From contig NC_045138.2 of the NCBI RefSeq assembly GCF_008831285.2, positions 4,712,001 through 4,776,000 of the forward strand: a stretch of 64,000 bases of DNA. Reading direction: 5' to 3'. This DNA comes from Nymphaea colorata (Eukaryota). This document shows, piece after piece, positions 1 through 64,000 of this stretch. The notes below the pieces were generated by a model. The model saw only the letters and a program-made list of their open reading frames with translations, made no database searches and was not told the origin of the DNA. Both the position numbers and the translations under genes were made by a program. Positions within the stretch are counted from its first letter, which is position 1. Each line of letters opens with the position of its first letter.

Positions 1-319
1 TTTCTTAAAGGAAAAAGGTCATTTTTAGTATGTGTACCGATTCAAGCCAAAGGAGATTGCATTTGTCATTTTTACATGGTACCTGCTGGTATTCACATAA
101 CCGATGTTTGTTTTCAATCACCCCAAAAAAAATCAGAGGATCATTCTGGGTAAGTTAAAGCAGCTAGACAAGACTCTGTTGATGCATAAAAGGTACGCCA
201 GTTCAGTTCAACAACATTTCAATTTACCAGACCCAAACCAAACAAGAGGGAGAGGAAGAAAGAAGAGGCATATGTAACCAAAATAATTAATTACAATTTG
301 TCTTCGATTTTCAGTAACA

Positions 320-3300
320 TTAGCTATATATGTGTAATCTTTTCCCAAGATGGTCGATTAACTCCTGCGGCAGATGGAGTGCAGGACATCTGAGAATTGT
401 CAACGATTGAAGGTTGGAGACGCAGGCGATCTGTTGTTGCTGTGCATCAGAGGGACATGTTGTTCCATTTTGTTGTTGTTGGGCAGTAATAGTATTATTC
501 ACCTCCACCACAGACTTCAGATTGGGGAAGTACCAAAGCGCTAGGTATCTCAGTTTGGGGAGGCATTGCCAGTGGCCTCCCAAGCTGATGTCCTCGGAGA
601 AAGAGTGTAGGTACAATACCTCCAGTTGAGAGAGACCCCACACCCACTCAGGCACCCTTCCCCATTTGAGCCCATCAACATTTGTGTTGTCTCTCAAATC
701 CAGATGTTTAAGGGAGTATAGAAATGCCGATACTTGTGATGGCAATGGCGATGGCACTAGTACTGTTGATTCTGAATCCAATTCTAAGTAAATGAGGTTA
801 GGCAGTTGCTCCAGCAATTTCCATCCCAATCTTGCACTTGGGCAATTCCTCACTGTCAGCCTTTGGAGCCCTGCCAACTCATCACTCAAGCCTTCCATCT
901 GCATCTTTGGACAATTTTTAAATATCCCCTTTCTTAAGCATGGCATAGAAGTAAATGTTGTTTCCCAGTTGGGCAAATTAGTCACCTCCAATTCCTCAAG
1001 TGAAGGAAGGCGAGTAGGGAGCTGCTTCAAAATGTTCAGGTCAGACAACTTCAACGTCTTTAAAGCTGGCATGTGATCATCAGCTACTTGCTCTACCCTC
1101 CCACATCCCTTCACCTCCAACGACTCCAATGCTGGCAAGTCACCTATCGTGTTGAGCCCATCACACCACTTAATGTCCAAGGACTTCAGCAAAGGAATGC
1201 TTGGCAATGCACCCAATGTTGGGCATTCTCTGACCTCCAATTTTTCCAATGATTTAATTCCTATGACTGTTGCCCATGATGGGCAACTTAGCAGCGACAG
1301 TGTCCGCAGCTTCTTATAATTGGTATCCAAATACCACACAGGCCCATCTCCTTTATAACCACAAATTGCCAACCTCTCTATGCCATGCGGAGGCTCCAAA
1401 GCCTCCAGCAAACCCCTCTCTTCAAAAGCACTACCCACTCTTTCATCCTCTTGCTCCTCAAAATAAATTTCCGCTTTCTCAAATTTTGGGAACTCTAAGT
1501 CCAATTCCAAAGCCCCTACCAATCTCCTGTGTTCAGTAAGGCTACCGAAGACCAATTCCACACCATTTAGCTCATGCCTTTCCTTAAGATGTACCTCCTT
1601 TGCATCCATCACTTTCACCCTTCCCCCCTGCAAACCTCCAATTGACAATTCCCCCTTTAGTTTGTTCAAGTCTTTTAGTTCATTAATATTGCAACCTCTT
1701 GTCTTCCCTTTGTCATCGCATACCATAAACCTATGCAATGTCCGTAAATTAGTAAGCTTCCCCAGGCCTTCAGCTACAAATCTCAATGACCTTGTCCCTT
1801 TCAGGCCAAGATACCTCAAGTTGCACAGTTCACCCATTTCCTTCGGCAATTCTTCAATTCTACTTTGACTTAAATCTAATGTTTGCAAGTTATAGAGTCT
1901 ACCGATTGAACTGGGCAACCATCTCACGTCAGAATAGCTTAGATCAAAATATTTTAGCAGTGAAAGGTCTTCAATGGACTTTGGCAGCTTATCTCTGCTA
2001 TATTCCCTCAATGACAACACCCTCAACCACTTGAAATTGGTGGTTAAGCGTTTAATATAAACCAAATGCCAGTTTGACTTGGAACCAAAATTGGAATCGA
2101 CCAACAATGTGTGCAGCTTATTTGCTGCTCCCGAGGCATTAAGTTTGTGCACTTCTGCATCATCTACACCAAGTAATGATAGATGGCGGGTGTGCTTAGT
2201 AGTGGAGACATGGCTATATTCCTTTCCACCTATATATAAGGCAAGGTCATGCAAAATGTCATGCAATTTGATATTCTTGTATTCAGTTTCTTCAATCATG
2301 AACCGGTTTGTCAGATCATTAATCCATTGGTTAGCAGTCACTTCCACATCAATGCCTTTCTTTTGGCCAATTAATCCATGCGCCATCCATTGCATGACCA
2401 ATCTATGTCTTTTTATCTCATAATCCTTTGGATAAATGCAACAATATACAAAGCAACTCTTCAAATAATGCGGCAAGTCATCGTAGCTCAGCATGAGACC
2501 AGGAAAAATGCTTCCACATATTTCAGAGGATGATGATGAGGCAGGCATCTTCCATTCCCAGATCTCACTCTTCTCAACGCTTTCCCAGTCATCCTTCGTC
2601 ATCCTTTTTGTACGCATTAAGGATCCCACCGTCTGGACAACAAGTGGAAACCCACCACACTTCTCCACTATTTTCACCCCTATAATTTTCAAGTTGTGAC
2701 TCTCCAATTCATGTTCTTGTTTCAATGCCACATGCAGAAACAAGCTCCAACTTTCGTCGAAAGACATTTTTGGCAATTTATGCATTTTAGCACCAATCCC
2801 TTGGGAGACTTCTACTTTTCTACTGGTGATCAAAATCTTGCTCTCTTTTGCACCTCCCAACAGGATGCCCTCTACCTCTCCTTCCCACCAACCCAATTCC
2901 CATACATCATCTAAGACCAATAAGAACTTGCTCATTGACAGCTCACTCTGTAATCGTGTGCACAAATCACTGAAGGAAGTGACACCCTTAAGGGTTTCTC
3001 CTTCAAATTCCTTGCATACCTCAATTAGTATCTTTTGCAGCAAACCCGTACGATTTGGATTCTCTGAAACACAAACCCACCACCTGCGTTTTCCAAATTG
3101 TTTTTCAACTTCATTAAAAACCATTTTTGCAAGAGTTGTTTTCCCAATCCCGCCCTGACCTACAATGGATACAATAGAAACACCATCTTTTCCTGGCACA
3201 CTACTCTCTGTAAAGCCTTGAAACAAGAGTTCTTTTACTTTCTCTTTATCATCCACCCTTCCCATGGGAGGCTGTGCAGTACTTGTGAGATGGGTTGTCT

Positions 3301-3817
3301 CTCGAGGATTGTCATGTTCACCACCAACAGGATCCTCACTCTTAACTTTTGGTGTTGTGTTGAGCAAATCCATCATTTCCTTACGTTGTTCTATTTTATC
3401 AAGCTTTTGGTTGATATTTTTAATATCATTTGCAAGTTTGTAGGAAGCAGATACATGTTCCTTGAAGCAAGAACACATAGTGGTCCAGGGCTTGCTTACC
3501 TTGTTCCATGAAGTTATAGGATGCTTGTCACTTTTGCAAAGTGCAATTGTGGTTTGGTATCTTTCGATTATGTCCTGGGCATCATACAAAACGTCCTTCA
3601 GCTCTGCCTCTAGATCTCTGTTGCGCTCGTTGCTGAAAAATGGCTTTCGCTCCACGACTTTGATGGTCTTTTGCAAGCGTTCCAGCTTCTCCTGGAGCTT
3701 CTCGAGTTCGAATTTGGCATTCCGGATGAGGTCCACCTTGTCTTTCAACAAACTCGTTACAGACTGGAACAGATTAGAAACAGCTGCTTCTGCAAGTGCA
3801 TCGATTACTATTGCCAT
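320..3817 (-). CDS. CC-NB-ARC-LRR (CNL) disease-resistance protein, intronless, about 1165 aa
   Basis: Open frame from ATG 3817 (MAIVIDALAEAAVSNLF; the ORF track start at 3871 is a TTG). Rx-type CC with EDVID-like DAQDIIERY, P-loop GQGGIGKTT, kinase-2 LLVLDDVW, RNBS-B SKILITSR, GLPL variant CGGFPL, RNBS-D CFVYCCIYPKDY, MHD variant KLHDILHDLA, then many LxxLxL repeats. Confidence 0.96.
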   Translation of the reverse strand: MAIVIDALAEAAVSNLFQSVTSLLKDKVDLIRNAKFELEKLQEKLERLQKTIKVVERKPFFSNERNRDLEAELKDVLYDAQDIIERYQTTIALCKSDKHPITSWNKVSKPWTTMCSCFKEHVSASYKLANDIKNINQKLDKIEQRKEMMDLLNTTPKVKSEDPVGGEHDNPRETTHLTSTAQPPMGRVDDKEKVKELLFQGFTESSVPGKDGVSIVSIVGQGGIGKTTLAKMVFNEVEKQFGKRRWWVCVSENPNRTGLLQKILIEVCKEFEGETLKGVTSFSDLCTRLQSELSMSKFLLVLDDVWELGWWEGEVEGILLGGAKESKILITSRKVEVSQGIGAKMHKLPKMSFDESWSLFLHVALKQEHELESHNLKIIGVKIVEKCGGFPLVVQTVGSLMRTKRMTKDDWESVEKSEIWEWKMPASSSSSEICGSIFPGLMLSYDDLPHYLKSCFVYCCIYPKDYEIKRHRLVMQWMAHGLIGQKKGIDVEVTANQWINDLTNRFMIEETEYKNIKLHDILHDLALYIGGKEYSHVSTTKHTRHLSLLGVDDAEVHKLNASGAANKLHTLLVDSNFGSKSNWHLVYIKRLTTNFKWLRVLSLREYSRDKLPKSIEDLSLLKYFDLSYSDVRWLPSSIGRLYNLQTLDLSQSRIEELPKEMGELCNLRYLGLKGTRSLRFVAEGLGKLTNLRTLHRFMVCDDKGKTRGCNINELKDLNKLKGELSIGGLQGGRVKVMDAKEVHLKERHELNGVELVFGSLTEHRRLVGALELDLEFPKFEKAEIYFEEQEDERVGSAFEERGLLEALEPPHGIERLAICGYKGDGPVWYLDTNYKKLRTLSLLSCPSWATVIGIKSLEKLEVRECPTLGALPSIPLLKSLDIKWCDGLNTIGDLPALESLEVKGCGRVEQVADDHMPALKTLKLSDLNILKQLPTRLPSLEELEVTNLPNWETTFTSMPCLRKGIFKNCPKMQMEGLSDELAGLQRLTVRNCPSARLGWKLLEQLPNLIYLELDSESTVLVPSPLPSQVSAFLYSLKHLDLRDNTNVDGLKWGRVPEWVWGLSQLEVLYLHSFSEDISLGGHWQCLPKLRYLALWYFPNLKSVVEVNNTITAQQQQNGTTCPSDAQQQQIACVSNLQSLTILRCPALHLPQELIDHLGKRLHIYS

Positions 3818-5719
3818 CTTCTCCGGTTTCTCAGTAGGTGGAAGAGGAAGAGGAAGAGGATAAATTTTCAAGTGGAGGGGAAGAAAGGCAAAGAACTAAA
3901 GATAAGGAGCAAGTGGCTGACAATTACCATTGACTTGAAGGCTTTGGCCCTCCCCTAATAAAAATCTAGCTGAGGGACTGGGTAACTTTAATTTGCTCCA
4001 CCACCACCACATGATCGTCTTGCCAGTAGATGCAACAGCTCTTCCCCTGCCTTCAATTTACAAAACATGACAGCAAGTGGTTTTAACGTTAAAAGACATC
4101 CAGCCCTTGGGTTCCACGCTCTTTGGCCAATTTCGTACTGACTCTTTCTCTCATCAGTAGGGTGACCTGTTTTTTCTCTTTAGTTTGGTGAAACATGTTT
4201 ATAATACTGGAGCACATCACAAAAATACTCAACTATACATTTTTTTTTATCTAGTTGCACTAAAGAAGAAATTAAATTTGTTAATTTATTTGCTGCTAAA
4301 TAAATCTGGTGGGAAGATCCCCAACCCAAGCCTTCTACATCTCTTAGAGTTCCCCATTTCAGGTTCATAAGATTTGTTAGTCTTTTGTTTCTCTGATTTT
4401 ATCATGTAAAAATAATTTGATATATACAATCCTGAAACCAAATGTATTTCCATATTGGGTAAGACCATACTGTAGCTACAAACAATTCAATGGAGAACAA
4501 GACGATAAACAACAGGCTGGCAAGGAGAGGAAGAAGATAAACAAAGTTAGGTCCGCCACTGCAATTGGAATTAGTGGAGAGTACATAACCAGCCCATGTG
4601 CCCTACAGGCTGGCAAGATCCATGAATTGTCGGATTTCTTATTGTATTATGTAAAAGGTTTGGATGCATGATTTTTTTTTTTCAAAATTCAAAACTTTAT
4701 TTAGCCCATCCAAGTTTCGTGATCTGACCATTGACTAGAACTACAAAGATGATGATGTCCCCATGATGACCATTACAGAGTGTTTCATGTTTAGGATCAG
4801 GAAGGTTTCTCTAACAATAGCAACAGAGCATGATCAAGTGGCACCAGCTACCCAAGGTTGGCTCAGACCAATTACATAGCCAGGGCTGGGTGTTGTTACT
4901 AGTCTTTTCAGCTATTTCTTTTCAAGTGGGCTTTCTTGATTTCATGCAAAGGGGGCTGCAGTTGAGGGTTTAGAACAAGTGATGCAAGAAGCAAAATCCA
5001 ACAATAACCCCCAAAAACGATGATTTGGGCTCACTGTTCAAGCAGGTATTTACAGCACTTCATTTTTGTACACAGATGTATGTATGAGAGAAGAACAGAA
5101 AAAATCAGAGGCCACTTTCTCCGGCAAGCCATCAGAAAGCTCCAAGCGGAGTAAGGTAGTTGGTCGGACTGACAGGCCAATGAAACTTCGGTATTAGTTT
5201 AATTATTATGGAGTGCTACTGCTGGGGACTGCAAAAGATGGATGCATGACACTTTAGTTGACATATACACCGCTCTTCAAGGTATTTGAATAAACTAGAG
5301 CAAAAAGAACAGATATGCAATGAATTAAATTCAAACCAACCACCAGTAAAGAACACGCAGTGTGAGAGCAATAGACCAAGGGTGTTTTTATAAACTAAGT
5401 AAAAAAGAAGCAGTTGTGAAATGAAAATCCATAGTATCCACCAGTCAAAATGACAAAGTGACTAGAACGCCATTTTCTTTATGATAGACCAATGGTATTC
5501 TAAAGCAAAAAAAGACAGTTATGAAATGAATTTAATTTTTAGTGTACCTGATTTCATTGCGTAAAAACAAGTCGGATATATGACATTGATTCCTAATTTA
5601 TTTCGATCTTGGGTGTACTTTAGTGTTAAATTTAAACTTGGGTGCAAAAATACATATTGAATCCAATAGCCACATTCAAACTTTGTGATCATCCAAAGAT
5701 TGGCATAATGTCATGCATT

Positions 5720-5752
<33 letters not shown>

Positions 5753-5827
5753 TAGAGACAGAGGTGTAAATGAGTATGCAAATTGATTATATCAATTCAT
5801 GAATGATAGGCCCCATAAAAGAGCAGC

Positions 5828-6180
5828 AATTTTCAAGTGGAAGAAAAGAAAAGCAAAGAGTACTAAAGATAAAGACGAGATTGCCGACAATTACAATTAA
5901 CTTGTAGACTTTGGCCCTTCCCTCATAAAAATCAAGTTGAGCGAATGGGTCATTTTAATTAGCTCCACCAACACATGGTTGTCTTGGCAGTAGTAGAGAA
6001 TAGATGCAACAGTTGTTAACCTCCCATTAATTTAGAAAACATGACAAAAAGTAGTTTTAATATAAAAATGACATTAGCCGTCTTCATGCACCCGGTCGGG
6101 GGAAGTAAGCCATTTTTCACTAGCCCTAGCCCTTGGCTTTATGCTTGTCTTTGATTCCATGCACCACTCTTCTTCACCTA
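5828..6180 (-). repeat. Diverged duplicate of the NLR 5' leader/promoter region (3863-4160) with no coding sequence attached
   Basis: Colinear matches such as aattttcaagtgga, ctaaagataa, gacaattac, ctttggccct, aaaaatc(t/a)ag(c/t)tgag, gctccacca, tagatgcaacag and aaaacatgaca. A shorter third copy lies at about 33325-33440. Confidence 0.75.
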
Positions 6181-6654
6181 AAATAGATAAATCCAGATTA
6201 TGATTCTTGTAATTACCCTAAATTTTTCAGAAGCCTATATTTAGCAATTTTTAAACATTTTATAGCAAACATTTTTTGATAAATTTTTGCACAAAGATTG
6301 AATTTCATGACCCTCATTTTTTTGATAAATTTATAACAATTAAAACAGGTGATCTTAAGTTCTCATGTACCTGTCACTCTTTTTTCTTTTCATACCTATA
6401 AATTTGCACCTAATTGGACTTCATATGTGGAAGACAAAATTTAAAAAATCTGGCTGGAATCTACCTTTTTCAATTGGACGGTGATGAATTGCATAAATAG
6501 TAGAGTGCTCCATCGATTTAGCACTCCATGAAGTTGTTCTACCTTCGCATTTTCGCAACCGCATTTTTTATGTAACAACAATACAATAAAGTCATGAGTA
6601 AGATTGATGGTGCTTATTCTTTTCAGAAGTAGAACTAATTAATTTAACTAATGG

Positions 6655-7059
6655 TAAGGTTGTTCAATGAGTCGAGCTAACTCGAGCTCGACTCTAGCTC
6701 GCTCGATAAACTTGACTTGTACTCGACTCACTTATTAAACGAGTCGAGTTCAAGTTAAGAAATGAACTCGACAACCTAAATGAGATGAGCTCGAGTTAAG
6801 TGTGCTCGGCTCGGTTAAACTCGATTAAGCTCAAGAAAGAAAATATGTAATATACAACTCATAAAATTATCAAAAAAAGTAGATTTCTCAAATGGGTATA
6901 CATGTGATTGGTATGTGGGAGGTTCCATGTTAAAGTTTATATGCTGCCTCTTACTCAAGCCGAGAGGAGAGCTCAAGCTAATGAAATAGAATTTGAGTCG
7001 AGCTCGAGCCAAGTTTGAGCTGGCTCAACTCGGCTCGAACTCGCTCATGAATAGCCCTA
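6655..7059. mobile_element. hAT-type MITE (CTCGAG/GAGTCGAG-rich family)
   Basis: Termini taaggttgttcaatgag...ctcatgaatagcccta; 8-bp TSD actaatgg/actattgg; many ctcga/tcgag subterminal motifs. Partial relatives at about 16745-17045, 25246-25360 and 53800-54218. Confidence 0.75.
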
Positions 7060-7523
7060 ACTATTGGGAAACAGTGAATGAATAGTATGTGCATATACAA
7101 AAGCAAGGTAAGTAATTTTTTTTAGACTTATATTTTGAAGAAAAAGAAATAACTGTGAATTGGATGATCTGTACTAGATGATCTAAGGAGTTCAATGGTA
7201 AGTTGTTCATATCTGGAAAAAGGTAATGGACTTTTTTTCATACTTGAACCCTGATGGTGAGGCTATATAGGTGATCATGACAGTAATTGGAGTTGAAATA
7301 TTCAGTCATTGAAATTTCAGTTATTGATACAAAAACATGCGCATTATACATTGAAAAATGCATATTCTTTTATATCCAAGTGCATCCTTAATGTGTTTTC
7401 GTCTGCCAGATTCCTTAGTCAAGTTAGGTGTAGTTTACACAATTAGTTTGTCTTTGAATAGAAAGTTTCATTTATATGGGCCACTTAGTTGATCAATATA
7501 ATTTGCAAAAGTTTTTTGATTAT

Positions 7524-7560
<37 letters not shown>

Positions 7561-7566
<6 letters not shown>

Positions 7567-7655
7567 TTGAAGTTCCAACTTTATTTGGAGCACCTTGAGA
7601 TTGTCTGCGGCATTCAAGCAGAAGCCCACCTTTCTGTTCCAGCAAACCAGTTGTA
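7561..7655 (-). pseudogene. Relic of an NLR coiled-coil N-terminus
   Basis: With one frameshift it reads ITTGLLEQK/VGFCLNAADNLKVLQIKLELQTL, which aligns to TSLLKDKVDLIRNAKFELEKLQEKLERLQKT of the intact NLR. It is cut off by the (TA)n tract at 7526-7562. Confidence 0.55.
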
Positions 7656-8399
7656 ATTTCCAAAATAATAGAAATTTATCATTTCCAAATGGTTGAGAGA
7701 ACAACAAAGAGGAACAGGTGATGGTAGGACATTTTTGTTTTCTATTATTGATTTACACCTTATTTTTCAACTGCTGAATTGAAAACATCAAACAATAAGA
7801 TTGTTCCTTATCTAGCTGACATTTAACTATCTGGCACCTACCAATTTCTCTTTATCTCTCTCTCTCTCTCTCGTGATATATATTATATGAGTGAGTGAAT
7901 AATGTCTCTGGTTGTGTAGAGTCATCTAGCGACCTAACCAAGGTCGTTCATCTGATGCAGATGAATGGTTGAGAGAAAAACATGGAGAAAAAAGTGGGTA
8001 CATATATTAGATAAAAATTCCCATCATGTTTTTCTCATTGGTTTTCTCTTAACTGCCAATCATGATGAATTAAACAGTTCTAATTAGATGGCTGAGTAAT
8101 TTTAAAAAATTAGAGTCGCCATGCAATTTTAACATTGCTTGTACAAAGACCCAATTGAGTGTCCACTTGGATGCCCATATTCTTTTTTTTTATAGAAAAT
8201 AAAAATAAAAGAAAGAGACACTTGATGCTCCAAAGGGGATGAGCATAATGTGAGGGAGTTTTGCATGCCACTCCATGTATATAATGAGTGTAGGATGGAT
8301 GTGGACTCTACTACCAATATGTACATTTGCTTTTATGCCCAAACATTGCATGTGCATATGTGCGAGATAACAAATAGGTATTTAACAACAACTAAAAAT

Positions 8400-8590
8400 G
8401 AGGTAATGTTAATGAGATAACAAAAGATTTACAAGATAATGAGATAATGAATGATAATGACAAACATAAGTATGAGATAACAAAGAATTTATGAGATAAT
8501 GAGATAATAGATAGATGTATGAGATAATGCTAAACATAAGCATAAGATAATATTTATGAGAAAATAAAATATCTATCAAATAATGTTATA
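8400..8590. repeat. Low-complexity array of ATGAGATAA(T/C)-like units
   Basis: Repeated gagataat/gagataac and aaacataag motifs. Confidence 0.7.
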
Positions 8591-9894
8591 AACAGAACAT
8601 AAAAATGAAGACATTTTTTTTTACTACTTAAAGGAGTGTATTTGTTATGACGATATGTATAGACAGACTGACAAATTTTACTTTTATCAAATCCTCAAAT
8701 ATTTTTTTTATAGTTTCTTTGTTTTATCCCAACAAAAATTTTCTTTTTGTTTTAATCATTGGCTTTTTTCATACTTAATATGACACACGAAAGCAGTGTA
8801 TATAACCAGCTTCGCAAACCCACCCCTCATCCCTCTTTTCTTTCTTTGTTCATCTTAAAAGAAATTTGAGATGTATTGCACACGTGAGAAGCTGGAGTAT
8901 GTAGACTTTGCAAAGCAAAATTAACCTCTGGTGGGATCATAAAAGTTTTTTTCGTTTTGTCAACCAATCTTTCTGTTTCTTTCTTTCCTAAGTTCAGCCA
9001 CTCAATATTTTGATCTTTTACGTTTATTTTTCATTCTAAAATGTCCATGGCGGTGGTTTAATGGTTCATTTTTATTGTTTTCCTTGTTTACTTTTCAATG
9101 AAAAACATGGTTAAGGTGTAGCTAGAGGTTGAGCACGAGCACCAGAAGGATAAAATTTTCCATTGTTTTAATTTTTGAAAGGTTTGATGATTCTCTAGTA
9201 TACATCTCCTTTTAGCTTTGTTCCTAAATCCTGGCGCAGTAGTCATTCTTTAGCAGCCTCAACTGTTGGCTACCCACGATCTCCATGGATGTATCTTGAT
9301 GGATAACAGAGTTTCCATTCTTTTTCCTCAGTTCCGTAGTCTATTCTCTCATCTGCACTAGATTCCAAGCACATAGTTTACTTTCTCTTCCCCAATTGTA
9401 GATGTTTCTGTAACTGACATGAATTTCCCATCAGCGAAAAAGACAATTCTATGTTAGTGATGATAAACTAGCACTAAGAGCTATTTAATTTTCTTTCCTA
9501 ACTTGTCAAAGGACGAAGCACCGGAACACCAAGCAAAGATCTTTCAATTTGGGACAGCTAGGGAAAAAAAAGCCTAGGGAGAGAGTGACCAGACCTGTGA
9601 ACTGTGTTAAAAAGTATTTATGTAAAACTCTTAATGCGTTTACAAACAATAAATTTAATATAAATTGTGTTTTAATTCAAGTTATTTTTGTAAAGAATCG
9701 GTATTTTCTACTATCCAAATTTTGGTGTTACAAGAACTGCTCATTTTTGGATTACTAAAAAATATTACTAAAGTAAAAAAAAAAAACTTAATATATTTTT
9801 CTCAACAAATCATGATTCTTAGGATCATATCTATAAAGTCAAATTGCAGAAATGCTTCAATAATTAGTTTTAATGGGTCTAAGTTTTATCCCTT

Positions 9895-11270
9895 ACCCCA
9901 AATGGTATGGTTTTTACCAAGTTCTCTTCTTGATACTCTTGAGCCCTACTCCCCCTTCAAGAATGGGCTTACAAATCCTGGCCCAGGAGACATGGTGCAC
10001 AAGTCTGGCATCTGAGGATTCATCCTAGAGGAACGCAGCCATAGTGGAGTTCAATTAGTTGACAAGAGCAGCATGAATGTAAAAGAACACAACTCCAAAA
10101 CTGTATAACATGGCTCAAAACGTTCTTTATAAGACTCAAATCTTCCAGCGAGAGAGAGTTTCTCGATCATCCAATGGGACAATTTCTTTGTTACCTTTGT
10201 CCAGCGGCGGTGAGCATAAATCAAAGCTTAGGCTACCCGTGAATAGAGGAAGGTCTAAATACGTGGTGGAACGGAGAATGATGCTCCAACCTCTGATCAC
10301 TAGAGGGTCCTGGAAATAACCCTGAGTTCCCTGCAGTCTAACAATGGAGTTCTTGGCGTGCCATCCTCTGATTATCACGCGGAGAAAAGCGGTGTTGTGG
10401 TCATTCTCTCACATCCAATTTATTCTGGCGTTCTGCCTCCAAGAGCTTTCCTCTTCCAGGAAGGTCGGCTGGAGCTCTTTCCTAAGAGTAATCAGTCAAC
10501 TGTTCGCTCCCGACGAGCCATGTTCCACCTTGGACTGGGCCACATCAAGGGCAGCCAGCTTTAAGACTTGCAATCCTAGTGCCAGTGCCATTCGGTGTGA
10601 TACGGTTGCGGGGAAACGGGTGCGGACACGGTACATGGTAATTTTCACAATTGTGAGAGCGGACACGGCAAATATTATATTCTAAAAAATGATAAAAAAG
10701 AACATTAAAAATCATAAAAGATGCCAAAAACATATAAGCAAAGAATCTCATGTTGGTCTAAGTTGTAAACAGAATTTGGAATTATAAACACCTGCCGTGT
10801 CCGGGTGCCCGGATCGCCATATTGACACGCCGACACGGGTACTCGGCTTATTTTGAAGTGTCCGTGTCACATAGGCCATGAGTGTTGAGCGCATTCTGCT
10901 AGTGAGAGAGTTCAGCCTTGACGATTTCAAGATGTTTGCACCAAACGAATCCCCAGGCACCCAAACAGAGGGTTGCGCCAAACCTTCTCCACCAGCTGAC
11001 CACATTCGGCTCGAGAAGACCAGTGCCTGAAATACCGAAACAAGCCGGCTCTGTGGCCGTGATGGGTGGGGCGGCTCACCTTGAGAACAAGAAAAAGGGA
11101 TCCAAAATTGATGAGTGGAAATTACTTAACCGCATGATGAGCAAGGTCCCAGGCTCCCACGATGCGAGCTATGCTTGCACAGCAGGATGCATTGGTAAGC
11201 GCCTTATATCTCCCGAGAGAAGAGAGCCACTGGAGGGATCTGATTTCCTCGATTTTGGTGTCTAGAATGA
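9895..11270 (-). mobile_element. Degenerate L1-type LINE ORF2 fragment, RT core deleted
   Basis: Motifs in LINE order: LFRYFRHW..ECGQLVEKVW (post-endonuclease), EEESSWRQNARINWM*ENDHNTAFL, TTYLDLPLFTG and VSWARICKPILEGGVGLKSI, with stops and frameshifts. The 3' part is repeated at about 35150-35410. Confidence 0.8.
10583..10876. mobile_element. Probable MITE nested in the LINE fragment (ends approximate)
   Basis: Interrupts the LINE reading frame; cggacacg/cgtgtccg motifs in inverted arrangement around an AT-rich core. A similar partial copy lies at about 12195-12530. TSD not resolved. Confidence 0.5.
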
Positions 11271-13189
11271 ACAACATGTGCGATCAGACGCCTCAGGACA
11301 GCATTTAATTAATATATATATGTATCAAAAAGCCAGATACCTTAAATTTTTTATAATTAAAGTGTTTTTGTTAATTTAACCAATGTCATCTTAATGACAA
11401 GTAAAATCAAAATATTTATTAAATTGATCATTTTTTGGGTTTTAATAGTGGTAAAAATGAATGAGTCTCATAGCATCAACATTTTGATAACAGAAAAATC
11501 TAAAAACAACTTGATTGAAAGCATGCTTATCAAAATAGTTTTTATCAAATTGATCATATAGTCCATCACATTTTGCAGAGTGCTCTGTTATTTCTTGTTC
11601 GTTTCACCCAAATAAATGGCTGATGGCTAGAATTCTATCTGTTAGATATGTTGAGACTTTGTCGACACTTGTGTTAAGGCACCGAGCATGATAACGTATA
11701 ACAATAAGATGTCTTACTGCAAGGAGCCCGAGCTTGTCAGCGATGTGTGATCTTGAACATGATGATGAAGCCAAACATACAAGGAGCAATCAGCAATTAC
11801 GAGAGAATGATTAATGCCATGAGTCACCTGACTATTAATAATATTGTAAATATGAATGGAAATTGTTAGTGGTTATAATTAATCACCTTGTTAAAGATGT
11901 ATGAAAACCTGAGGTTGATGTCAGTATATATATATATGTATGTATGAAACATGTTTAATCATCCAATTGTATGAACGATTTGTCTTCCAACTGAAAGTGG
12001 AAATGCAGCATCGGTGCATGTCATGAATGAATAATCCGTTGGTGTATTTTATGTGAAAATCAGTTGCAGATTGGAGATTCGTAACTCTTGCATGGTATAC
12101 CATTTGCTCCTTCTCAATGTCGCTGCCAATAAGCTACAAAAGCATTTTGAGATTGCTAATTCGCCGCCAGAACTGCTCTTCTGGAACAATCAACTATGCC
12201 AAATGGGTGCAGGTATGGTACAAGTTCGGGTACCAGAATACGGGTTCGGACACAGCAATTTTGAAACATATGGGTGCGCGGGTACAACAAATTTTATATT
12301 CTAAAAATTGATCAAATGAAAAAAAAAAACATTAATAGTCTTATAATCTACAAAAATTCTCAAAATTAAAAGAAAATAGGAGGAAAATATAGAATCTTAA
12401 TGAAAAGGAAATACAAAAGAAAGAAAAAATCAAAATTCGAAAAAAATTAAGTTTGAAAATATAATTTGAAATGTTTTAAAAGGAAGCCATACTAACACGT
12501 GTATCTGGGCAAAAATGATGTACCTGTCTCAGGTCTTCAAGGTTTGCAGCATTATTATGAAAGGGCACTGGAAAAGGTAAAGCACATAACTGTACAAACT
12601 TTATCTACTTGCATTTCAGAAGTCAATTTCTCTAAATACATGTTTTAAAATCTTAACAAGCCAACGATTCTCTAAATACTTGCTTTAAAGCACGTAACCA
12701 TCCAAACTTTATCTCCCCTTGCTAATTTACGGCTTTTACTCATTCAACATGGACATCGCAAGAACTTCAAAGAAAAAATTGTCCTATGCTATTTAATGTC
12801 CTAATACAACACAAATCACAAACATAAAGACTGCTAACAACATTGTAGCTCAATGTAGTCATTTTCTAGATTAAATTAAATTTTTCATAAAGTTTTCACT
12901 ACAAGAAATGGCCGTGAGTGGCTAATGAGAATTCAATGACTTAGTGATGGGTGGATAAAATATGTGTATCGACCTGAGTTACAGATTTACCGAATAGTTA
13001 ATTTTCACAAAAATGTCATCACATTTTTCTCGTTGATTTCTCCTAACCTTTTGTCATGATGAATTAGATGGTGTCGATTACAAAGATAGGTGACTCTAAA
13101 GAACTAGACCTCTTAAATTCATGTTATGAAAGTGTTTTAGACAAAGTGAACCTCCTACTATTGCATATATATATATATATATATATTCA

Positions 13190-13831
13190 TGCATTCTTAA
13201 CAACATAAATCGAAAAAAAAGGTTTTTGAAAAGTTTTGATAAGCATCAGAGGTGTTGCGCTTTGGTCGTGGCCTTCTTGAAATCTAAAGATTTTGGTTCA
13301 AGAAAAGTACAAGTATAAAAACTAGGGAGAGAGAGAGAGGGGGGGGTAAAAGAAAAGATAGAGAGATGAGATTTTAAAAAAAGAGAGAGGGATTAAAGAG
13401 AGAGAGAGGTTAAAGAGAGATTAAGAGAGGTTAAAGAGAGATTAAGAGAGGTTAAAAAGGAAAGCGGGATAGAAAGAGAGCTTTTAAAAATAGAGGGTGA
13501 GAGAAATTTTAAAAGGAGAAAGAAAGAAGAAGAGAGAGAGAGAGATTAAATGAGAGATTTTGAGTTCGAAATTCTCTTTCCTCAATAGAAACTAAGAATG
13601 ACAAGTTCGACTTTAAATCAGTTTCAAAAGAGTTTCAAGCAACTACAAAAGATTTTGGAGACTTAGCCTAAACATTTTTTTTTTATGAGCCTAAATTCCT
13701 CTCTAGCTTACATCAAATGTGAAGAAGTCATAATATTTAAATTATTTTTCAAACTTGTTATTCTTAGTTTCTATTGAGGAAAGAGAATTTCCAACTCAAA
13801 ATCTCTGTTTTAATCTCTTTCTCTCTATCCA

Positions 13832-13870
<39 letters not shown>

Positions 13871-13922
13871 AAAAGCTCTCTTTCTATCTCCCTTTTCTTT
13901 TACCTCTCTTAATCTCTCTTTA

Positions 13923-13984
<62 letters not shown>

Positions 13985-14200
13985 TAAATCTCTTCTCTCT
14001 GTCTTTTCTTTACCTCTTGCTCACTCTCTCTAGATTTTAAACTCGTCTTTGTCTTGAACCAAATTTTTTAGATTTCAAGAAGGCCAAGATACTGCAACGC
14101 CCATTATGCTTATCATTGAGACCATACTTGCACGGCCTACAACCTCAAAACTTTTCAAAAACTTTTTTGTTTTTTTCGATTTATGTTGTTAGAATGGCAT
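13190..14200. mobile_element. Long-TIR fold-back (Mutator-like MITE-type) element; arms about 13190-13607 and 13752-14200
   Basis: Arms are imperfect reverse complements, e.g. ggccttcttgaaatctaaa/tttagatttcaagaaggcc and ctctttcctcaatagaaactaagaat/attcttagtttctattgaggaaagag; the (GA)-rich tract is mirrored by a (CT)-rich tract. Confidence 0.7.
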
Positions 14201-16037
14201 CCTTTCCTTTCAACTATATAAAATTCTTTTTCTTTTCATTTAACATGCATATTCACTATGTACTTATAGTATTCATGAATGCCAAAACTACTTCTCTAAA
14301 AACCGAAGCAAAACATTAAAAATAAGGTGGTAACTGAATTAGGGGCAAAATATTGAGATTACTTGAGTTTCAAAAGAATACACTAGCCACTAAACCAAAT
14401 TAAAGTGTTTTGATAAAATGTTATTAAGATCTTGTTTCAAAAATTGACTTTGTTTTTCACTTTTAAATGCTTATACCAAATGAAAATGATTCTTAATTAT
14501 GATTACTTCTTCTAAAATATCTTTCCGACCAATTTATCAAAAAGATTATGGAACTCTTTTTCCCAAGGACTTACAAAACAGTTTCTACTTTAAGGATTGG
14601 CTGTTTCATCATTTCTTCAAATTATAAAAAGTTAAATTTCTAAAAAACATTAAACTTCTTACCATGCACCGCAACACATTTAAGTAGAGGATAATGCTTA
14701 ATTGGACGTGGAAATACACCAAGAATGAACATAACCTTTGACTTTGTTACCCCCGATCACTACAAGAATGATAACATATACCAGCATACAGAGCCTATTT
14801 ATAAGTAGTCACCGTTTCTCTCACGCATGCCGAGAGGTGCGTTAGACAATGGGCCTTCTTTAATGCAACAGTAGCATTCGTTAGAGAAGCTAACCTTTAA
14901 CATCACAGCACCTTCCCTCCTATTATCACGAAAAGAAAGTTGATTCAATGGGTCCGCACCCTCCACTATTCATCAGAGAAATATGGTACTCGTGAAACAC
15001 TTTATATAAACTGTAAGGATTTACACATATGTGCTTTTCTGCTTTCTAGCTCGGCTGCTGTATCATAACATCTATTTTTAGGTCCAAGTGCCCAAGTTTA
15101 AGAGAGAATTTGAATCTTAACTGAGAGTGGGTTTACACAAGTTAGTAGTCAGAGTGCAAACGGGTTGGAGTTGCAGCCAAAGTTTGGCAATATGTCCCTG
15201 TATCAACATGGAATTAGCAGGGCTTTTATTTATATAGATACTTATTTGCTTTCAAGTCAACTAGACTCTGCTCACAATTAAGCACAATGCTTGGTTAGTT
15301 AATCCTTGTGATTATGTATATTTTTACAAATGAACGTCTTTTACTGCAAAACAAAAAACAAAAAAGGCTAATGACATCAGATGGCAAAACAATACTCAGG
15401 AAACGCTCTCCACTTTACCAGTTCTTCAGTTACTGTTAAACTTATAAGGAGTTATCCAAGACCATGTCAGCACTTGGCAACCTAAACAGCAAAAAGTTAA
15501 CAGTAAAGTAAGATCGCTGCCATGGTATTATCTACCATAAGCACCTTTTCGACCATGAGTTCCTTGTTTTGAATCTTTTGTTAGTGATGAACAAAAATCT
15601 GGTAAAAAAATCAAGGTTTCAGATAAACCAGGTTTAGTGAAGGTTCAAAAACATTGTTTTTTTTCATGCTTTTAATTACCAACAACGTAAAACAAAGAAA
15701 CAAAGAAAAGGTCCATCTGCTTCGTGAAATGAGGGGCAAGGAAATGCTTGGACTTGAAACAGAAAGAGAACAGACAAAAAAAATTTACAACTTCCCAGTC
15801 ACCCATCAGCCGCTGAGCTGGAAGAGGTCAAACCACATGGTGGGCAAAGCCAATTATCTTAAAAAACAAAGGAAATGCACATAAGACCCAAAGACCTACC
15901 TAGCCAGTTAAGTGGGCATGAATCACGGTCCAAAAAACTAGATGACCGACTTGATGGTGACTGTGTAAACTAGGTTGGCTTGTTACTAAGTTGGTAAAAA
16001 GGATTCAACTAACCATATTTTAAGCATTTCATTTTAG

Positions 16038-16590
16038 CCCAAAACACTAAGTTGGTAAATTCTGTTGGCTTGTTATTCTCCCTCATGACATATGTAAAAA
16101 AATGACAATGCATCCTCCACAAAGCCAAGCCTTGCAAAACTTGAAATGATGGAATTAAAAATAGCTATATCTCTGAGGCATTTCCTCAAAGAATTGAATA
16201 GAATCCTCCAATCTATTGAATTTGACAAACATGTCAATAATCGAGCTACATACAACAGATTTGGAGAGAAAACCTGTCTTTATGCAGACCCCAAAAATCT
16301 CATTTCCCGCTGTTGTATCTAGTAAATTTGCACATGCAACAACCATGGTAGAAATACTAAAGTGGTCATGGATGAACCCAATGGCTCCCATCCTCTGATA
16401 ATGGGTTAACGCTTGCTCAGGTTTTCCTGATCTAACACAGGCATACATAATGGCATTCCAGGACACTACATCCCATTTTTCCATACCATAAAACAAATGA
16501 AATGCATAGCTGACATTACTAAACCTACCATACATACAAATAAGGGCATTGTTAAGTATAAGATTATCATGGAGACAGTTCCTCAAAATG
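16038..16590 (-). pseudogene. Truncated, frameshifted copy of the PPR gene at 37519-39812
   Basis: Near-identical to 38384-38938 (ILRNCLHDNLILNNALICMYGRF...FEEMPQR). Has a 2-bp deletion (ctatatctctgagg vs ctatatctctttgagg), lacks the 5' end beyond 16590, and has lost about 970 bp of 3' CDS/UTR. Confidence 0.93.
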
Positions 16591-18611
16591 AGCGAGGCAG
16601 GCAGGAGATGCTTTTCTCTCATGCCTTTCTTCGTTCATGGCTGATTCACGCAGGTCCAAACCTGCGCTGGCTCATTTTTCCTTTACTAGATCGCGGCTCT
16701 TTGGGGGGAGTGTACATCTGTTTGAAACATTTCCGACTCTTATGTTAAATGAGTCCAGTTCGAGATTAAATGATTACTCAAGTTTGGCAATGAGTCGAGT
16801 TCGAGTCGGATGAACTCGACTCGATTAAACTTTTTTAACACTAATACTTATTTATGTAATTTCAAAAACATAAAATGGCTTAAATAAAAATGTGAAAATT
16901 TTAAGCATAAAATATATATTAAGAAACACGAGCTTAAACAAGTTGAGCTCAATCTTGAATTCAGTTAAGCAAGCCACACTCAAGTCGAGCTGTATATGAG
17001 TCGAGTCGAGTTTGAGCAGGTCCAGCTCGAGCTCGGCTTGCTTGTTGTGGGTTGGCAATCAATTTGAGATTTGGTTAATCGGGTTTCACACGCTTTTGTA
17101 GGCCAATGGGCTAGTTGCTGATTCGAGTGGCATGGGTGTCAGCACCACAGGAAATGGGCCAATGGTTGGTTGCTGGTTCGAATGGCTCGGGTGACAAGCT
17201 CGGTGGAAGAGCAATGTATTATCACACTTGCAGCACAGGTTCTAATGCAGGCACCAACTTAGCCAAGCGATCGAAAAGAGAAATTTAATTAATCAGGTGT
17301 TGCTAAAAGAAGACGAAGAAGCGTTGTAGCTGAGAACTTTACACCCCTAATTTCCTTGGTGGTCCTATGGATATAAAGGGCTTCCTAGTGCACCGTCAGG
17401 TGGTAGTTTGTTGTTTTATTTTAAAAAAATAAAACAACAAATAACGAAAATAAAAAAATGGAAACAATCAGTTTGTTATTACAAAAAAATGTCACAAAAC
17501 ATGAAATACCGGTGGGCGAAAATTTGTGTACCAGTATCACAGTATGCCACATATAACCATGTTTGCAAGGCTTGCAATTGTAGCACCAAAGACTGGGTTG
17601 AAATGATTTTGTTGTTTCCTATATTTAATGACTGGATTATTTGCCTATAACTATGACCGCTAAATATAAGGATAGAAATGAAGGTCCAAACAAAGCCTAA
17701 GATAGCTAATCAAATAGAGTGGTTAAGGTCTCAAGGGTGGTGCCACCCAATGGGTTTTTTGGCCTTCTCTTTTTCACCATGTTTGAATGGATGGAAACTT
17801 AAGGAAATGATTAATGGATGGAAGGGACAAGAAAGAAAAATCAATTGAAACAAAATTGGTAGGGAAAGAAAAGAAAAGGAGAAGAAAAAGAAAAATATTA
17901 TTGTAAAAGCTTGTTTGGATATAAAAGAAAGGAAAAGAAATCATTTAAATTAATTTACAAGAATGCTCTTAACACTTGAACTTATTATCTAAGTAAAAAT
18001 ATTTGATTACATGACCTGATTCAACAGTGGTACATGTTTATTTCTTAAAAGAAGAAAATATTGTACTTAACTTAATTTTTTATTTAATAGAAAATAATCA
18101 AATTAAATATTTTTTATGGTACTTAGCTAGAAATTCATGGGTTCTTTCTTATGCTTAATTTTTTAACATTATTTTAAATTTGAAAAAAATAATTTTTAGA
18201 GATCGATAGCTTTAAATGTGGAAAAAAATATATTCATGTTTTTCTATATCCTTATCATTGAGCAGGACCTAATTTTTCTGTAAGGCCCCATTTGATGCAC
18301 ATGAAAAATCCTGTGCATCCGGTGAAAAATGTACGATGAGGGGAAATTTACCTTGTGAGTGGTGTGTGCATCAACCACCACAAAACTTCACCAGGCAAAA
18401 TGTGTACGACGAGGGTAAAATTGACCCGCAAAAAAGTCCGACCTCAAAGCTCAGACTTTTTGCCTCGTTTTCTTCCTCTTTCCCCTCCATCGCCTTTTCC
18501 CCTCTCCTCTCTTGGTCTCTCGTTCCTCTCCACTCTCGTCTCCTCTCTCGCTCTCTCTTTCCTCTCCTCTCTCGCTCTCTCCTTCCACTCCTCCCTTGCT
18601 CTCTCGTGTCT

Positions 18612-18865
18612 CATAGTCAGCAGTTGATCGATTCGTCCCCATTTCTCAGTGATGTGGCGGTACCAGTCGGTGGCACGGGGATTGCCATGGCGATTGTTTG
18701 GTTCATCATGCCAAGGATACTGCAGAGACTCCACCACTATTCCTTTCGTGGGTGTGCTTCATTGTTGTCTATGAAGGTCAAAGAGGTCCCTTACGAGAAA
18801 AGTTTCTGGGGCATCTTAGAAGACCCTGTCAGATATCTTGTTACCTTCGCGGCGTTCACACAACT
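18612..18865 (+). pseudogene. Captured fragment of an MscS-like mechanosensitive channel gene (MSL1-like)
   Basis: QQLIDSSPFLSDVAVPVGG...WFIMPRILQRLHHY...EVPYEKSFWGILEDPVRYLVTFAAFTQ matches the recalled plant MSL1 motif VPYEKSFWGALEDPARYLVTF. Ends at a GT (18866) followed by intron-like sequence. Confidence 0.8.
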
Positions 18866-20654
18866 GTGACTCTTTTTCCCTTTCAATTTCCCTGAATTGT
18901 CCATCAAGTTTGAAATCAGAAATTTAGTACAGTAGCATGACCATACAAATTGGGAACTAGGTTATCCAGTTGTTTCAGTTTGCAATTGACTCTGATACTG
19001 GGGTGATTTAATTTGGTCTATGAAGTCAATTCCCCAGGAAAGTGTATGAAGTTTTTATTCACAATGCTAGGTTCACCAGGGTTGATTTGGTTCCTGGGAA
19101 ATGATTTGTTTCGGTTATGTTTTACGATTTGCCAAGTGAATTTGAAATGAACCTTGTGCACAACTGTGAATTCTAGTTTGTTTGATTGGTTCTATTCAAT
19201 TACAATGGCTACTTTGATTGCAAAATTGCGCTAGTTTCTTTCCTAATCACCCAATTAGGAATCCTAACGAGTGTCTTGTTATATTGCTTGTTTTTCTTTC
19301 ATACCCAACGGTGGAAGAAATATATCCCTTGTGACAAACCAAATAATAACATTCGATGTTTATATAAATCATATTTTCCAAAACATTTTCAAAGGAAACC
19401 TTATAATGCGGCCTTAGAGACATAGCTTAGACTCTTGCATGAGTCTAAGCTCCCCTCCGGCCCACATCAAACTCGAAGTTGGTAATTTTAAGTTATTTCT
19501 TCATTTCTAATCTTGTGAATGCACGTTTGTATATACATGTTACATACATATATGCGTCCATGATGATCTCCCTCATCTTTCTTTCTCTCTATGCTTTCAC
19601 TTTCCATTTTACAAATTTTTGCATGTGCATGAATGCATATGTACATGTGCTTTATTTCCTCTCTTTTGAATATTGTATTCCTTTTTTCAAGACAAATATC
19701 TTTCCATACAATATTTTTTATACATATCAATATATGTGTATGTATATTTTTCTTTCCCTCTCAAACCTCTCTTTCTCTTCAAATGCCTATTTTTCTCTTA
19801 AACTTTCATATATGTGTATGTGTCATAATATGTACACGTATATGCATGTCTTTCTCAATCTCTATCTGTTTCTTTTTATGATAATGTTTTATCTATTGTA
19901 TTCTTTTTTAACATTTTCCTTTCATGATGTTTTTATTTACCGACTTCACTAAGACCACAAACCAAGTAATGACTCAATATTGAAATCATGCTTGATGATC
20001 TACAACCCCAATCCCTTTTCAAAAACTTTTCATTCTTATATGCAATAATTATGAAAACAAGAATCTTAGATGTATGTTATGGTATGAATACATTTAGATG
20101 AATGTCATGGTAGGAATGCCTTATTATCTTTTAATCATGTAAGATCAACGTATTCATGCATTCACATTCACTTAATATCACAAATGAGCACAATCACATC
20201 TCTAAAAGAGCTTAAGCAAGATGAGATGAAATTCTAACTAGGTGGTAACCGAATCAGAGCAAAATCTCAAACCTATTCAAAGTCTTAAGAGAACACTAAA
20301 ATGATTTTAAAATGATTTTTCAAGCTTTCCAAATGATATTCATAAGGATTTCCTTCTAGTTTCCCAAAATATTTCACATTCTCAAGCAACTATTCAAGAA
20401 TCTTTTCAAAAGTTTGAAACAACGAACTTTCAATATTTTTCTACATCGCATATAGAATCAATGATAAACATAGCCCTTGGGTTGATTACCCCCAGTAAAG
20501 GCACCAGAAACAGTCGATCCTCGTACCAATGGACGAGTCCCTTTCTTTCATATTTCAAAACAAAACCTCATTTTTTTGTGAAGTACTCCAAAACCAATGA
20601 AATTTTGGAATGCAAACAGATATAAAGAGAGGTAGTATAAAACATGTGCAGCAT

Positions 20655-20760
20655 TAGAGTGTTGCAATAATAACAGCGAAAACATTCTGGATGCCAAAGT
20701 GCTCCCATGCAATTCAAGAAGCGGTGATGACCTATTTCATTGTTGCAACCAACACATAAC
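20655..20760 (-). pseudogene. Captured LIM-domain exon of a DA1/DAR-family gene
   Basis: LCVGCNNEIGHHRFLNCMGALWHPECFRCYYCNTL resembles the DA1 LIM motif CAGCNxEIGHGRFLxCxxxxWHPECFRC; preceded by a splice acceptor ctctctacag at 20761-20770 (minus strand). Confidence 0.85.
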
Positions 20761-23700
20761 CTGTAGAGAGGGACACAGAGATGTCTAAAATGTGGCATTG
20801 TCATGGAATAGAGATTCCACATCAGTGATGAGTACATATGCATATGATTGATTGGAGTAAATGGATACAACAGCACTGAATGTTCACATTGCAATGCTAT
20901 TCTAAGAATCAAGATCAAACAGGTCCGCAGCAGAAACAGAGTATAGTTCATGCTAGCAGGAACAATGGATAGGATTACCGCGTTTAGAGGGGATGGAATC
21001 TTCTCACAAAGATGACATAGTGGAAAATGAAAGAAGTCGGCAAAGAAGCTTCTTTGGGGAATCAATGGTGAGGACTTAGAGAGAGACGGAGCGAGAGAAG
21101 TTGGGAGTTTAATAAAAATACAAAATAAACTTATCATCATCTCTGGAAGATCGACAGGATGATTTGTGCCTCCTCTTCTTGCCATCCTTCCCGTTCTGCT
21201 TCGTCAGACTGCATAAGAGAACTAGAAAATTAGAGATGGAGGATTTCCAGAGAGGAACAAAGACTTTCGTCAAACAAATGAGATGTTCCCAGAAATTTTT
21301 TTTCCGGAAACGCCTTCAACAGTTAAAAATATATTTCTGCATTTGATAAACCAGAAATATTTAAAAAAAATTAAAATATATTTCCCTAGTAGATACAGGA
21401 AATTTTCAGCCCATCAAATGGGCCCTTATGGAACGTTTGGTAATCTTGCATTTGAGATCACTAGAATCTCAGATTCATGAATTTAAGGACAGATCTCATC
21501 CCATTCAACCTCTAATCCGATGTTTTTGCCATAAGTGCCTGGGAAACAAACCCTCTTTTTTCACATAGTAGTAAAATCCAGTGTTTGTTTCCACTGTGCA
21601 TCCCACGTAAAAGGGATCTTAGCCAGATCAGCTTTGGAATTGAAATATGAGGTTAATTGTCAAACACACTCTTAGTGTTTGAAGATGAAAGACATGAACC
21701 AAAGGAACTAGGTGCTAGATATGTAAAAAATATCGAACCATGCATGTGTGGAGGTTAGCATCCCCTGTACACTTGGACAGATTTTGGGTTTGGTTGGGGC
21801 AGTGGACTGTTGGCTGCTTTATTTTTCATTGAACTTTTTGTAATTGTTTAAGCAAATTGAACCTTTAATGGGTTCCTTACATTGTATTGGTAATATGCAT
21901 TGCTGACCCAAAGTAGAATAATAGGTTCTTTACTCAAACTAGCCGGACGTTTGATGTGCATTCAGTGGTGTCTTGTTTTTTTATTGCTCGTTTGAAAGAA
22001 AACCTTTATATGTCTGTGAATTCTATATGTGTTGTTTCGCTTAAAATAGAGGTTTATGCCGTGTGTGAATTTCTATTCCATAAATTGATCCTTCTCCCAC
22101 TGATTTAAATCAACAATTATGAATATATGATGCAATTCTCAAATTTTTTATATAAATAATTTTAAATCATTGTTAGTAATCAAATATCTATGTTTGAAAT
22201 TTAAAATTTCAAATATGATCTCTTGAATTTTTCAAGTATGTCTTGGAGATGAAAATGGAGAGTGTTATGCAAATGATTTAACGTTATAAAAAAAAATATT
22301 TTCAATAAAAGAAACATTATTATTGTTAAAGACAATGTGGCGACTTATAAGATAAAAACATCTATAAAAGCAAAGATGTACTAAAAATAATAATAACATT
22401 GTTATCAATAAGAGTGGTCATCCACCTGATTTTGCAAAAAAAATCAAGTTACTTGACCTTATTGTAAACTAAGAGTATAAATGTCAAATCTAACAATATT
22501 GATGTTACTCAAAGCAACTAACATTTTTGCTCAACAATAGAAATGTTATTATTCTTGACAATAGTTTTGCAACCTATAAGGAATTGATATCTATAAAAAT
22601 AAAGAAACCAACAAATATAATAATTACATCGCTATCAACAAAAAAATTTGATGACGCACAGTTGTAATAAAAATCAAAGATATGCCTAGAGATTATTGCC
22701 TAGAGATTACTGCAAATAAAGACTTCTCCCAACTTTTCTTCAGGCAGTCCTACTTAGAGTAAAGGACCCTTCTCTCTCTCTTGGCTATCCAACCGGATGA
22801 TTACCTCCAAAGCGGGTTATCCTTTCTTCTTCTTTTTTATAGTGGCAATCCATGAGTTGCACATCCAGTAGTTTCTAAGGGCGTCGTAATCATCGACACC
22901 AGAGGTATTCATGTTCTCAGATATTGTGCACCCCTTGTTTTTTGAATTGCATCATTACAGTTCTTTGAAGAACTGGATGATTTCTTTTGGGTATCATCTT
23001 ACATTAGAATTTAATTATCAGGTACTTAAATGTGATTTTTTTTCTTGATAAACATAGCCTGCCTTATTACAAGTAATTAAAAAAATAAACAAAATCGTTT
23101 CAACCTTAGTCATGTTAACCTTTTATTGTATTTTTTCCCCCTTCTTCTTTAAGATAGGGAGGTCAATCTCCTAGCAGCTTGCATGTAGATGGATGATTGA
23201 GAGAAAAATAAGAAGAAAGATGTATGAACTAATAGTATATTACCAAAATACCTATCTTCTTTTTTGTTAATCATCCATCATGATGGCTCTAGTTTCTAGA
23301 GTCACCATGGCAAATGAAACTGTTTAGAGTTCAGCGGCAGTCGTTATGCTATGCATTTGCAAATCTTTCTCTTTCTTTTTCCTTGTTAAGCACACGAGTA
23401 CTGCATATGCTGAGAGGGGTGAAGCGTGGGAGGGAGGAGCATATGCGACGCTGTTGGATTTGGTTGCACAGCAGATGTTCTCTTCATATATACTTCTGTT
23501 TCTAAAACTTTTAGTTGATGGATTTATCCTTAGAGGTCACATTTTCAACAGATAATACGGTAACTTCAAGTCGATCCTTACAAAATTATGAGAGCCTCAC
23601 CGACCCAAAGCAAGATTTATTCATTAAATAACGCTTCAATTTTTATATGCCTCCTTAACCTTAAAACATCTGGATGGTATGTGTTAGCTTGACATTCAGG

Positions 23701-24543
23701 TGAAGTTGAAAATAATCCTGATCTGGTTTAGTGCCTTTGTCCATGTCGAGTGCACTAGGTTTGATTCTGGGCTTTTTTTGAATCGGACTGACTCAGATAC
23801 ATTTGCAACCAAAGTTTCAGGTGCTTTAGTTGGTCGAATCCTTTTATTTTTCATATGTTCTCATTCATGGGATACCAAATTTAAACTTTCTTTCACGTAG
23901 CACCATCAATGTACTTTAAATGGATCTCTTTTTTTGGATTTTTTCTTTACCAAAAAGTTAGTTTGATTGAGTGAAGCATAGTCAGTTGAACCAGCAAACC
24001 GATGAAAATCTTGTTGCCAATTCAATCCCATGGAGACTACTCATCTGAATTGCAAACAGTAAATGTAGATATTCTAGTTGATATTTCACTCCAAGTTCAA
24101 TGCTGCCGTGTGCGAAATGTTAAAATTTAAGAATTTATTGTTAAAAAATAATTATCAGATATGTATTACCCATTATTTATGATGCAGTGACCGTTTATAG
24201 TGACTTTAATAACGATTTATTTTAAATTTTATCCATCCGGCAACTACATGGCATACAACCACTTCCAAAACCGGTCTACTTCCAAGGGTCCATTGTGATT
24301 GTGGTCTACAACTTGTTTTGCGTGGATCGTGAAGCGCTAATCTTATGCCTGTACTAGAAACATTCTGTTCCTACTCTTATGTGTTCTACCAGTCAATGGC
24401 TTCAATTTTCGCATCATTAGGTTTTTTCAATCACGCAATCAACAATATCACATAGGTCCGGATGCTATAAGAAAGTAAATTAAAAGGCTGCTCATGGTGA
24501 AAATAGTTGTTGAATTTCTGCTTTGATTGACAAAAATGGTCAG

Positions 24544-24636
24544 GTCAAAATCGAGTGCATAGTGGCGAGTGGAGGTGCAAGGGACGTGATTTGTGAAACG
24601 GTGGACAAGCTTGGTGCTGACATCTTGATCGTGGGT
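24544..24636 (+). pseudogene. Isolated exon of a universal stress protein A (USP)-like gene
   Basis: After cag|: VKIECIVASGGARDVICETVDKLGADILIVG, resembling the plant USP motif GDARDVICEAVDKLGADLLVMG. The following SHGYG motif is absent and no intact partner exons were seen. Confidence 0.7.
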
Positions 24637-24753
24637 GACAAGAAAAGGGCTCGTTCAGTTCAAACTGCAGCCTTTTTTGAACTGAATTAGTCTTCCCCCT
24701 TGCTCTTGTGCTGCGTGAGAGGTCTTGCGGCAACTCTTCCTTCCAGCTTGCAG

Positions 24754-24756
<3 letters not shown>

Positions 24757-24810
<54 letters not shown>
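24757..24810. repeat. (CT)n microsatellite
   Basis: Uninterrupted CT run. Confidence 0.95.
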
Positions 24811-24812
<2 letters not shown>

Positions 24813-26229
24813 CAGAAATAATTCAGGGATGCACAAGGAAGCTGCTTTTTGAACTGACATTAGCGGATACTAAATAAAAAAAACCATTGGCTCGACACTG
24901 CTGTGGAGAAATTTGTGTTCAACGAACATTCTGTCTAACTTTGCAATAGCATGTTTACAAAAAGATCTTTAGATGCCTGGCATATTCCATAGGATCTTGG
25001 CGATCATTGATTTTGAGTTTAAGGACTGATAACCTCGTATTGTATTAATGGCAACCGCTCCACTCATCTTTAATTAAATATGCTTCTTTTTTAAAACCAG
25101 AAAGACTGAACCTCCTACTGTATTAGTGGCGATCACTCCACTCATCTTTAATTTTGCTTGCCCCACATAACAAGACATGTATGTTAATATTCACGAGTCA
25201 ACAGTCTCGCTCAGCCATTTGATTTACCTCATACCTTTCCATTACTAGGGATGTACACGAGCCGAGTCAAGCTCACTCGAACTCGACTCATATCTTGTTT
25301 ATCCATCGGCTCTATCCCTATCAGCTCTGTTTACTCGAACTCGACTCATATCTTGTTCATCCATCGGCTCTTTCCCTGTCAGATCTGTTTTCTTCCAATT
25401 GTAATCATCAATCAACACAAACTCAGGAGATTGGAGTAAAAATCAATTGCAACCAGGAAAAAGAACATCAAATCCGATTGCAATCACCAAAGCCATTGAT
25501 AGGAGTAAAGAAATACAGAAACAGAAATTTATGAAAGAAATGCAAAAAATTATTCCAAAAAATTCCAGATTTTTAAGTAAATTAAGGTTGTTTAGGTTGA
25601 AAGATAATTGAGACACCATAAAAAGAATCTTTAAGAAAGCGCTTTTCAGATAAAAATGCAGTTACATATCAAGTACTTAACCTACTGAGCGTTAAAAGTA
25701 CATTTTAAAACTTAAGCAATCTTAACATTGAGTAGCTTTTTTTTAATTTCTTCGAAAGGAAAAATGCCTAGATACAACTTGTCATGAAGCTACTAAATAG
25801 ATATTGCATAAGAAATAAGAATGAAAATGTCAAATAGCAATTAAATGATGATACCATAATCAATGTGGCTATCTGTGTTGTGCTTTAGTTTTGGAGGCCA
25901 GAAAATTACTTGGAAAAAATCAAGTGAAAGTAAACACCCTGGTGTGTCCCGGTATCCATGTTGCCATCTTGATACACCAATAAGGCATGGAGACAAATTT
26001 GGTGCAGGTGAAAATGACCAGCTAGGAGCCAAACCAAAAAAAAAAAAAGAATCGCACTGCAAAAAACATGAGATTTATTAACGGCCAGAAAATGTCAATA
26101 AAAGTTACAAAACCGTCAGTATAAGTATTATCAACTGTGCATGCAATCTGTTACTGTAGATGGTATCGTTGAAGCATTCACTGGCAGATATGTCAACCGT
26201 TGGTACATGTCCACTTCTCCTGTCAATAA

Positions 26230-26254
26230 GGGCCCGTTTGATGGGCGGGTGAAA
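26230..26254 (+). repeat. Left TIR of the Harbinger element
   Basis: gggcccgtttgatgggcgggtgaaa, preceded by TAA. Confidence 0.95.
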
Positions 26255-26469
26255 GTGGGCGGGGGAGGAAAAATTTGTACGGGCGGGTGAAATTTCACCC
26301 GCCCGGTTGAGTAGCCATCAAACGGGGTGGAATTCCACCCGTTTAACCGAAGAGGGAGCGGGTGGAATTCCACCCGCTCGAAAGTCCAAGCTCGGAATAT
26401 ACCCATCATGCTATTCTGCTGCAGCGCTCGAAGTCCCTCCGCAACGCTCGACCTCCCTCCGCAACTCCT

Positions 26470-26567
26470 CCTCCCTCGTGCCTTCTCACTGCCAGGTCTC
26501 ATCGTCGACCGTCGCAAGACCCTCAAGCGGCCGGCGTCGGAGGTTTTTCTGCCGGTATATCTCTCTG

Positions 26568-26615
<48 letters not shown>

Positions 26616-26921
26616 CGTCGCTAGCTGCCCACATTTCCCCCCTTTCTTCCGCACATTTCCCCCCTTTCTCTGTGCTGGGTAGCACCCTCAAATGCCCCCA
26701 TTTTTTCCCCCCTCAAACGCCCCCATTTTTTTCCTCCCTCGTGCCTTCTCACTGCCAGGGTTTCACCGTCGACTGTCGCAACACCCTCAAGCGGCCGGCG
26801 TCGGACATTTTTCTGCCGGTATATCTCTCTGTCGCTCTCTCTCTCTCTCTCTCCCCGTCGCTAGCTGCCCACATTTCCCCCTTTCTTCCGCACATTTCCC
26901 CCCTTTCTCTGTGCTGGGTAG
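26470..26921 (+). repeat. Direct duplication (about 200 bp; 26470-26682 and 26733-26921) in the GC-rich 5' region of the Harbinger
   Basis: Both copies run cctccctcgtgccttctcactgccagg...ccctcaagcggccggcgtcgga...(CT)n...tgtgctgggtag. Confidence 0.9.
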
Positions 26922-28632
26922 TTCCCTCAGACGCCATAATCTTCACTCCTCCATTTCCGCTTTTTGTATCTTTGATTTATGTGGTTCTTTTGTTTTTTTT
27001 TATTTAATTTCATGTTTTGTTTCTCTTGTTGGGTGTTCACATTTCTTATCGTTCTTATTTGCGGCAGTCTGTGTAAACGAGCAGCTAAGTAATAGAAGCA
27101 TTGTAGTTATCCTTATCGTTCTTGAACGATGAGCTAATGCTATATGTTATGTTTCACATCTTCCTGGGTGTTTTTGTTTCTTTAAGTTACTTTTTATGGT
27201 TATTTGCGAAACAAAACCTTGTTTCTTTCGAGGGAATTTTATCTTGCTAAAGCAGATGATCGCCTACAGATTCCCCTGTAGGAGTTATATGAATTGAGCT
27301 CCATGTATTGAAAACAAGCTTTTGGTGGAGGCATAGAAATGGTTGCCTTAACCTTATCTCGTTATCAGTATCGCCGTTCTTTTCTCTGAGTTTCATTATG
27401 TTATCCCTTAGGGCATTTGGGCCCTTAGATAGAAACGGGGCTTAGATTTCAGCGACGCAAGTTGCCTGTACAGGGACCTATCTGACAATAAGAGAAGAAT
27501 CTATTTTTCTCATTTGCCTGTACAGGGACCTGTCTTGCCTTCTCAAGTTCTTTTGTGAAAGACCAACAGTAAGAGTACCACAGTGCCTTATAACTTAAAA
27601 CCTGCAAAAAAGAACAGGGCCTAGCTCTCTGTATCTACGGGAGAGTGAATTTCTTTCGAATTAGTTCCTAGTAGAACTGTTGTATCCTTTTCCATTTTTA
27701 TTCTCTTTCCTTTACCAATTGTCATTGTCTTGGCCAAGTGTATGATAGAAGGGAACATGAATGTCTAAGGGTGCTTTTAACTTTTAAGTAGTGCATAACA
27801 ATCACCGTGTAGATTCTTCCTGTTTCTAGGATGTTGGTTTTCTTCAACTTATATCGGAGGCTTGCAGAAGCAAAATGGGCTGCATGAGATGGAGAAAGAT
27901 GCCTGAATTAATAGGCAGTTTGTTCATAAATAACGTTGTTCACGCCTCCGGTGTCTAATTGTTCTATTCTCAGTTATTGTTCTCTTATATGTTTTTCACA
28001 AAAGAAAAACATGTAATGATCTTTTCTATGGATGAAACATAATATATAGCATTAGCTCATCGTTCTCACAAAAACATTTATATTTCACTTTGTCTTTACA
28101 ACAAATAGAGCCATTGTTTGGAGCTTGTAGTGGTTAATCTTTTTCTTTTTGTATTTGACACAGATTCTCTCTATTGCAAGAATCAAGTTTTAACTTTTAT
28201 TGGATTTAGAGTGCGGTTTTCACTTGATTCCTATTGCAAAAATAGTTGCTATTCTTTTTGCATAAAGCTTGCATCAAATTTTGGCAACATTGCTAGGGAA
28301 CGACAAATTAAAATCCCAAATATTCAGTTTATTGCTGACATCTTTTGTACTTATCATGTGTTATTAGTTTGCTTTGGTTCTTGGAAACCCATTTTTTGCA
28401 CATATGGATTGTAAGATCATAATTGCGTAATTAGCATAGCTTGAGATGAATTTCCTTTCTTTTCTGTGTATGAAAGGTCTACTTATGCTTTTAATTGGCA
28501 ATGGTGGAAACTTTATGTCATGCTTTTTCTTTTGGTTTTTGATGCTCCTTTGTCGTTGTTTCTCGTACAACTGTTCTTCATGCTAGATTTATATTATTGT
28601 TACTGTGAAGAATTATTATACAAAACGTTAAC

Positions 28633-29854
28633 ATGGAAGACAGCGGTCCTTCAAGAGAAAATCTTACGTGGACTGAACCACAAATGGATTACTTAGTCCA
28701 GCTTCTTGTGGAGCAGTCACGCATCCTTGGCATGAAATCTGGTGGAGGTTTGAAGCCCAAAGCATACACAGCTATTGAAAAAGCAATGATGGATAGATTC
28801 GGTCCAGAATTCACGAAAGACAAAATAAAAAACAAATTGAAGCATTCCAAACCCAACTTGACAGTGATGAAGGAAATGTTGAACACAAGTGGGTTTGGCT
28901 ACGACCCAATTAACAAATGCATTGAGGTCGACCCCCAAGTATGGAACGACTACATTGAGGTAAATTATAAAATTAATATTGTTAGGTTTTGTCTCACATG
29001 TATTTGCTTCTGCAATATTTGAACACATGAATTTTTTCAGAAATATCCGAATAGGAAAAAGTACAGAGGTCCAAAAGTTTGGAGATACTATGATGAGTTC
29101 GCCGAGGTATATGGCGAATCTCATGCAATTGGGCAAAACGCAGTCACATTAAACAACGTGCTTGAAGTTGAGACTGAACCACTCCCATGTACACCTGCAT
29201 CTCAGACATCACCTTCGTACATGCAGCCTGATAGTGAACAGTCATTTACACAGTCGCCACTACCTACAACTCCTACAACTGATTTGAACACATGAATTTT
29301 TTCAGAAATATCTAAATAGGAAAAAGTACAGAGGTCCAAAAGTCTGGAGATACTATGATGAGTTCGCCGAAGTATATGGCGAATCTCATGCAACTTGGCA
29401 AAACGCAGTCACATTAAACAACGTGCTTGAAGCTGAGACTGAACCACTCTCATGTACACCTGCATCTCAGACATCACCTTCGTACATGCAGCCTGATAGT
29501 GAACAGTCATTTACACAGTCGCCACTACCTACAACTCCTACAACTGAGAATCCGACAACCAATACAAGTACACGTAGGTCAAAACGGAACAAGTCAACCA
29601 ATGATGACATGTATTACAATTTGTTGAACGGTATAGCTAAAAATGTGGACTCCCTCACACATACTTCTAGAGGGTTTCAATATGTCAAATATTGTGAAAT
29701 TTTACAAGAGATGGTGGACACAGGGCTACTAGATAGTCATACGAGACTGATGAGTCTAGACCTGTTAGGAGAGGGAACCAATTCCATGATCTTTCTCAAC
29801 GTTCCACCTGAAGACTGGCTGACATGGTTGTCGCGTAGACTTGGTGATTTGTAG
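28633..29854 (+). CDS. Harbinger Myb/SANT-like DNA-binding protein; exon 1 28633-28959, exon 2 29306-29854 (291 aa); alternative acceptor at 29041 gives a 193-aa truncation
   Basis: MEDSGPSRENLTWTEPQMDYLVQLLVEQ...GGLKPKAY...IKNKLK...SGFGYDPINKCIEVDPQVWNDYIE|gtaaat; after tttcag| the frame continues KY.NRKKYRGPKVWRYYDEFAEVYGES, typical of plant Harbinger Myb/SANT proteins. Confidence 0.88.
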
Positions 29855-30095
29855 GTAAGATTCCATGTCTGTTAGTTTAATTATTTGTATGTTTCATTTG
29901 GCACAATAACATTTGTTGTGTGTTTTTCTTTTTATTCCATGAACATCCATGTAGTGAGAAATTGTTGCAATGTATTTGCAGTTTAGTCGAAATGATTGAT
30001 TTCGTTATTCAAGTACCTTACATGTATATGCAGTTTAGTCGAAATAATTGATTTTGTTATTCAAGTACCTTACATGTATATGCAGTTTAGTCGAA

Positions 30096-31494
30096 ATGAT
30101 TGATTTTGACATGTTCGATGACGACGATGAACGAGTGCTTTTCATCATTCGAATGGTTTTTGTCTTCATTTTCTTTTGGTTGAAAGACCAACCATCATCT
30201 AGGAGGATTGTTCATCCATTTCGAGATGCTGGTACATCTTTTGTCCAACTAATGCTTCGCGGTCATCCTAAAAATTGTTTGGACTTACTCCGTATGGAAG
30301 GACATACATATATGAGACTGTGTAACATTCTAAGGAATAGAAATTTGTTGGAGGATGCTCGTGACATTACTGTAGAAGAACAAGTAGCTATATTGCTTTT
30401 GACAATTGGACATAATGAACGGAATCGTGCTGTTCAAAATACGTTTCAACATTCCGGACAAACAATAAGTAAATATGTCAGCCTAGTGCTACGAGCGATA
30501 TGTATACTGGGTAAGGATTACGTTCGTCGGCCCAATGATGAGATGATACCAGCACATATTCGACATTCTAAACGATTCTTTCCATATTTTGAGGTGATTT
30601 CATCATCTTGAACTCAACATGACATATACAACATGACAAACTACAACATGACTAACTAGTTGTCTTGTCATATAGAATTGTTTAGGAGCAATCGATGGCA
30701 CACATATACCGGCTTGGGTCCCTTTTTCAGATCAAGCAAGGTTTCGTAATAGAAAAGGTTTCGTTTCTCAAAACGTCATGGCTGTAGTCGGCCTTGATAC
30801 TAGATTCCACTACGTTTTGGCTGGATGAGAAGGAAGTGCAACAGACTCAGGAGTATTGTACAATGCACTAGATCATGAAACAGACCCATTTGTTGTCCCA
30901 GAAGGTACGTAGTTCCACCAACCAGTTCAGTCTTTTATTAAGAAGCATGTATCAATGTATAAATACATTGTGTTCAATTGTAGGCAAATTTTACCAAACA
31001 TTGTTGGTTTGCTTATACCTTATCGAGGACATCGTTATCATATGTCTGAGTTTAACACTCGGGGAGCACGTTCACCTAGAACAGAAGAAGAATTATTCAA
31101 CCATAGGCATTCATCACTCCGAAATACAGTAGAAAGAACTTTCGGCATGTTGAAAGGTCGTTTTCCAATATTGAAAATGCAAGTTCAGTATCCTTTCCAA
31201 AAACAAGCTCAAATTGTTCTTGCTACATGTGTACTGCACAACTTCATAATTGAACACAATCCAAATGCCGAGCAATTTGATGATGAAGATGCACCTTCGA
31301 TTGATAATTTCGTCTTAAGCGAACCTGAAATTGCAAGCCAAACACATCAGCGAGGAAGCAACAATGCTTTGAGAGCAGCTATATCATCTCAAATGTTTAC
31401 AGATTATCAATTGAATAGTAAGTTTGTTTATAAATGTTGACTACTTCTTCAGTTTGATTGTCTGACATTTGTTTTCTTTTCAACAGGACAATGA
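30096..31494 (+). pseudogene. Harbinger DDE (HARBI1/DDE_Tnp_4-like) transposase, disabled; exons 30096-30593, 30676-30904, 30984-31417, 31487-31494
   Basis: Motifs LRME..YMRLC, VEEQVAILL.TIGHNERNR...FQHSGQTISK, CLGAIDGTHI, RNRKG..SQNVM, YVLAG*EGSA (TGA 30826-30828 replaces W), GKFY joined out of frame to PNIVGLLIPYRG (DxGY motif missing), FNHRHSSLRNTVERTFGMLKGRFPIL, ATCVLHNF. Confidence 0.92.
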
Positions 31495-31823
31495 AGATGA
31501 TGCTCCGCCAAAAGTACTATGTGGTTTTCGAAGGACGTGAGCGAGGCATATATGACAGCTGGGAGCGGTGCCAACCATTAGTCTATCGGTACAAGGGTGC
31601 CATCTTCAGATCGTTTGATTCATTACAAGTAGCAGAAAATCACATGCATAAGTATCTCCAGAACAAGTATGGTGTGCAAGTACGCAGGTCTCCACTCATT
31701 GAAGATGTCATCGCAAAGCAAGTTATAGAAGACACGCAGTTTGAAGAACGAAAGTGCAGCCAGAAATGTTGGATTACTTGTTTTGTGATTACATGTTTTC
31801 TTTGTTGGATATGTACTCATTGA
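31491..31823 (+). CDS. Harbinger ORF3: 110-aa protein with an RNase H1 N-terminal hybrid-binding (Cauli_VI-type) domain and a hydrophobic Cys-rich C-terminal tail
   Basis: KYYVVFEGRERGIYDSWERCQPLVYRYKGAIFRSFDSLQVAE fits the consensus YY.V..GR..GIY.SW..C...V..Y.GA.(F/Y)KSF.....A. No RNase H catalytic domain follows; tail CWITCFVITCFLCWICTH. ORF is intact and inside the TIRs. Confidence 0.82.
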   Translation: MKMMLRQKYYVVFEGRERGIYDSWERCQPLVYRYKGAIFRSFDSLQVAENHMHKYLQNKYGVQVRRSPLIEDVIAKQVIEDTQFEERKCSQKCWITCFVITCFLCWICTH

Positions 31824-32551
31824 ACTTTGTTTTTTCTTCTTAGTAGAAAGTACACCCTTTTGTGGATTCGTACTCATGTTACTTTTGTGGACAATTTTTG
31901 TTTAATGTTTTTGGGAACAAATATATAACTTTTGCAGTTGTAGATTAAGTTAAGAAGGTGTTTTCTGTTGTAATGTGTTGCTAGATATTTCTTTTTGCTT
32001 TTTGTTATATATATCGTGTGAATAGTCGTGTCTTTTAATGAACTGGCTGTATGGTGATTTGTTTTGGGATGATTGATGAAGAAATATATGGGTTCTGCAG
32101 TCCATTTTTTGTTTATTGGTTTTGGCTTGGTGGTGGTTCCATGAGATGATGATCTTTCTCGTTTGGTGGTGTGCTTGGGTAATCTGTACATATAAGAATC
32201 GGTGATGAGGTGATGATCTTTCTCGTTAGATGTTTCGGCTTCGAAACACAAGCTTTTGTGGCATTTATTTGAGTGGTGATCTTTTGTTGTTTTGTAAGTT
32301 AGCATTCCTACTCCTTTCAAAGTGCAATTGGGGAGGAAAAAAAAAACAACATTTTCCAGGTTAAATTTTCCCTGTGCATCAAACAGGGTTAAATTTACCA
32401 CGTTAAATTCTTCATGTTCATCAAACTGGGTTAAATTTACCACGTTAAATTTCACCCGACAATCAAACAGGGCCTCGTTTTAGAAGAGGGTAAAATTTCA
32501 TCCACTAAATTTTTCTAGAAAAATTTACCTTGGTAAACTTACCGCATTAAA

Positions 32552-32576
32552 TTTCACCCGCCCATCAAACGGGCCC
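32552..32576 (-). repeat. Right TIR of the Harbinger element
   Basis: tttcacccgcccatcaaacgggccc followed by TAA; exact reverse complement of the left TIR. Confidence 0.95.
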
Positions 32577-32701
32577 TAAATTCCGAACCTTTACTGGCAA
32601 TACCAAACTATCAGCTAAATTAACTCCATAACTTTTACTGAGGGTTTGCCACATTAGTAAATAACTGATCTTTACTGACTCGTTTTGGAAGAGGGTAAGA
32701 T

Positions 32702-35427
32702 CGGCATTAGTTCAATTATTTTGGGTTGCTACTGTTAGGGACTGCAAAAGATGGATTCATGACAATTTAGTTGACACATATACTGCTTTACACTGAGAAT
32801 CGGGTTAAACGAAAAAAGGTAGAGGCTTAGCCTCTTCAAGGTCTTTGCATAAACTAAAGCAAAATGTACAATTGTGAAATGTCTCGCATCGATAGACCAT
32901 GGGTATTTGTATAAACTAAGCAAAAAAGATGCAGTTGTGAAATGTATTTATTCTATAGTATCCATCAGTAAAAAAGACAAAGTGACTAGAACATCATTTT
33001 CTTTACAATAGACCAAGGGTATTCGTACGAACTAAAGTTAAAAAGGCAGTTCCGGCGGGAATTTAATCTTTAATGTATCTGATTTTATTACGTAAAAACA
33101 ACTCGGATATATGACTTTGAATCCAAATTTATTTCGACCTTGGGTGGATTTTAGAGTCAAATTTAGACTCGGTTGTGAAGTACAAATTGAACCCACTAGC
33201 CAGATCCAAACCTTGTAATAATCTAAAGATTGACATAAAGTCATGCATTTGTGTGTGTGTGTGCGCTAAAGACAGTGGTGTAGATGACTTTGCAAATTGA
33301 TCAAATCAATTTATGAATGATAGGCTAAAGAACTAAAGATAAGGATCAAATTGCCGACCATTACAATGATTTCATGCACCGGCCCTTGGCTTCCACGCAC
33401 TTCTTTGGATTTCAGGCACCACTCTTCCTCTCATCTGCAGTAGAAAAATTCAGATTATCATTCTAGTAATCACCCCAAATTTTTCAAAAATCTATATCTA
33501 TCAATTTACAAGCATTTTATCATAAATTTACAACAAATTTCAAGTATTTTTCATCCTCAAACACTTCAATTTCTCCCAATTCAAATTAGTTTCTTCTTTT
33601 ATTTGATTATCAACTATATTTGAGACTTATTTGGCTCGGATTTCGGACTTTGCATGACAAACCTCAACCTCAATTTATGCTTATTTTACAATTTAATGTT
33701 GGATCCAGTCCAAAAACTTATACAAAAACCAAGACAAATCCTTAAATCTAAATCCGGATCCAAATCCTAGCTCCATTTCCAAAACAGAACACTAGATCAA
33801 AATCAAGATCTAAATCGCTGTTCCAAATCCAAAACAGATCAATAGACCCACATTCAGAACCGAATTCCAGCTCTACATTCAAAACAGATCCTTAGATCAA
33901 TATCCAGATCCAAATACAAATTCTAGCTCTAGATCCCAATTACAAGGCCAGGCTAGGTGTGAAAGATCTTTCTAACAATAGCAACAGAGCAAGATCAAGT
34001 GACACTAGCCAACAGAGCAAGGCTAGCTATTTGCTTTCATGTTGGCTTTCTTGATTTCATAAACAGAAGGCTGCAGTTGAGGGTTTAAAACGAGTGATGC
34101 AGGAAGAAAAATCCAACAATAACAAAAAAAATCGTTCTTCCATTAGAAAAACAAACATTATAGGCTAAGTGCATTCATGCAAGGGTATATAAGCTAAATA
34201 GAATGAATGGTATTAAAATGAAGACAAAGTCAATTTTTTTCTTTTCATTTTTGTCATACCATTGTCCACTTGCGTGTGGTTCAGCCTACCATCTTTGGAT
34301 GCCTCGTATTTTCTTTTCTTCTTAAAATCCCAATCAAAGAAATAAGAACAAATTGATAGTGGTCCCTTTCTTTTTTTTCAGACGATCATTCATTATTTTT
34401 ACTGATATTGGAGGTTAGCTTGATGATTCTCTATATACATCTCCTTTTAGCTTTGTTCCTGTCTTGGCACAGTACTCATTCTTTAGCTGCCTCAACTGTT
34501 GGCTTCCCACAATCTCCACGGACGCATCTTTATGGATGACAGAGTTTCCATTCTTTTTCCTTATTAGTTTCCTAGACTCTTCTCTCATCTGCACTAGATT
34601 CCAAGCACAGATTTTACTTTTTTGTTCGTATTTGTAAATGTTTCTGTAACTGACATGAATTTCCAATCAGCCAAAGAGACAGTTCTGTGTCAGTAATGAT
34701 AAACTAGCACTACGAGCTATTTATTTTTCTCTCCTAACTTGTCAAACGACAAAGCACTGGAACACCAGGGAAAGATCTTTCAATTTGGAGCAGCTAGGAA
34801 AAAAAAAAAAAAAGCCTAGGGAGAGAGACCAGACCTCTGAAATATGTGTTAACAAATATTTACGTAAAACTCCTAATGCGTTTACAAACAATAATTTAAT
34901 ATAAATTGAGCTTTAGTTCAAGTTATTTTTTGTAAAAGAATCGGTATTTCCTGCTATCCAAATTTTGGTGTTACAAGAACTGCTCATTTTTGGATTACTA
35001 AAACATATTACTAAAGTAAAAAAAAAAAAAGTAATTTAATATATTTTTCTCACCAAATCATGATTCTTAGGACCATATCTATAAAGTCAAATTGCAGAAA
35101 AATGCTTTAATAATTAGTTTTAATGGGTCTAAGTCTTATCCCTTACCCAAATGGTATGGTTTTTACCAACTTATCTCCAAGTTTTCCTCTTCGATACTCT
35201 TGAGCCCTAGTTCCCCTTCAAGAATGGGCTTACAAATCCTGGCCCAAGAAACATAGTGCACACGTCTAACATCTGAGGATTCACCCTAGAGGAACGCAGC
35301 CATAGTGGAGTTCAATTGGTTGACAACAGCAGAATGAATGTAAAAAACACAACTCCTAAACTGTATAACATGGCTCAAAACCTGCTTTATAAGACTCAAT
35401 CTTCCAGCGAAAGTGTCTTTTCTTTTA

Positions 35428-35467
<40 letters not shown>

Positions 35468-38400
35468 GTTTTTAAACTTATATTTTTCTTGAACCAAAAT
35501 CTTTAGATTTCAAGAAGGCCAAGATCAATGTGCAACACCCATGATACTTATCATTGGGACCATACTTAGATGGCCTACAACCTCAAAACTTGTCAAAAAC
35601 TTTTTTTTTTTTTCAGATTTATGTTGTTAGGAATGGCATACTTTCTTTTCAACTATATAAAATTCTTTAACTTCTCATTTAACATGCATATTCACTATGT
35701 ACTTATAGGATTCACGAACGTCACAACTACTTCTCTAAAAACCCAAGCAAAACACTAAATAACGTGGTAACTGAATTAGGGGCGGGGCAAAATCTTGAGA
35801 TTAACTTGAGTTTCAAAAGAAGACACTAGCTATTAACTTTCGTTACTTGAGAAACGATCATTTCATTAAAGTGTTTTGATAAAATTTTAAGATCTTCTTT
35901 CAAAATTTGACTCCGTTTTTCCTTTTTAAATGCTTATTCCAAATCAAAATGATTCTTAATTAAGATCACTTCTTCTAAAATATCTTTCCAACCAGTTGAT
36001 CAAAAAAGATTATAGAACTCTTTTTCCCAAGGACTTAGATAACACTTGCTTATTTTTAAGGATTGGCTGTTTCATCATTTACTCGATTTATAAAACGTTA
36101 AATTTCTAAAAGACTTTAAACTTCTTAGCATGCACCGCAGCATATTTAAGTTGGGGATAACGCTTAATTGAACTTGAAAATACACTAAGAATGAACATAG
36201 CCTTTGACCTTGCTACCCCCGGTCCCTACAAGAATGATAACATATACTAAGTTACAGACAGCCTATTTGTAATTAGTCACCGTTTCTTTCTCTCACGCAT
36301 GCAGAGAGTTGCATTAGACAATGAACCTTCTTTAGTGCAAAACTAGCATTCGTTAGAGAAGCTTACAGAAGCCAACTTTTAACATCACAGCACCTTCCCT
36401 CCTTTTATTATCACGAAAAGAAAGTTGATTCAATGGGTCTGCACCCTCCACTATTCATCAGAGAAATATGGTACTCGTGAAACACTTTATATAAACTATA
36501 AGGATTTACATATATGTGCTTTCTGCTTTCAAGCTCGGCTGCTGTATCATAACATCTATTTTTAGGTCCAAGTGCCCAAGTTTAAGAGAGAACTTGGATC
36601 TTACTTAACTGAGAGTGAGTTTACACAAGATAGTAGTCAGAATGCAAACGGGTTGGAGTTGCAGCCAAAGTTTGGCAATATGTCCCTGTATCAACATGGA
36701 ATTAGCAGGGCTTTTATTTTTATAGATACTTATTCGCTTTCAAGTCAACTAGGACTCTGCTCACAATTAAGCAAAATGCTTGGTTAGTTAATCCTTGTGA
36801 TTATGCATATTTTTCCACATGAACGTCCTTTACTGCAACAAAAATAAAAAAAGGCTTGACATCAACAACAAAAAGTTAACAGTAAAGTAAGATTGCTGCT
36901 ATGTATTATCTACCATAAGCACCTTTTCGACCATGAGTTGCTTGTTTTGAATCTTTTGTTAGTGATGGACAAAAATCTAGTACAAAAATCAAGGTTTCAG
37001 ATAAACCAGGTTCAGTGTAGGTTCAAAAACATTGTTTTTTTATTTCACGCTTTTGATACCAACAAAGTAAAACAAAGAACACAAGAAAAAAGTCCTGCTT
37101 CTTTGGAAATGAGGGGCCAGGAAATGCTTGGAGTTGAAAAGAAAAGAGAACAGAAAAAAAATTATAACTTCCCAGTCACCCATCAGCTGCTGAGCTGGAA
37201 GAGGCCAACCCACATGGTGGGTCAAGCCAATTATCTTAAAAAAACAAAGAAACGCACATAATACCCAAAGACCGACCAAGCCAGTCAAGTGGGCATGAAT
37301 CATGGTCCAAAAAAATAGATGACCGACTTGTTGGTGACTATGTCAACTAGGTTGGCTTGTTACTAAGTTGGTAAAAAGGATTCAACTAACCATATATTTA
37401 GCATTTCATTTAGCATTCTTAAGAAGTTTTTCTATAAATATTGCATATCTAACACCAACTTGGGCCACTTGCAAGATAATTGATAACAAATTATTCAACC
37501 TACCGCAAGTGCAGTACGTTACTCCACACTTAGATCACCCAAGATTGCATAATCCACTGAAAGATAGTCCATCTCCTGTATATCCCACCATAACAACCTC
37601 AAGGTGTTGTATACAGCCTCCCCCCCTGGATGCACCATGTTATCTTCCCTAAAGACAGCTAACTTGTTCCTCATAATGATCCAACTGCAGCCAACCGCTT
37701 CTTTCAAACATCTCACCTTCATCATTCTTCTCAAACGAACCACACTTTCCCAGTGGCATTTCATTGCATATACTTGAGCCAATACAACATAGGGCAAAGA
37801 TTCCCGCGGCTCCAATGCAACCAAACTTTCTGCAACCTGTTGTGTGATTCCTATATCAGCATGTAGTCTGCAAGCTCGGAGAAGTAGCCCCCATATTAGA
37901 GCACTTGGCTCATATGGCATAGATTTGATAACTTCCATGGCCTGCTTTAGCCTTCCTGCTCTACTTAACATGTCCACCATGCAAGTGTAATGTTCAATAT
38001 CTGGCATAACACCATGCTCCACCTCCATGCATGAAAACAGTTGGCTTCCTTCATTAACTAGACCACCATTACTACAAGCCAAAAGAACAGCAAAGAAGGT
38101 GATTTTGTCAGGTAGTACGTTTTTTGAACACATTTCCTTCAGTAGCTGCAAAGCCATGCTTGCTTCACCATTTCGAGAACATCCCATAATCATGGTGTTC
38201 CATGAGACCAAGTCCCTAGAATGCATATTAGCAAAAACTTTCATAGCACAATCAATGTTTCCTGTCTTGGCATACATGTCCATTAAAGAGTTGGAGACTA
38301 CAAAATCTGCTTCAAAGCCAACTTTCAGTGCCAAAGAGTGCAACTGCCTACCTTGCTCAATGGAGACGATACATGCAGCACAACCCAAAACACTACCAAA

Positions 38401-38938
38401 AGTAAATTCTGTTGGCTTGTTATTCTCCCTCATGGCATATGTAAAAAATGACAATGCATCCTCTACAAAGCCAAGCCTTGCAACACTTGAAATGATGGAA
38501 TTAAAAATAGCTATATCTCTTTGAGGCATTTCCTCAAATAATTGAATAGAATCCTCCAATCTATTGAATTTGGCAAACATGTCAATAATCGAGCTACATA
38601 CAACAGAATTGGAGAGAAAACCTGTCTTTATGCAGACCCCAAAAATCTCATTTCCCGCTATTGTATCTAGTAAATTTGCACATGCAACAACCATGGTAGA
38701 AATAGTAAATTGGTCATGAATGAACCCAATGGCTCTCATCCTCTGATAAAGGGTCAACGCTTGCTCAGGTTTTCCTGATCTAACACAGGCATACATAATG
38801 GCATTCCAGGACACTACATCCCATTTTTCCATACCATAAAACAAATGAAATGCATAGCTGACATTACTAAACCTACCATACATACAAATAAGGGCATTGT
38901 TAAGTATAAGATTATCGTGGAGACAGTTCCTCAAAATG
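32702..38938 (+). repeat. Segmental duplication, copy B (paralogue at 4800-16590)
   Basis: Same matching blocks as copy A. Lacks the equivalent of about 10150-14000 and overlaps the intact PPR gene. Confidence 0.9.
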
Positions 38939-39812
38939 TTAGCATGAACCTGCTTACCATGCCAGATATTTGAAACCCCCACTGAAATGATGATTGAGAA
39001 TGTGAACCCTGTTGGTCTAATTCTTCTTTCCCACATCTCCGTAATCAATGTTAAGGCAGCTCCATGTTCTCCCTGCATAAAAAACCCAGAAAGTAACGAA
39101 TTCCAGCTGACAACATCCTGTTGAGGCATTTCACCAAACACTTTCTGGGCACTCTCAACTTCACCATTTCGAACCAACCCACCTAACAAAATGTTCCAAG
39201 AAAATATATTCCATTTAGGTGTGTCATTAATTGCTTTGAATCCATCATCAGACTCACCAAGACTGTAGTACAAAGACGAAATCTGATTGCCAAAAAAGGT
39301 TGCAGTACTGAGACCCAACCTAATCAACCTTGAGTGAACTGATTGTGCAAAAGCTAGACAATTACTGGAGATAGATTGGTTGAGGAGACTGACACAATTT
39401 TGAATAATGTCTTCCCTGTCAATAGGAAAGCAAAAACCATGAGTGATTTGACATGAAGGACAGAAGGGTAGTCATAAAACTTAAAGTTGGCAGGTAGAAT
39501 AGATTATCGAGGATCAGAAATAACTATGCACAACGGAGGATTTAATATGCATAAATAAATCTACCAGAAGTATATAACCATCTGTGACAATGTAGACATA
39601 TACAAACCACGCATATAACATGTATTGGATATAATTTCGTAAAATGCAACAGATATAACCTATAGCAAACAAATAATTCACCACATGAATAAAACGTGTA
39701 ACAAGCAATAAATATGTCACCTGTAGTGCCAGAACGAACCTGTAGTAGATGATTCTTTTTGTTGCAGCTTTTGTCTCTTTGATGGGAAAAAGATACAAAC
39801 TTCCATTGACAT
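37519..39812 (-). CDS. PLS-class PPR protein, E/E+ subgroup without DYW (resembles At1g43980-type); proposed exons 39812-39721 and 39415-37519, about 662 aa
   Basis: Long ORF of P/L/S motifs (DVVSWN repeats, PDIEHYTCMVDMLSRAG), E domain ending EAVGCSWI, short E+ tail. The ORF lacks its own ATG; acceptor attgacag| at 39416 joins in frame to an upstream ATG exon (MSMEVCIF...FWHYR|gtgac). The upstream exon is inferred. Confidence 0.9.
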
Positions 39813-41204
39813 CTGAATATTAAGAACATAAATAAGAAGTTATATAACAAATTGGATACCAAACAGCATTCTTCAAGCACAAATAAACACATATAAACAT
39901 GAAGAAACTCAAAGAATGTGAACGAATAAGAAGCATCGCCTAGTTCATTGTGCCATACAATGTTTTTTAGTTTCTCATTTGAAGGCAGCGTAGTACTCTG
40001 AGGCAAATACCCTGCCGCTGCCGGCTACTGGCCAGAGACAGGGGTCTGAGACCCCTCAGTGCCAACTGTGCCCTTCAATTAGAACAAATACAATACATAA
40101 AGTAGACTTCAAAAATAAGCAATTAAGCAAACAAAAAACACTCACTCTTCCTCAAGCAAGGTAACCCACTTGAGACCATAGAACACTGGATATGGCAAGT
40201 TCTCCAATTGCCTGCATAGGTAGGCACCAACCATAGATAGACGTGAACAAAAGGCGTAAGCCTCTTAATCCTCAGAAGTCAAAACTAGCCACCGTTTTTG
40301 CCAAAGAGAGAGAGAAAGAGAGAGCGTTGTGGCAGCTCTCGAAGGGCAACGTTGTCGCCCGGTCTCTAGCCGGCTTACCCCCATCATGCCGTCGGCAGGG
40401 CAGCTAGAGCATCTGGCTTCCAGAACTCGCCCCTGATGGCAGTTTGGCGGGACACCAAACAAAACCTCTGTCGGTCGTCTTCGAGTTTGGGAGGAGATCG
40501 GTCGAATTGGGGGACCGGCTGGGGCTTGGTTAGTAAGCACGCACCGAGACTCCAAATTACTTAAATCCTTCGGAAATTACTTAAATTTTGATCACGGGAG
40601 AGAGCGTTGCATGGGTTTTCCCATTCCTCGGCAACATGTTTTTTTTTCGTGAACATATACTAATATATATTCTTTTTCATGCAACTTCACTGCTTTTATT
40701 TAGATTTTAGTCATTATTTTTTCTTATTTGAAATGTCTATTCTTAACAAACTATTTGGCAATGGGACCAAGTTGTAACTGTTTTATAAATATGCTTTAAA
40801 GAATGAGGGAGGTTAAAGTCCTTTTTATAAATATTCTCCAATTTTTAGCACATATTGTCAAACAATAAAGTCATTCATTTTATTGCTATTATGTCTATGC
40901 AATTAACTAGCGCTTAATTGCTTGATGTTTTGAAATTCATAATATTGTTTCACTATATTATTTTATTTGATCGGAGCAATTAAAATAGGTGTTGCATGTT
41001 GTTCATTCAGCTTTGGAGTTCTTTCATGCTAATATTGATTTGCATGTGTTTGAAAAATGTGGTTTGAATTTACGTACAGTTTTGTTATATAGAAAATCGC
41101 CGCAAAGACTTCTCCAGTTTTCGTGTCACAAAACTTGGAACCAGAAAAACTTGCAACCAGTACATTGGAATTGTTGAAAGGTTTAGACTAATCAGACACA
41201 ATCT

Positions 41205-41633
41205 TCATCTATAAGACAACATATTGGCTTTGCAGCTTCTCAATTTCTTCTCAAACTTGCTCGCTAGTTCTCTTGAGTGCCGCTCTTCAAATGTTGGCCG
41301 TGTAAATAACAGCAGATCCAAGCTTCTCCTATTCCACCCAAGAATGGTTATTAACTTTGCTGTCTTTGCCTCACTAACATTGAAAGATATGATCACAAAC
41401 TTACTGCTATTAATTTTCAGACCTTACATACCTTCCATTGCTTCAAGAAATCCCTTCTTTCCTTTTATTGCCTTCATTGTGGCCAAGCTAAACAACATAA
41501 CATTGTCTGCATAGAGAATGGCTCCCATCACCTCTTGGCTAGCACCCATTATAGAAAGAGAAATCAGATATATTTTCATACACTCTATCATGTAACAGAC
41601 CTCCATCAATAATAAGAATAAGGGGACACTGGG
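41205..41633 (-). mobile_element. Degenerate L1 LINE reverse-transcriptase fragment
   Basis: PVSPY (cf. DPLSPYLF), ILYADNVMLF (YADD motif), GLKIN, and ASKFEKKLRSCKANMLS; contains stops and frameshifts. Confidence 0.7.
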
Positions 41634-43668
41634 TGTTACAACCTAACTTTTTCAAGCCTTATTTGGCCCGCACAGCGTCAAGAGTTTGCACAAGTCTTTG
41701 CTAAGCCTTTGCTCAATTTTAATGTAGCTGAAGCATTCATCAATCTTTTAGGACTCTGAACTAGACGATGAGTGATAGGCACTCGGCAAACCATCACCTA
41801 AGATTATCTTACAGTAGGTCATCAGCAACCTGCGGCTATGAAGTCATGTCAGAACCTCGTCATTCCTTCAAGTACCTATCTACCTCCATATAAAATCTGA
41901 GTAGAAAGACTTCTCTTAGGAGAAAGTCCCCAGCCAATTGCCGACTATATGTCATTAAGTAAGGCAACCGACCATCGCCCTACTCGACGACGAGCTTTCA
42001 CTTGCTCGCCCTCACGTGACTCTACGAAATTATAGACACAGCATCTGTGTCTACCAGGGGAATTAGCATTAACCCACGCATACCCCTATGTGCAACCAAA
42101 CACTACGCATAGAAAGCTTACTGACAAACCTGCACCTTTCGAAGGAACGGATGACCATGATGCACTTATATGATTTATCTTTGCACCATTGCAATGCGCA
42201 TTCCAAGTGCATTACTTTATGTTTGACTCAGCATCTGATTGAATCCCACTAGATTTCCAAACAATGTCCAAGCTGGCTAAGCATTATTCCATACTGCTGG
42301 TTTGGTTGAGCCAGACATAGTCCGTAAGATTCTCCCACTACCAAATTGTCGATGTCCTCAACGACCTGCTCTGGGCAAGAGAAATCTACAACCATCCCCT
42401 TCATTTCCTTCAATTGAGCCAACATATGTCTGATGGACACACCTGCCACGTCTTAGCTACCTGCTTTATTGGGTGTATCACCTCTAGTCCAACTTTGATT
42501 CTTCCCATTTTTATGTTACTTTTATCACTTTACCTTAGTAAAGTCACATATCTGACGACCACTAAATATTAAATTTTCGAGATCCTCCTTGACCTTCTGT
42601 TTCTGACACCTAGATACCATCTTCGGAATGTGTGATCTTTATTTGGTCAACACCAGTTGGGTCACTTGAACCAGTGTCCGACAAACATACCCAAACTATA
42701 GGGCACCAACAGGCGAACATTTTTCAGAACAACTTGTTGATTGTATCTTTGCATCATTCTCATCTTTCAAGTTCTTCTCAAGATATGATTCGGCTTTAGT
42801 ATCACTTTGTCATGGGTCGAATTTTTCAAGCCTTATTTGGCTCGACAGTGTCAAGGGTTTCCACAAGCCTTCGACCAGCTTTTGCTCAATCTTAATGTAG
42901 TGGCGACATTCATCAATATTTTGGGACTATGGACTAAACGATGAGTGCTAGCACGCGAAGGACCATCACCAAAGATTATCTTACAGTAAGTCATCGACAA
43001 GTCGTGGCCATGAGGTCCTATCAGCTTCAAGTACCTATCTACCTCCATACGAAATCTGGATGGGAAAGATTTTCCTTTCGAGAAAATCCCCAGCTAAAGC
43101 CAGTTGCTAACTATATATTATTAAGCAAGACGGCCGACCATTGCCCTACTCGACGATAAGCTTTCAGTTGTTTGTCCTTGCATGACTCTACGAGGTTGTG
43201 GACGCAGCATATGCATCCACCAAGGAAATTAGCCCTAATCCATGCGTACCCCTGTGCACAACCAAACACTACGTGTGGGAAGCTTACCAACAGATTTGCA
43301 CATTTTGAAAGGGCCAACAACCATGGTGCATTTATATGTTTCATCTTTGCACCACCGTGCTGTATATTCCAAGTTTCTTGCTTTCTGTTTGACTAAGGAT
43401 ACAATTGGATCCCACTTGCTTAATGCCCAAGCTTGCCAAACAACATCTCATATTGATGGCTTGGCGGGACCAGACGTAGTCAGTCCGCAACATTGGTCTC
43501 CTTGTCTTAAAAACCTTCGATTCTTAAAAACTTTGTTTATTGACATCACACAACATGACTAACTCCACCCAACTTATACTCGACACCTGTCCTAACATTC
43601 CTTGCTCCAAGAAGCACTAGGATACCCGAGCATATGCCATTGATATGTCAAGCTTCAGGAGCATGACA
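41634..43668 (-). mobile_element. Decayed, internally deleted LTR retrotransposon; 5' LTR about 43668-42808, partial 3' LTR about 42250-41634
   Basis: Diverged direct repeats 41634-42250 and 42808-43416. 42808-43668 is bounded by TGTCATG...CATGACA. On the minus strand the LTR is followed by AAGTGATACTAAAGCC, a degenerate tRNA-Met PBS (TGGTATCAGAGC). No TSD found. Confidence 0.7.
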
Positions 43669-45647
43669 CCCAATTGAATCGAACTAACGATCAAAATTGC
43701 CAATACTTTCACTAGCAGTTATGTTATGCCCGTTGGAGTTAATTTTTGAGAATATTGACACATTTGTCTAATATGGGACATTGACGTACTTATGCCTAAC
43801 TATAAAGCTATTTCCAAATTCAATCTCTTGCCTAACATTTCAAAGTGATATTATATGCATCAGCAAAATCTGATTTTAAGAGTGACAAAAAGGGTGGAAT
43901 TGTTTTGGAAGTGCAAACACGGGGGATGAATTTGATAATAGCAATAAAAAGGGATGGATTTGTCAATGGCCCATAACTAAAGAAATGAAATTGAGAACGC
44001 TCTTTTAAGTAATTCCACAACCATACCCACACCTCCTTCGCAAATGACCATAAGACAATGGCCACAGTGATCTAAAGAAATCAAGAAAAGAAGGTTTATA
44101 CACATGATTTTGCCTTATACACATGACCTAGGAATGACCAGTGAAGCCCGTAAAAGGTGTTAGAATTGTTGGCAGTTAAAAGAGAGAGTAGGTCTTGAGA
44201 ACACAAATTACACAAACTTTCTTTTTCCTTTCGCTCTCATTGTCATATATCTTTTGCAAGCCTAATTGTGTGTCGTCATTTAACATTTAAATAAAAGAAA
44301 CCCCCTCCCTTCACTCTCGGAGGTCAAGGGTTGCTTCGGGACTTTGGTGGATTCACAATATACTCTTCAATTCGAGTGTCACACATGCCACCATTTGCAG
44401 ACCAAAAAAATAGCACTCAATTTTTCTTCTATTTTTTTTTCTTTGTCTGTCGTTTCCCAGTGATCACAAGTGCACTATGTTCTCATCCTATTCACCACAA
44501 CACCCCAACTGAATGGAAACATTCAGGTCATAATCTGACCACATAGCTTAACTTGAGATGGGAGTATCAGCTATGGTGGACACCTGAAAATTTGAGAGAC
44601 TGCTCCCACAAAATAGAGCCAAGCACAGCCTGGTTAGCATTCGGGCTTGACCTGGCTACAGAAGAGCGATCAGCTCGGTCTAGCCACCGATCATACTTGG
44701 TCCAAGAGTTTATCTTACACTTGAGCCCTATTCAGGTTGTGAGGTCCTGATTTTCAATTGAAACATAAATTGGCACTACGCCATGCCATTTCGGTGTATT
44801 GCAAACGGGTAGAGGGTCATTGACATTTGCTTCCTTTTATCCCATCGAGGGAAGCCGTTGAGAGAAAAATGACACACTTCCTGATAGATCTTCTAATATC
44901 CAGCAGCGGAGCTATTGTGTGACTGGTGTGAGCCACTGCCCACGCCAGCCCCTGAAATCATGTATTGTGGACTAAGCTGGACCTATGTTCAGGTAGGTCC
45001 AGCCACATATGGTGCCCATACTAGATCTAAGTCAGTACCTTACAAGCACTCGTACTCTTAAACGAGAGATCGGTTAGTGCCCTTCAGCCAAAAATTTTTT
45101 GTCTCTATCGCTGCCAATATCCCGATTTTTATGGCAATGAATATGGACATTGGCAGTGCCATATGCGCCAAAAATGTCTTGCGGCTATATGTGGAAAGCT
45201 GGATTGATCTCCATTGAAGGGCGTTGGCATCCAGTGCAGGCCTCTGGCCCTCTGCATTTCAAACGGGAATAAAAACTCGGCTGTGAAGTTGTGGCTCAGG
45301 ACCCTTCTTTGTGTACCTGCCGCCTACCACACCAGTTGGGGAAAAAGTGAAAGGTATTTTATTGGCTTTTCATATTCGTTACATTAATGTTAGATGTAGT
45401 GACATTTCACAACATTTTTTAGAAAATAAAAAAAAAAGTTAAAATATGCTATAATTTTTTCTTATGATTTTTTTATATATATAATAAGATTCACGATTAA
45501 GATGTGAAAGTAGCATTTAGTAGCATATTTCTAGCATGTCTTTGGCTGAGTGGGAGAATCATTTCTTCAACTTAGTACAGCTCTTACCTCATTAACCCAA
45601 GAACATAACACTCATAGGGATCAAACTAATGAACACGTTCTCATCGA

Positions 45648-45797
45648 CACGGAGTGAAGACACCAATTTTTTATGAGGAGGGCCGAATCATAATTTCAAA
45701 ATTTTAACTCAGGCAAAATATATTTTTTCTCAATTTTGTATAGGATAAATGTTTTTTTTAATTTACATGTAAATTTTTGTCCCCATCTCTAACCCTG
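45648..45797. mobile_element. Short hAT-type MITE (same family as 57103 and 57705)
   Basis: 8-bp TSD ctcatcga/ctcatcgg, CA...TG ends, internal tttttatgagg...aaattttaact core shared with 57103-57265. Confidence 0.6.
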
Positions 45798-46730
45798 CTC
45801 ATCGGCTTGCGAGTCTAACCAGCAATATTATGTCCCTTGGTACTCAGCTTGCGAGTCTAACCAGCAATGCTATGTCCCTTAGTACTATATTTTCTAGAAT
45901 GTCGGCAAATTTATAAAATGTGGGCAGTCCTACCAATAAAACCATTCACAAGTTCCATCTCTCACTTAAGTGATTTTTAGACGCGTTTGTCAGCAAAAGG
46001 AATTTTAAATGCAACGAAGAAGGTGGAATTGTTCTAGGGGATGAATTTTGATAATGGGTTATTAAAAAAAGGGATGGATTCATCAGTTGGCCATAAGAAA
46101 TGAAATTGAAGAAGGCCCTTTAAGTATTTCAACGACCACACACCTCCTTTACACGTGATAAGAGAAGACAAGGGCCACGCTATCCAAAGAAATCAAGAAA
46201 AATGAAGCTTACACACATGACTTTGCCTCTGGATCACAAGTCATGGTGGGGACTCCTGAGATCAAACACGATCGGAGAGGACCCACTTCAGACAAGGACC
46301 AGGGACCTAATTCAAACCATGTGCCCACGCTTTCACACTTGGCCGGCCGCAATCTCCGATCGTATCCTTGAGATTTATGGTCGCAAACAGAGACAAGTCG
46401 CGAACAGCTAAATACATTGGAGGTCGGGTCAGAATCGAACATGATGTCAATAGAAGATGACAAAAGCCTCGAACCAGATCAAACCAATTCGCGACGCCTG
46501 CTTGAATTCCCGCCGCATAAACAAACTTGTAAATTAGCCGCTAATTGATCTACAGAATGAAAAAGACATCACACCGTTCTCTTCTTCAAAAGAATGGCAT
46601 GATATTTCCACAGTATAAATTTCTTTTCTTCAAAAATTGCAAGCCACTAACGGAGGGGGTGTTTGATGAAGGATGAATTGTGAGATTCTAGAATTAAGAT
46701 TCTCATTCTTTATGAAATGAGAATTGTGTT

Positions 46731-46963
46731 ATCAAACAAAGAATTTTGATTCTTGAATTGTAAGCTCATTCTTGAATCAAAAATTCCAAAATGGTAAATC
46801 TTCTCTCAGGGGTAGAATTATGATTTTAGAATTTTAGAATTTTTTTCATCTCAATTCTAAAATTCTAAAATCATAATTCTACCCCTGAGAGAAGATTTAC
46901 CATTTTGGAATTTTTGATTCAAGAATGAGCTTACAATTCAAGAATCAAAATTCTTTGTTTGAT
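46731..46963. repeat. Near-perfect palindrome: 111-bp arms, 11-bp spacer
   Basis: 46731-46841 is the reverse complement of 46853-46963 except for two homopolymer-length differences. It sits within a Tourist-like region (gggggtgtttg at 46655 ... caaacaccctc at 47186). Confidence 0.93.
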
Positions 46964-48541
46964 CTTTCCCTTTACAACACGGGTCATGATGGTTTTAGTT
47001 CATCAATTTGAAAATTTTTTAGTTCATGTTTCATCAAATCATCATTTTCAATTTCTGGAATCGAAATTTCAGACTAACACAAAGGAAAATTAGAACTGAA
47101 ATTTTCATTCTAATTCATTTAGAGTTGTAATTTTGTTTATAAAATCAAATTTCTAAAATCGAGATTCAAGACCTCCAAACACCCTCGAGACACATTCTCG
47201 TCATTGTATGCGTCACTGAACCAAAGGTCTGCCAAAGAAGCAGGTTTGAAAAGGCTTAAAATAAAATGCAATTTATTAGGCAGAGTTCTTTCACAATTCT
47301 GCTAGTTTTAGGCTCTTCAAATTCCCTAAACCAACAAGAATGGGCAAGAAGAGTTTTGAAGCCAACAGTTAAGTGCCTCTTGCCATCAATTCAGAACTCA
47401 GAGTACCCATTATCAGGTGAGAATGCTTCAAAGATTTTACCCACTGAAGACAGTAACGCAGAGTCTGATGAAAGGGTTTCCTTTTTCACTAGCTAAAAAG
47501 AATTAATCTAAAGGAAGCTCTAGAGAGCAGAAGATAAATGTTAGTCTTTAATCATGTTCAAAAAAATGGTTGTTTTGGAGTTGAATCTGCCATCTCTCAG
47601 TTATAGAACTGTGAGTATTTGTTATTGCTATGTGGTGAAATGACTCCTCCAGATTGAAGCTTAGAAGCCAAAAGTGGTAGGCAGGCCTAGGCGATAAACA
47701 TTCAGAGATACCAGACGGGTCTTAGATGAGCACCCAAGCAGGGCCTAAACAAGAAGAAACAGTAAATGAAAGAAAGAAAGAAAGACAAGAGGAAAGAAGA
47801 ACAAGTAGGAAAGAGGGAAACAACAAAAGAAAAAAAAAAAAAAGAAAAAGTAGAGGGGAAAAGGATTTAAAACAACTCTTTTCTTGACTTGGACGTCAAG
47901 GTGCCCAGCTTAGTCGAAAAGGAGGGCACCTAAGCATGTTTAGACTATCAAGGGTTGAAGAAACATGCAACGCAGTTTCTTTTTCCCCTTCCAACAAGTT
48001 GAAGGAAAACCAGACATGAACCCTCTTGAGAGGATAGATTCTTCGGATGGCTTACAGACCTCTGGCTTTTACGTTTACAGCTTCAGATTAGGCAGAAAAA
48101 AGCAGCACATGTAAACCGAACTATGATAGTCACACCCATCCCACTATGCCAACCCATTTGATTCTACAGCAAGAGTCTACCAGCTTATTAACAGATCATG
48201 TTTAAGTCCCGATAAATTAAATATAAATATGAGATTAAGCATCACTCGGAATTTGATATACACAAAGAAAGTCATATATGATTGAAATGTAAAGAGGTAC
48301 ATAAAGGTTGCAATCCATGTTATCAGTTGAAACAAATGACAAGAAAAAACAAGAAAAGGAAAAGGCTCTCCGGGGAACTTAAAACTCTGCTCTTTCATTT
48401 CTTATATGCTACAGATCTTGCTTTACAAAGAGAGGAAAAGTGAGGAAGTTTTATGTATATAAGTAGATTGGTGGCAAATTATCTTACCAAACTATACCAT
48501 TCATGAGAAGAACGGAAAAGAAAAGAAGACCCTTCAGCGGC

Positions 48542-50457
48542 TCAATCTCTGCTGGATTTGCGTCTGCTGGGGCGTAGGAAAGACCAACATCCAGTTGATA
48601 GTCCATCTGAATACCTGCATTTGCTTAAAGGATCAGACAGAGCCCAAAATGCAATTTCATAATTCTATGTCAGGGTGAAGTTCGGATTCTCTCTCTCTCT
48701 CCACCCCACACGCTCTCTGTCCCACCCCAACACAACACCCCCAACCCACCCACCCACCCACCCAAAAAAACAGAAGTTTCATAAGAACAAGCAGGAACAA
48801 GCAAGAGACAGGTTTCTGTCAATGCAGGGCATCATTCAACTTCAGTAGAATGACAGTACATCTCCAAAACATGTGAAAGAAAAGATCTGAAATGGAGAAT
48901 GAAAGAAACAGTAAAACGAGAGAGAGAGAGAGAGAGAGCTAGAGACAAAGAGAGACAGAGAGGGAGCCGAAGAGATGGGTAATCGAGAGGGAGAGACAGA
49001 GGGAGAACACTGAAGTGGAACAAAAGAAGTCTCTGTCCAACGCTGGTCTACTTCTGACTTTTCTACCAAAGAGAACGATGATGGGTATCTGGAAAAGGAA
49101 AAGAAACAATGTCTTACCTAGAACTTCGAAATCCAGAAAAAGAAAAAATTTAAGAACTTCGATCCTTTATTCAAAATCAGAGAAATTTCTGGAACTGAAC
49201 GCCCAAATTTCCAAGGAATAAGGAGGAAAAAAAATAACACAAAAAGTTCATGAACCATCGAAAATCATTTATAACCCATCAAAAGATAGAAAGAGAAAAC
49301 AGGCAACCTCTAGCTTATAACAAAAAGATGAACAGAATAAAGAACCCCACAAAATTGATAACAAACCGAAACAGAAGGCACCTATCTTGCCTCATAAGGA
49401 AGGTTGAAGTCCTCGAAGCACTTCCCTCTTCTCCACAAAACCATAAAACTAATGAACACATAAATAGGAGTAATGACAGGGTGAAACATCTCCAAAGGAC
49501 AGGCAGTTTCTTTTGCCTTGAACTAAACAAACCGTCATAAGAACACAATTACTTAAATAAATACCACAGACATGGCAACCTCACAGAACCTGAAGTTGCA
49601 AAACAGGGGATAGAGAGAGAGATCATGACAAAATAATCAGAATTGTAGAACCACTTCCATCTAGAAAACAAGCCAATTGTTTATCAGAACATTCCAATCA
49701 ACCAAAAACTATTACAAGAACAAGCAAAGTAAGAAGGAACAAACAAACAACCAGAGAACGGCAACAATCAAGTACCTTGAACTTGAAGAAGAACTGCCGC
49801 CACTTCTGTTACTATTACTACTGCCGGAGCTGCTACTCCTACTATTTCTCCCAAAACCCACGACCATAAAACCCTTCCTCCACCACTCCCAATTGTCACC
49901 GCCGCTTCCGCCGCCACATTCCTTCCCCTCCACCATGAACAGAGGCCTCGGCGACACCCTCCCCGATCCAGCGGCCGGCTTTGAAGCCAGATAAGAGCTT
50001 GGCACGAACATCTTCAGCAAGAGACCTCCGTTGCCGTAGTTCTGTTCCCACCCACCACCGTTTCCCTTCTTTCTTTTCTTCTTCTTCTTTCTCAGACCTC
50101 TATTTTGACCTTCCTCCTCCTTTGGCTCCTCTTTCTCCTTGACTGAAACGCGTTCGACGAGATCCTTGAGGGAGAGCTCGTAGGCTGACTCCGGAACGTC
50201 CTTCAGCATCTCCATGAGCTCCCATCGCCCCCTTGCGATGGCCTGAGAGCGAGCGTTAGTGGGCAGAAGCGGATGAGAAGTGTTCGACCACAGTGGTGGG
50301 GAGGGGGGCTTGGTGGGTCGTCGTGCTGGTGGCAGGTGGGGGCGAGGAGGATGCCGGACGACGCCGAGCTCGAGGAGGGTCTGCTGTTCCCGTAGTGGCC
50401 AATTTTCGGCCCATGTTCCCGACGGATGTTGCCGGAATTCTGATGGAATTCCAGCAT
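48542..50457 (-). CDS. Plant-specific uncharacterised protein (SPPLW...AIARGR.ELMEM...PES.YELSL.DLVE family); exons 50457-49776 and 48614-48542, with an apparent 1-nt frameshift near 50303-50308
   Basis: SPPLWSNTSHPLLPTNARSQAIARGRWELMEMLKDVPESAYELSLKDLVE...GGLLLKMFVP...RVSPRP...EWW. Donor caag|gtact and acceptor atgcag| give the C-terminus RYSDGLSTGCWSFLRPSRRKSSRD*. The only suitable upstream ATG (50457) is in another frame. Confidence 0.8.
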
Positions 50458-50470
50458 GATGATCGTCTGT

Positions 50471-50515
<45 letters not shown>

Positions 50516-50787
50516 GTCTGATTACGTGGGGAGTTCGGAAATAAATACGGAGGGTGAAAGGGGAGTGGAGGAGAAGAATTTTGGACGATGGTGACGACAG
50601 ATGTAGAGGACGAGGGGAGCACGTCATCCCCACCTTTGATTCACAGCGGCAGTTTTTCCGTTTCTGCGGTGGAAATTGAAGTCGCTTCTCCACTTACGCT
50701 CTCTCTCCCTCTCCCTCGATTTCTTCGCCTCTTTCCATTAACGCAAAAGAAATTTTACTGGCCATGAATTTACCAAAACCAGATTCA

Positions 50788-50976
50788 TTTGAATTTGATA
50801 ATGATCCTAACTCGATCTTACTCAAAGCAGACAATTCAAATTCGAGAATAAAGTTAGAATTCATTAATGAAATCGATTGAGTTTGAATTTGATAATGATC
50901 CGAAGTTGATCTAACCTTCGCTTTACTCAAAGCAGACAACTCAAATTCGAGAATAAAATTAGAATTCATTAATGAA
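50788..50976 (+). repeat. Two-copy tandem repeat (about 95-bp unit) upstream of the 48542-50457 gene
   Basis: tttgaatttgataatgatcc...ttactcaaagcagacaa(t/c)tcaaattcgagaataaa(g/a)ttagaattcattaatgaa occurs twice. Confidence 0.85.
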
Positions 50977-51777
50977 CCATGTTGAGTTTGATATTGCAGT
51001 TTCACATATTTTGTTCAAAACCGTGTAAAATTTGTTCAAAACCGAGTAAAATTTGTGGCTTGAGTATAAACAGCATTTCATTTTACCATCCAACAAAGAT
51101 TCTACCATCCAACAAAAGAGTTGAAGTTCTCACTCTTTTTCTAAAATTAAGACTCGGATGGTTTAACTTGCATATTGGTATTGGTACTTCTTCTTACCGG
51201 TAAAATTTAAGTTTTACTTTTGACATAAGTGTCAAACTTAAAATTTTCTAAAAAAGTAAACTCAGTAAGTTTTACTTTTGATGTAAGTGTTCCACTTAAA
51301 ATTTTCAAAGTCGAAGACTTCGGCTCCCAGTTTTGGCTTAAGCCATTGGGATTTGTTTTCCAAAATTTGACTTCCAACTGTTCACAACCTTGAAGTTGAA
51401 GACTAAGAGCGTGTTTGAAACGCAGGATAACCTTTACTCCGTGAAAAAGTCACACAAATGCGTACACAAACATCAACTTTTTAAAACATTTTTTTGTCAT
51501 ACTCTTTCAAATTTTGTCTTGCTAATTGGAAGAAGAGATTGTCAAGGAGAGCACTGACTTTCCGTCCAAGATATTGAGGTACAGGTGCAACTTGTTTATA
51601 TCATGCTAGTAAAATCCATGTTTGCAAACACGCAGTGAAGAATGAAGCTCTTACTTTTTGAGCCCATTGCTGGTTATAGCCAGAAATGAGAAAAATACAT
51701 GATAACCTAGAAGAGACAAAAGTGAAATTTCAAAACATCGCTTTTTTTTGTAAAAAACGTGTTCCCGTGGTAGCCAC

Positions 51778-52033
51778 TATAGTCAAATAAAACGTCAAGT
51801 AAAACGCATTTTCTTCAAAAAAACGTTAAAAAACGAGATAAATTACATTGCAGTTTAAAACTAAAAAAAACATGTTTTTTAAAACGTTAAAACATGAATT
51901 TTATTTTTTTTTTCATTTTTTCTGTTTTTTTAATGCCAACAGTTTTTTTTTTCATTTTTTATTTGTTGCAAATCTATATTATACCCGAGATAAAAGTTGT
52001 TTTTTAAACTCAAAAACATTATTTGAGACTATG
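51778..52033. mobile_element. hAT-type MITE
   Basis: Perfect 8-bp TSD gtagccac (51770-51777 and 52034-52041); imperfect TIR tatagtcaaataa...ttatttgagactatg. Confidence 0.8.
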
Positions 52034-53324
52034 GTAGCCACCTAACACCATAGCCGGTTCTTATTATAAGTTGAATTGTCACTTTACTAGTACTCGCTTT
52101 ACTATACACCGGGTTGCGTGTTCGGGCCGGACACAGGGCCTCATGTTCTACGGCATGAGAGGTAAATTAGATATTTTGGTTTTTCAAAAAATATTTTGAT
52201 TATTTTTTTGAAACAAGTAAATTCTAGCTTTCCTAGCTAAATTCGATAATTTCTTTAGGGAAAATGCTTGAAAAAGAAGAGACCGTGCTTGGTAACGGGA
52301 ACATGAAAAGCAAGGAGGTTTTCCTTGCTATGTGGCTAACATAAGAAGACATGTTTCTACCTTTTATTAGAGGGCATTTTAGTAATTTTATGAGACAATT
52401 TAGGAGGTTTTCCTGTTTTTTTTTTCACTTCAAAAGAATTTTGAAGCAATTTTTCTGCATATAGAAATTACTATGAGCTTCATTACAAAAACTTAATCAG
52501 CAGAATGAAAAGTGGAAGCTGATAGTGGTAAGCAATGTTTTTTTGCTAAAAATCATAAGCACAAGATTTGATGTGCTTACAGATTTTTCAGTGAAAAATA
52601 TATTTTTTTTTTATATAATTACAAAATTGCATTATTATATGCACATTAACATTGTCTTTTATTTAATATATTGTTCAAGACTAAAAATAAGCAAATGTAA
52701 AACCAGATGGATAAATTGAAATCAACAGGCTGCCGAATATTACCAGATGGTTAAGTTTTTAAATTCTGATGCTAAAAATCTTCAGATGCTGAACATTAGC
52801 AGTCGTTTAATATGCTGCAGAGGTTTGTGATGTTTTTAGTGACAGTTTCGTGGTGTTTTTAGTGACGGATGTTAAATATTTAGCCATTTGGTAACTGGCT
52901 TATTTCAATTTACTCATACATATATATATGAGTAATTGGTTAATACCAGACTATTAACATAAGAGACAAAACCCAGACCGTTTAATTTTGTGTTAAAAAA
53001 TATTATAAACAAAACGTGAACATCCTAACCTGTTCACAAGCAGAAATTCAATGTAAATTATGTTTTAATTTAAGTTGCTTTTGTAAAAAAAAAAGATTGA
53101 TTTTTTCTACTATCAAAGTTTGCTTGCTATAAAAGCCGTTCACATTTTTTATTATTAAAAAGTTAAAACTAAAGTCAAAACATGACTACCTTAATACATA
53201 TTCATCATCAAATCACTTTTATAACAATATCCATAAGGTTAGAATATCGCATAAACAAACACTTAAATAATGATTTTTTATTAAATCAGGTTTCTGTCTC
53301 TTGCTTAAATGGACTGATATTTAC

Positions 53325-53388
<64 letters not shown>

Positions 53389-53899
53389 CTACAAAAGAAA
53401 GATTCTTTGTATTGGCTTCTATAAGATAACAAAATCCATAGCAGTTTCACGTAGATATTCTAGAAGGACGACAAACGAAGAAGATGGATAGATTGAAAAA
53501 CTTTGTCAGTGTACAAATTGTACACGCGGTTTACATTGTCCCGAAGAAAATGAAAAATTTATGACATCAACAAAATGTAAACCTAGAGATAATTTATCGA
53601 GAAGGAAGATATCCCAAATAATTGATCCAGCAAAGTATCTTTGTCTCTATCATGCCATGGAAAGTTGCTTCCAAGGCTTTCCTTCCTTGGCTTTGCCGCT
53701 GCAGCAAAAGCTTTTTCACGTGAGATGTGCGTTTAAATTTTCCAAGTAACTTAAAGCATTTAAATTGGAAGACGTCTAGAGTTCAATACTTGGAATATTT
53801 AGGACTGCAAGACAAGCTGAGTCAAGCTCGATTTGGGACAACTCGAGCTCGACTCGACTCAAAAAGCTCGAGTTCAAGTTCGGCTCGAGCCCACTTAGC

Positions 53900-56985
<3,086 letters not shown>

Positions 56986-57102
56986 ACACATATGTCAAAA
57001 TTAAAAAGTAATGAAGTTTGTATATGTAAATAAATGTAAATTTTGTGAGCTGGTATGGGCAGTTATGTGACTTTGCAACTGGTCATTGGGGTTTAGCATA
57101 GT

Positions 57103-57265
57103 GAGGGCCGGAGCTAGAAATTTTTTATGAGGGAGCTGAATTAAAATTTCTAAATTTTGACTAAGGCTGAAATATCATTTTTTAAAATTTTTATATACAA
57201 CAAGTGAAATTTTTTAAAATTTACATAAAAAAAAAATGCGGGGCGCTACCTTGGCTCCACCCCTG
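57103..57265. mobile_element. Short hAT-type MITE
   Basis: Ends gagggccggagc...gctccacccctg; 8-bp TSD agcatagt/agcatagc. Confidence 0.75.
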
Positions 57266-57704
57266 AGCATAGCTGATGGAGCAGCGCTTGGTTAACAGCC
57301 TAGTATTGGTTGGACTCCCATATACGTTTATTTGTATTAATTAAAACAGCTCTGAACCCCGAAAGCAAAGATTGGAGAAATGAGAGATTCTCACCTCAAA
57401 GATTTCTCTGTAAGGGAGTTGGCACAATAAATAGAGATCTTCTACTGTTTGATGGGCAGTCACAATTTGAACTCTAATGAGCTATGGTCCTTTCACACAA
57501 ACCATAACATGTATTAATATTTCGTCCTGGGTACTAGTCTCGGAGTTTTATGTAATCCAGTACGCTTTCTTGTAATAAAAAAATGAATCCCAAAATCTGA
57601 ATTTTTTGCTAATTATAATTATCGACCCCTTAGCTTACACATGCAAGGTGTGACTTGTTCTAAATTGATTTAGTTGTCATTTTCTCGACCACAAACATGA
57701 TATC

Positions 57705-57861
57705 CGGGGGCGGAGCCACAAATTTTCCATGATGGGGTCAAAATATCATTTTTCAAAATTTATATATAAAACAAGCCAAATTTTTTAAAATTTTCATGTA
57801 ATTTTTTTTTTAAAATAAGGTGGCGTGGGGCCCATGCAGGCCCTACCTTGACTCCACCCTT
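57705..57861. mobile_element. Short hAT-type MITE (same family as 57103)
   Basis: Ends gggggcggagc...actccaccct; TSD atgatatc/atggtatc; shared aaatatcatttt..aaaattt core. Confidence 0.7.
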
Positions 57862-60800
57862 ATGGTATCCAGATTCATTCTGGTGACTCAGAAAAATTGG
57901 GGAAGAAGACAAAAGATACTGATGGTGCTGCTTAACAATGAAAGAGACGGGAAAAAACAAAGTTTCTTTGTTGATGGAGACTTTGAATGAGGGAGACAAC
58001 CTCACTACGTGAACCCACAAGAAGGGAATCAAGTCGGTAGAAATTGTCAAACGCTGGGACCAACATGGACAGGAAGCATGAAGAACTTAAGTTTTTGGAT
58101 TTAATGGGTGGGCCAGGGTTCACAATAAGAAGGTTGTGCACGGGGATGCTTGCGCATATTTATCTGTCATTAAAAGTCGGTACACCTAGCCAGTCGTTTT
58201 CACGTGCAGTTCATGTTTTGGGTCTAGGGTTTAGGGTTTAAGGTCTTTTAAATCGAGTCATCGATATACATTTATGCTATGTTTGATACAGTTGTGGAGC
58301 CATAAAATTTTGACTGAGGGGCACTAACCGATCACTCGCTTAAAAGAATGAGTGATTGCAGGGTACTGACTCAGGTCTATTGTGGGCAACACATGCAACT
58401 GGACCTACCTGAACCTACATCTAGCTTAATCACACTATAAGATTTCACGGGCCATGTCAATCACATAGTAACTCCGCTAGTGGTTTGATAGCCTCCAATC
58501 TCAAACTTAAGTTAATTTCTAATGCATGATAAGTGAAATAGGCAGCTAATTAAGCAAGCAATGGATCTTACAGTACCATGGATCTTAGATCTTCATTAAC
58601 TTATGAAAGCCACTGTACAAGGCTATCAAACATGAGAGTTTGGATCACATATCTGTACTTTAAACTTGAAAGATACCTGTGGATCTTCAGGTATACTCAG
58701 ACGTGACCTCAGATCCAAGGCTATCAAACATAGCCTAGAAGTTGGACTGAAATTAAATTCAATACGACAACAAAAGACTGATAAATTAATACGAGATTCA
58801 ATCCATTCGAACTCTACTTTTAGGACGTGTTTGATGGGGAAAAGAACATGCATGAGACAAACATGTCACATTTGTTTATTGTCTCTCTAACAAGTTGTAA
58901 GTGAAAGTGGATGGAGAATTCTGGTGCCTATGACTCTAGTCTTTTCTTTCCACTATATGGGGAAGAATGCACCTAAGAGCCACCTTAATGCAGGGCCATT
59001 TGACTCACCATGCAAGACTATATTCATAGACATGTCTGAACTTGTAATTCAATTCCCAATGGAGATTAGATTGCCCAAGAGATTAATCCTGAGATCCCAA
59101 TTGAACAAGGGATCCGACATAAATCTACGCATGGTTCTAACGAACCATGGATCTTAAGAGTTTATTTCACAAATGAAACAACATGTAATTGTTGACCCAA
59201 AAATTAACGCAGATTCATGAAACATAAAAAGTGTTCTATAGACCTACCTCAACCTTTGGAGTAGACTTATGAAACAATTATAAAGTACTTCATTTGCCAA
59301 ACAGACCATAAGTTTACTATTATGCCTTAAATTTACATATCTTAAGTCAGAGCGGTGGGGGTCTAACTTGAGATCCGTGCATTTTAAGAAACAAAATTTA
59401 CAAATCTACAGTGTAATTTTGAGTATTAACATTTTTAATCATTATTAGAAATCAAAGATCCAAATTAATTTAGTTTTTGAATCTGAATTCTAAAAATCTT
59501 GAATAAGCTTGCTCTAACAACCGAAGTAGTTTTTTTTTTTTTAAAAAAAAAGCACTCCAAGTGAATCCGACTTTGGCAAACACGAGACGATTTGCTATTT
59601 ACATAGCACCAACTTCGGTCTAGTGTGGGCACCGCATGTGGCTGGAACCGGATAGACTTTAATATGTGACCTTCAGTATCATAACTATTGAAGAAAGCCC
59701 AATTTCAGTTTCAACCTCAAGACTGATTAATATTTTGAGGCATGCTTTCTTTTAATGGATCTTAATAAGTAGGTCTAGTTTCAGAGCTCCATACTTTATC
59801 TGATCCATCTTGGAGGGGTGGGAAACAAATGATAGAAAGGTCTCGGGACACTCTGTCTTCGACATTTTTCAACCATGCTTCCAATACGCTCTTAGAAGTT
59901 GCTTGAATTATATGGTCATCAAGTATGGATAGAATACCCAACCTGCCCACAGTGCCCAATTCAGGCTTGATCCAACGACCCAAATTATACGCGGGTCCGG
60001 ACCTTTTAGGATCATACCAGATTCAATTGGTCGGGTCGCAAAGATCCAATCATTCCATGTTTCGGACTCCCAACTTGCGTAGTGCTTGATTCTGGTTTAG
60101 ATTGGCCCAAATTATGCTTGTCCGGGTCACGATTCTTTTGGATCATAATATCTACTATTCGGTTAAAGATCTGAATGTCATGGATGACTCCCCGTGAGCC
60201 TTACAAGAATAGTTATGCTCACCTCTTGGAATACCGATTTTACTTGCAGCCTTTAGTTGTGCAAGGACTGACGCTCGTGAGAATCGAACCACGACCGGCC
60301 AAAACAAACTTACAAACTTTTATAGGACTTGTGGCAATGGAAACAATAACAAACTGTTCATGAATTTGCCTAATTTTGAGCGCGTACTATAATATATACA
60401 TAATATACGGCACCCTTCAATTAAAAAAAATAAAAAATCATTCAATATTTTGAAAATATTATATTTCAGTTTTTTTTTTTTAATTTTGAAACTATAAGTT
60501 AGTACCTTCATGAAAAATTATTCACTCCACCCCTACATTTCAGCAACTATCTACACAAGCATACAACTTAATCTGGGATCAACACTAACCATGTTTACTT
60601 AAGAAATTATATGAAAATAATCTAGAGTACTTTCCAATTGAGCTTGCCAATGAGGTTTCTTAAGCTTAGTTGAGCTTGCAAGTGGTTTCTTTCTTGACCC
60701 ATTTATTAAACAAGTTTAATAAGTAATCTCGGCTCGGATTCAAATTTAATTCAAATATACGGAGTCTGATTAGGTCGAATTTGGTTAAAGTTAGATCCAA

Positions 60801-61270
60801 CTCCAGTTGGTAACGTTTGCATCTGGATTCTCTACCAACTCAGGAAAATTCAGCCTTATAGTTTAAAATTTTCCAAATAGAGGAAATGTTTTTACTAACA
60901 ATTGCCAAATCGGCGTCTAAGTTTTGCAATTACTCCCTGCTTTAAGCTAAGCAGGGCAGCCAACTAATACGAGTGATGAGAACTGATAGACAGGAAGCTT
61001 CGTAGTTCAAAGGCACACTGAAACTCCATTGAGAAGGACTGTACAACATCGGTAATCTAAAGCTGTTGATGTTGCAATGCTCGAAAATCCATCCACAGCC
61101 CACAGTGAAGAAGATATCTGTTCCAGAACATGTTTGATTATTTGGGAGGGCGTTCAATGAAGACCAAGCAAGCATTTCCAGCCTCAATGAAGTAAATGGG
61201 AATCTTCCGCTGTTGAGAAGATCCTGAATTGAGGAATGTTGGGACATCACGGTCTGAGGAGGGATTGTGA

Positions 61271-63400
61271 ATGGACTTGCAGGAGTGCTCACGTTTGTTA
61301 AGGTCATGCACAAACCCACAATGCCTTTCACTAGGAAGACGGCTCCATCTGTACTGCGTGAAGGTAGGCCTGGAGTCGACGTTGTTTATAGCTAATTGCC
61401 TCCTTCAGATGTACGTGAAGTGTGGCAGACTCGGCGACGCGCATCAGGTGTTTGTTGAAACGACTGAAAGAAACACCTTCACCTGGAATAGCTTGATTGA
61501 AGGTTATGCTAATTCGGGCAAGGCAAGAACTTCATTGGAGCTGTTCACGTCTATGCCGTGCAAAAACGAGTTTTCGTGGAATGTGGTCATTGCAGCTTAT
61601 GCAAAGATGGGGGATCTTGAGGTTGCCCAACAACTCTTCGATGAGATGCCAGCTAAGAACACGTTCGCTTGGAATTCGATGGTTCACGGTTGCGTTTTAT
61701 ATGGCAGAATTGGAGAGGCGAGGATATATTTTGATGCAATGCCACGCCGAGATGTGGCGTCGTGGAACAAGATGATGACTGGATATGTCCACCAGGGACA
61801 ACCTTGGGAAGCACTGAGACTGTTTGACCAAATGAAGTTGCATCAGTTGGCGATCGATGGTTTCATCTTAGCTACGATGGCCTGTGCCTGTGCCGATGTG
61901 GAGAAGCTTGATGCAGGCAAACAGCTACACGCTTACATTGTCACGGGTGGGTTCACGATTGACAGTGTTTTGGGTAGTTCCATGATCAATATGTATAGTA
62001 AATGTGGAGACACCGATAGCGCGTTTCTTATTTTTGATGCCATGATTGACCAGGATGAGGTCTGCTTATCGGCTATAATAACAGGCCTTGCAAATTGTGG
62101 GAGGTTAGAAGATGCATGTCGAATTTTTGCTAGTCAAAGCAGAAGAAATGTGGGTTCTTGGAATTCAATTATTTCTGGATATGCAACCAATCGCCAGGGA
62201 AAAGAGGCTATTGAGTTATTGAACGAGATGAGGAGAACCGGGATTCAAGCAGAAGCAACAACCATAACTGCTGCTTTGACAGCATGCATGAACCTTGCAA
62301 CAACTGTCACAAACATCGGTAAGCAACTGCACGATCTTGCTCATAAAGTTGGATTTCTTCATGATGTTGCCCTTTGTAGCACACTGATTGACTTGTATGC
62401 AAAGAATGGATACCTTGAAGGTGCATGCAAGCTCTTTGATGAGCTTGAAGTGCGTGATACCATTCTGCTGAACACCATGGTTACTGCATATTCCAACCAT
62501 GGTAAAGTAGAACAAGCGAGGCAAGTGTTTGAATCTATTCCTTGTCGTAGTTTGATTTCATGGAATTCAATGATTGTGGGATACAGCAAAAACGGTTTTG
62601 TAATAGAAGCACTGGAACTGTTCCATGAAATGCAGATGCTAAACCTGAGGTTGGACGAAGTTGGTTATGCTAGCATGATCAGCTTGTGTGCTGATATGTC
62701 TTCTCTCACGCTGGGTGAGCAACTTTTCGCTCATGTTGTTCTTGCTGGACTTATTCACGATCCGGCTGTTGGCAGTGCACTTATTCATTTATATTGTAAA
62801 TGTGGTCTTATCATAGATTCACGGAGACTATTTGATTCAGTACCTAAGTGTAGTGATGTTATATGGAACTCAATGCTGATGGGTTATGCACATAATGGCT
62901 ATGGAGAGGAAGCTCTTCAAGTTTTTGAAGATATGAAGAGAGTTGGAGTCAGACCAGGCTCCATTACCTTCATTGCCGTGTTATCGGCCTGCAGTCACCG
63001 AGGGCTGGTTGAGGAGGGGCGGCAACTATTTCATGCCATGAAACATGATTATGGTATCTTACCAATGGTTGAACACTGTTCTTGTATGATTGATCTCTTG
63101 GCACGGGCAGGCTGCATTCAAGAGGCTGTAGATTTTATTAACAATATGATGTTTCCAGCTGATGCTAGCATGTGGACATCAATACTAAGTGCAAGCAGAG
63201 CTTATGGAGAGGAATCTCTTGGAAGAAAAGCAGCAAATCAGCTTCTGCAACTTGATTCTGCAAACTCTGCTGCATTTGTGCAGCTTTCTAACATTTATGC
63301 TACTTGTGGGGAGTGGGCTAAAGCGGCACAAGTAAGGAAGTTGATGCAGCAGAAAGGAGTGACGAAAATGAACCCTGGCTACAGCTGGATTGATGCATAA
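61271..63400 (+). CDS. PLS-class PPR protein, E subgroup without DYW (resembles At1g77010-type), intronless, 709 aa
   Basis: ATG-to-TAA ORF of P/L/S motifs (FTWNSLIEGY, FSWNVVIAAY, ISWNSMIVGY, ITFIAVLSACSH, PMVEHCSCMIDLLARAG) ending in E domain and PG box NPGYSWIDA. Confidence 0.96.
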   Translation: MDLQECSRLLRSCTNPQCLSLGRRLHLYCVKVGLESTLFIANCLLQMYVKCGRLGDAHQVFVETTERNTFTWNSLIEGYANSGKARTSLELFTSMPCKNEFSWNVVIAAYAKMGDLEVAQQLFDEMPAKNTFAWNSMVHGCVLYGRIGEARIYFDAMPRRDVASWNKMMTGYVHQGQPWEALRLFDQMKLHQLAIDGFILATMACACADVEKLDAGKQLHAYIVTGGFTIDSVLGSSMINMYSKCGDTDSAFLIFDAMIDQDEVCLSAIITGLANCGRLEDACRIFASQSRRNVGSWNSIISGYATNRQGKEAIELLNEMRRTGIQAEATTITAALTACMNLATTVTNIGKQLHDLAHKVGFLHDVALCSTLIDLYAKNGYLEGACKLFDELEVRDTILLNTMVTAYSNHGKVEQARQVFESIPCRSLISWNSMIVGYSKNGFVIEALELFHEMQMLNLRLDEVGYASMISLCADMSSLTLGEQLFAHVVLAGLIHDPAVGSALIHLYCKCGLIIDSRRLFDSVPKCSDVIWNSMLMGYAHNGYGEEALQVFEDMKRVGVRPGSITFIAVLSACSHRGLVEEGRQLFHAMKHDYGILPMVEHCSCMIDLLARAGCIQEAVDFINNMMFPADASMWTSILSASRAYGEESLGRKAANQLLQLDSANSAAFVQLSNIYATCGEWAKAAQVRKLMQQKGVTKMNPGYSWIDA

Positions 63401-63495
63401 GTGACGGGAATTGTATTGACACGTAGATGACAGGAATTACATCGTCTATGCATGTTCTTAGAAAAGCTTGCATGATATGCGGATCATATCTGTAA

Positions 63496-63913
63496 CACTG
63501 TCACAAATATTTCCTTTTTCCTTAAAAATATGTTAAAATAAAGGAAAATGAGAAAACCATGAAAAAATGAGAATATTTTGAAAAAAGGCAAAAAAGGAAA
63601 ATATTGTGTTTATACTTTATATTGCTCTTTTACATTTTTCATGTTTTTTCAAAGAAAAATGTTTTTAAATATAATTTAATTTTTTTGAGGTTTCTTTTAA
63701 CATTCTAAGTTTCTAAAAATTATTTTAAAAATTTTATCAATGTTTTTGTAAGAGAGCTAGTAGAAAACTTGAATTTTCATAATTTTTTATACTATGCTTT
63801 CATTTTTTAATTTTTTGAAATATTTACATTATCCTGAGGAAAAACAAACTTTTCAATTAGTACCTGAGGAAGGCCTCGCCTATAAAACCTGAGAAGGACT
63901 TTTTGTGACAATG
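63496..63913. mobile_element. AT-rich hAT-type MITE just downstream of the PPR stop codon
   Basis: TIR cactgtcacaaa...tttgtgacaatg (11/12 match); degenerate 8-bp TSD atctgtaa/atatgtac. Confidence 0.6.
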
Positions 63914-64000
63914 ATATGTACTACTAGTCTAGTTGGCATATGAAAGAGAAGCCAATCTCAACTCCATTGTGCTTAGATTGTAATTGGATATCAACCATAT

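Follow-up and report, generated by a model that had tools for sequence, protein, structure and literature searches.

Does the 3142-bp locus at positions 18284-21425 represent one transposon that captured pieces of two host genes and inserted as a unit, or was it put together in another way? It lies in a stretch of 64,000 nucleotides from Nymphaea colorata, hereafter the window, which is plant DNA with NB-LRR (320-3895) and PPR-like (37519-39471) open frames; its best protein matches belong to Nymphaeaceae, in keeping with a water lily as host. An earlier note, made from the letters alone, had described it as a single Pack-Harbinger carrying convergent MSL1-like and DA1-like fragments. Our findings lead to a different model: the arms of the locus belong to a Pack-PIF-type family, yet the locus itself is not an intact element. 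At about even chances, we regard it as a composite remnant, in which the left arm of one copy adjoins the right arm of another, both likely from a single non-autonomous Pack-PIF family. The read evidence consists of DNA contigs of four runs, two made from a single sample of organism A (X1 and X2), one from organism B (X3) and one from organism D (X5), with X4 and X6-X20 left out; the three organisms are relatives of one another. The contig pieces listed are all shorter than 500 bp. RNA evidence comes from one raw run of organism A, 6/100 of its reads, and covers the right arm only (20588-21500).

Both ends of the locus are of Harbinger type. The left terminal inverted repeat (18284-18314, plus strand) has a 14-bp core, is imperfect to about 31 bp and follows a TAA at 18281-18283; the right one (21395-21425, minus strand) is followed by a TTA. 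They share 13 of their first 14 bases and 26 of 34 aligned columns, and form an inverted pair 3142 bp apart, inside the 300-15,000 bp range of Pack-PIFs. The window has four ends of this type preceded by TAA or TTA, where 100 sequences simulated from a Markov model averaged 0.01. The other two bound their reference, a neighbouring full-length PIF/Harbinger element (26230-32576, plus strand) whose frames match Myb/SANT at E 1.6e-15 and DDE_Tnp_4 at E 7e-14; judged by it, both ends are short PIF-type repeats, and both lie at TAA or TTA. The earlier note had called the ends close kin of this element. The resemblance is real: 12-13 of the first 14 terminal bases agree at both ends, a TAA target and a CT-rich tract recur, and the left sub-terminal region (18315-18460, plus strand) shares a motif with the left end of the element (local score 32; p=0.001, 1000 shuffles). 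The kinship, however, reaches no further than a 13-17 bp core and that one left motif. In its sub-terminal region the right end matches neither end of the element (p=0.39 and 0.86), and the arms give no blastn match to it at E 1e-4. The neighbour differs, moreover, in its perfect 25-bp terminal repeat, its true TAA duplication and its Myb/SANT and DDE genes. Beyond the core, at positions 15-36, the two ends of the locus resemble one another (p=0.039, one of ten tests); over this interval the full-length element is similar to neither of them (p=0.16-0.56).

The transposase of this neighbour is itself broken. An in-frame TGA occupies 30826-30828 and the frame breaks near 30985-30995, where a catalytic-aspartate motif is expected. 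A PDB search with its last transposase exon returned nothing, and no relevant paper was found on Harbingers with RNase H as a third ORF. Mobilisation of the locus by the neighbouring family had been suggested; given the stop and the frame break, the copy at 26230-32576 is itself an unlikely source of the enzyme.

What the arms carry is host coding DNA. In the left arm, a CT-rich tract (18470-18608, plus strand), the counterpart of one near the left end of the neighbouring element, gives way to a captured MSL1 piece (18609-18865, plus strand), an open frame equivalent to residues 126-211 that opens in mid-coding at 18609, immediately 3' of the tract. It is identical to Nymphaea thermarum MSL1 at 76 of 86 residues and to that of N. 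colorata at 76 of 88, and it matches the solved mitochondrial MSL1 at E 1.5e-24. The letters at 18644-18650 resemble a splice acceptor, a reading that we discard since MSL1 homology continues across them. The piece ends at a splice donor after 18865, read as GTGACT in the window; contigs of all four runs have G at 18870, which restores the canonical GTGAGT. The remainder of the arm (18866-19229, plus strand) would then be MSL1 intron. One left-arm contig covers 18749-19229 at a depth of 58.6.

The right arm holds, on the minus strand, part of a DA1-like LIM exon (20662-20760; residues 158-191), with 33 of 34 residues identical to the N. colorata DA1-like protein and a Pfam LIM match at E 2.5e-6. 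Its acceptor before 20760 is kept, with a pyrimidine tract and CAG, together with part of the DA1 intron (20761-20946, minus strand), over which RNA depth is 0 at 20774-20897 and at whose limit, 20946, one X1 contig departs. At 20662 the exon is cut in the middle. At least six contigs continue the exon before this point, so other copies carry a longer DA1 piece and the one here is truncated. Both pieces thus read inward with one splice boundary each, as the earlier note had stated, and the retention of these boundaries indicates capture from DNA. Such capture by PIF/Harbinger-type arms is borne out by the presence of the arms in several copies and of their ends at other sites. Less complete was the claim that the element holds fragments of two host genes: MSL1 and DA1 are there, but the right arm has three further transcribed pieces.

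These pieces were delimited by the RNA. The 228 reads on 20588-21500 include 221 partial fits and four that are at least 99% alike, and coverage falls into four separate blocks: the DA1 exon, a third piece at 20958-21110 (right border approximate, depth up to about 67), a fourth at 21130-21205, whose right border is left by RNA reads and X1 contigs alike, and a fifth at 21208-21283 (left border approximate, depth about 18). Among the loose ends listed, 65 reads break off before 20958, 53 before 21130 and 38 behind 21205; DNA contigs depart at 21205, 21268 and 21283, two of them, from X1, with identical letters at 21205. RNA and window also disagree at sites that are near-fixed in the reads (58 of 58 at 21136, 19 of 19 at 21231), and most of the RNA in the DA1 block (loose ends at 20669 and 20712) comes, by hand translation, from a paralogue. 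Because the RNA stops at the piece borders, the reads derive from other transcripts and not from the right arm: the blocks correspond to separate transcripts, and no transcript runs along the right arm in the sampled fraction of the organism A run. Pieces three to five were likely captured from three more host genes. With short pieces and hand-chosen frames, none of five candidate donors gave a score, no match appeared among 1.84 billion representatives, and there was neither a usable Atlas match nor a Pfam match above the cut-off. Elsewhere in the locus, six-frame translations gave no long frame besides MSL1, DA1 and chance frames, and among seven element frames LIM was the sole Pfam match at E<0.01.

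Captured DNA and ends have multiplied together. In X1, four contigs identical to the locus have a median depth of 22, whereas the left arm reaches 216 and the right 231; two more locus-identical X1 contigs, at 43.6 and 38.5, lie outside the locus median. Roughly 5-10 copies of the arms would follow, about 10 with a unit of 22 and about 5 with a unit near 40; a sum of contig depths does not, however, count copies, and the arm depths take in the donor genes. The ratio of left to right median depth is 0.93 in X1, 0.90 in X2, 0.89 in X3 and 0.99 in X5. Other insertion sites are seen directly: two X1 contigs carry the right end and its TTA with different flanks, and one X5 contig (organism D) has a diverged left end after a different sequence. 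An X3 contig (organism B) spans the left junction itself (18210-18506, with 19 differing letters and 16 gaps), so that the left insertion is either common to organism B or duplicated. The present copy is old, with many private differences. Host coding DNA (MSL1, DA1-like), no internal transposase and multiplication together with the ends are what is expected of a Pack-PIF, and the N. colorata MSL1 and DA1-like donor proteins are recorded on different contigs (36.3 and 27.7 Mb). A link between the MSL1 arm and the DA1 arm occurs in none of the contigs listed, for any copy, these pieces being shorter than 500 bp; nor did a 17-nt motif taken from the contigs with more of the DA1 exon connect the arms, since the window lacks it. 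Given their near-equal depths in four runs and the left/right polarity of the ends, the two ends are probably not unrelated.

The flanks decide whether the ends arrived together. At least 19 contigs (10 from X1, 4 from X3, 5 from X5) begin to fit exactly at 21426 and share one upstream consensus; hence the right end was inserted in the TTA of an older repeat, whose start occupies 21426-21452 (plus strand). The left flank reads otherwise than this consensus. Even with three mismatches allowed, an 18-nt piece of the consensus occurs nowhere in the window, and X1 depth over 18132-18275 is fully explained without the right-flank repeat family. By eye, a T-rich stretch of ten letters farther up in the consensus agrees at nine of them with the end of the left flank, a resemblance that we ascribe to chance. 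TAA and TTA are therefore two target sites and not a damaged duplication, the target-site duplication of a Pack-PIF is lacking, and the two ends were not inserted together at the present locus. The proposal of one Pack-Harbinger inserted here is accordingly not supported, since the uninterrupted right flank does not run into the left one. The earlier note had allowed for its own refutation by independent ends with no empty site linking them; the flanks do differ, but the ends are probably related.

Between the arms, 1432 of the 3142 bp (19230-20661) come from the interior of a non-coding repeat with a very high copy number. The median depth of this piece in X1 is some 640 times that of the locus-identical contigs, apart from 20619-20661, which stays at single-locus depth in that run. 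Repeat contigs run on beyond both joints, diverging before 19226 (at least 12, X5) and behind 20666 (at least 3, X3), which places the piece inside a repeat. Arm and repeat overlap by four and five bases (19226-19229 and 20662-20666) without target duplication; these overlaps come from organisms B and D and not from the window's own sample. The repeat has no convincing coding frame or RNA family. Its sole Rfam match, mir-297, was below threshold (E 0.84) and was rejected. The TG..CA termini and 4-6 bp target duplication of an LTR retrotransposon are not found, both joints being inside the repeat; the piece is nonetheless likely retrotransposon-derived, a class assigned from copy number and non-coding nature.

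The fusion of two copies accommodates most of these features. Under this model, the pieces would have been copied from genomic DNA during break repair, and a PIF transposase acting in trans would have raised the number of arm copies to roughly 5-10. One copy in a TAA and another in a TTA, both oriented the same way, may then have lost their inner ends, and a deletion or break repair likely united the arms, with the 1.4-kb high-copy repeat piece left between them as intervening or filler DNA. In favour of such a fusion are the mismatched flanks, the near-equal arm depths, the shared sub-terminal motif, the likeness of the two ends past the core and the cut DA1 copy, together with the two joints inside the repeat, their overlaps of 4-5 bp and the absence of a duplicated target. 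Against it, the p of 0.039 for that likeness comes from one of ten tests, the right end lacks a sub-terminal match to the full-length element, and no contig among those listed links the arms. The outer ends would now form an inverted pair, which an intact transposase of the family could in principle move; movement of the 3.1-kb locus as a unit has no support in this analysis. More tentatively, and with appreciable doubt, the locus might be a frozen intermediate of capture by neighbouring insertion, two five-donor Pack-PIF copies having fused around intervening DNA but not yet transposed together.

Two rival models are less favoured. The arms may come from different Pack-PIF families, one with MSL1 and the other with DA1 and the three further pieces, united by deletion. 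We find this unlikely, if not negligibly so. The flanks are indeed of different sites, none of the contigs listed links the arms, and past position 33 the arms have no similarity to each other (p=0.56); furthermore, the 26 of 34 columns shared by the two ends barely exceed the 25 of 35 shared by the right end and the full-length element. Yet the depths of the two arms differ by no more than 11% in any of the four runs, both ends have an A at position 7 that is absent from the full-length element, and their left/right polarity is correct. Similarly improbable is a single Pack-PIF copy inserted at the TTA, whose left end later re-joined a nearby TAA, deleting the original left flank, while a retrotransposon remnant separately replaced the interior. 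It would call for adjacent deletion by a cut-and-paste transposase. This sequence of events explains the cognate ends, the equal arm depths and the valid target trinucleotide on each side, and a break in the left-flank repeat at about 18165 shows that this flank has undergone rearrangement; but it requires more events than the fusion of two copies. An intact Pack-Harbinger with one mutated base in its 3-bp target duplication is very improbable, for although TAA is a single base away from TTA, and the copy an old one, the empty right flank is preceded in at least 19 contigs from three runs by sequence other than the left flank.

Gene capture by PIF elements is already in print (PMC8903248; PMC2528002). 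The first paper describes Pack-PIFs of maize and rice, some of them drawing on two donor loci, and proposes capture through neighbouring insertions; its model of fusion between neighbouring copies predicts the layout found here (PMC8903248). Zm-Pack-PIF cluster #18 compares well with the present arms in its PIF-type ends, TTA/TAA targets, lack of transposase, host-gene pieces from more than one donor locus and multiple copies. The present locus differs in lacking a target duplication, so that it would fail the filter of that study, and in having up to five donor pieces against two, in an early-diverging angiosperm (PMC8903248). In grapevine, PIF transduplication of exons and introns is seen in several copies; Pifvine-3 likewise holds host exons and introns common to several copies, but in the long 5' region of elements with PIF genes, whereas the arms here are non-autonomous and the locus composite (PMC2528002). 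A Nymphaea Pack-PIF was not found in the literature searched, whose coverage mostly excludes subscription journals. In N. colorata ovules, siren loci are enriched in hAT elements and not in Harbingers, according to a study that also describes small-RNA data for this species (10.64898/2026.08.14.744852), which leaves the earlier idea of siRNAs without special support.

Overall, gene capture by Pack-PIFs extends from maize, rice and grape to water lilies. Gene annotation could go astray on some 5-10 copies of exon pieces, those of MSL1 and DA1 included, and these copies may yield siRNAs against their donors. If the fusion of two copies is true, the locus represents the stage that precedes transposition of a new, larger Pack element. 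Should it be a frozen intermediate, it would offer a directly testable case of capture by neighbouring insertion in an early-diverging angiosperm, within a family common to several related organisms.

The neighbouring full-length PIF/Harbinger element (26230-32576, +), which carries Myb/SANT and DDE transposase genes, contains a third open frame at 31458-31823 (+), located 3' of the transposase, whose translation matches the Cauli_VI (RNase H1 N-terminal) domain at E 1.7e-16; a literature search on a third RNase H frame in Harbinger elements found nothing on such a frame. Repeats also occur within this element: its Myb/SANT gene bears an internal 265-bp tandem duplication (97%, 29017-29546), three tandem copies of 52 bp (29970-30125) lie at the start of the transposase, and in the 5' region a 33-bp inverted repeat (97%; 27124-27156 and 28033-28065) encloses 876 bp, together possibly a nested small element.

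Additional Harbinger/Tourist-like ends with TTA/TAA lie at 17686-17700 (-), 17904-17918 (+), 47734-47748 (-) and 59297-59311 (-); eight matches were observed vs 1.27 expected. In the left flank of the probably composite locus (18284-21425), whose two Pack-PIF-type arms carry the MSL1 and DA1-like pieces, a repeat is broken off at about 18165. Between this locus and the PIF element, a short stretch at 24480-24650 resembles, by eye, a coding fragment for a universal-stress protein.

Two long self-inverted repeats, both foldback- or MITE-like, are found at 13237-14115 (75% over about 880 bp) and 46731-46963 (96% over 233 bp), and at 53915-56985 a segment of about 1.1 kb is directly duplicated at 95% identity, accompanied by AT and GA microsatellites. 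An old local duplication, at 86-96%, pairs 13978-16590 with 35419-38938 and 9184-10154 with 34420-35413, and has left a partial copy, at 16038-16590, of the PPR-like gene (37519-39471).

Follow-up and report, generated by a model that had tools for sequence, protein, structure and literature searches.

Splicing of Myb and transposase RNAs onto a third gene in a Nymphaea PIF/Harbinger transposon: evidence from related copies

The window analysed here, a 64-kb stretch of the Nymphaea colorata genome, contains a PIF/Harbinger DNA transposon of 6.35 kb (26230-32576) that carries a Myb gene, a transposase gene and a third gene, ORF3, all on the + strand. The assignment to PIF/Harbinger is based on three properties. 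The element has short TIRs of the G- or A-initial type with a TWA duplication (a perfect 25-nt TIR, with TAA on both sides). It encodes a DDE_Tnp_4 transposase (PF13359, E 6e-14 for the last exon and E 5e-28 for the near-identical protein P0023), and a second ORF has a Myb/SANT domain (PF12776, E 8e-16). The features are as follows.

26227..26229, no strand: left target-site duplication TAA (repeat and flank analysis)
26230..26254, + strand: left TIR, 25 nt, a perfect match to the right TIR (inverted-repeat analysis)
26255..28632, + strand: 5' leader region, a GC-rich internally duplicated part (26400-26950) followed by an AT-rich part
28633..28959, + strand: Myb/SANT gene exon 1 (PF12776, E 8e-16)
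29041..29854, + strand: Myb gene exon 2 with TAG at its end, including a 265-nt tandem duplication
29855..29860, + strand: splice donor directly after the Myb stop, joined to 31487 in RNA of related copies
29970..30125, + strand: three tandem copies, 52 nt each, that cover the intron tail, the acceptor and the transposase start (repeat analysis)
30096..31417, + strand: DDE transposase (PF13359), exons 30096-30593, 30676-30904 and 30984-31417
31418..31486, + strand: transposase-ORF3 intron, 69 nt, spliced in RNA of related copies and consistent with RefSeq C-termini RQRR/RERR
31487..31500, + strand: start of the putative shared last exon, with the ATGA of the window copy at 31491-94 and the family ATGA at 31497-31500
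31497..31823, + strand: ORF3, 108 aa (110 from 31491), PF01693 with E 1.4e-16 at about 31512-31640
32348..32551, + strand: subterminal TIR-like direct repeats with 42-nt spacing (repeat analysis)
32552..32576, - strand: right TIR (inverted-repeat analysis)
32577..32579, no strand: right target-site duplication TAA (flank analysis)

The leader likely comprises the promoter and one or more leader exons and introns, and AAG at 28610, 22 nt upstream of the Myb ATG, is a candidate acceptor. An 876-nt inverted pair in the leader was considered as a nested element and rejected, as it has no target-site duplication. No second copy of the element was found in the 64-kb window. Its close homologues are from Nymphaea: all six ORF3 matches, all 11 Myb matches and 15 of the 16 transposase matches were from Nymphaea, and the remaining transposase match was from Victoria. 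The near-identical protein P0023 of N. colorata is identical to the window transposase at 92/94 and 139/141 residues.

The window copy itself is dead, i.e. not autonomous, and neither its transposase nor its Myb ORF is intact. The transposase has a premature TGA (30826-28) at a Trp codon and a frameshifting deletion at 30993/94 that takes out a catalytic motif, the ADGGY of its relatives. In the Myb gene a 265-nt tandem duplication of the acceptor and exon (29017-29281/29282-29546, 257/265 identical) breaks the frame of exon 2 unless the second acceptor (29305) is used. A 52-nt unit that includes the transposase acceptor is present three times in tandem (29970, 30022, 30074), and the acceptor at 30085 lies in the third unit. 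Only this third copy opens the transposase frame; splicing to the acceptor of the first or the second copy would give an ORF of 19 or 9 codons, respectively.

The original prediction was that splice signals link the three ORFs into one tricistronic mRNA with a stop/start overlap. The signals are present as described. The Myb stop TAG (29852-54) is followed directly by GTAAGA (29855-60), the transposase acceptor TGCAG (30081-85) lies ten nt before the ATG at 30096, and a second donor GTAAGT (31418-23) is paired with the acceptor TTCAACAG (31479-86). Splicing of this second pair gives the window transposase the end YQLNRQ-stop, and its TGA (31492-94) overlaps an ATG at 31491-93. The gaps between the ORFs are intron-like, both having 29% GC and 44-49% T. 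These signals are more than chance matches: RNA reads from related copies are spliced at both donors (29855 and 31418) and at the ORF3 acceptor (31486).

RNA reads from four runs were mapped on 29282-32400, with about 6% of each raw run read. A junction call needed at least 3 reads, and 15 of the 18 joints were listed. All reads came from related copies, mostly less than 95% identical to the window; in X21, 100 of the 390 reads were at least 95% identical. X21 contained two informative joints, each with 6 reads, 6 starts and GT..AG borders. One of them, 31417^31487, joins the transposase to ORF3 and had been proposed from the sequence. The other, 29854^31487, runs from the donor at the Myb stop directly to the acceptor of ORF3 and leaves out the transposase. 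About 10 X21 reads reach the end of Myb, and 6 of these go straight to ORF3. There was no X21 depth over 29906-30009, and the depth over ORF3 (about 30-36) roughly equaled the sum of Myb and transposase (about 8-21 each). The splice prediction for 31417^31487 is matched by protein records, as the C-terminus is RQRR-stop in P0023 and P0025 (last exon identical at 138-139/141 aa) and RERR-stop in P0008 and P0029.

The joint 29854^30086, which would connect Myb to the transposase, was absent among the 15 of 18 listed joints of the four runs, at low depth and under conditions where diverged Myb ends would not map. The tricistronic proposal thus held in part: the ORFs are linked by splicing, in two-ORF RNAs of the types Myb|ORF3 and transposase|ORF3, and the junction that would unite all three was not seen.

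The transposase acceptor nevertheless seems to be used, on indirect support. One X1 contig has its first base at the position that corresponds to 30087, and in two X6 contigs the letters before 30083-85 do not match, a pattern that a functioning acceptor would leave. The N-terminus of RefSeq isoform P0029 consists of a shifted-frame Myb exon 1 end, the transposase acceptor sequence and the transposase Met. This N-terminus agrees with the Myb exon 1 end at 10/20 residues, the best match in the window (the next best has 7), vs 2/19 for the Myb-stop donor. The match indicates that the Myb exon 1 donor feeds the transposase acceptor at that related locus, and this exon is the sole donor that can be named for the acceptor from a gene model. 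Joined in this way in the window, the Myb exon 1 frame would run into a stop codon (30101-03) that overlaps the region of the transposase start.

Other observations call for care in reading the joints. The two X21 joints may come from different loci, and the Myb|ORF3 joint could reflect an internally deleted element instead of exon skipping. One X1 contig is continuous across the unspliced Myb-transposase intron, from the end of Myb into the transposase (depth 17; X1 may be DNA). X22 has a different joint, 31417^31491, in 44 spliced reads (39 + 5) whose downstream part opens with three other letters; this variant shifts the frame and abolishes the stop/start overlap. All reads of X22 have the same strand and concentrate at 30114-30529 and 31362-31881; if X22 is a 3'-tag library, as this pattern leads us to infer, some RNAs would end early in the transposase.

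Because the mapped stretch starts at 29282, any joint that starts in Myb exon 1 or in the leader is visible only as a loose end, and no leader-to-ORF3 or leader-to-transposase junction was seen directly in it. A leader-to-ORF3 RNA is suggested by an X1 contig with 140 foreign letters before 31487 and by 2 of the 9 N. thermarum gene models tested. The foreign letters had no match in the window (18/30 at best). The two models, P0060 and P0061, join leader-like sequence to ORF3, and in a short-word test 0 and 1 of 300 shuffles, respectively, reached their match count. A tblastn search for a leader origin of the upstream peptides gave nothing significant (best E 0.14, in the leader). Like P0029, P0060 and P0061 are gene models and not RNA observations.

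The reading that we favor, with a probability of roughly 0.55, is that the element is one transcription unit with alternative splicing to three acceptors, in which the ORF3 exon is the shared last exon of the Myb and transposase RNAs. A single promoter would serve the unit, and the first protein to be made would depend on the acceptor chosen. Skipping of the transposase within one element would keep transposase low. The ORF3 protein is predicted to be made mainly from leader-to-ORF3 RNAs, and reinitiation would be a possible minor route, either in the Myb|ORF3 RNA (stop, 10 nt, AUG) or at the ATGA.

Alternatively, each gene could have its own promoter, and the joints would then be by-products of read-through from host or upstream promoters and of internally deleted, decayed copies, all using a strong last-exon acceptor. 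Separate promoters are the stated default for PIF/Harbinger in the available text of PMC2836001. This view agrees with organism A, where the transposase 5' reads of highest abundance come from a copy with an insertion and an in-frame stop (loose end 30121). It also agrees with the N. thermarum models, many of which attach unrelated upstream exons to the ORF3 acceptor (7/9 without leader match). However, the gaps leave little room for it. The space before ORF3 is taken up by a spliced intron of 69 nt, and the gap before the transposase has an inferred ancestral length of 127 nt after subtraction of the two extra 52-nt copies, is T-rich and contained no TATA match. Moreover, in the relatives each of the two upstream ORFs ends precisely at a functional donor. 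We therefore regard separate promoters as unlikely.

A tricistronic Myb-transposase-ORF3 mRNA translated by termination-reinitiation, possibly aided by ORF3 in the manner of the dsR/mini-TAV part of the caulimovirus TAV, has more to commend it and is still rather doubtful. The distances between acceptor and ATG are 22 nt for Myb (candidate), 10 nt for the transposase and 10 nt for ORF3 (family form), so that both downstream ATGs would lie 10 nt after the Myb stop. The position of this stop is kept within one residue in 6 of the 11 homologues. With 24 ATG triplets in the Myb CDS and 31 in the transposase CDS, leaky scanning could not explain downstream translation. The stop at 30101-03 in the Myb exon 1-transposase splice form falls in the transposase start region as well, and both proteins were expressed from a recorded Ping cDNA that covers the two genes (PMC2836001, in part). 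Against this, 29854^30086 is missing from the 15 of 18 joints listed at a threshold of at least 3 reads. Furthermore, the TAG supplies the AG of the donor consensus, which makes TAG|GT an easy coincidence.

The stop/start overlap that was part of the same proposal exists in the family, but not at the flagged site. All 14 ORF3 models with upstream residues, among 19 ORF3 records, have Thr and not Met at the equivalent of 31491, and the RQ-stop end of the window transposase was found in none of the 19 transposase records that cover the region. The ATGA at 31491-94 probably stems from a C-to-T change (CGA-to-TGA) private to the window copy, and as a conserved signal it was rejected, given the 14/14 Thr and the RQRR-stop of the closest transposases. 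Because the two closest transposases end RQRR-stop, the family overlap is placed 6 nt further on, at 31497-31500. Among the 19 transposase records seven end R-x-R-R-stop (P0023, P0025, P0008, P0029 and the more distant P0015, P0032 and P0033), four are fused to ORF3 and eight end otherwise. A loose end in X6 shows the family form of the overlap region at the RNA level.

The family overlap is kept in at least two subfamilies (RQRR-stop and RERR-stop) that are about 83% alike, and is missing in the X22 variant, whose 44 reads count against the tricistronic reading. The residue after the conserved ORF3 Met is M, K or I in 19/19 models, each with a codon that starts with A, but this A-initial codon rests on two independent changes only. 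Once the upstream frame meets an ATG, we estimate that ATGA arises by chance in about 10% of cases (1/3 for the frame times about 0.3 for A). A TURBS-type TGGGA/TGGA motif was absent from the approximately 180 nt before the transposase stop; one TGGA lies 140 nt before the Myb stop.

Another possibility is that ORF3 is a C-terminal domain of the transposase. Use of a donor 4 nt downstream (31422) would join the two in frame, and in the window it gives the open frame QLNSKTMKMMLRQ. Four of the 19 transposase models with the region are fused in this way (P0007, P0024, P0026, P0027). All four are N. thermarum gene models, however, and 31421^31487 occurs in no listed joint vs 6 reads for 31417^31487. 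Together with the RQRR/RERR-stop ends of the RefSeq models, this makes the fusion very improbable.

The ORF3 protein consists of an RNase H1 N-terminal/hybrid-binding domain, an acidic linker and a hydrophobic C-terminal stretch. A profile search detected no RNase H catalytic domain (PF00075). Residues 9-50 match the yeast structure 1qhk at E 2.5e-7 and the human structure 3bsu at E 0.005. The predicted ORF3 model, with pLDDT 72-87 over residues 1-60 and poor values beyond, overlays 3bsu with 1.2 Å over 46 residues. Among the 150 representatives listed of 1371 (E 0.001), the nearest domains from outside Nymphaea are RNase H1-type, with 26 of 41-43 residues identical. Three unnamed proteins (P0110, P0133 and P0180) have the same layout of domain and hydrophobic tail. 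The Atlas contains land-plant clusters of 80-98-aa proteins with the domain alone, with 94 and 124 members (score 0.86, a lead only). Of 73 pattern matches in a metagenome scan one was confirmed, a domain with 47% identity that lies on a contig of 722 kb, and none of five candidates was confirmed in a scan of viral contigs.

The resemblance of ORF3 to part of a viral reinitiation factor was borne out for the domain fold, which is shared with TAV, whereas the rest of TAV is absent. In the viral structure library (BFVD) the best ORF3 matches were caulimovirus TAV/P6 proteins (best E 3e-5), with 18-36% identity over 52-94 columns of these 420-540-aa proteins. According to the available text of PMC5902531, the TAV domain binds RNA-DNA hybrids, dsRNA and TOR, sits in mini-TAV and is needed for reinitiation; as an RNase H-like dsR domain it also binds eL13 and eL18, which would suit a role in tricistronic translation. 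TAV, at about 420-540 aa, has separate eIF3g, RISP and eL24 sites, while the 108-aa ORF3 is nearer the RNase H1 type. A captured caulimovirus gene VI was rejected, as ORF3 by sequence appears no closer to P6 than to RNase H1.

ORF3 could act as a TAV-like reinitiation helper if its minimal dsR-type domain lets ribosomes restart after the Myb and transposase ORFs, which we consider a long shot. It would then be the first TAV-like reinitiation factor outside Caulimoviridae, acting on splicing-made polycistronic mRNAs of a plant DNA transposon; as of 2018 no such factor was known outside that family, according to the same source. We think that ORF3 is more likely to have an accessory role in binding hybrids or dsRNA than to be a reinitiation factor. 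In the single-unit reading ORF3 is predicted to be a catalytically empty binder of RNA:DNA hybrids or dsRNA that would aid the element against host silencing.

The positions of the stops would also suit avoidance of nonsense-mediated decay (NMD). Plant NMD requires that an intron follow the stop at a distance of more than 50 nt (PMC3711448, in part). Relative to the last junction, the Myb stop lies 0 nt upstream and that of the transposase 14 nt downstream, so both two-ORF RNAs would escape NMD. If Myb came first and three more introns followed, the RNA would be an NMD target unless ribosomes restart. In both two-ORF RNAs the ORF3 AUG is within 10 nt of the upstream stop, a spacing that is tighter than NMD avoidance requires and that counts against this rationale.

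The layout of the element has clear parallels. Ping/Pong, DcMaster/MtPH-M and PePIF1 likewise have a Myb/SANT ORF followed head to tail by a DDE_Tnp_4 transposase, short G-initial TIRs and a TAA/TTA duplication, and the TIR of ZmPIFa has the same first 11 nt as that of the window element (table in PMC6327408). Two-ORF PIF/Harbinger elements are described in the available parts of PMC4482050, PMC2213677, PMC6327408 and PMC5543537, and in PMC2836001 the two ORFs of plant elements 'appear to be independent'. The window family differs in its third ORF and in the splicing of both genes onto it. CACTA (En/Spm) elements make several proteins from one unit by alternative splicing (PMC2836001, in part), as in the single-unit reading, but they are another superfamily by transposase and TIRs, of which the window element is not a member. 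The domesticated PIF pair APLG1/APM1 of Anopheles has a transposase and a Myb/MADF gene on one dicistronic transcript; these are insect host genes, and the available text of PMC9710019 reports neither a third ORF nor a shared last exon. ORF3 resembles the RNase H1 hybrid-binding domain (1qhk, 3bsu) but differs in having no catalytic domain and a hydrophobic end. Overlapping stops and starts are known from caliciviruses (TURBS) and SART1 (PMC10275272, PMC5902531, both in part). Calicivirus TURBS lies 40-87 nt upstream of the overlap, whereas no such motif was found in the approximately 180 nt before the transposase stop, and here the overlap is made by splicing and any coupling is putative.

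A literature search, which covered sources other than Repbase Reports and most subscription journals, gave no report of a Harbinger element with an RNase H1 N-terminal ORF or such splicing, and the available parts of PMC13668399 and bioRxiv 10.1101/2024.04.02.587720 contained nothing relevant. PIF/Harbinger elements have been described as two independent genes, with transposase expression left to a presumed internal promoter. The present case is a Harbinger family with a regular third gene, in which RNA of both canonical genes is spliced onto the third and the transposase is skipped in one form. This offers a testable model for how elements limit their transposase and is relevant to the Ping/Pong genome-engineering tools. 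Reinitiation, if shown, would provide a native plant signal for polycistronic expression. ORF3, a predicted RNA:DNA hybrid binder, is a candidate accessory or anti-silencing factor, and in view of the single-domain clusters in land plants the three-gene arrangement may be widespread and unrecognised.

The coding part of the element carries two tandem duplications, one at 29017-29546 with a unit of 265 nt (97% identity) and one at 29970-30125 with a unit of 52 nt (94% identity). In both cases the repeated unit runs from the tail of an intron across its acceptor into the beginning of the following exon, a bias common to these two duplications. A third duplication, located in the leader (26469-26935), is looser than the two in the coding part. 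The leader also contains a 33-nt inverted pair (27124-27156 and 28033-28065; 97%, spacing 876 nt), at which a target-site duplication was sought and none was found.

Outside the element the window holds the following features.

320-3817 (-), 16155-16622 (-), 20568-21185 (-), 37519-39129 (-), 61271-63400 (+): genes of the host, comprising one resistance gene of the Rx_N-NB-ARC-LRR type, three PPR ORFs and one ORF with a LIM domain
33725-33915: diverged tandem repeats, 3 x 50 nt, downstream of the element

In run X22, one-strand read depth was very high over the 5' part of the transposase (30114-30529, maximum 1549). The source of these reads is a related copy that carries a 19-nt insertion and an in-frame stop, and the pile-up points either to RNAs that end early or to internal priming.

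The C-terminal end of ORF3 (31767-31817) is a Cys-rich hydrophobic stretch with a Kyte-Doolittle value of 2.1 over 17 aa, is retained in several homologues and is possibly a membrane anchor. An RNase H1 N-terminal domain with 47% identity on a 722-kb metagenome contig (L001:6001-6135) probably belongs to an ordinary microbial gene.

A transposase-like gene (proteins P0015, P0032, P0033 and P0034) is closely conserved between Nymphaea and Victoria, forming a single 90% cluster, and shares about 62% identity with the window transposase. It retains the same ending, NNRCRR-stop, and carries substitutions close to the catalytic motifs. We consider it a candidate domesticated Harbinger gene.

What the first reader, a model, noticed from the sequence alone, without database searches (positions are those of the whole stretch)
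31491..31823. Harbinger transposon with a third ORF: stand-alone RNase H1 hybrid-binding / caulimovirus TAV-like domain plus a hydrophobic tail
Seen: inside the perfect TIRs, after and co-oriented with the transposase, is an intact 110-aa ORF with the RNase H1 N-terminal motif, no catalytic RNase H domain and a C-terminal CWITCFVITCFLCWIC stretch. Established: canonical PIF/Harbinger elements encode only a Myb/SANT protein and a DDE transposase. This domain (Pfam Cauli_VI) binds dsRNA and RNA:DNA hybrids and is shared by RNase H1 and caulimovirus P6/TAV, which promotes reinitiation on polycistronic RNA and suppresses silencing. Inference: ORF3 may be a dedicated accessory gene of a three-gene Harbinger lineage, acting as an anti-silencing dsRNA binder, an R-loop targeting factor or a reinitiation helper, possibly membrane-anchored. 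I know of no description of this cargo, but novelty is unverified.
Basis: partly seen in the sequence, partly recalled or inferred. Interest (0 to 1): 0.9.

Follow-up and report, generated by a model that had tools for sequence, protein, structure and literature searches.

The report
Plant transposons' overlooked third gene
A water-lily-type jumping gene of a family thought to need only two proteins carries a third, spliced gene, and related elements in other plant-like DNA carry it at the same position; it encodes a small domain predicted to grip double-stranded RNA or RNA-DNA hybrids, with a likely membrane anchor, and it likely helps the element dodge RNA silencing.

Summary
Confirmed and widened. 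ORF3 (31491-31823) is an RNase H1 hybrid-binding domain (Pfam Cauli_VI, E 1.4e-16; model fits human HBD at 0.8 Å), a variable linker and a hydrophobic C-tail. It lies inside a PIF/Harbinger element (25-nt TIRs, TAA duplication) after Myb and transposase; this copy's transposase is broken. RNA reads of relatives splice into an acceptor 4 nt before the ATG from behind the Myb stop and from the transposase end, always out of frame: a shared last exon with its own start. It is no one-off capture. Many Nymphaea copies exist. In plant-like metagenome contigs (likely grasses) 9 of 37 related loci show Harbinger Myb or transposase upstream on the same strand, one with the full Myb>TPase>ORF3 order. 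ORF3 sits 700-900 bp inside the TIR, 33 of 38 copies keep the acceptor 2-4 nt before the ATG, and dN/dS is 0.45 (0.28-0.68). One derivative shows a leader-to-ORF3 splice. Function is untested; best guess is a tail-anchored dsRNA binder that dampens silencing. A single origin is not shown. Ten literature searches found no description. New variant of a known kind; interest 0.72.

The parts
26227..26229 (.). left target-site duplication TAA
26230..26254 (+). left terminal inverted repeat, 25 nt, PIF/Tourist type
26255..26960 (+). GC-rich 5' region, partly duplicated (about 263-bp spacing), with candidate leader donors near 26554 and 26819; inferred leader exon, not shown by reads
   Evidence: poorly covered
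28633..29854 (+). Myb/SANT gene (ORF1). Intron 28960-29040; 265-bp tandem duplication 29017-29546. Stop TAG at 29852-29854 is followed directly by a used GT donor
30096..31417 (+). DDE_Tnp_4 transposase. Exons 30096-30593, 30676-30904 and about 30984-31417. Broken in this copy (TGA at 30826-30828; lesion at the start of exon 3)
31418..31486 (+). 69-nt GT-AG intron joining the transposase end to the ORF3 exon; its acceptor is also used by donors at 29854 and 30904
   Evidence: 6, 6 and 3 reads; 6 and 6 reads
31491..31823 (+). ORF3, 110 aa: hybrid-binding domain (aa 8-50), low-confidence linker, hydrophobic Cys-rich tail (about aa 93-109). After splicing, its ATG overlaps the transposase stop (ATGA)
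32348..32551 (.). subterminal repeats, including an 85% inner TIR-like copy at 32450-32475
32552..32576 (-). right terminal inverted repeat, 25 nt
32577..32579 (.). right target-site duplication TAA

Best explanation
ORF3 is a conserved, spliced third gene of plant PIF/Harbinger elements laid out Myb > transposase > ORF3; it encodes an RNase H1-type hybrid-binding domain with a predicted C-terminal membrane anchor, and it likely binds the element's double-stranded RNA at an internal membrane and so would blunt post-transcriptional silencing. Shown: location inside the TIRs, the fold, many copies, purifying selection, the same order in distant plant-like DNA, and use of the exon as the common 3' end of Myb and transposase RNAs, out of frame with both. 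Inferred: each gene has its own acceptor just before its ATG, so one 5' leader would feed three mRNAs by acceptor choice. ORF3 protein would be made from a leader-to-ORF3 RNA, seen in one grass-like derivative but not in Nymphaea-type reads. In the Myb and transposase RNAs the exon would serve as the 3' end, with the stop codons placed where exon-junction-triggered decay is avoided. Inferred and untested: tail anchoring with the domain facing the cytosol, duplex binding, and silencing suppression. My odds are about 0.85 for a selected third gene and about 0.4 for the anti-silencing role; the confidence given is for the whole statement.
For: Domain and fold: Pfam E 1.4e-16; yeast 1QHK E 2.5e-7; AlphaFold domain pLDDT about 95; 3BSU rmsd 0.8 Å, TMt 0.88. 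W24 aligns with human W43 and is invariant in 27 of 27 aligned sequences. F39-R40 align with F58-K59; PMC6846478 (passages seen) names W43, K59 and K60 as the binding surface. Family: 6 near-length Nymphaea proteins and 11 N. thermarum models with ORF3 fused to neighbours, 5 or more of them to Myb or transposase pieces. Between subfamilies the domain is 74% identical, the linker 21% and the tail 72% (P0006). Outside Nymphaea: 9 of 37 related loci have Harbinger Myb or TPase upstream on the same strand, 8 of the 14 with at least 900 bp upstream; L053 has the full order. Element ends with PIF-type TIRs lie 720-900 bp after the ORF3 motif in L028, L077, L002, L064 and L044. A YAG acceptor lies 2-4 nt before the ATG in 33 of 38 copies, against 198 of 2020 other ATGs; offsets of 2, 3 and 4 mean the frame is not kept, so the ATG is a true start. 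dN/dS is 0.45 on 27 codons outside the search motif (bootstrap 0.28-0.68; shifted frames 0.82 and 1.56). Splices 29854>31487, 30904>31487 and 31417>31487. L060 is the spliced form of L057, with an ATG-free leader joined to ORF3. AG lies directly before the transposase ATG in 3 of 3 loci inspected and before the Myb ATG in L053. Precedent for counter-silencing cargo: VANDAL, HarbingerS SET, and TET/JBP in PHISTA (PMC12730594, passages seen).
Against: No experiment or data on function, binding, localisation or translation. The second binding lysine (human K60) is serine in Nymphaea and some other copies. The Nymphaea tail is a marginal membrane helix (1.5 over 19 residues). Only 8 of 37 grass-like copies read through to a tail of KD 1.9 or more; the rest end early by stop, frameshift or contig end. 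The one spliced leader-ORF3 contig (L060) loses its tail by frameshift and has no Myb or transposase. No leader-to-ORF3 joint was listed in Nymphaea-type RNA, though the leader was barely covered. The reads come from relatives: only 6 of 455 were at least 99% alike. A 45-column tree did not join Nymphaea and grass-like ORF3 (2 changes in all bootstrap trees; one origin not excluded). Loci were chosen through ORF3, so the share of Harbingers that carry it is unknown. Nine other plant-like Cauli_VI loci showed no Harbinger link. Genomic context is unknown for the Rhododendron and Nicotiana proteins. The host species of the metagenome loci is not established. That plant siRNA pathways work on membranes, and that P6 suppresses silencing, is recalled and comes from no call.
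Confidence: 0.4

Rival explanations
1. ORF3 is a selected gene that acts on translation, like caulimovirus TAV. It would help ribosomes reinitiate or stay on the element's multi-ORF RNAs, and would itself be translated by stop-restart.
For: In Nymphaea-type RNA the ATG lies 4 nt after the Myb stop, and it overlaps the transposase stop as ATGA for both transposase donors. The fold matches many caulimovirus TAV models. That this domain of P6 binds ribosomal proteins is recalled.
Against: In grass-like elements the transposase stop is about 750-800 nt from the ORF3 start, with no tight donor seen in L008 or L053. A 39-read junction in run X22 has 3 letters where the window has 4, which would remove the ATGA overlap. 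A leader-first RNA exists. TAV needs other regions that ORF3 lacks (recalled). The top fold matches include a phage and a giant-virus entry, so there is no special closeness to TAV.
Confidence: 0.17
2. ORF3 is a selected gene that binds RNA:DNA hybrids from the inner nuclear membrane. It would guide the transpososome to R-loops or protect hybrids at the element.
For: The closest solved fold is the hybrid-bound human HBD; W43, F58 and the K59 equivalent are kept, and grass-like and Rhododendron copies mostly keep both lysines. Tail-anchored proteins can reach the inner nuclear membrane (recalled).
Against: Ping/Pong transpose with two proteins only (PMC2836001, passages seen). A membrane tail limits access to chromatin. 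K60 is lost in Nymphaea.
Confidence: 0.13
3. ORF3 is a selected gene with another role, for example sequestering the transposase or its RNA at a membrane (self-restraint), or serving the host as a decoy for viral dsRNA.
For: ORF3 is kept in derivatives that lost the transposase (L037, L051, L077) or both genes (L057, L060). Tobacco has a tandem-domain form with a tail, conserved in two species. Ping transposase carries an export signal that limits its activity (PMC2836001).
Against: No direct evidence. Retention near the 3' TIR is also what internal deletions would give by default.
Confidence: 0.15
4. ORF3 is passive cargo: a captured RNase H1 fragment carried in the 3' UTR, perhaps captured separately in several plant lineages.
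For: PIF elements do capture host gene fragments (PMC2528002, passages seen). Many copies are decayed. The tree does not show a single origin. Translation is not shown.
Against: dN/dS is below 1 in 1000 of 1000 bootstraps; divergence is highest at third codon positions (0.49 against 0.26 at second). The ATG, acceptor, position and tail are kept while the linker diverges. No close host RNase H1 appeared.
Confidence: 0.1
5. ORF3 is the last coding exon of a transposase or Myb fusion protein, as N. thermarum gene models suggest.
For: Models P0154, P0156, P0237, P0157 and P0155 join Myb or transposase pieces in frame to ORF3.
Against: All three listed GT-AG joints into 31487 are out of frame. The models need other donors (for P0154, one 4 nt downstream), which are not among the listed joints; 3 and 1 joints were not shown. 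Acceptor-to-ATG offsets vary 2, 3 and 4 between families.
Confidence: 0.05

Closest known systems
Canonical plant PIF/Harbinger elements (maize PIF, rice Ping/Pong, Medicago MtPH-M 'Master' with orf1 > TPase)
   Same: TAA/TTA duplication, short GGGC...GTTTG TIRs, Myb/SANT ORF1 plus DDE_Tnp_4 transposase; the orf1 > TPase order with two transposase introns resembles MtPH-M-2 (PMC2213677 table, passages seen; lineage not tested).
   Different: A third coding exon; and RNAs that splice Myb or transposase onto it, whereas PMC2836001 describes two genes that appear independent and not alternatively spliced.
Harbinger-group elements with extra genes: HarbingerS (SET, oomycetes) and PHISTA (TET/JBP, rust fungi); VANDAL MULEs with an anti-silencing protein
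   Same: A DNA transposon carries an accessory gene thought to counter host silencing (PMC12730594, passages seen).
   Different: Those act on chromatin or DNA marks. ORF3 is a non-catalytic duplex-binding fold with a membrane-type tail, in flowering plants.
RNase H1 hybrid-binding domain (human 3BSU, yeast 1QHK; Pfam PF01693)
   Same: Same fold (rmsd 0.8 Å) with W43, F58 and a basic residue at K59 kept.
   Different: No catalytic RNase H domain; C-terminal hydrophobic tail; K60 is serine in Nymphaea; carried by a transposon.
Caulimovirus P6/TAV
   Same: Shares the same small domain (fold matches, E 1e-4 to 1e-2, 19-35% identity).
   Different: P6 is about 420-540 aa with further regions; ORF3 is 100-140 aa with a tail; no evidence that it derives from P6.
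Pleurotus helitron captured gene capE (PF01693)
   Same: The same Pfam domain as cargo of a DNA transposon (PMC4289320, passages seen).
   Different: Reported in one long copy of a fungal helitron, not as a conserved lineage-wide gene.

Membership tests
PIF/Harbinger superfamily | 3-bp TAA/TTA target-site duplication | tested here: met
   TAA on both sides
PIF/Harbinger superfamily | short TIRs starting GG(G/C)CC | tested here: met
   25-nt perfect TIR starting GGGCCC; consensus from the PMC4423477 table
PIF/Harbinger superfamily | DDE_Tnp_4 transposase | tested here: met
   E 7.4e-14; broken in this copy; the matching C-terminal part is unbroken in homologue P0154
PIF/Harbinger superfamily | Myb/SANT ORF1 | tested here: met
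   PF12776, E 8e-16
PIF/Harbinger superfamily | transposition shown | not testable with these tools
   no genome or empty-site data held
PIF lineage M (Master) | transposase groups with MtMaster/DcMaster in a DDE tree | not tested
   reference sequences not available here; only gene order and intron number agree
RNase H1 hybrid-binding domain (PF01693) | Pfam gathering score and fold | tested here: met
   60.9 bits against 21; 3BSU match
RNase H1 hybrid-binding domain (PF01693) | binding residues W43, K59, K60 | tested here: inconclusive
   W kept, K59 is R, K60 is S in the window protein; both lysines are common in grass-like and Rhododendron copies
RNase H1 hybrid-binding domain (PF01693) | binds dsRNA or RNA:DNA hybrid | not testable with these tools
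   needs a binding assay
RNase H1 enzyme | catalytic RNase H domain | tested here: not met
   no PF00075 hit
Caulimovirus P6/TAV | long multi-region protein in a viral genome | tested here: not met
   110 aa; only about 50 residues align; lies in a DNA transposon
Tail-anchored membrane proteins | single hydrophobic helix within about 30 aa of the C-terminus, cytosolic N-terminal domain | tested here: inconclusive
   hydropathy 2.1-2.3 over 15-17 aa but 1.5 over 19; helix predicted; clearer tails in homologues; no dedicated predictor or localisation data
Pack-type transduplicated gene fragment | neutral decay and near identity to a host gene | tested here: not met
   dN/dS 0.45; no near-identical host RNase H1

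The most novel reading that the evidence does not exclude
An old, angiosperm-wide lineage of PIF/Harbinger transposons runs a three-gene, single-leader splicing programme and encodes its own virus-style suppressor of RNA silencing, a membrane-tethered dsRNA clamp. Many of the small 'RNase H1 N-terminal domain' genes annotated across plant genomes would be copies of this transposon gene.
Probability: 0.3. Interest if true: 0.9.

Novelty: new variant of a known kind. Interest (0 to 1): 0.72.

Why it matters
Plant PIF/Harbinger elements drive Tourist MITEs and are used as tools, and they are described as two-gene systems. A third gene kept under selection in water lilies and in grass-like DNA suggests that an accessory function has been missed. 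Known transposon counter-defences act on chromatin. A duplex-RNA binder with a membrane tail would be a different class, aimed at the RNA stage, and it is cheap to test. It would also explain a large set of orphan plant proteins mislabelled 'Ribonuclease H' (Atlas clusters of 86-124 members, mostly Streptophyta where the phylum is known), and the false transposase fusions in gene models.

Tried and rejected
No genome is held for the window, so copy number and empty sites were not measured. The look-up of sequencing runs listed no RNA holder on record; raw RNA runs of the same species label were laid instead. The second lay, meant to find a leader-to-ORF3 joint, had depth 0-6 over the leader in the two raw-read runs and gave no verdict. 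The idea that a Mutator element also carries ORF3 (L003) was rejected: the MULE ends in its own TIR about 160 bp before ORF3, and the sister locus L041 lacks it. A Myb link in Ilex model P0255 was not supported. The domain tree (56 rows, 45 columns) was too weak to settle origin; it held no plant RNase H1 or caulimovirus rows, and P0013, P0157 and P0042 were left out. Exact look-ups did not name the host of the metagenome loci: 3 of 10 found, none named. A viral-contig scan could not start because the alignment was too diverse. No complex was folded, as no binding partner is claimed. The two primary papers on the domain were not held. Earlier scan findings: none, by sequence or by words. Literature searches found no paper on this cargo. 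Repbase and TREP entries, subscription journals and supplements were not seen.

Full report
1. The observation. The ORF at 31491-31823 (+) is intact, 110 aa. Residues 8-50 match Pfam Cauli_VI (E 1.4e-16, 60.9 bits, cut-off 21), with no catalytic RNase H hit. It lies in a 6.3-kb element with perfect 25-nt TIRs (26230-26254, 32552-32576) and TAA on both sides, after a Myb/SANT gene (E 8e-16) and a DDE_Tnp_4 transposase (E 7e-14) on the same strand. This copy is not autonomous: the transposase has a TGA at 30826-30828 and lacks part of the start of exon 3, and the Myb gene holds a 265-bp tandem duplication. All close homologues are from Nymphaea, so the window is most likely water lily (inference).

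2. The protein. An AlphaFold model from 27 sequences gives a confident domain (pLDDT about 95), a low-confidence linker (46-52) and a C-terminal helix (76-83). It matches the human RNase H1 hybrid-binding domain at rmsd 0.8 Å, and yeast 1QHK by sequence at E 2.5e-7. It also matches caulimovirus TAV models, alongside phage and giant-virus entries. PMC6846478 (passages seen) names W43, K59 and K60 as the human binding surface. W is invariant in 27 of 27 aligned sequences, K59 is R here and K60 is S; grass-like and Rhododendron copies mostly keep both lysines. The tail is short: hydropathy 2.27 over 15 residues and 1.5 over 19. Against the diverged N. colorata copy P0006, identity is 74% in the domain, 21% in the linker and 72% in the tail; two other diverged models have only 28% in the tail. 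Proteins of 107-170 aa with this domain and a hydrophobic C-end occur in Rhododendron (14 near-length hits), Nicotiana and unnamed assemblies; their genomic context could not be seen.

3. Transcripts. Raw RNA reads of run X21 (6% of the run read; 455 laid, only 6 at least 99% alike, so they come from relatives) show three GT-AG joints into 31487: from 29854, the base that ends the Myb stop codon (6 reads); from transposase exon 2 at 30904 (3 reads); and from the transposase end at 31417 (6 reads) (two of them seen again). All are out of frame with ORF3. The Myb form puts the ATG 4 nt after the stop; both transposase forms end in a TGA that overlaps the ATG. Two one-sided libraries are heavy on ORF3: up to 982-fold in X22, which has a still higher peak over transposase exon 1, and 57-fold in X23 against under 3 upstream. 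This fits RNAs that end there. A 39-read joint in X22 has 3 letters where the window has 4, so the overlap is probably not universal. No leader-to-ORF3 joint was listed, but the leader was barely covered. In-frame fusions in N. thermarum models need donors not among the listed joints.

4. Beyond Nymphaea. A motif that was nearly plant-specific among my hits (34 of 257 proteins) was scanned in metagenome contigs and gave 95 loci. I set aside bacterial, fungal and other RNase H-like loci, and 9 plant-like loci with no Harbinger link (L009, L025, L034, L038, L010, L085, L022, L029, L031). That left 37 related loci, 31 of them tied by upstream DNA similarity. Nine have Harbinger Myb or transposase upstream on the same strand, 8 of the 14 with at least 900 bp upstream. 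L053 has Myb > transposase > ORF3, with a transposase intron at the same place as in the window. PIF-type TIR ends lie 720-900 bp past the motif in five loci, and similarity between sister loci stops there. A YAG acceptor lies 2-4 nt before the ATG in 33 of 38 copies (window included; 3 lack the ATG, 1 has a changed acceptor, 1 is spliced), against 198 of 2020 other ATGs; many copies are near-duplicates. The offset differs between families, which fits a true start codon rather than a fused exon. L060 is the spliced form of L057: an ATG-free leader joined to ORF3, in a derivative lacking Myb and transposase whose tail is frameshifted. AG also lies directly before the transposase ATG in L004, L006 and L053, and before the Myb ATG in L053.

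5. Selection and origin. Across 10 family representatives, on 27 codons outside the search motif, dN/dS is 0.45 (codon bootstrap 0.28-0.68, none of 1000 at or above 1); shifted frames give 0.82 and 1.56. Constraint is moderate, and includes decay after insertion: only 8 of 37 copies read through to a strong tail. A 45-column tree keeps the 9 grass-like sequences together (95/88) but does not join them to Nymphaea; one origin is neither shown nor excluded. The shared position, order, acceptor and tail favour one origin (inference).

6. How it likely works. Shown: a selected third ORF on a shared terminal exon. Inferred: one leader with three alternative acceptors yields Myb, transposase and ORF3 mRNAs. 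Inferred: the product is tail-anchored with the duplex-binding domain in the cytosol. Most likely role (about 0.4): binding element-derived dsRNA and slowing its entry into siRNA production; that such steps occur on membranes, and that P6 suppresses silencing, is recalled, not checked here. Rivals: a TAV-like translation helper (0.17), another selected role such as self-restraint (0.15), hybrid targeting from the nuclear envelope (0.13), passive cargo (0.10) and a fusion exon (0.05).

7. What is known. PMC2836001 (passages) describes PIF/Harbinger as two independent genes. PMC4482050, PMC2213677, PMC2528002, PMC6327408 and PMC4423477 (term-search passages only) mention no such third ORF; PMC2528002 reports host-fragment capture by PIF elements. 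PMC12730594 (passages) describes extra genes in fungal and oomycete Harbingers and in VANDAL. PMC4289320 (passages) reports PF01693 in one fungal helitron copy. Searches found no description of this cargo. Repbase reports, subscription journals and supplements were not seen and may hold one.

8. Verdict. A real, transcribed and conserved third gene of plant Harbinger elements: a new variant of a known kind. Confidence is high for the gene and moderate for the mechanism. Interest 0.72.

Noticed in passing
window 27124-28065: 33-nt, 97% inverted repeat pair 876 nt apart inside the element's 5' region; possibly a nested MITE-like insertion; almost no RNA coverage between the arms.
   Followed up: no
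window 29970-30125: Three 52-nt tandem repeats each carry a candidate acceptor just before the transposase ATG; relatives' contigs differ here.
   Followed up: partly
window 30108-30511: Run X22 shows a second strong one-sided peak (up to 1506-fold) over transposase exon 1, suggesting an internal 3' end or priming site.
   Followed up: no
window 37519-39471 (-), 61271-63397 (+), 16158-16634 (-): PPR-like host ORFs by eye; the 16-kb piece repeats part of the 37-39-kb gene.
   Followed up: no
window 323-3895 (-): 1191-codon open frame that looks like an NLR resistance gene by eye; not tested.
   Followed up: no
L003:628-4125: A Mutator-like element (MULE, SWIM domains) inserted just upstream of an ORF3 acceptor.
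   Followed up: yes
L037, L051, L077, L057/L060: Derivatives that lost the transposase, or both genes, but keep ORF3 with its acceptor.
   Followed up: partly
L009/L025/L034/L038 and L010/L085: Two further multi-copy plant-like Cauli_VI ORF families without a hydrophobic tail or Harbinger link; L034 has a weak B3 hit downstream.
   Followed up: partly
L072:3-2636: Long ORF with an organellar/viral DNA polymerase B hit that ends just before a Cauli_VI motif; a different mobile element may carry the domain.
   Followed up: no
protein P0250 and locus L012: A Rhododendron model fuses a reverse-transcriptase fragment to the ORF3-type protein; L012 looks by eye like a longer caulimovirid-type ORF.
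   Followed up: no
grass-like loci, 25-90 nt before the ORF3 acceptor: A CTGAGGC motif recurs before the acceptor and elsewhere in these elements; it may be a branch point or a protein-binding repeat.
   Followed up: no
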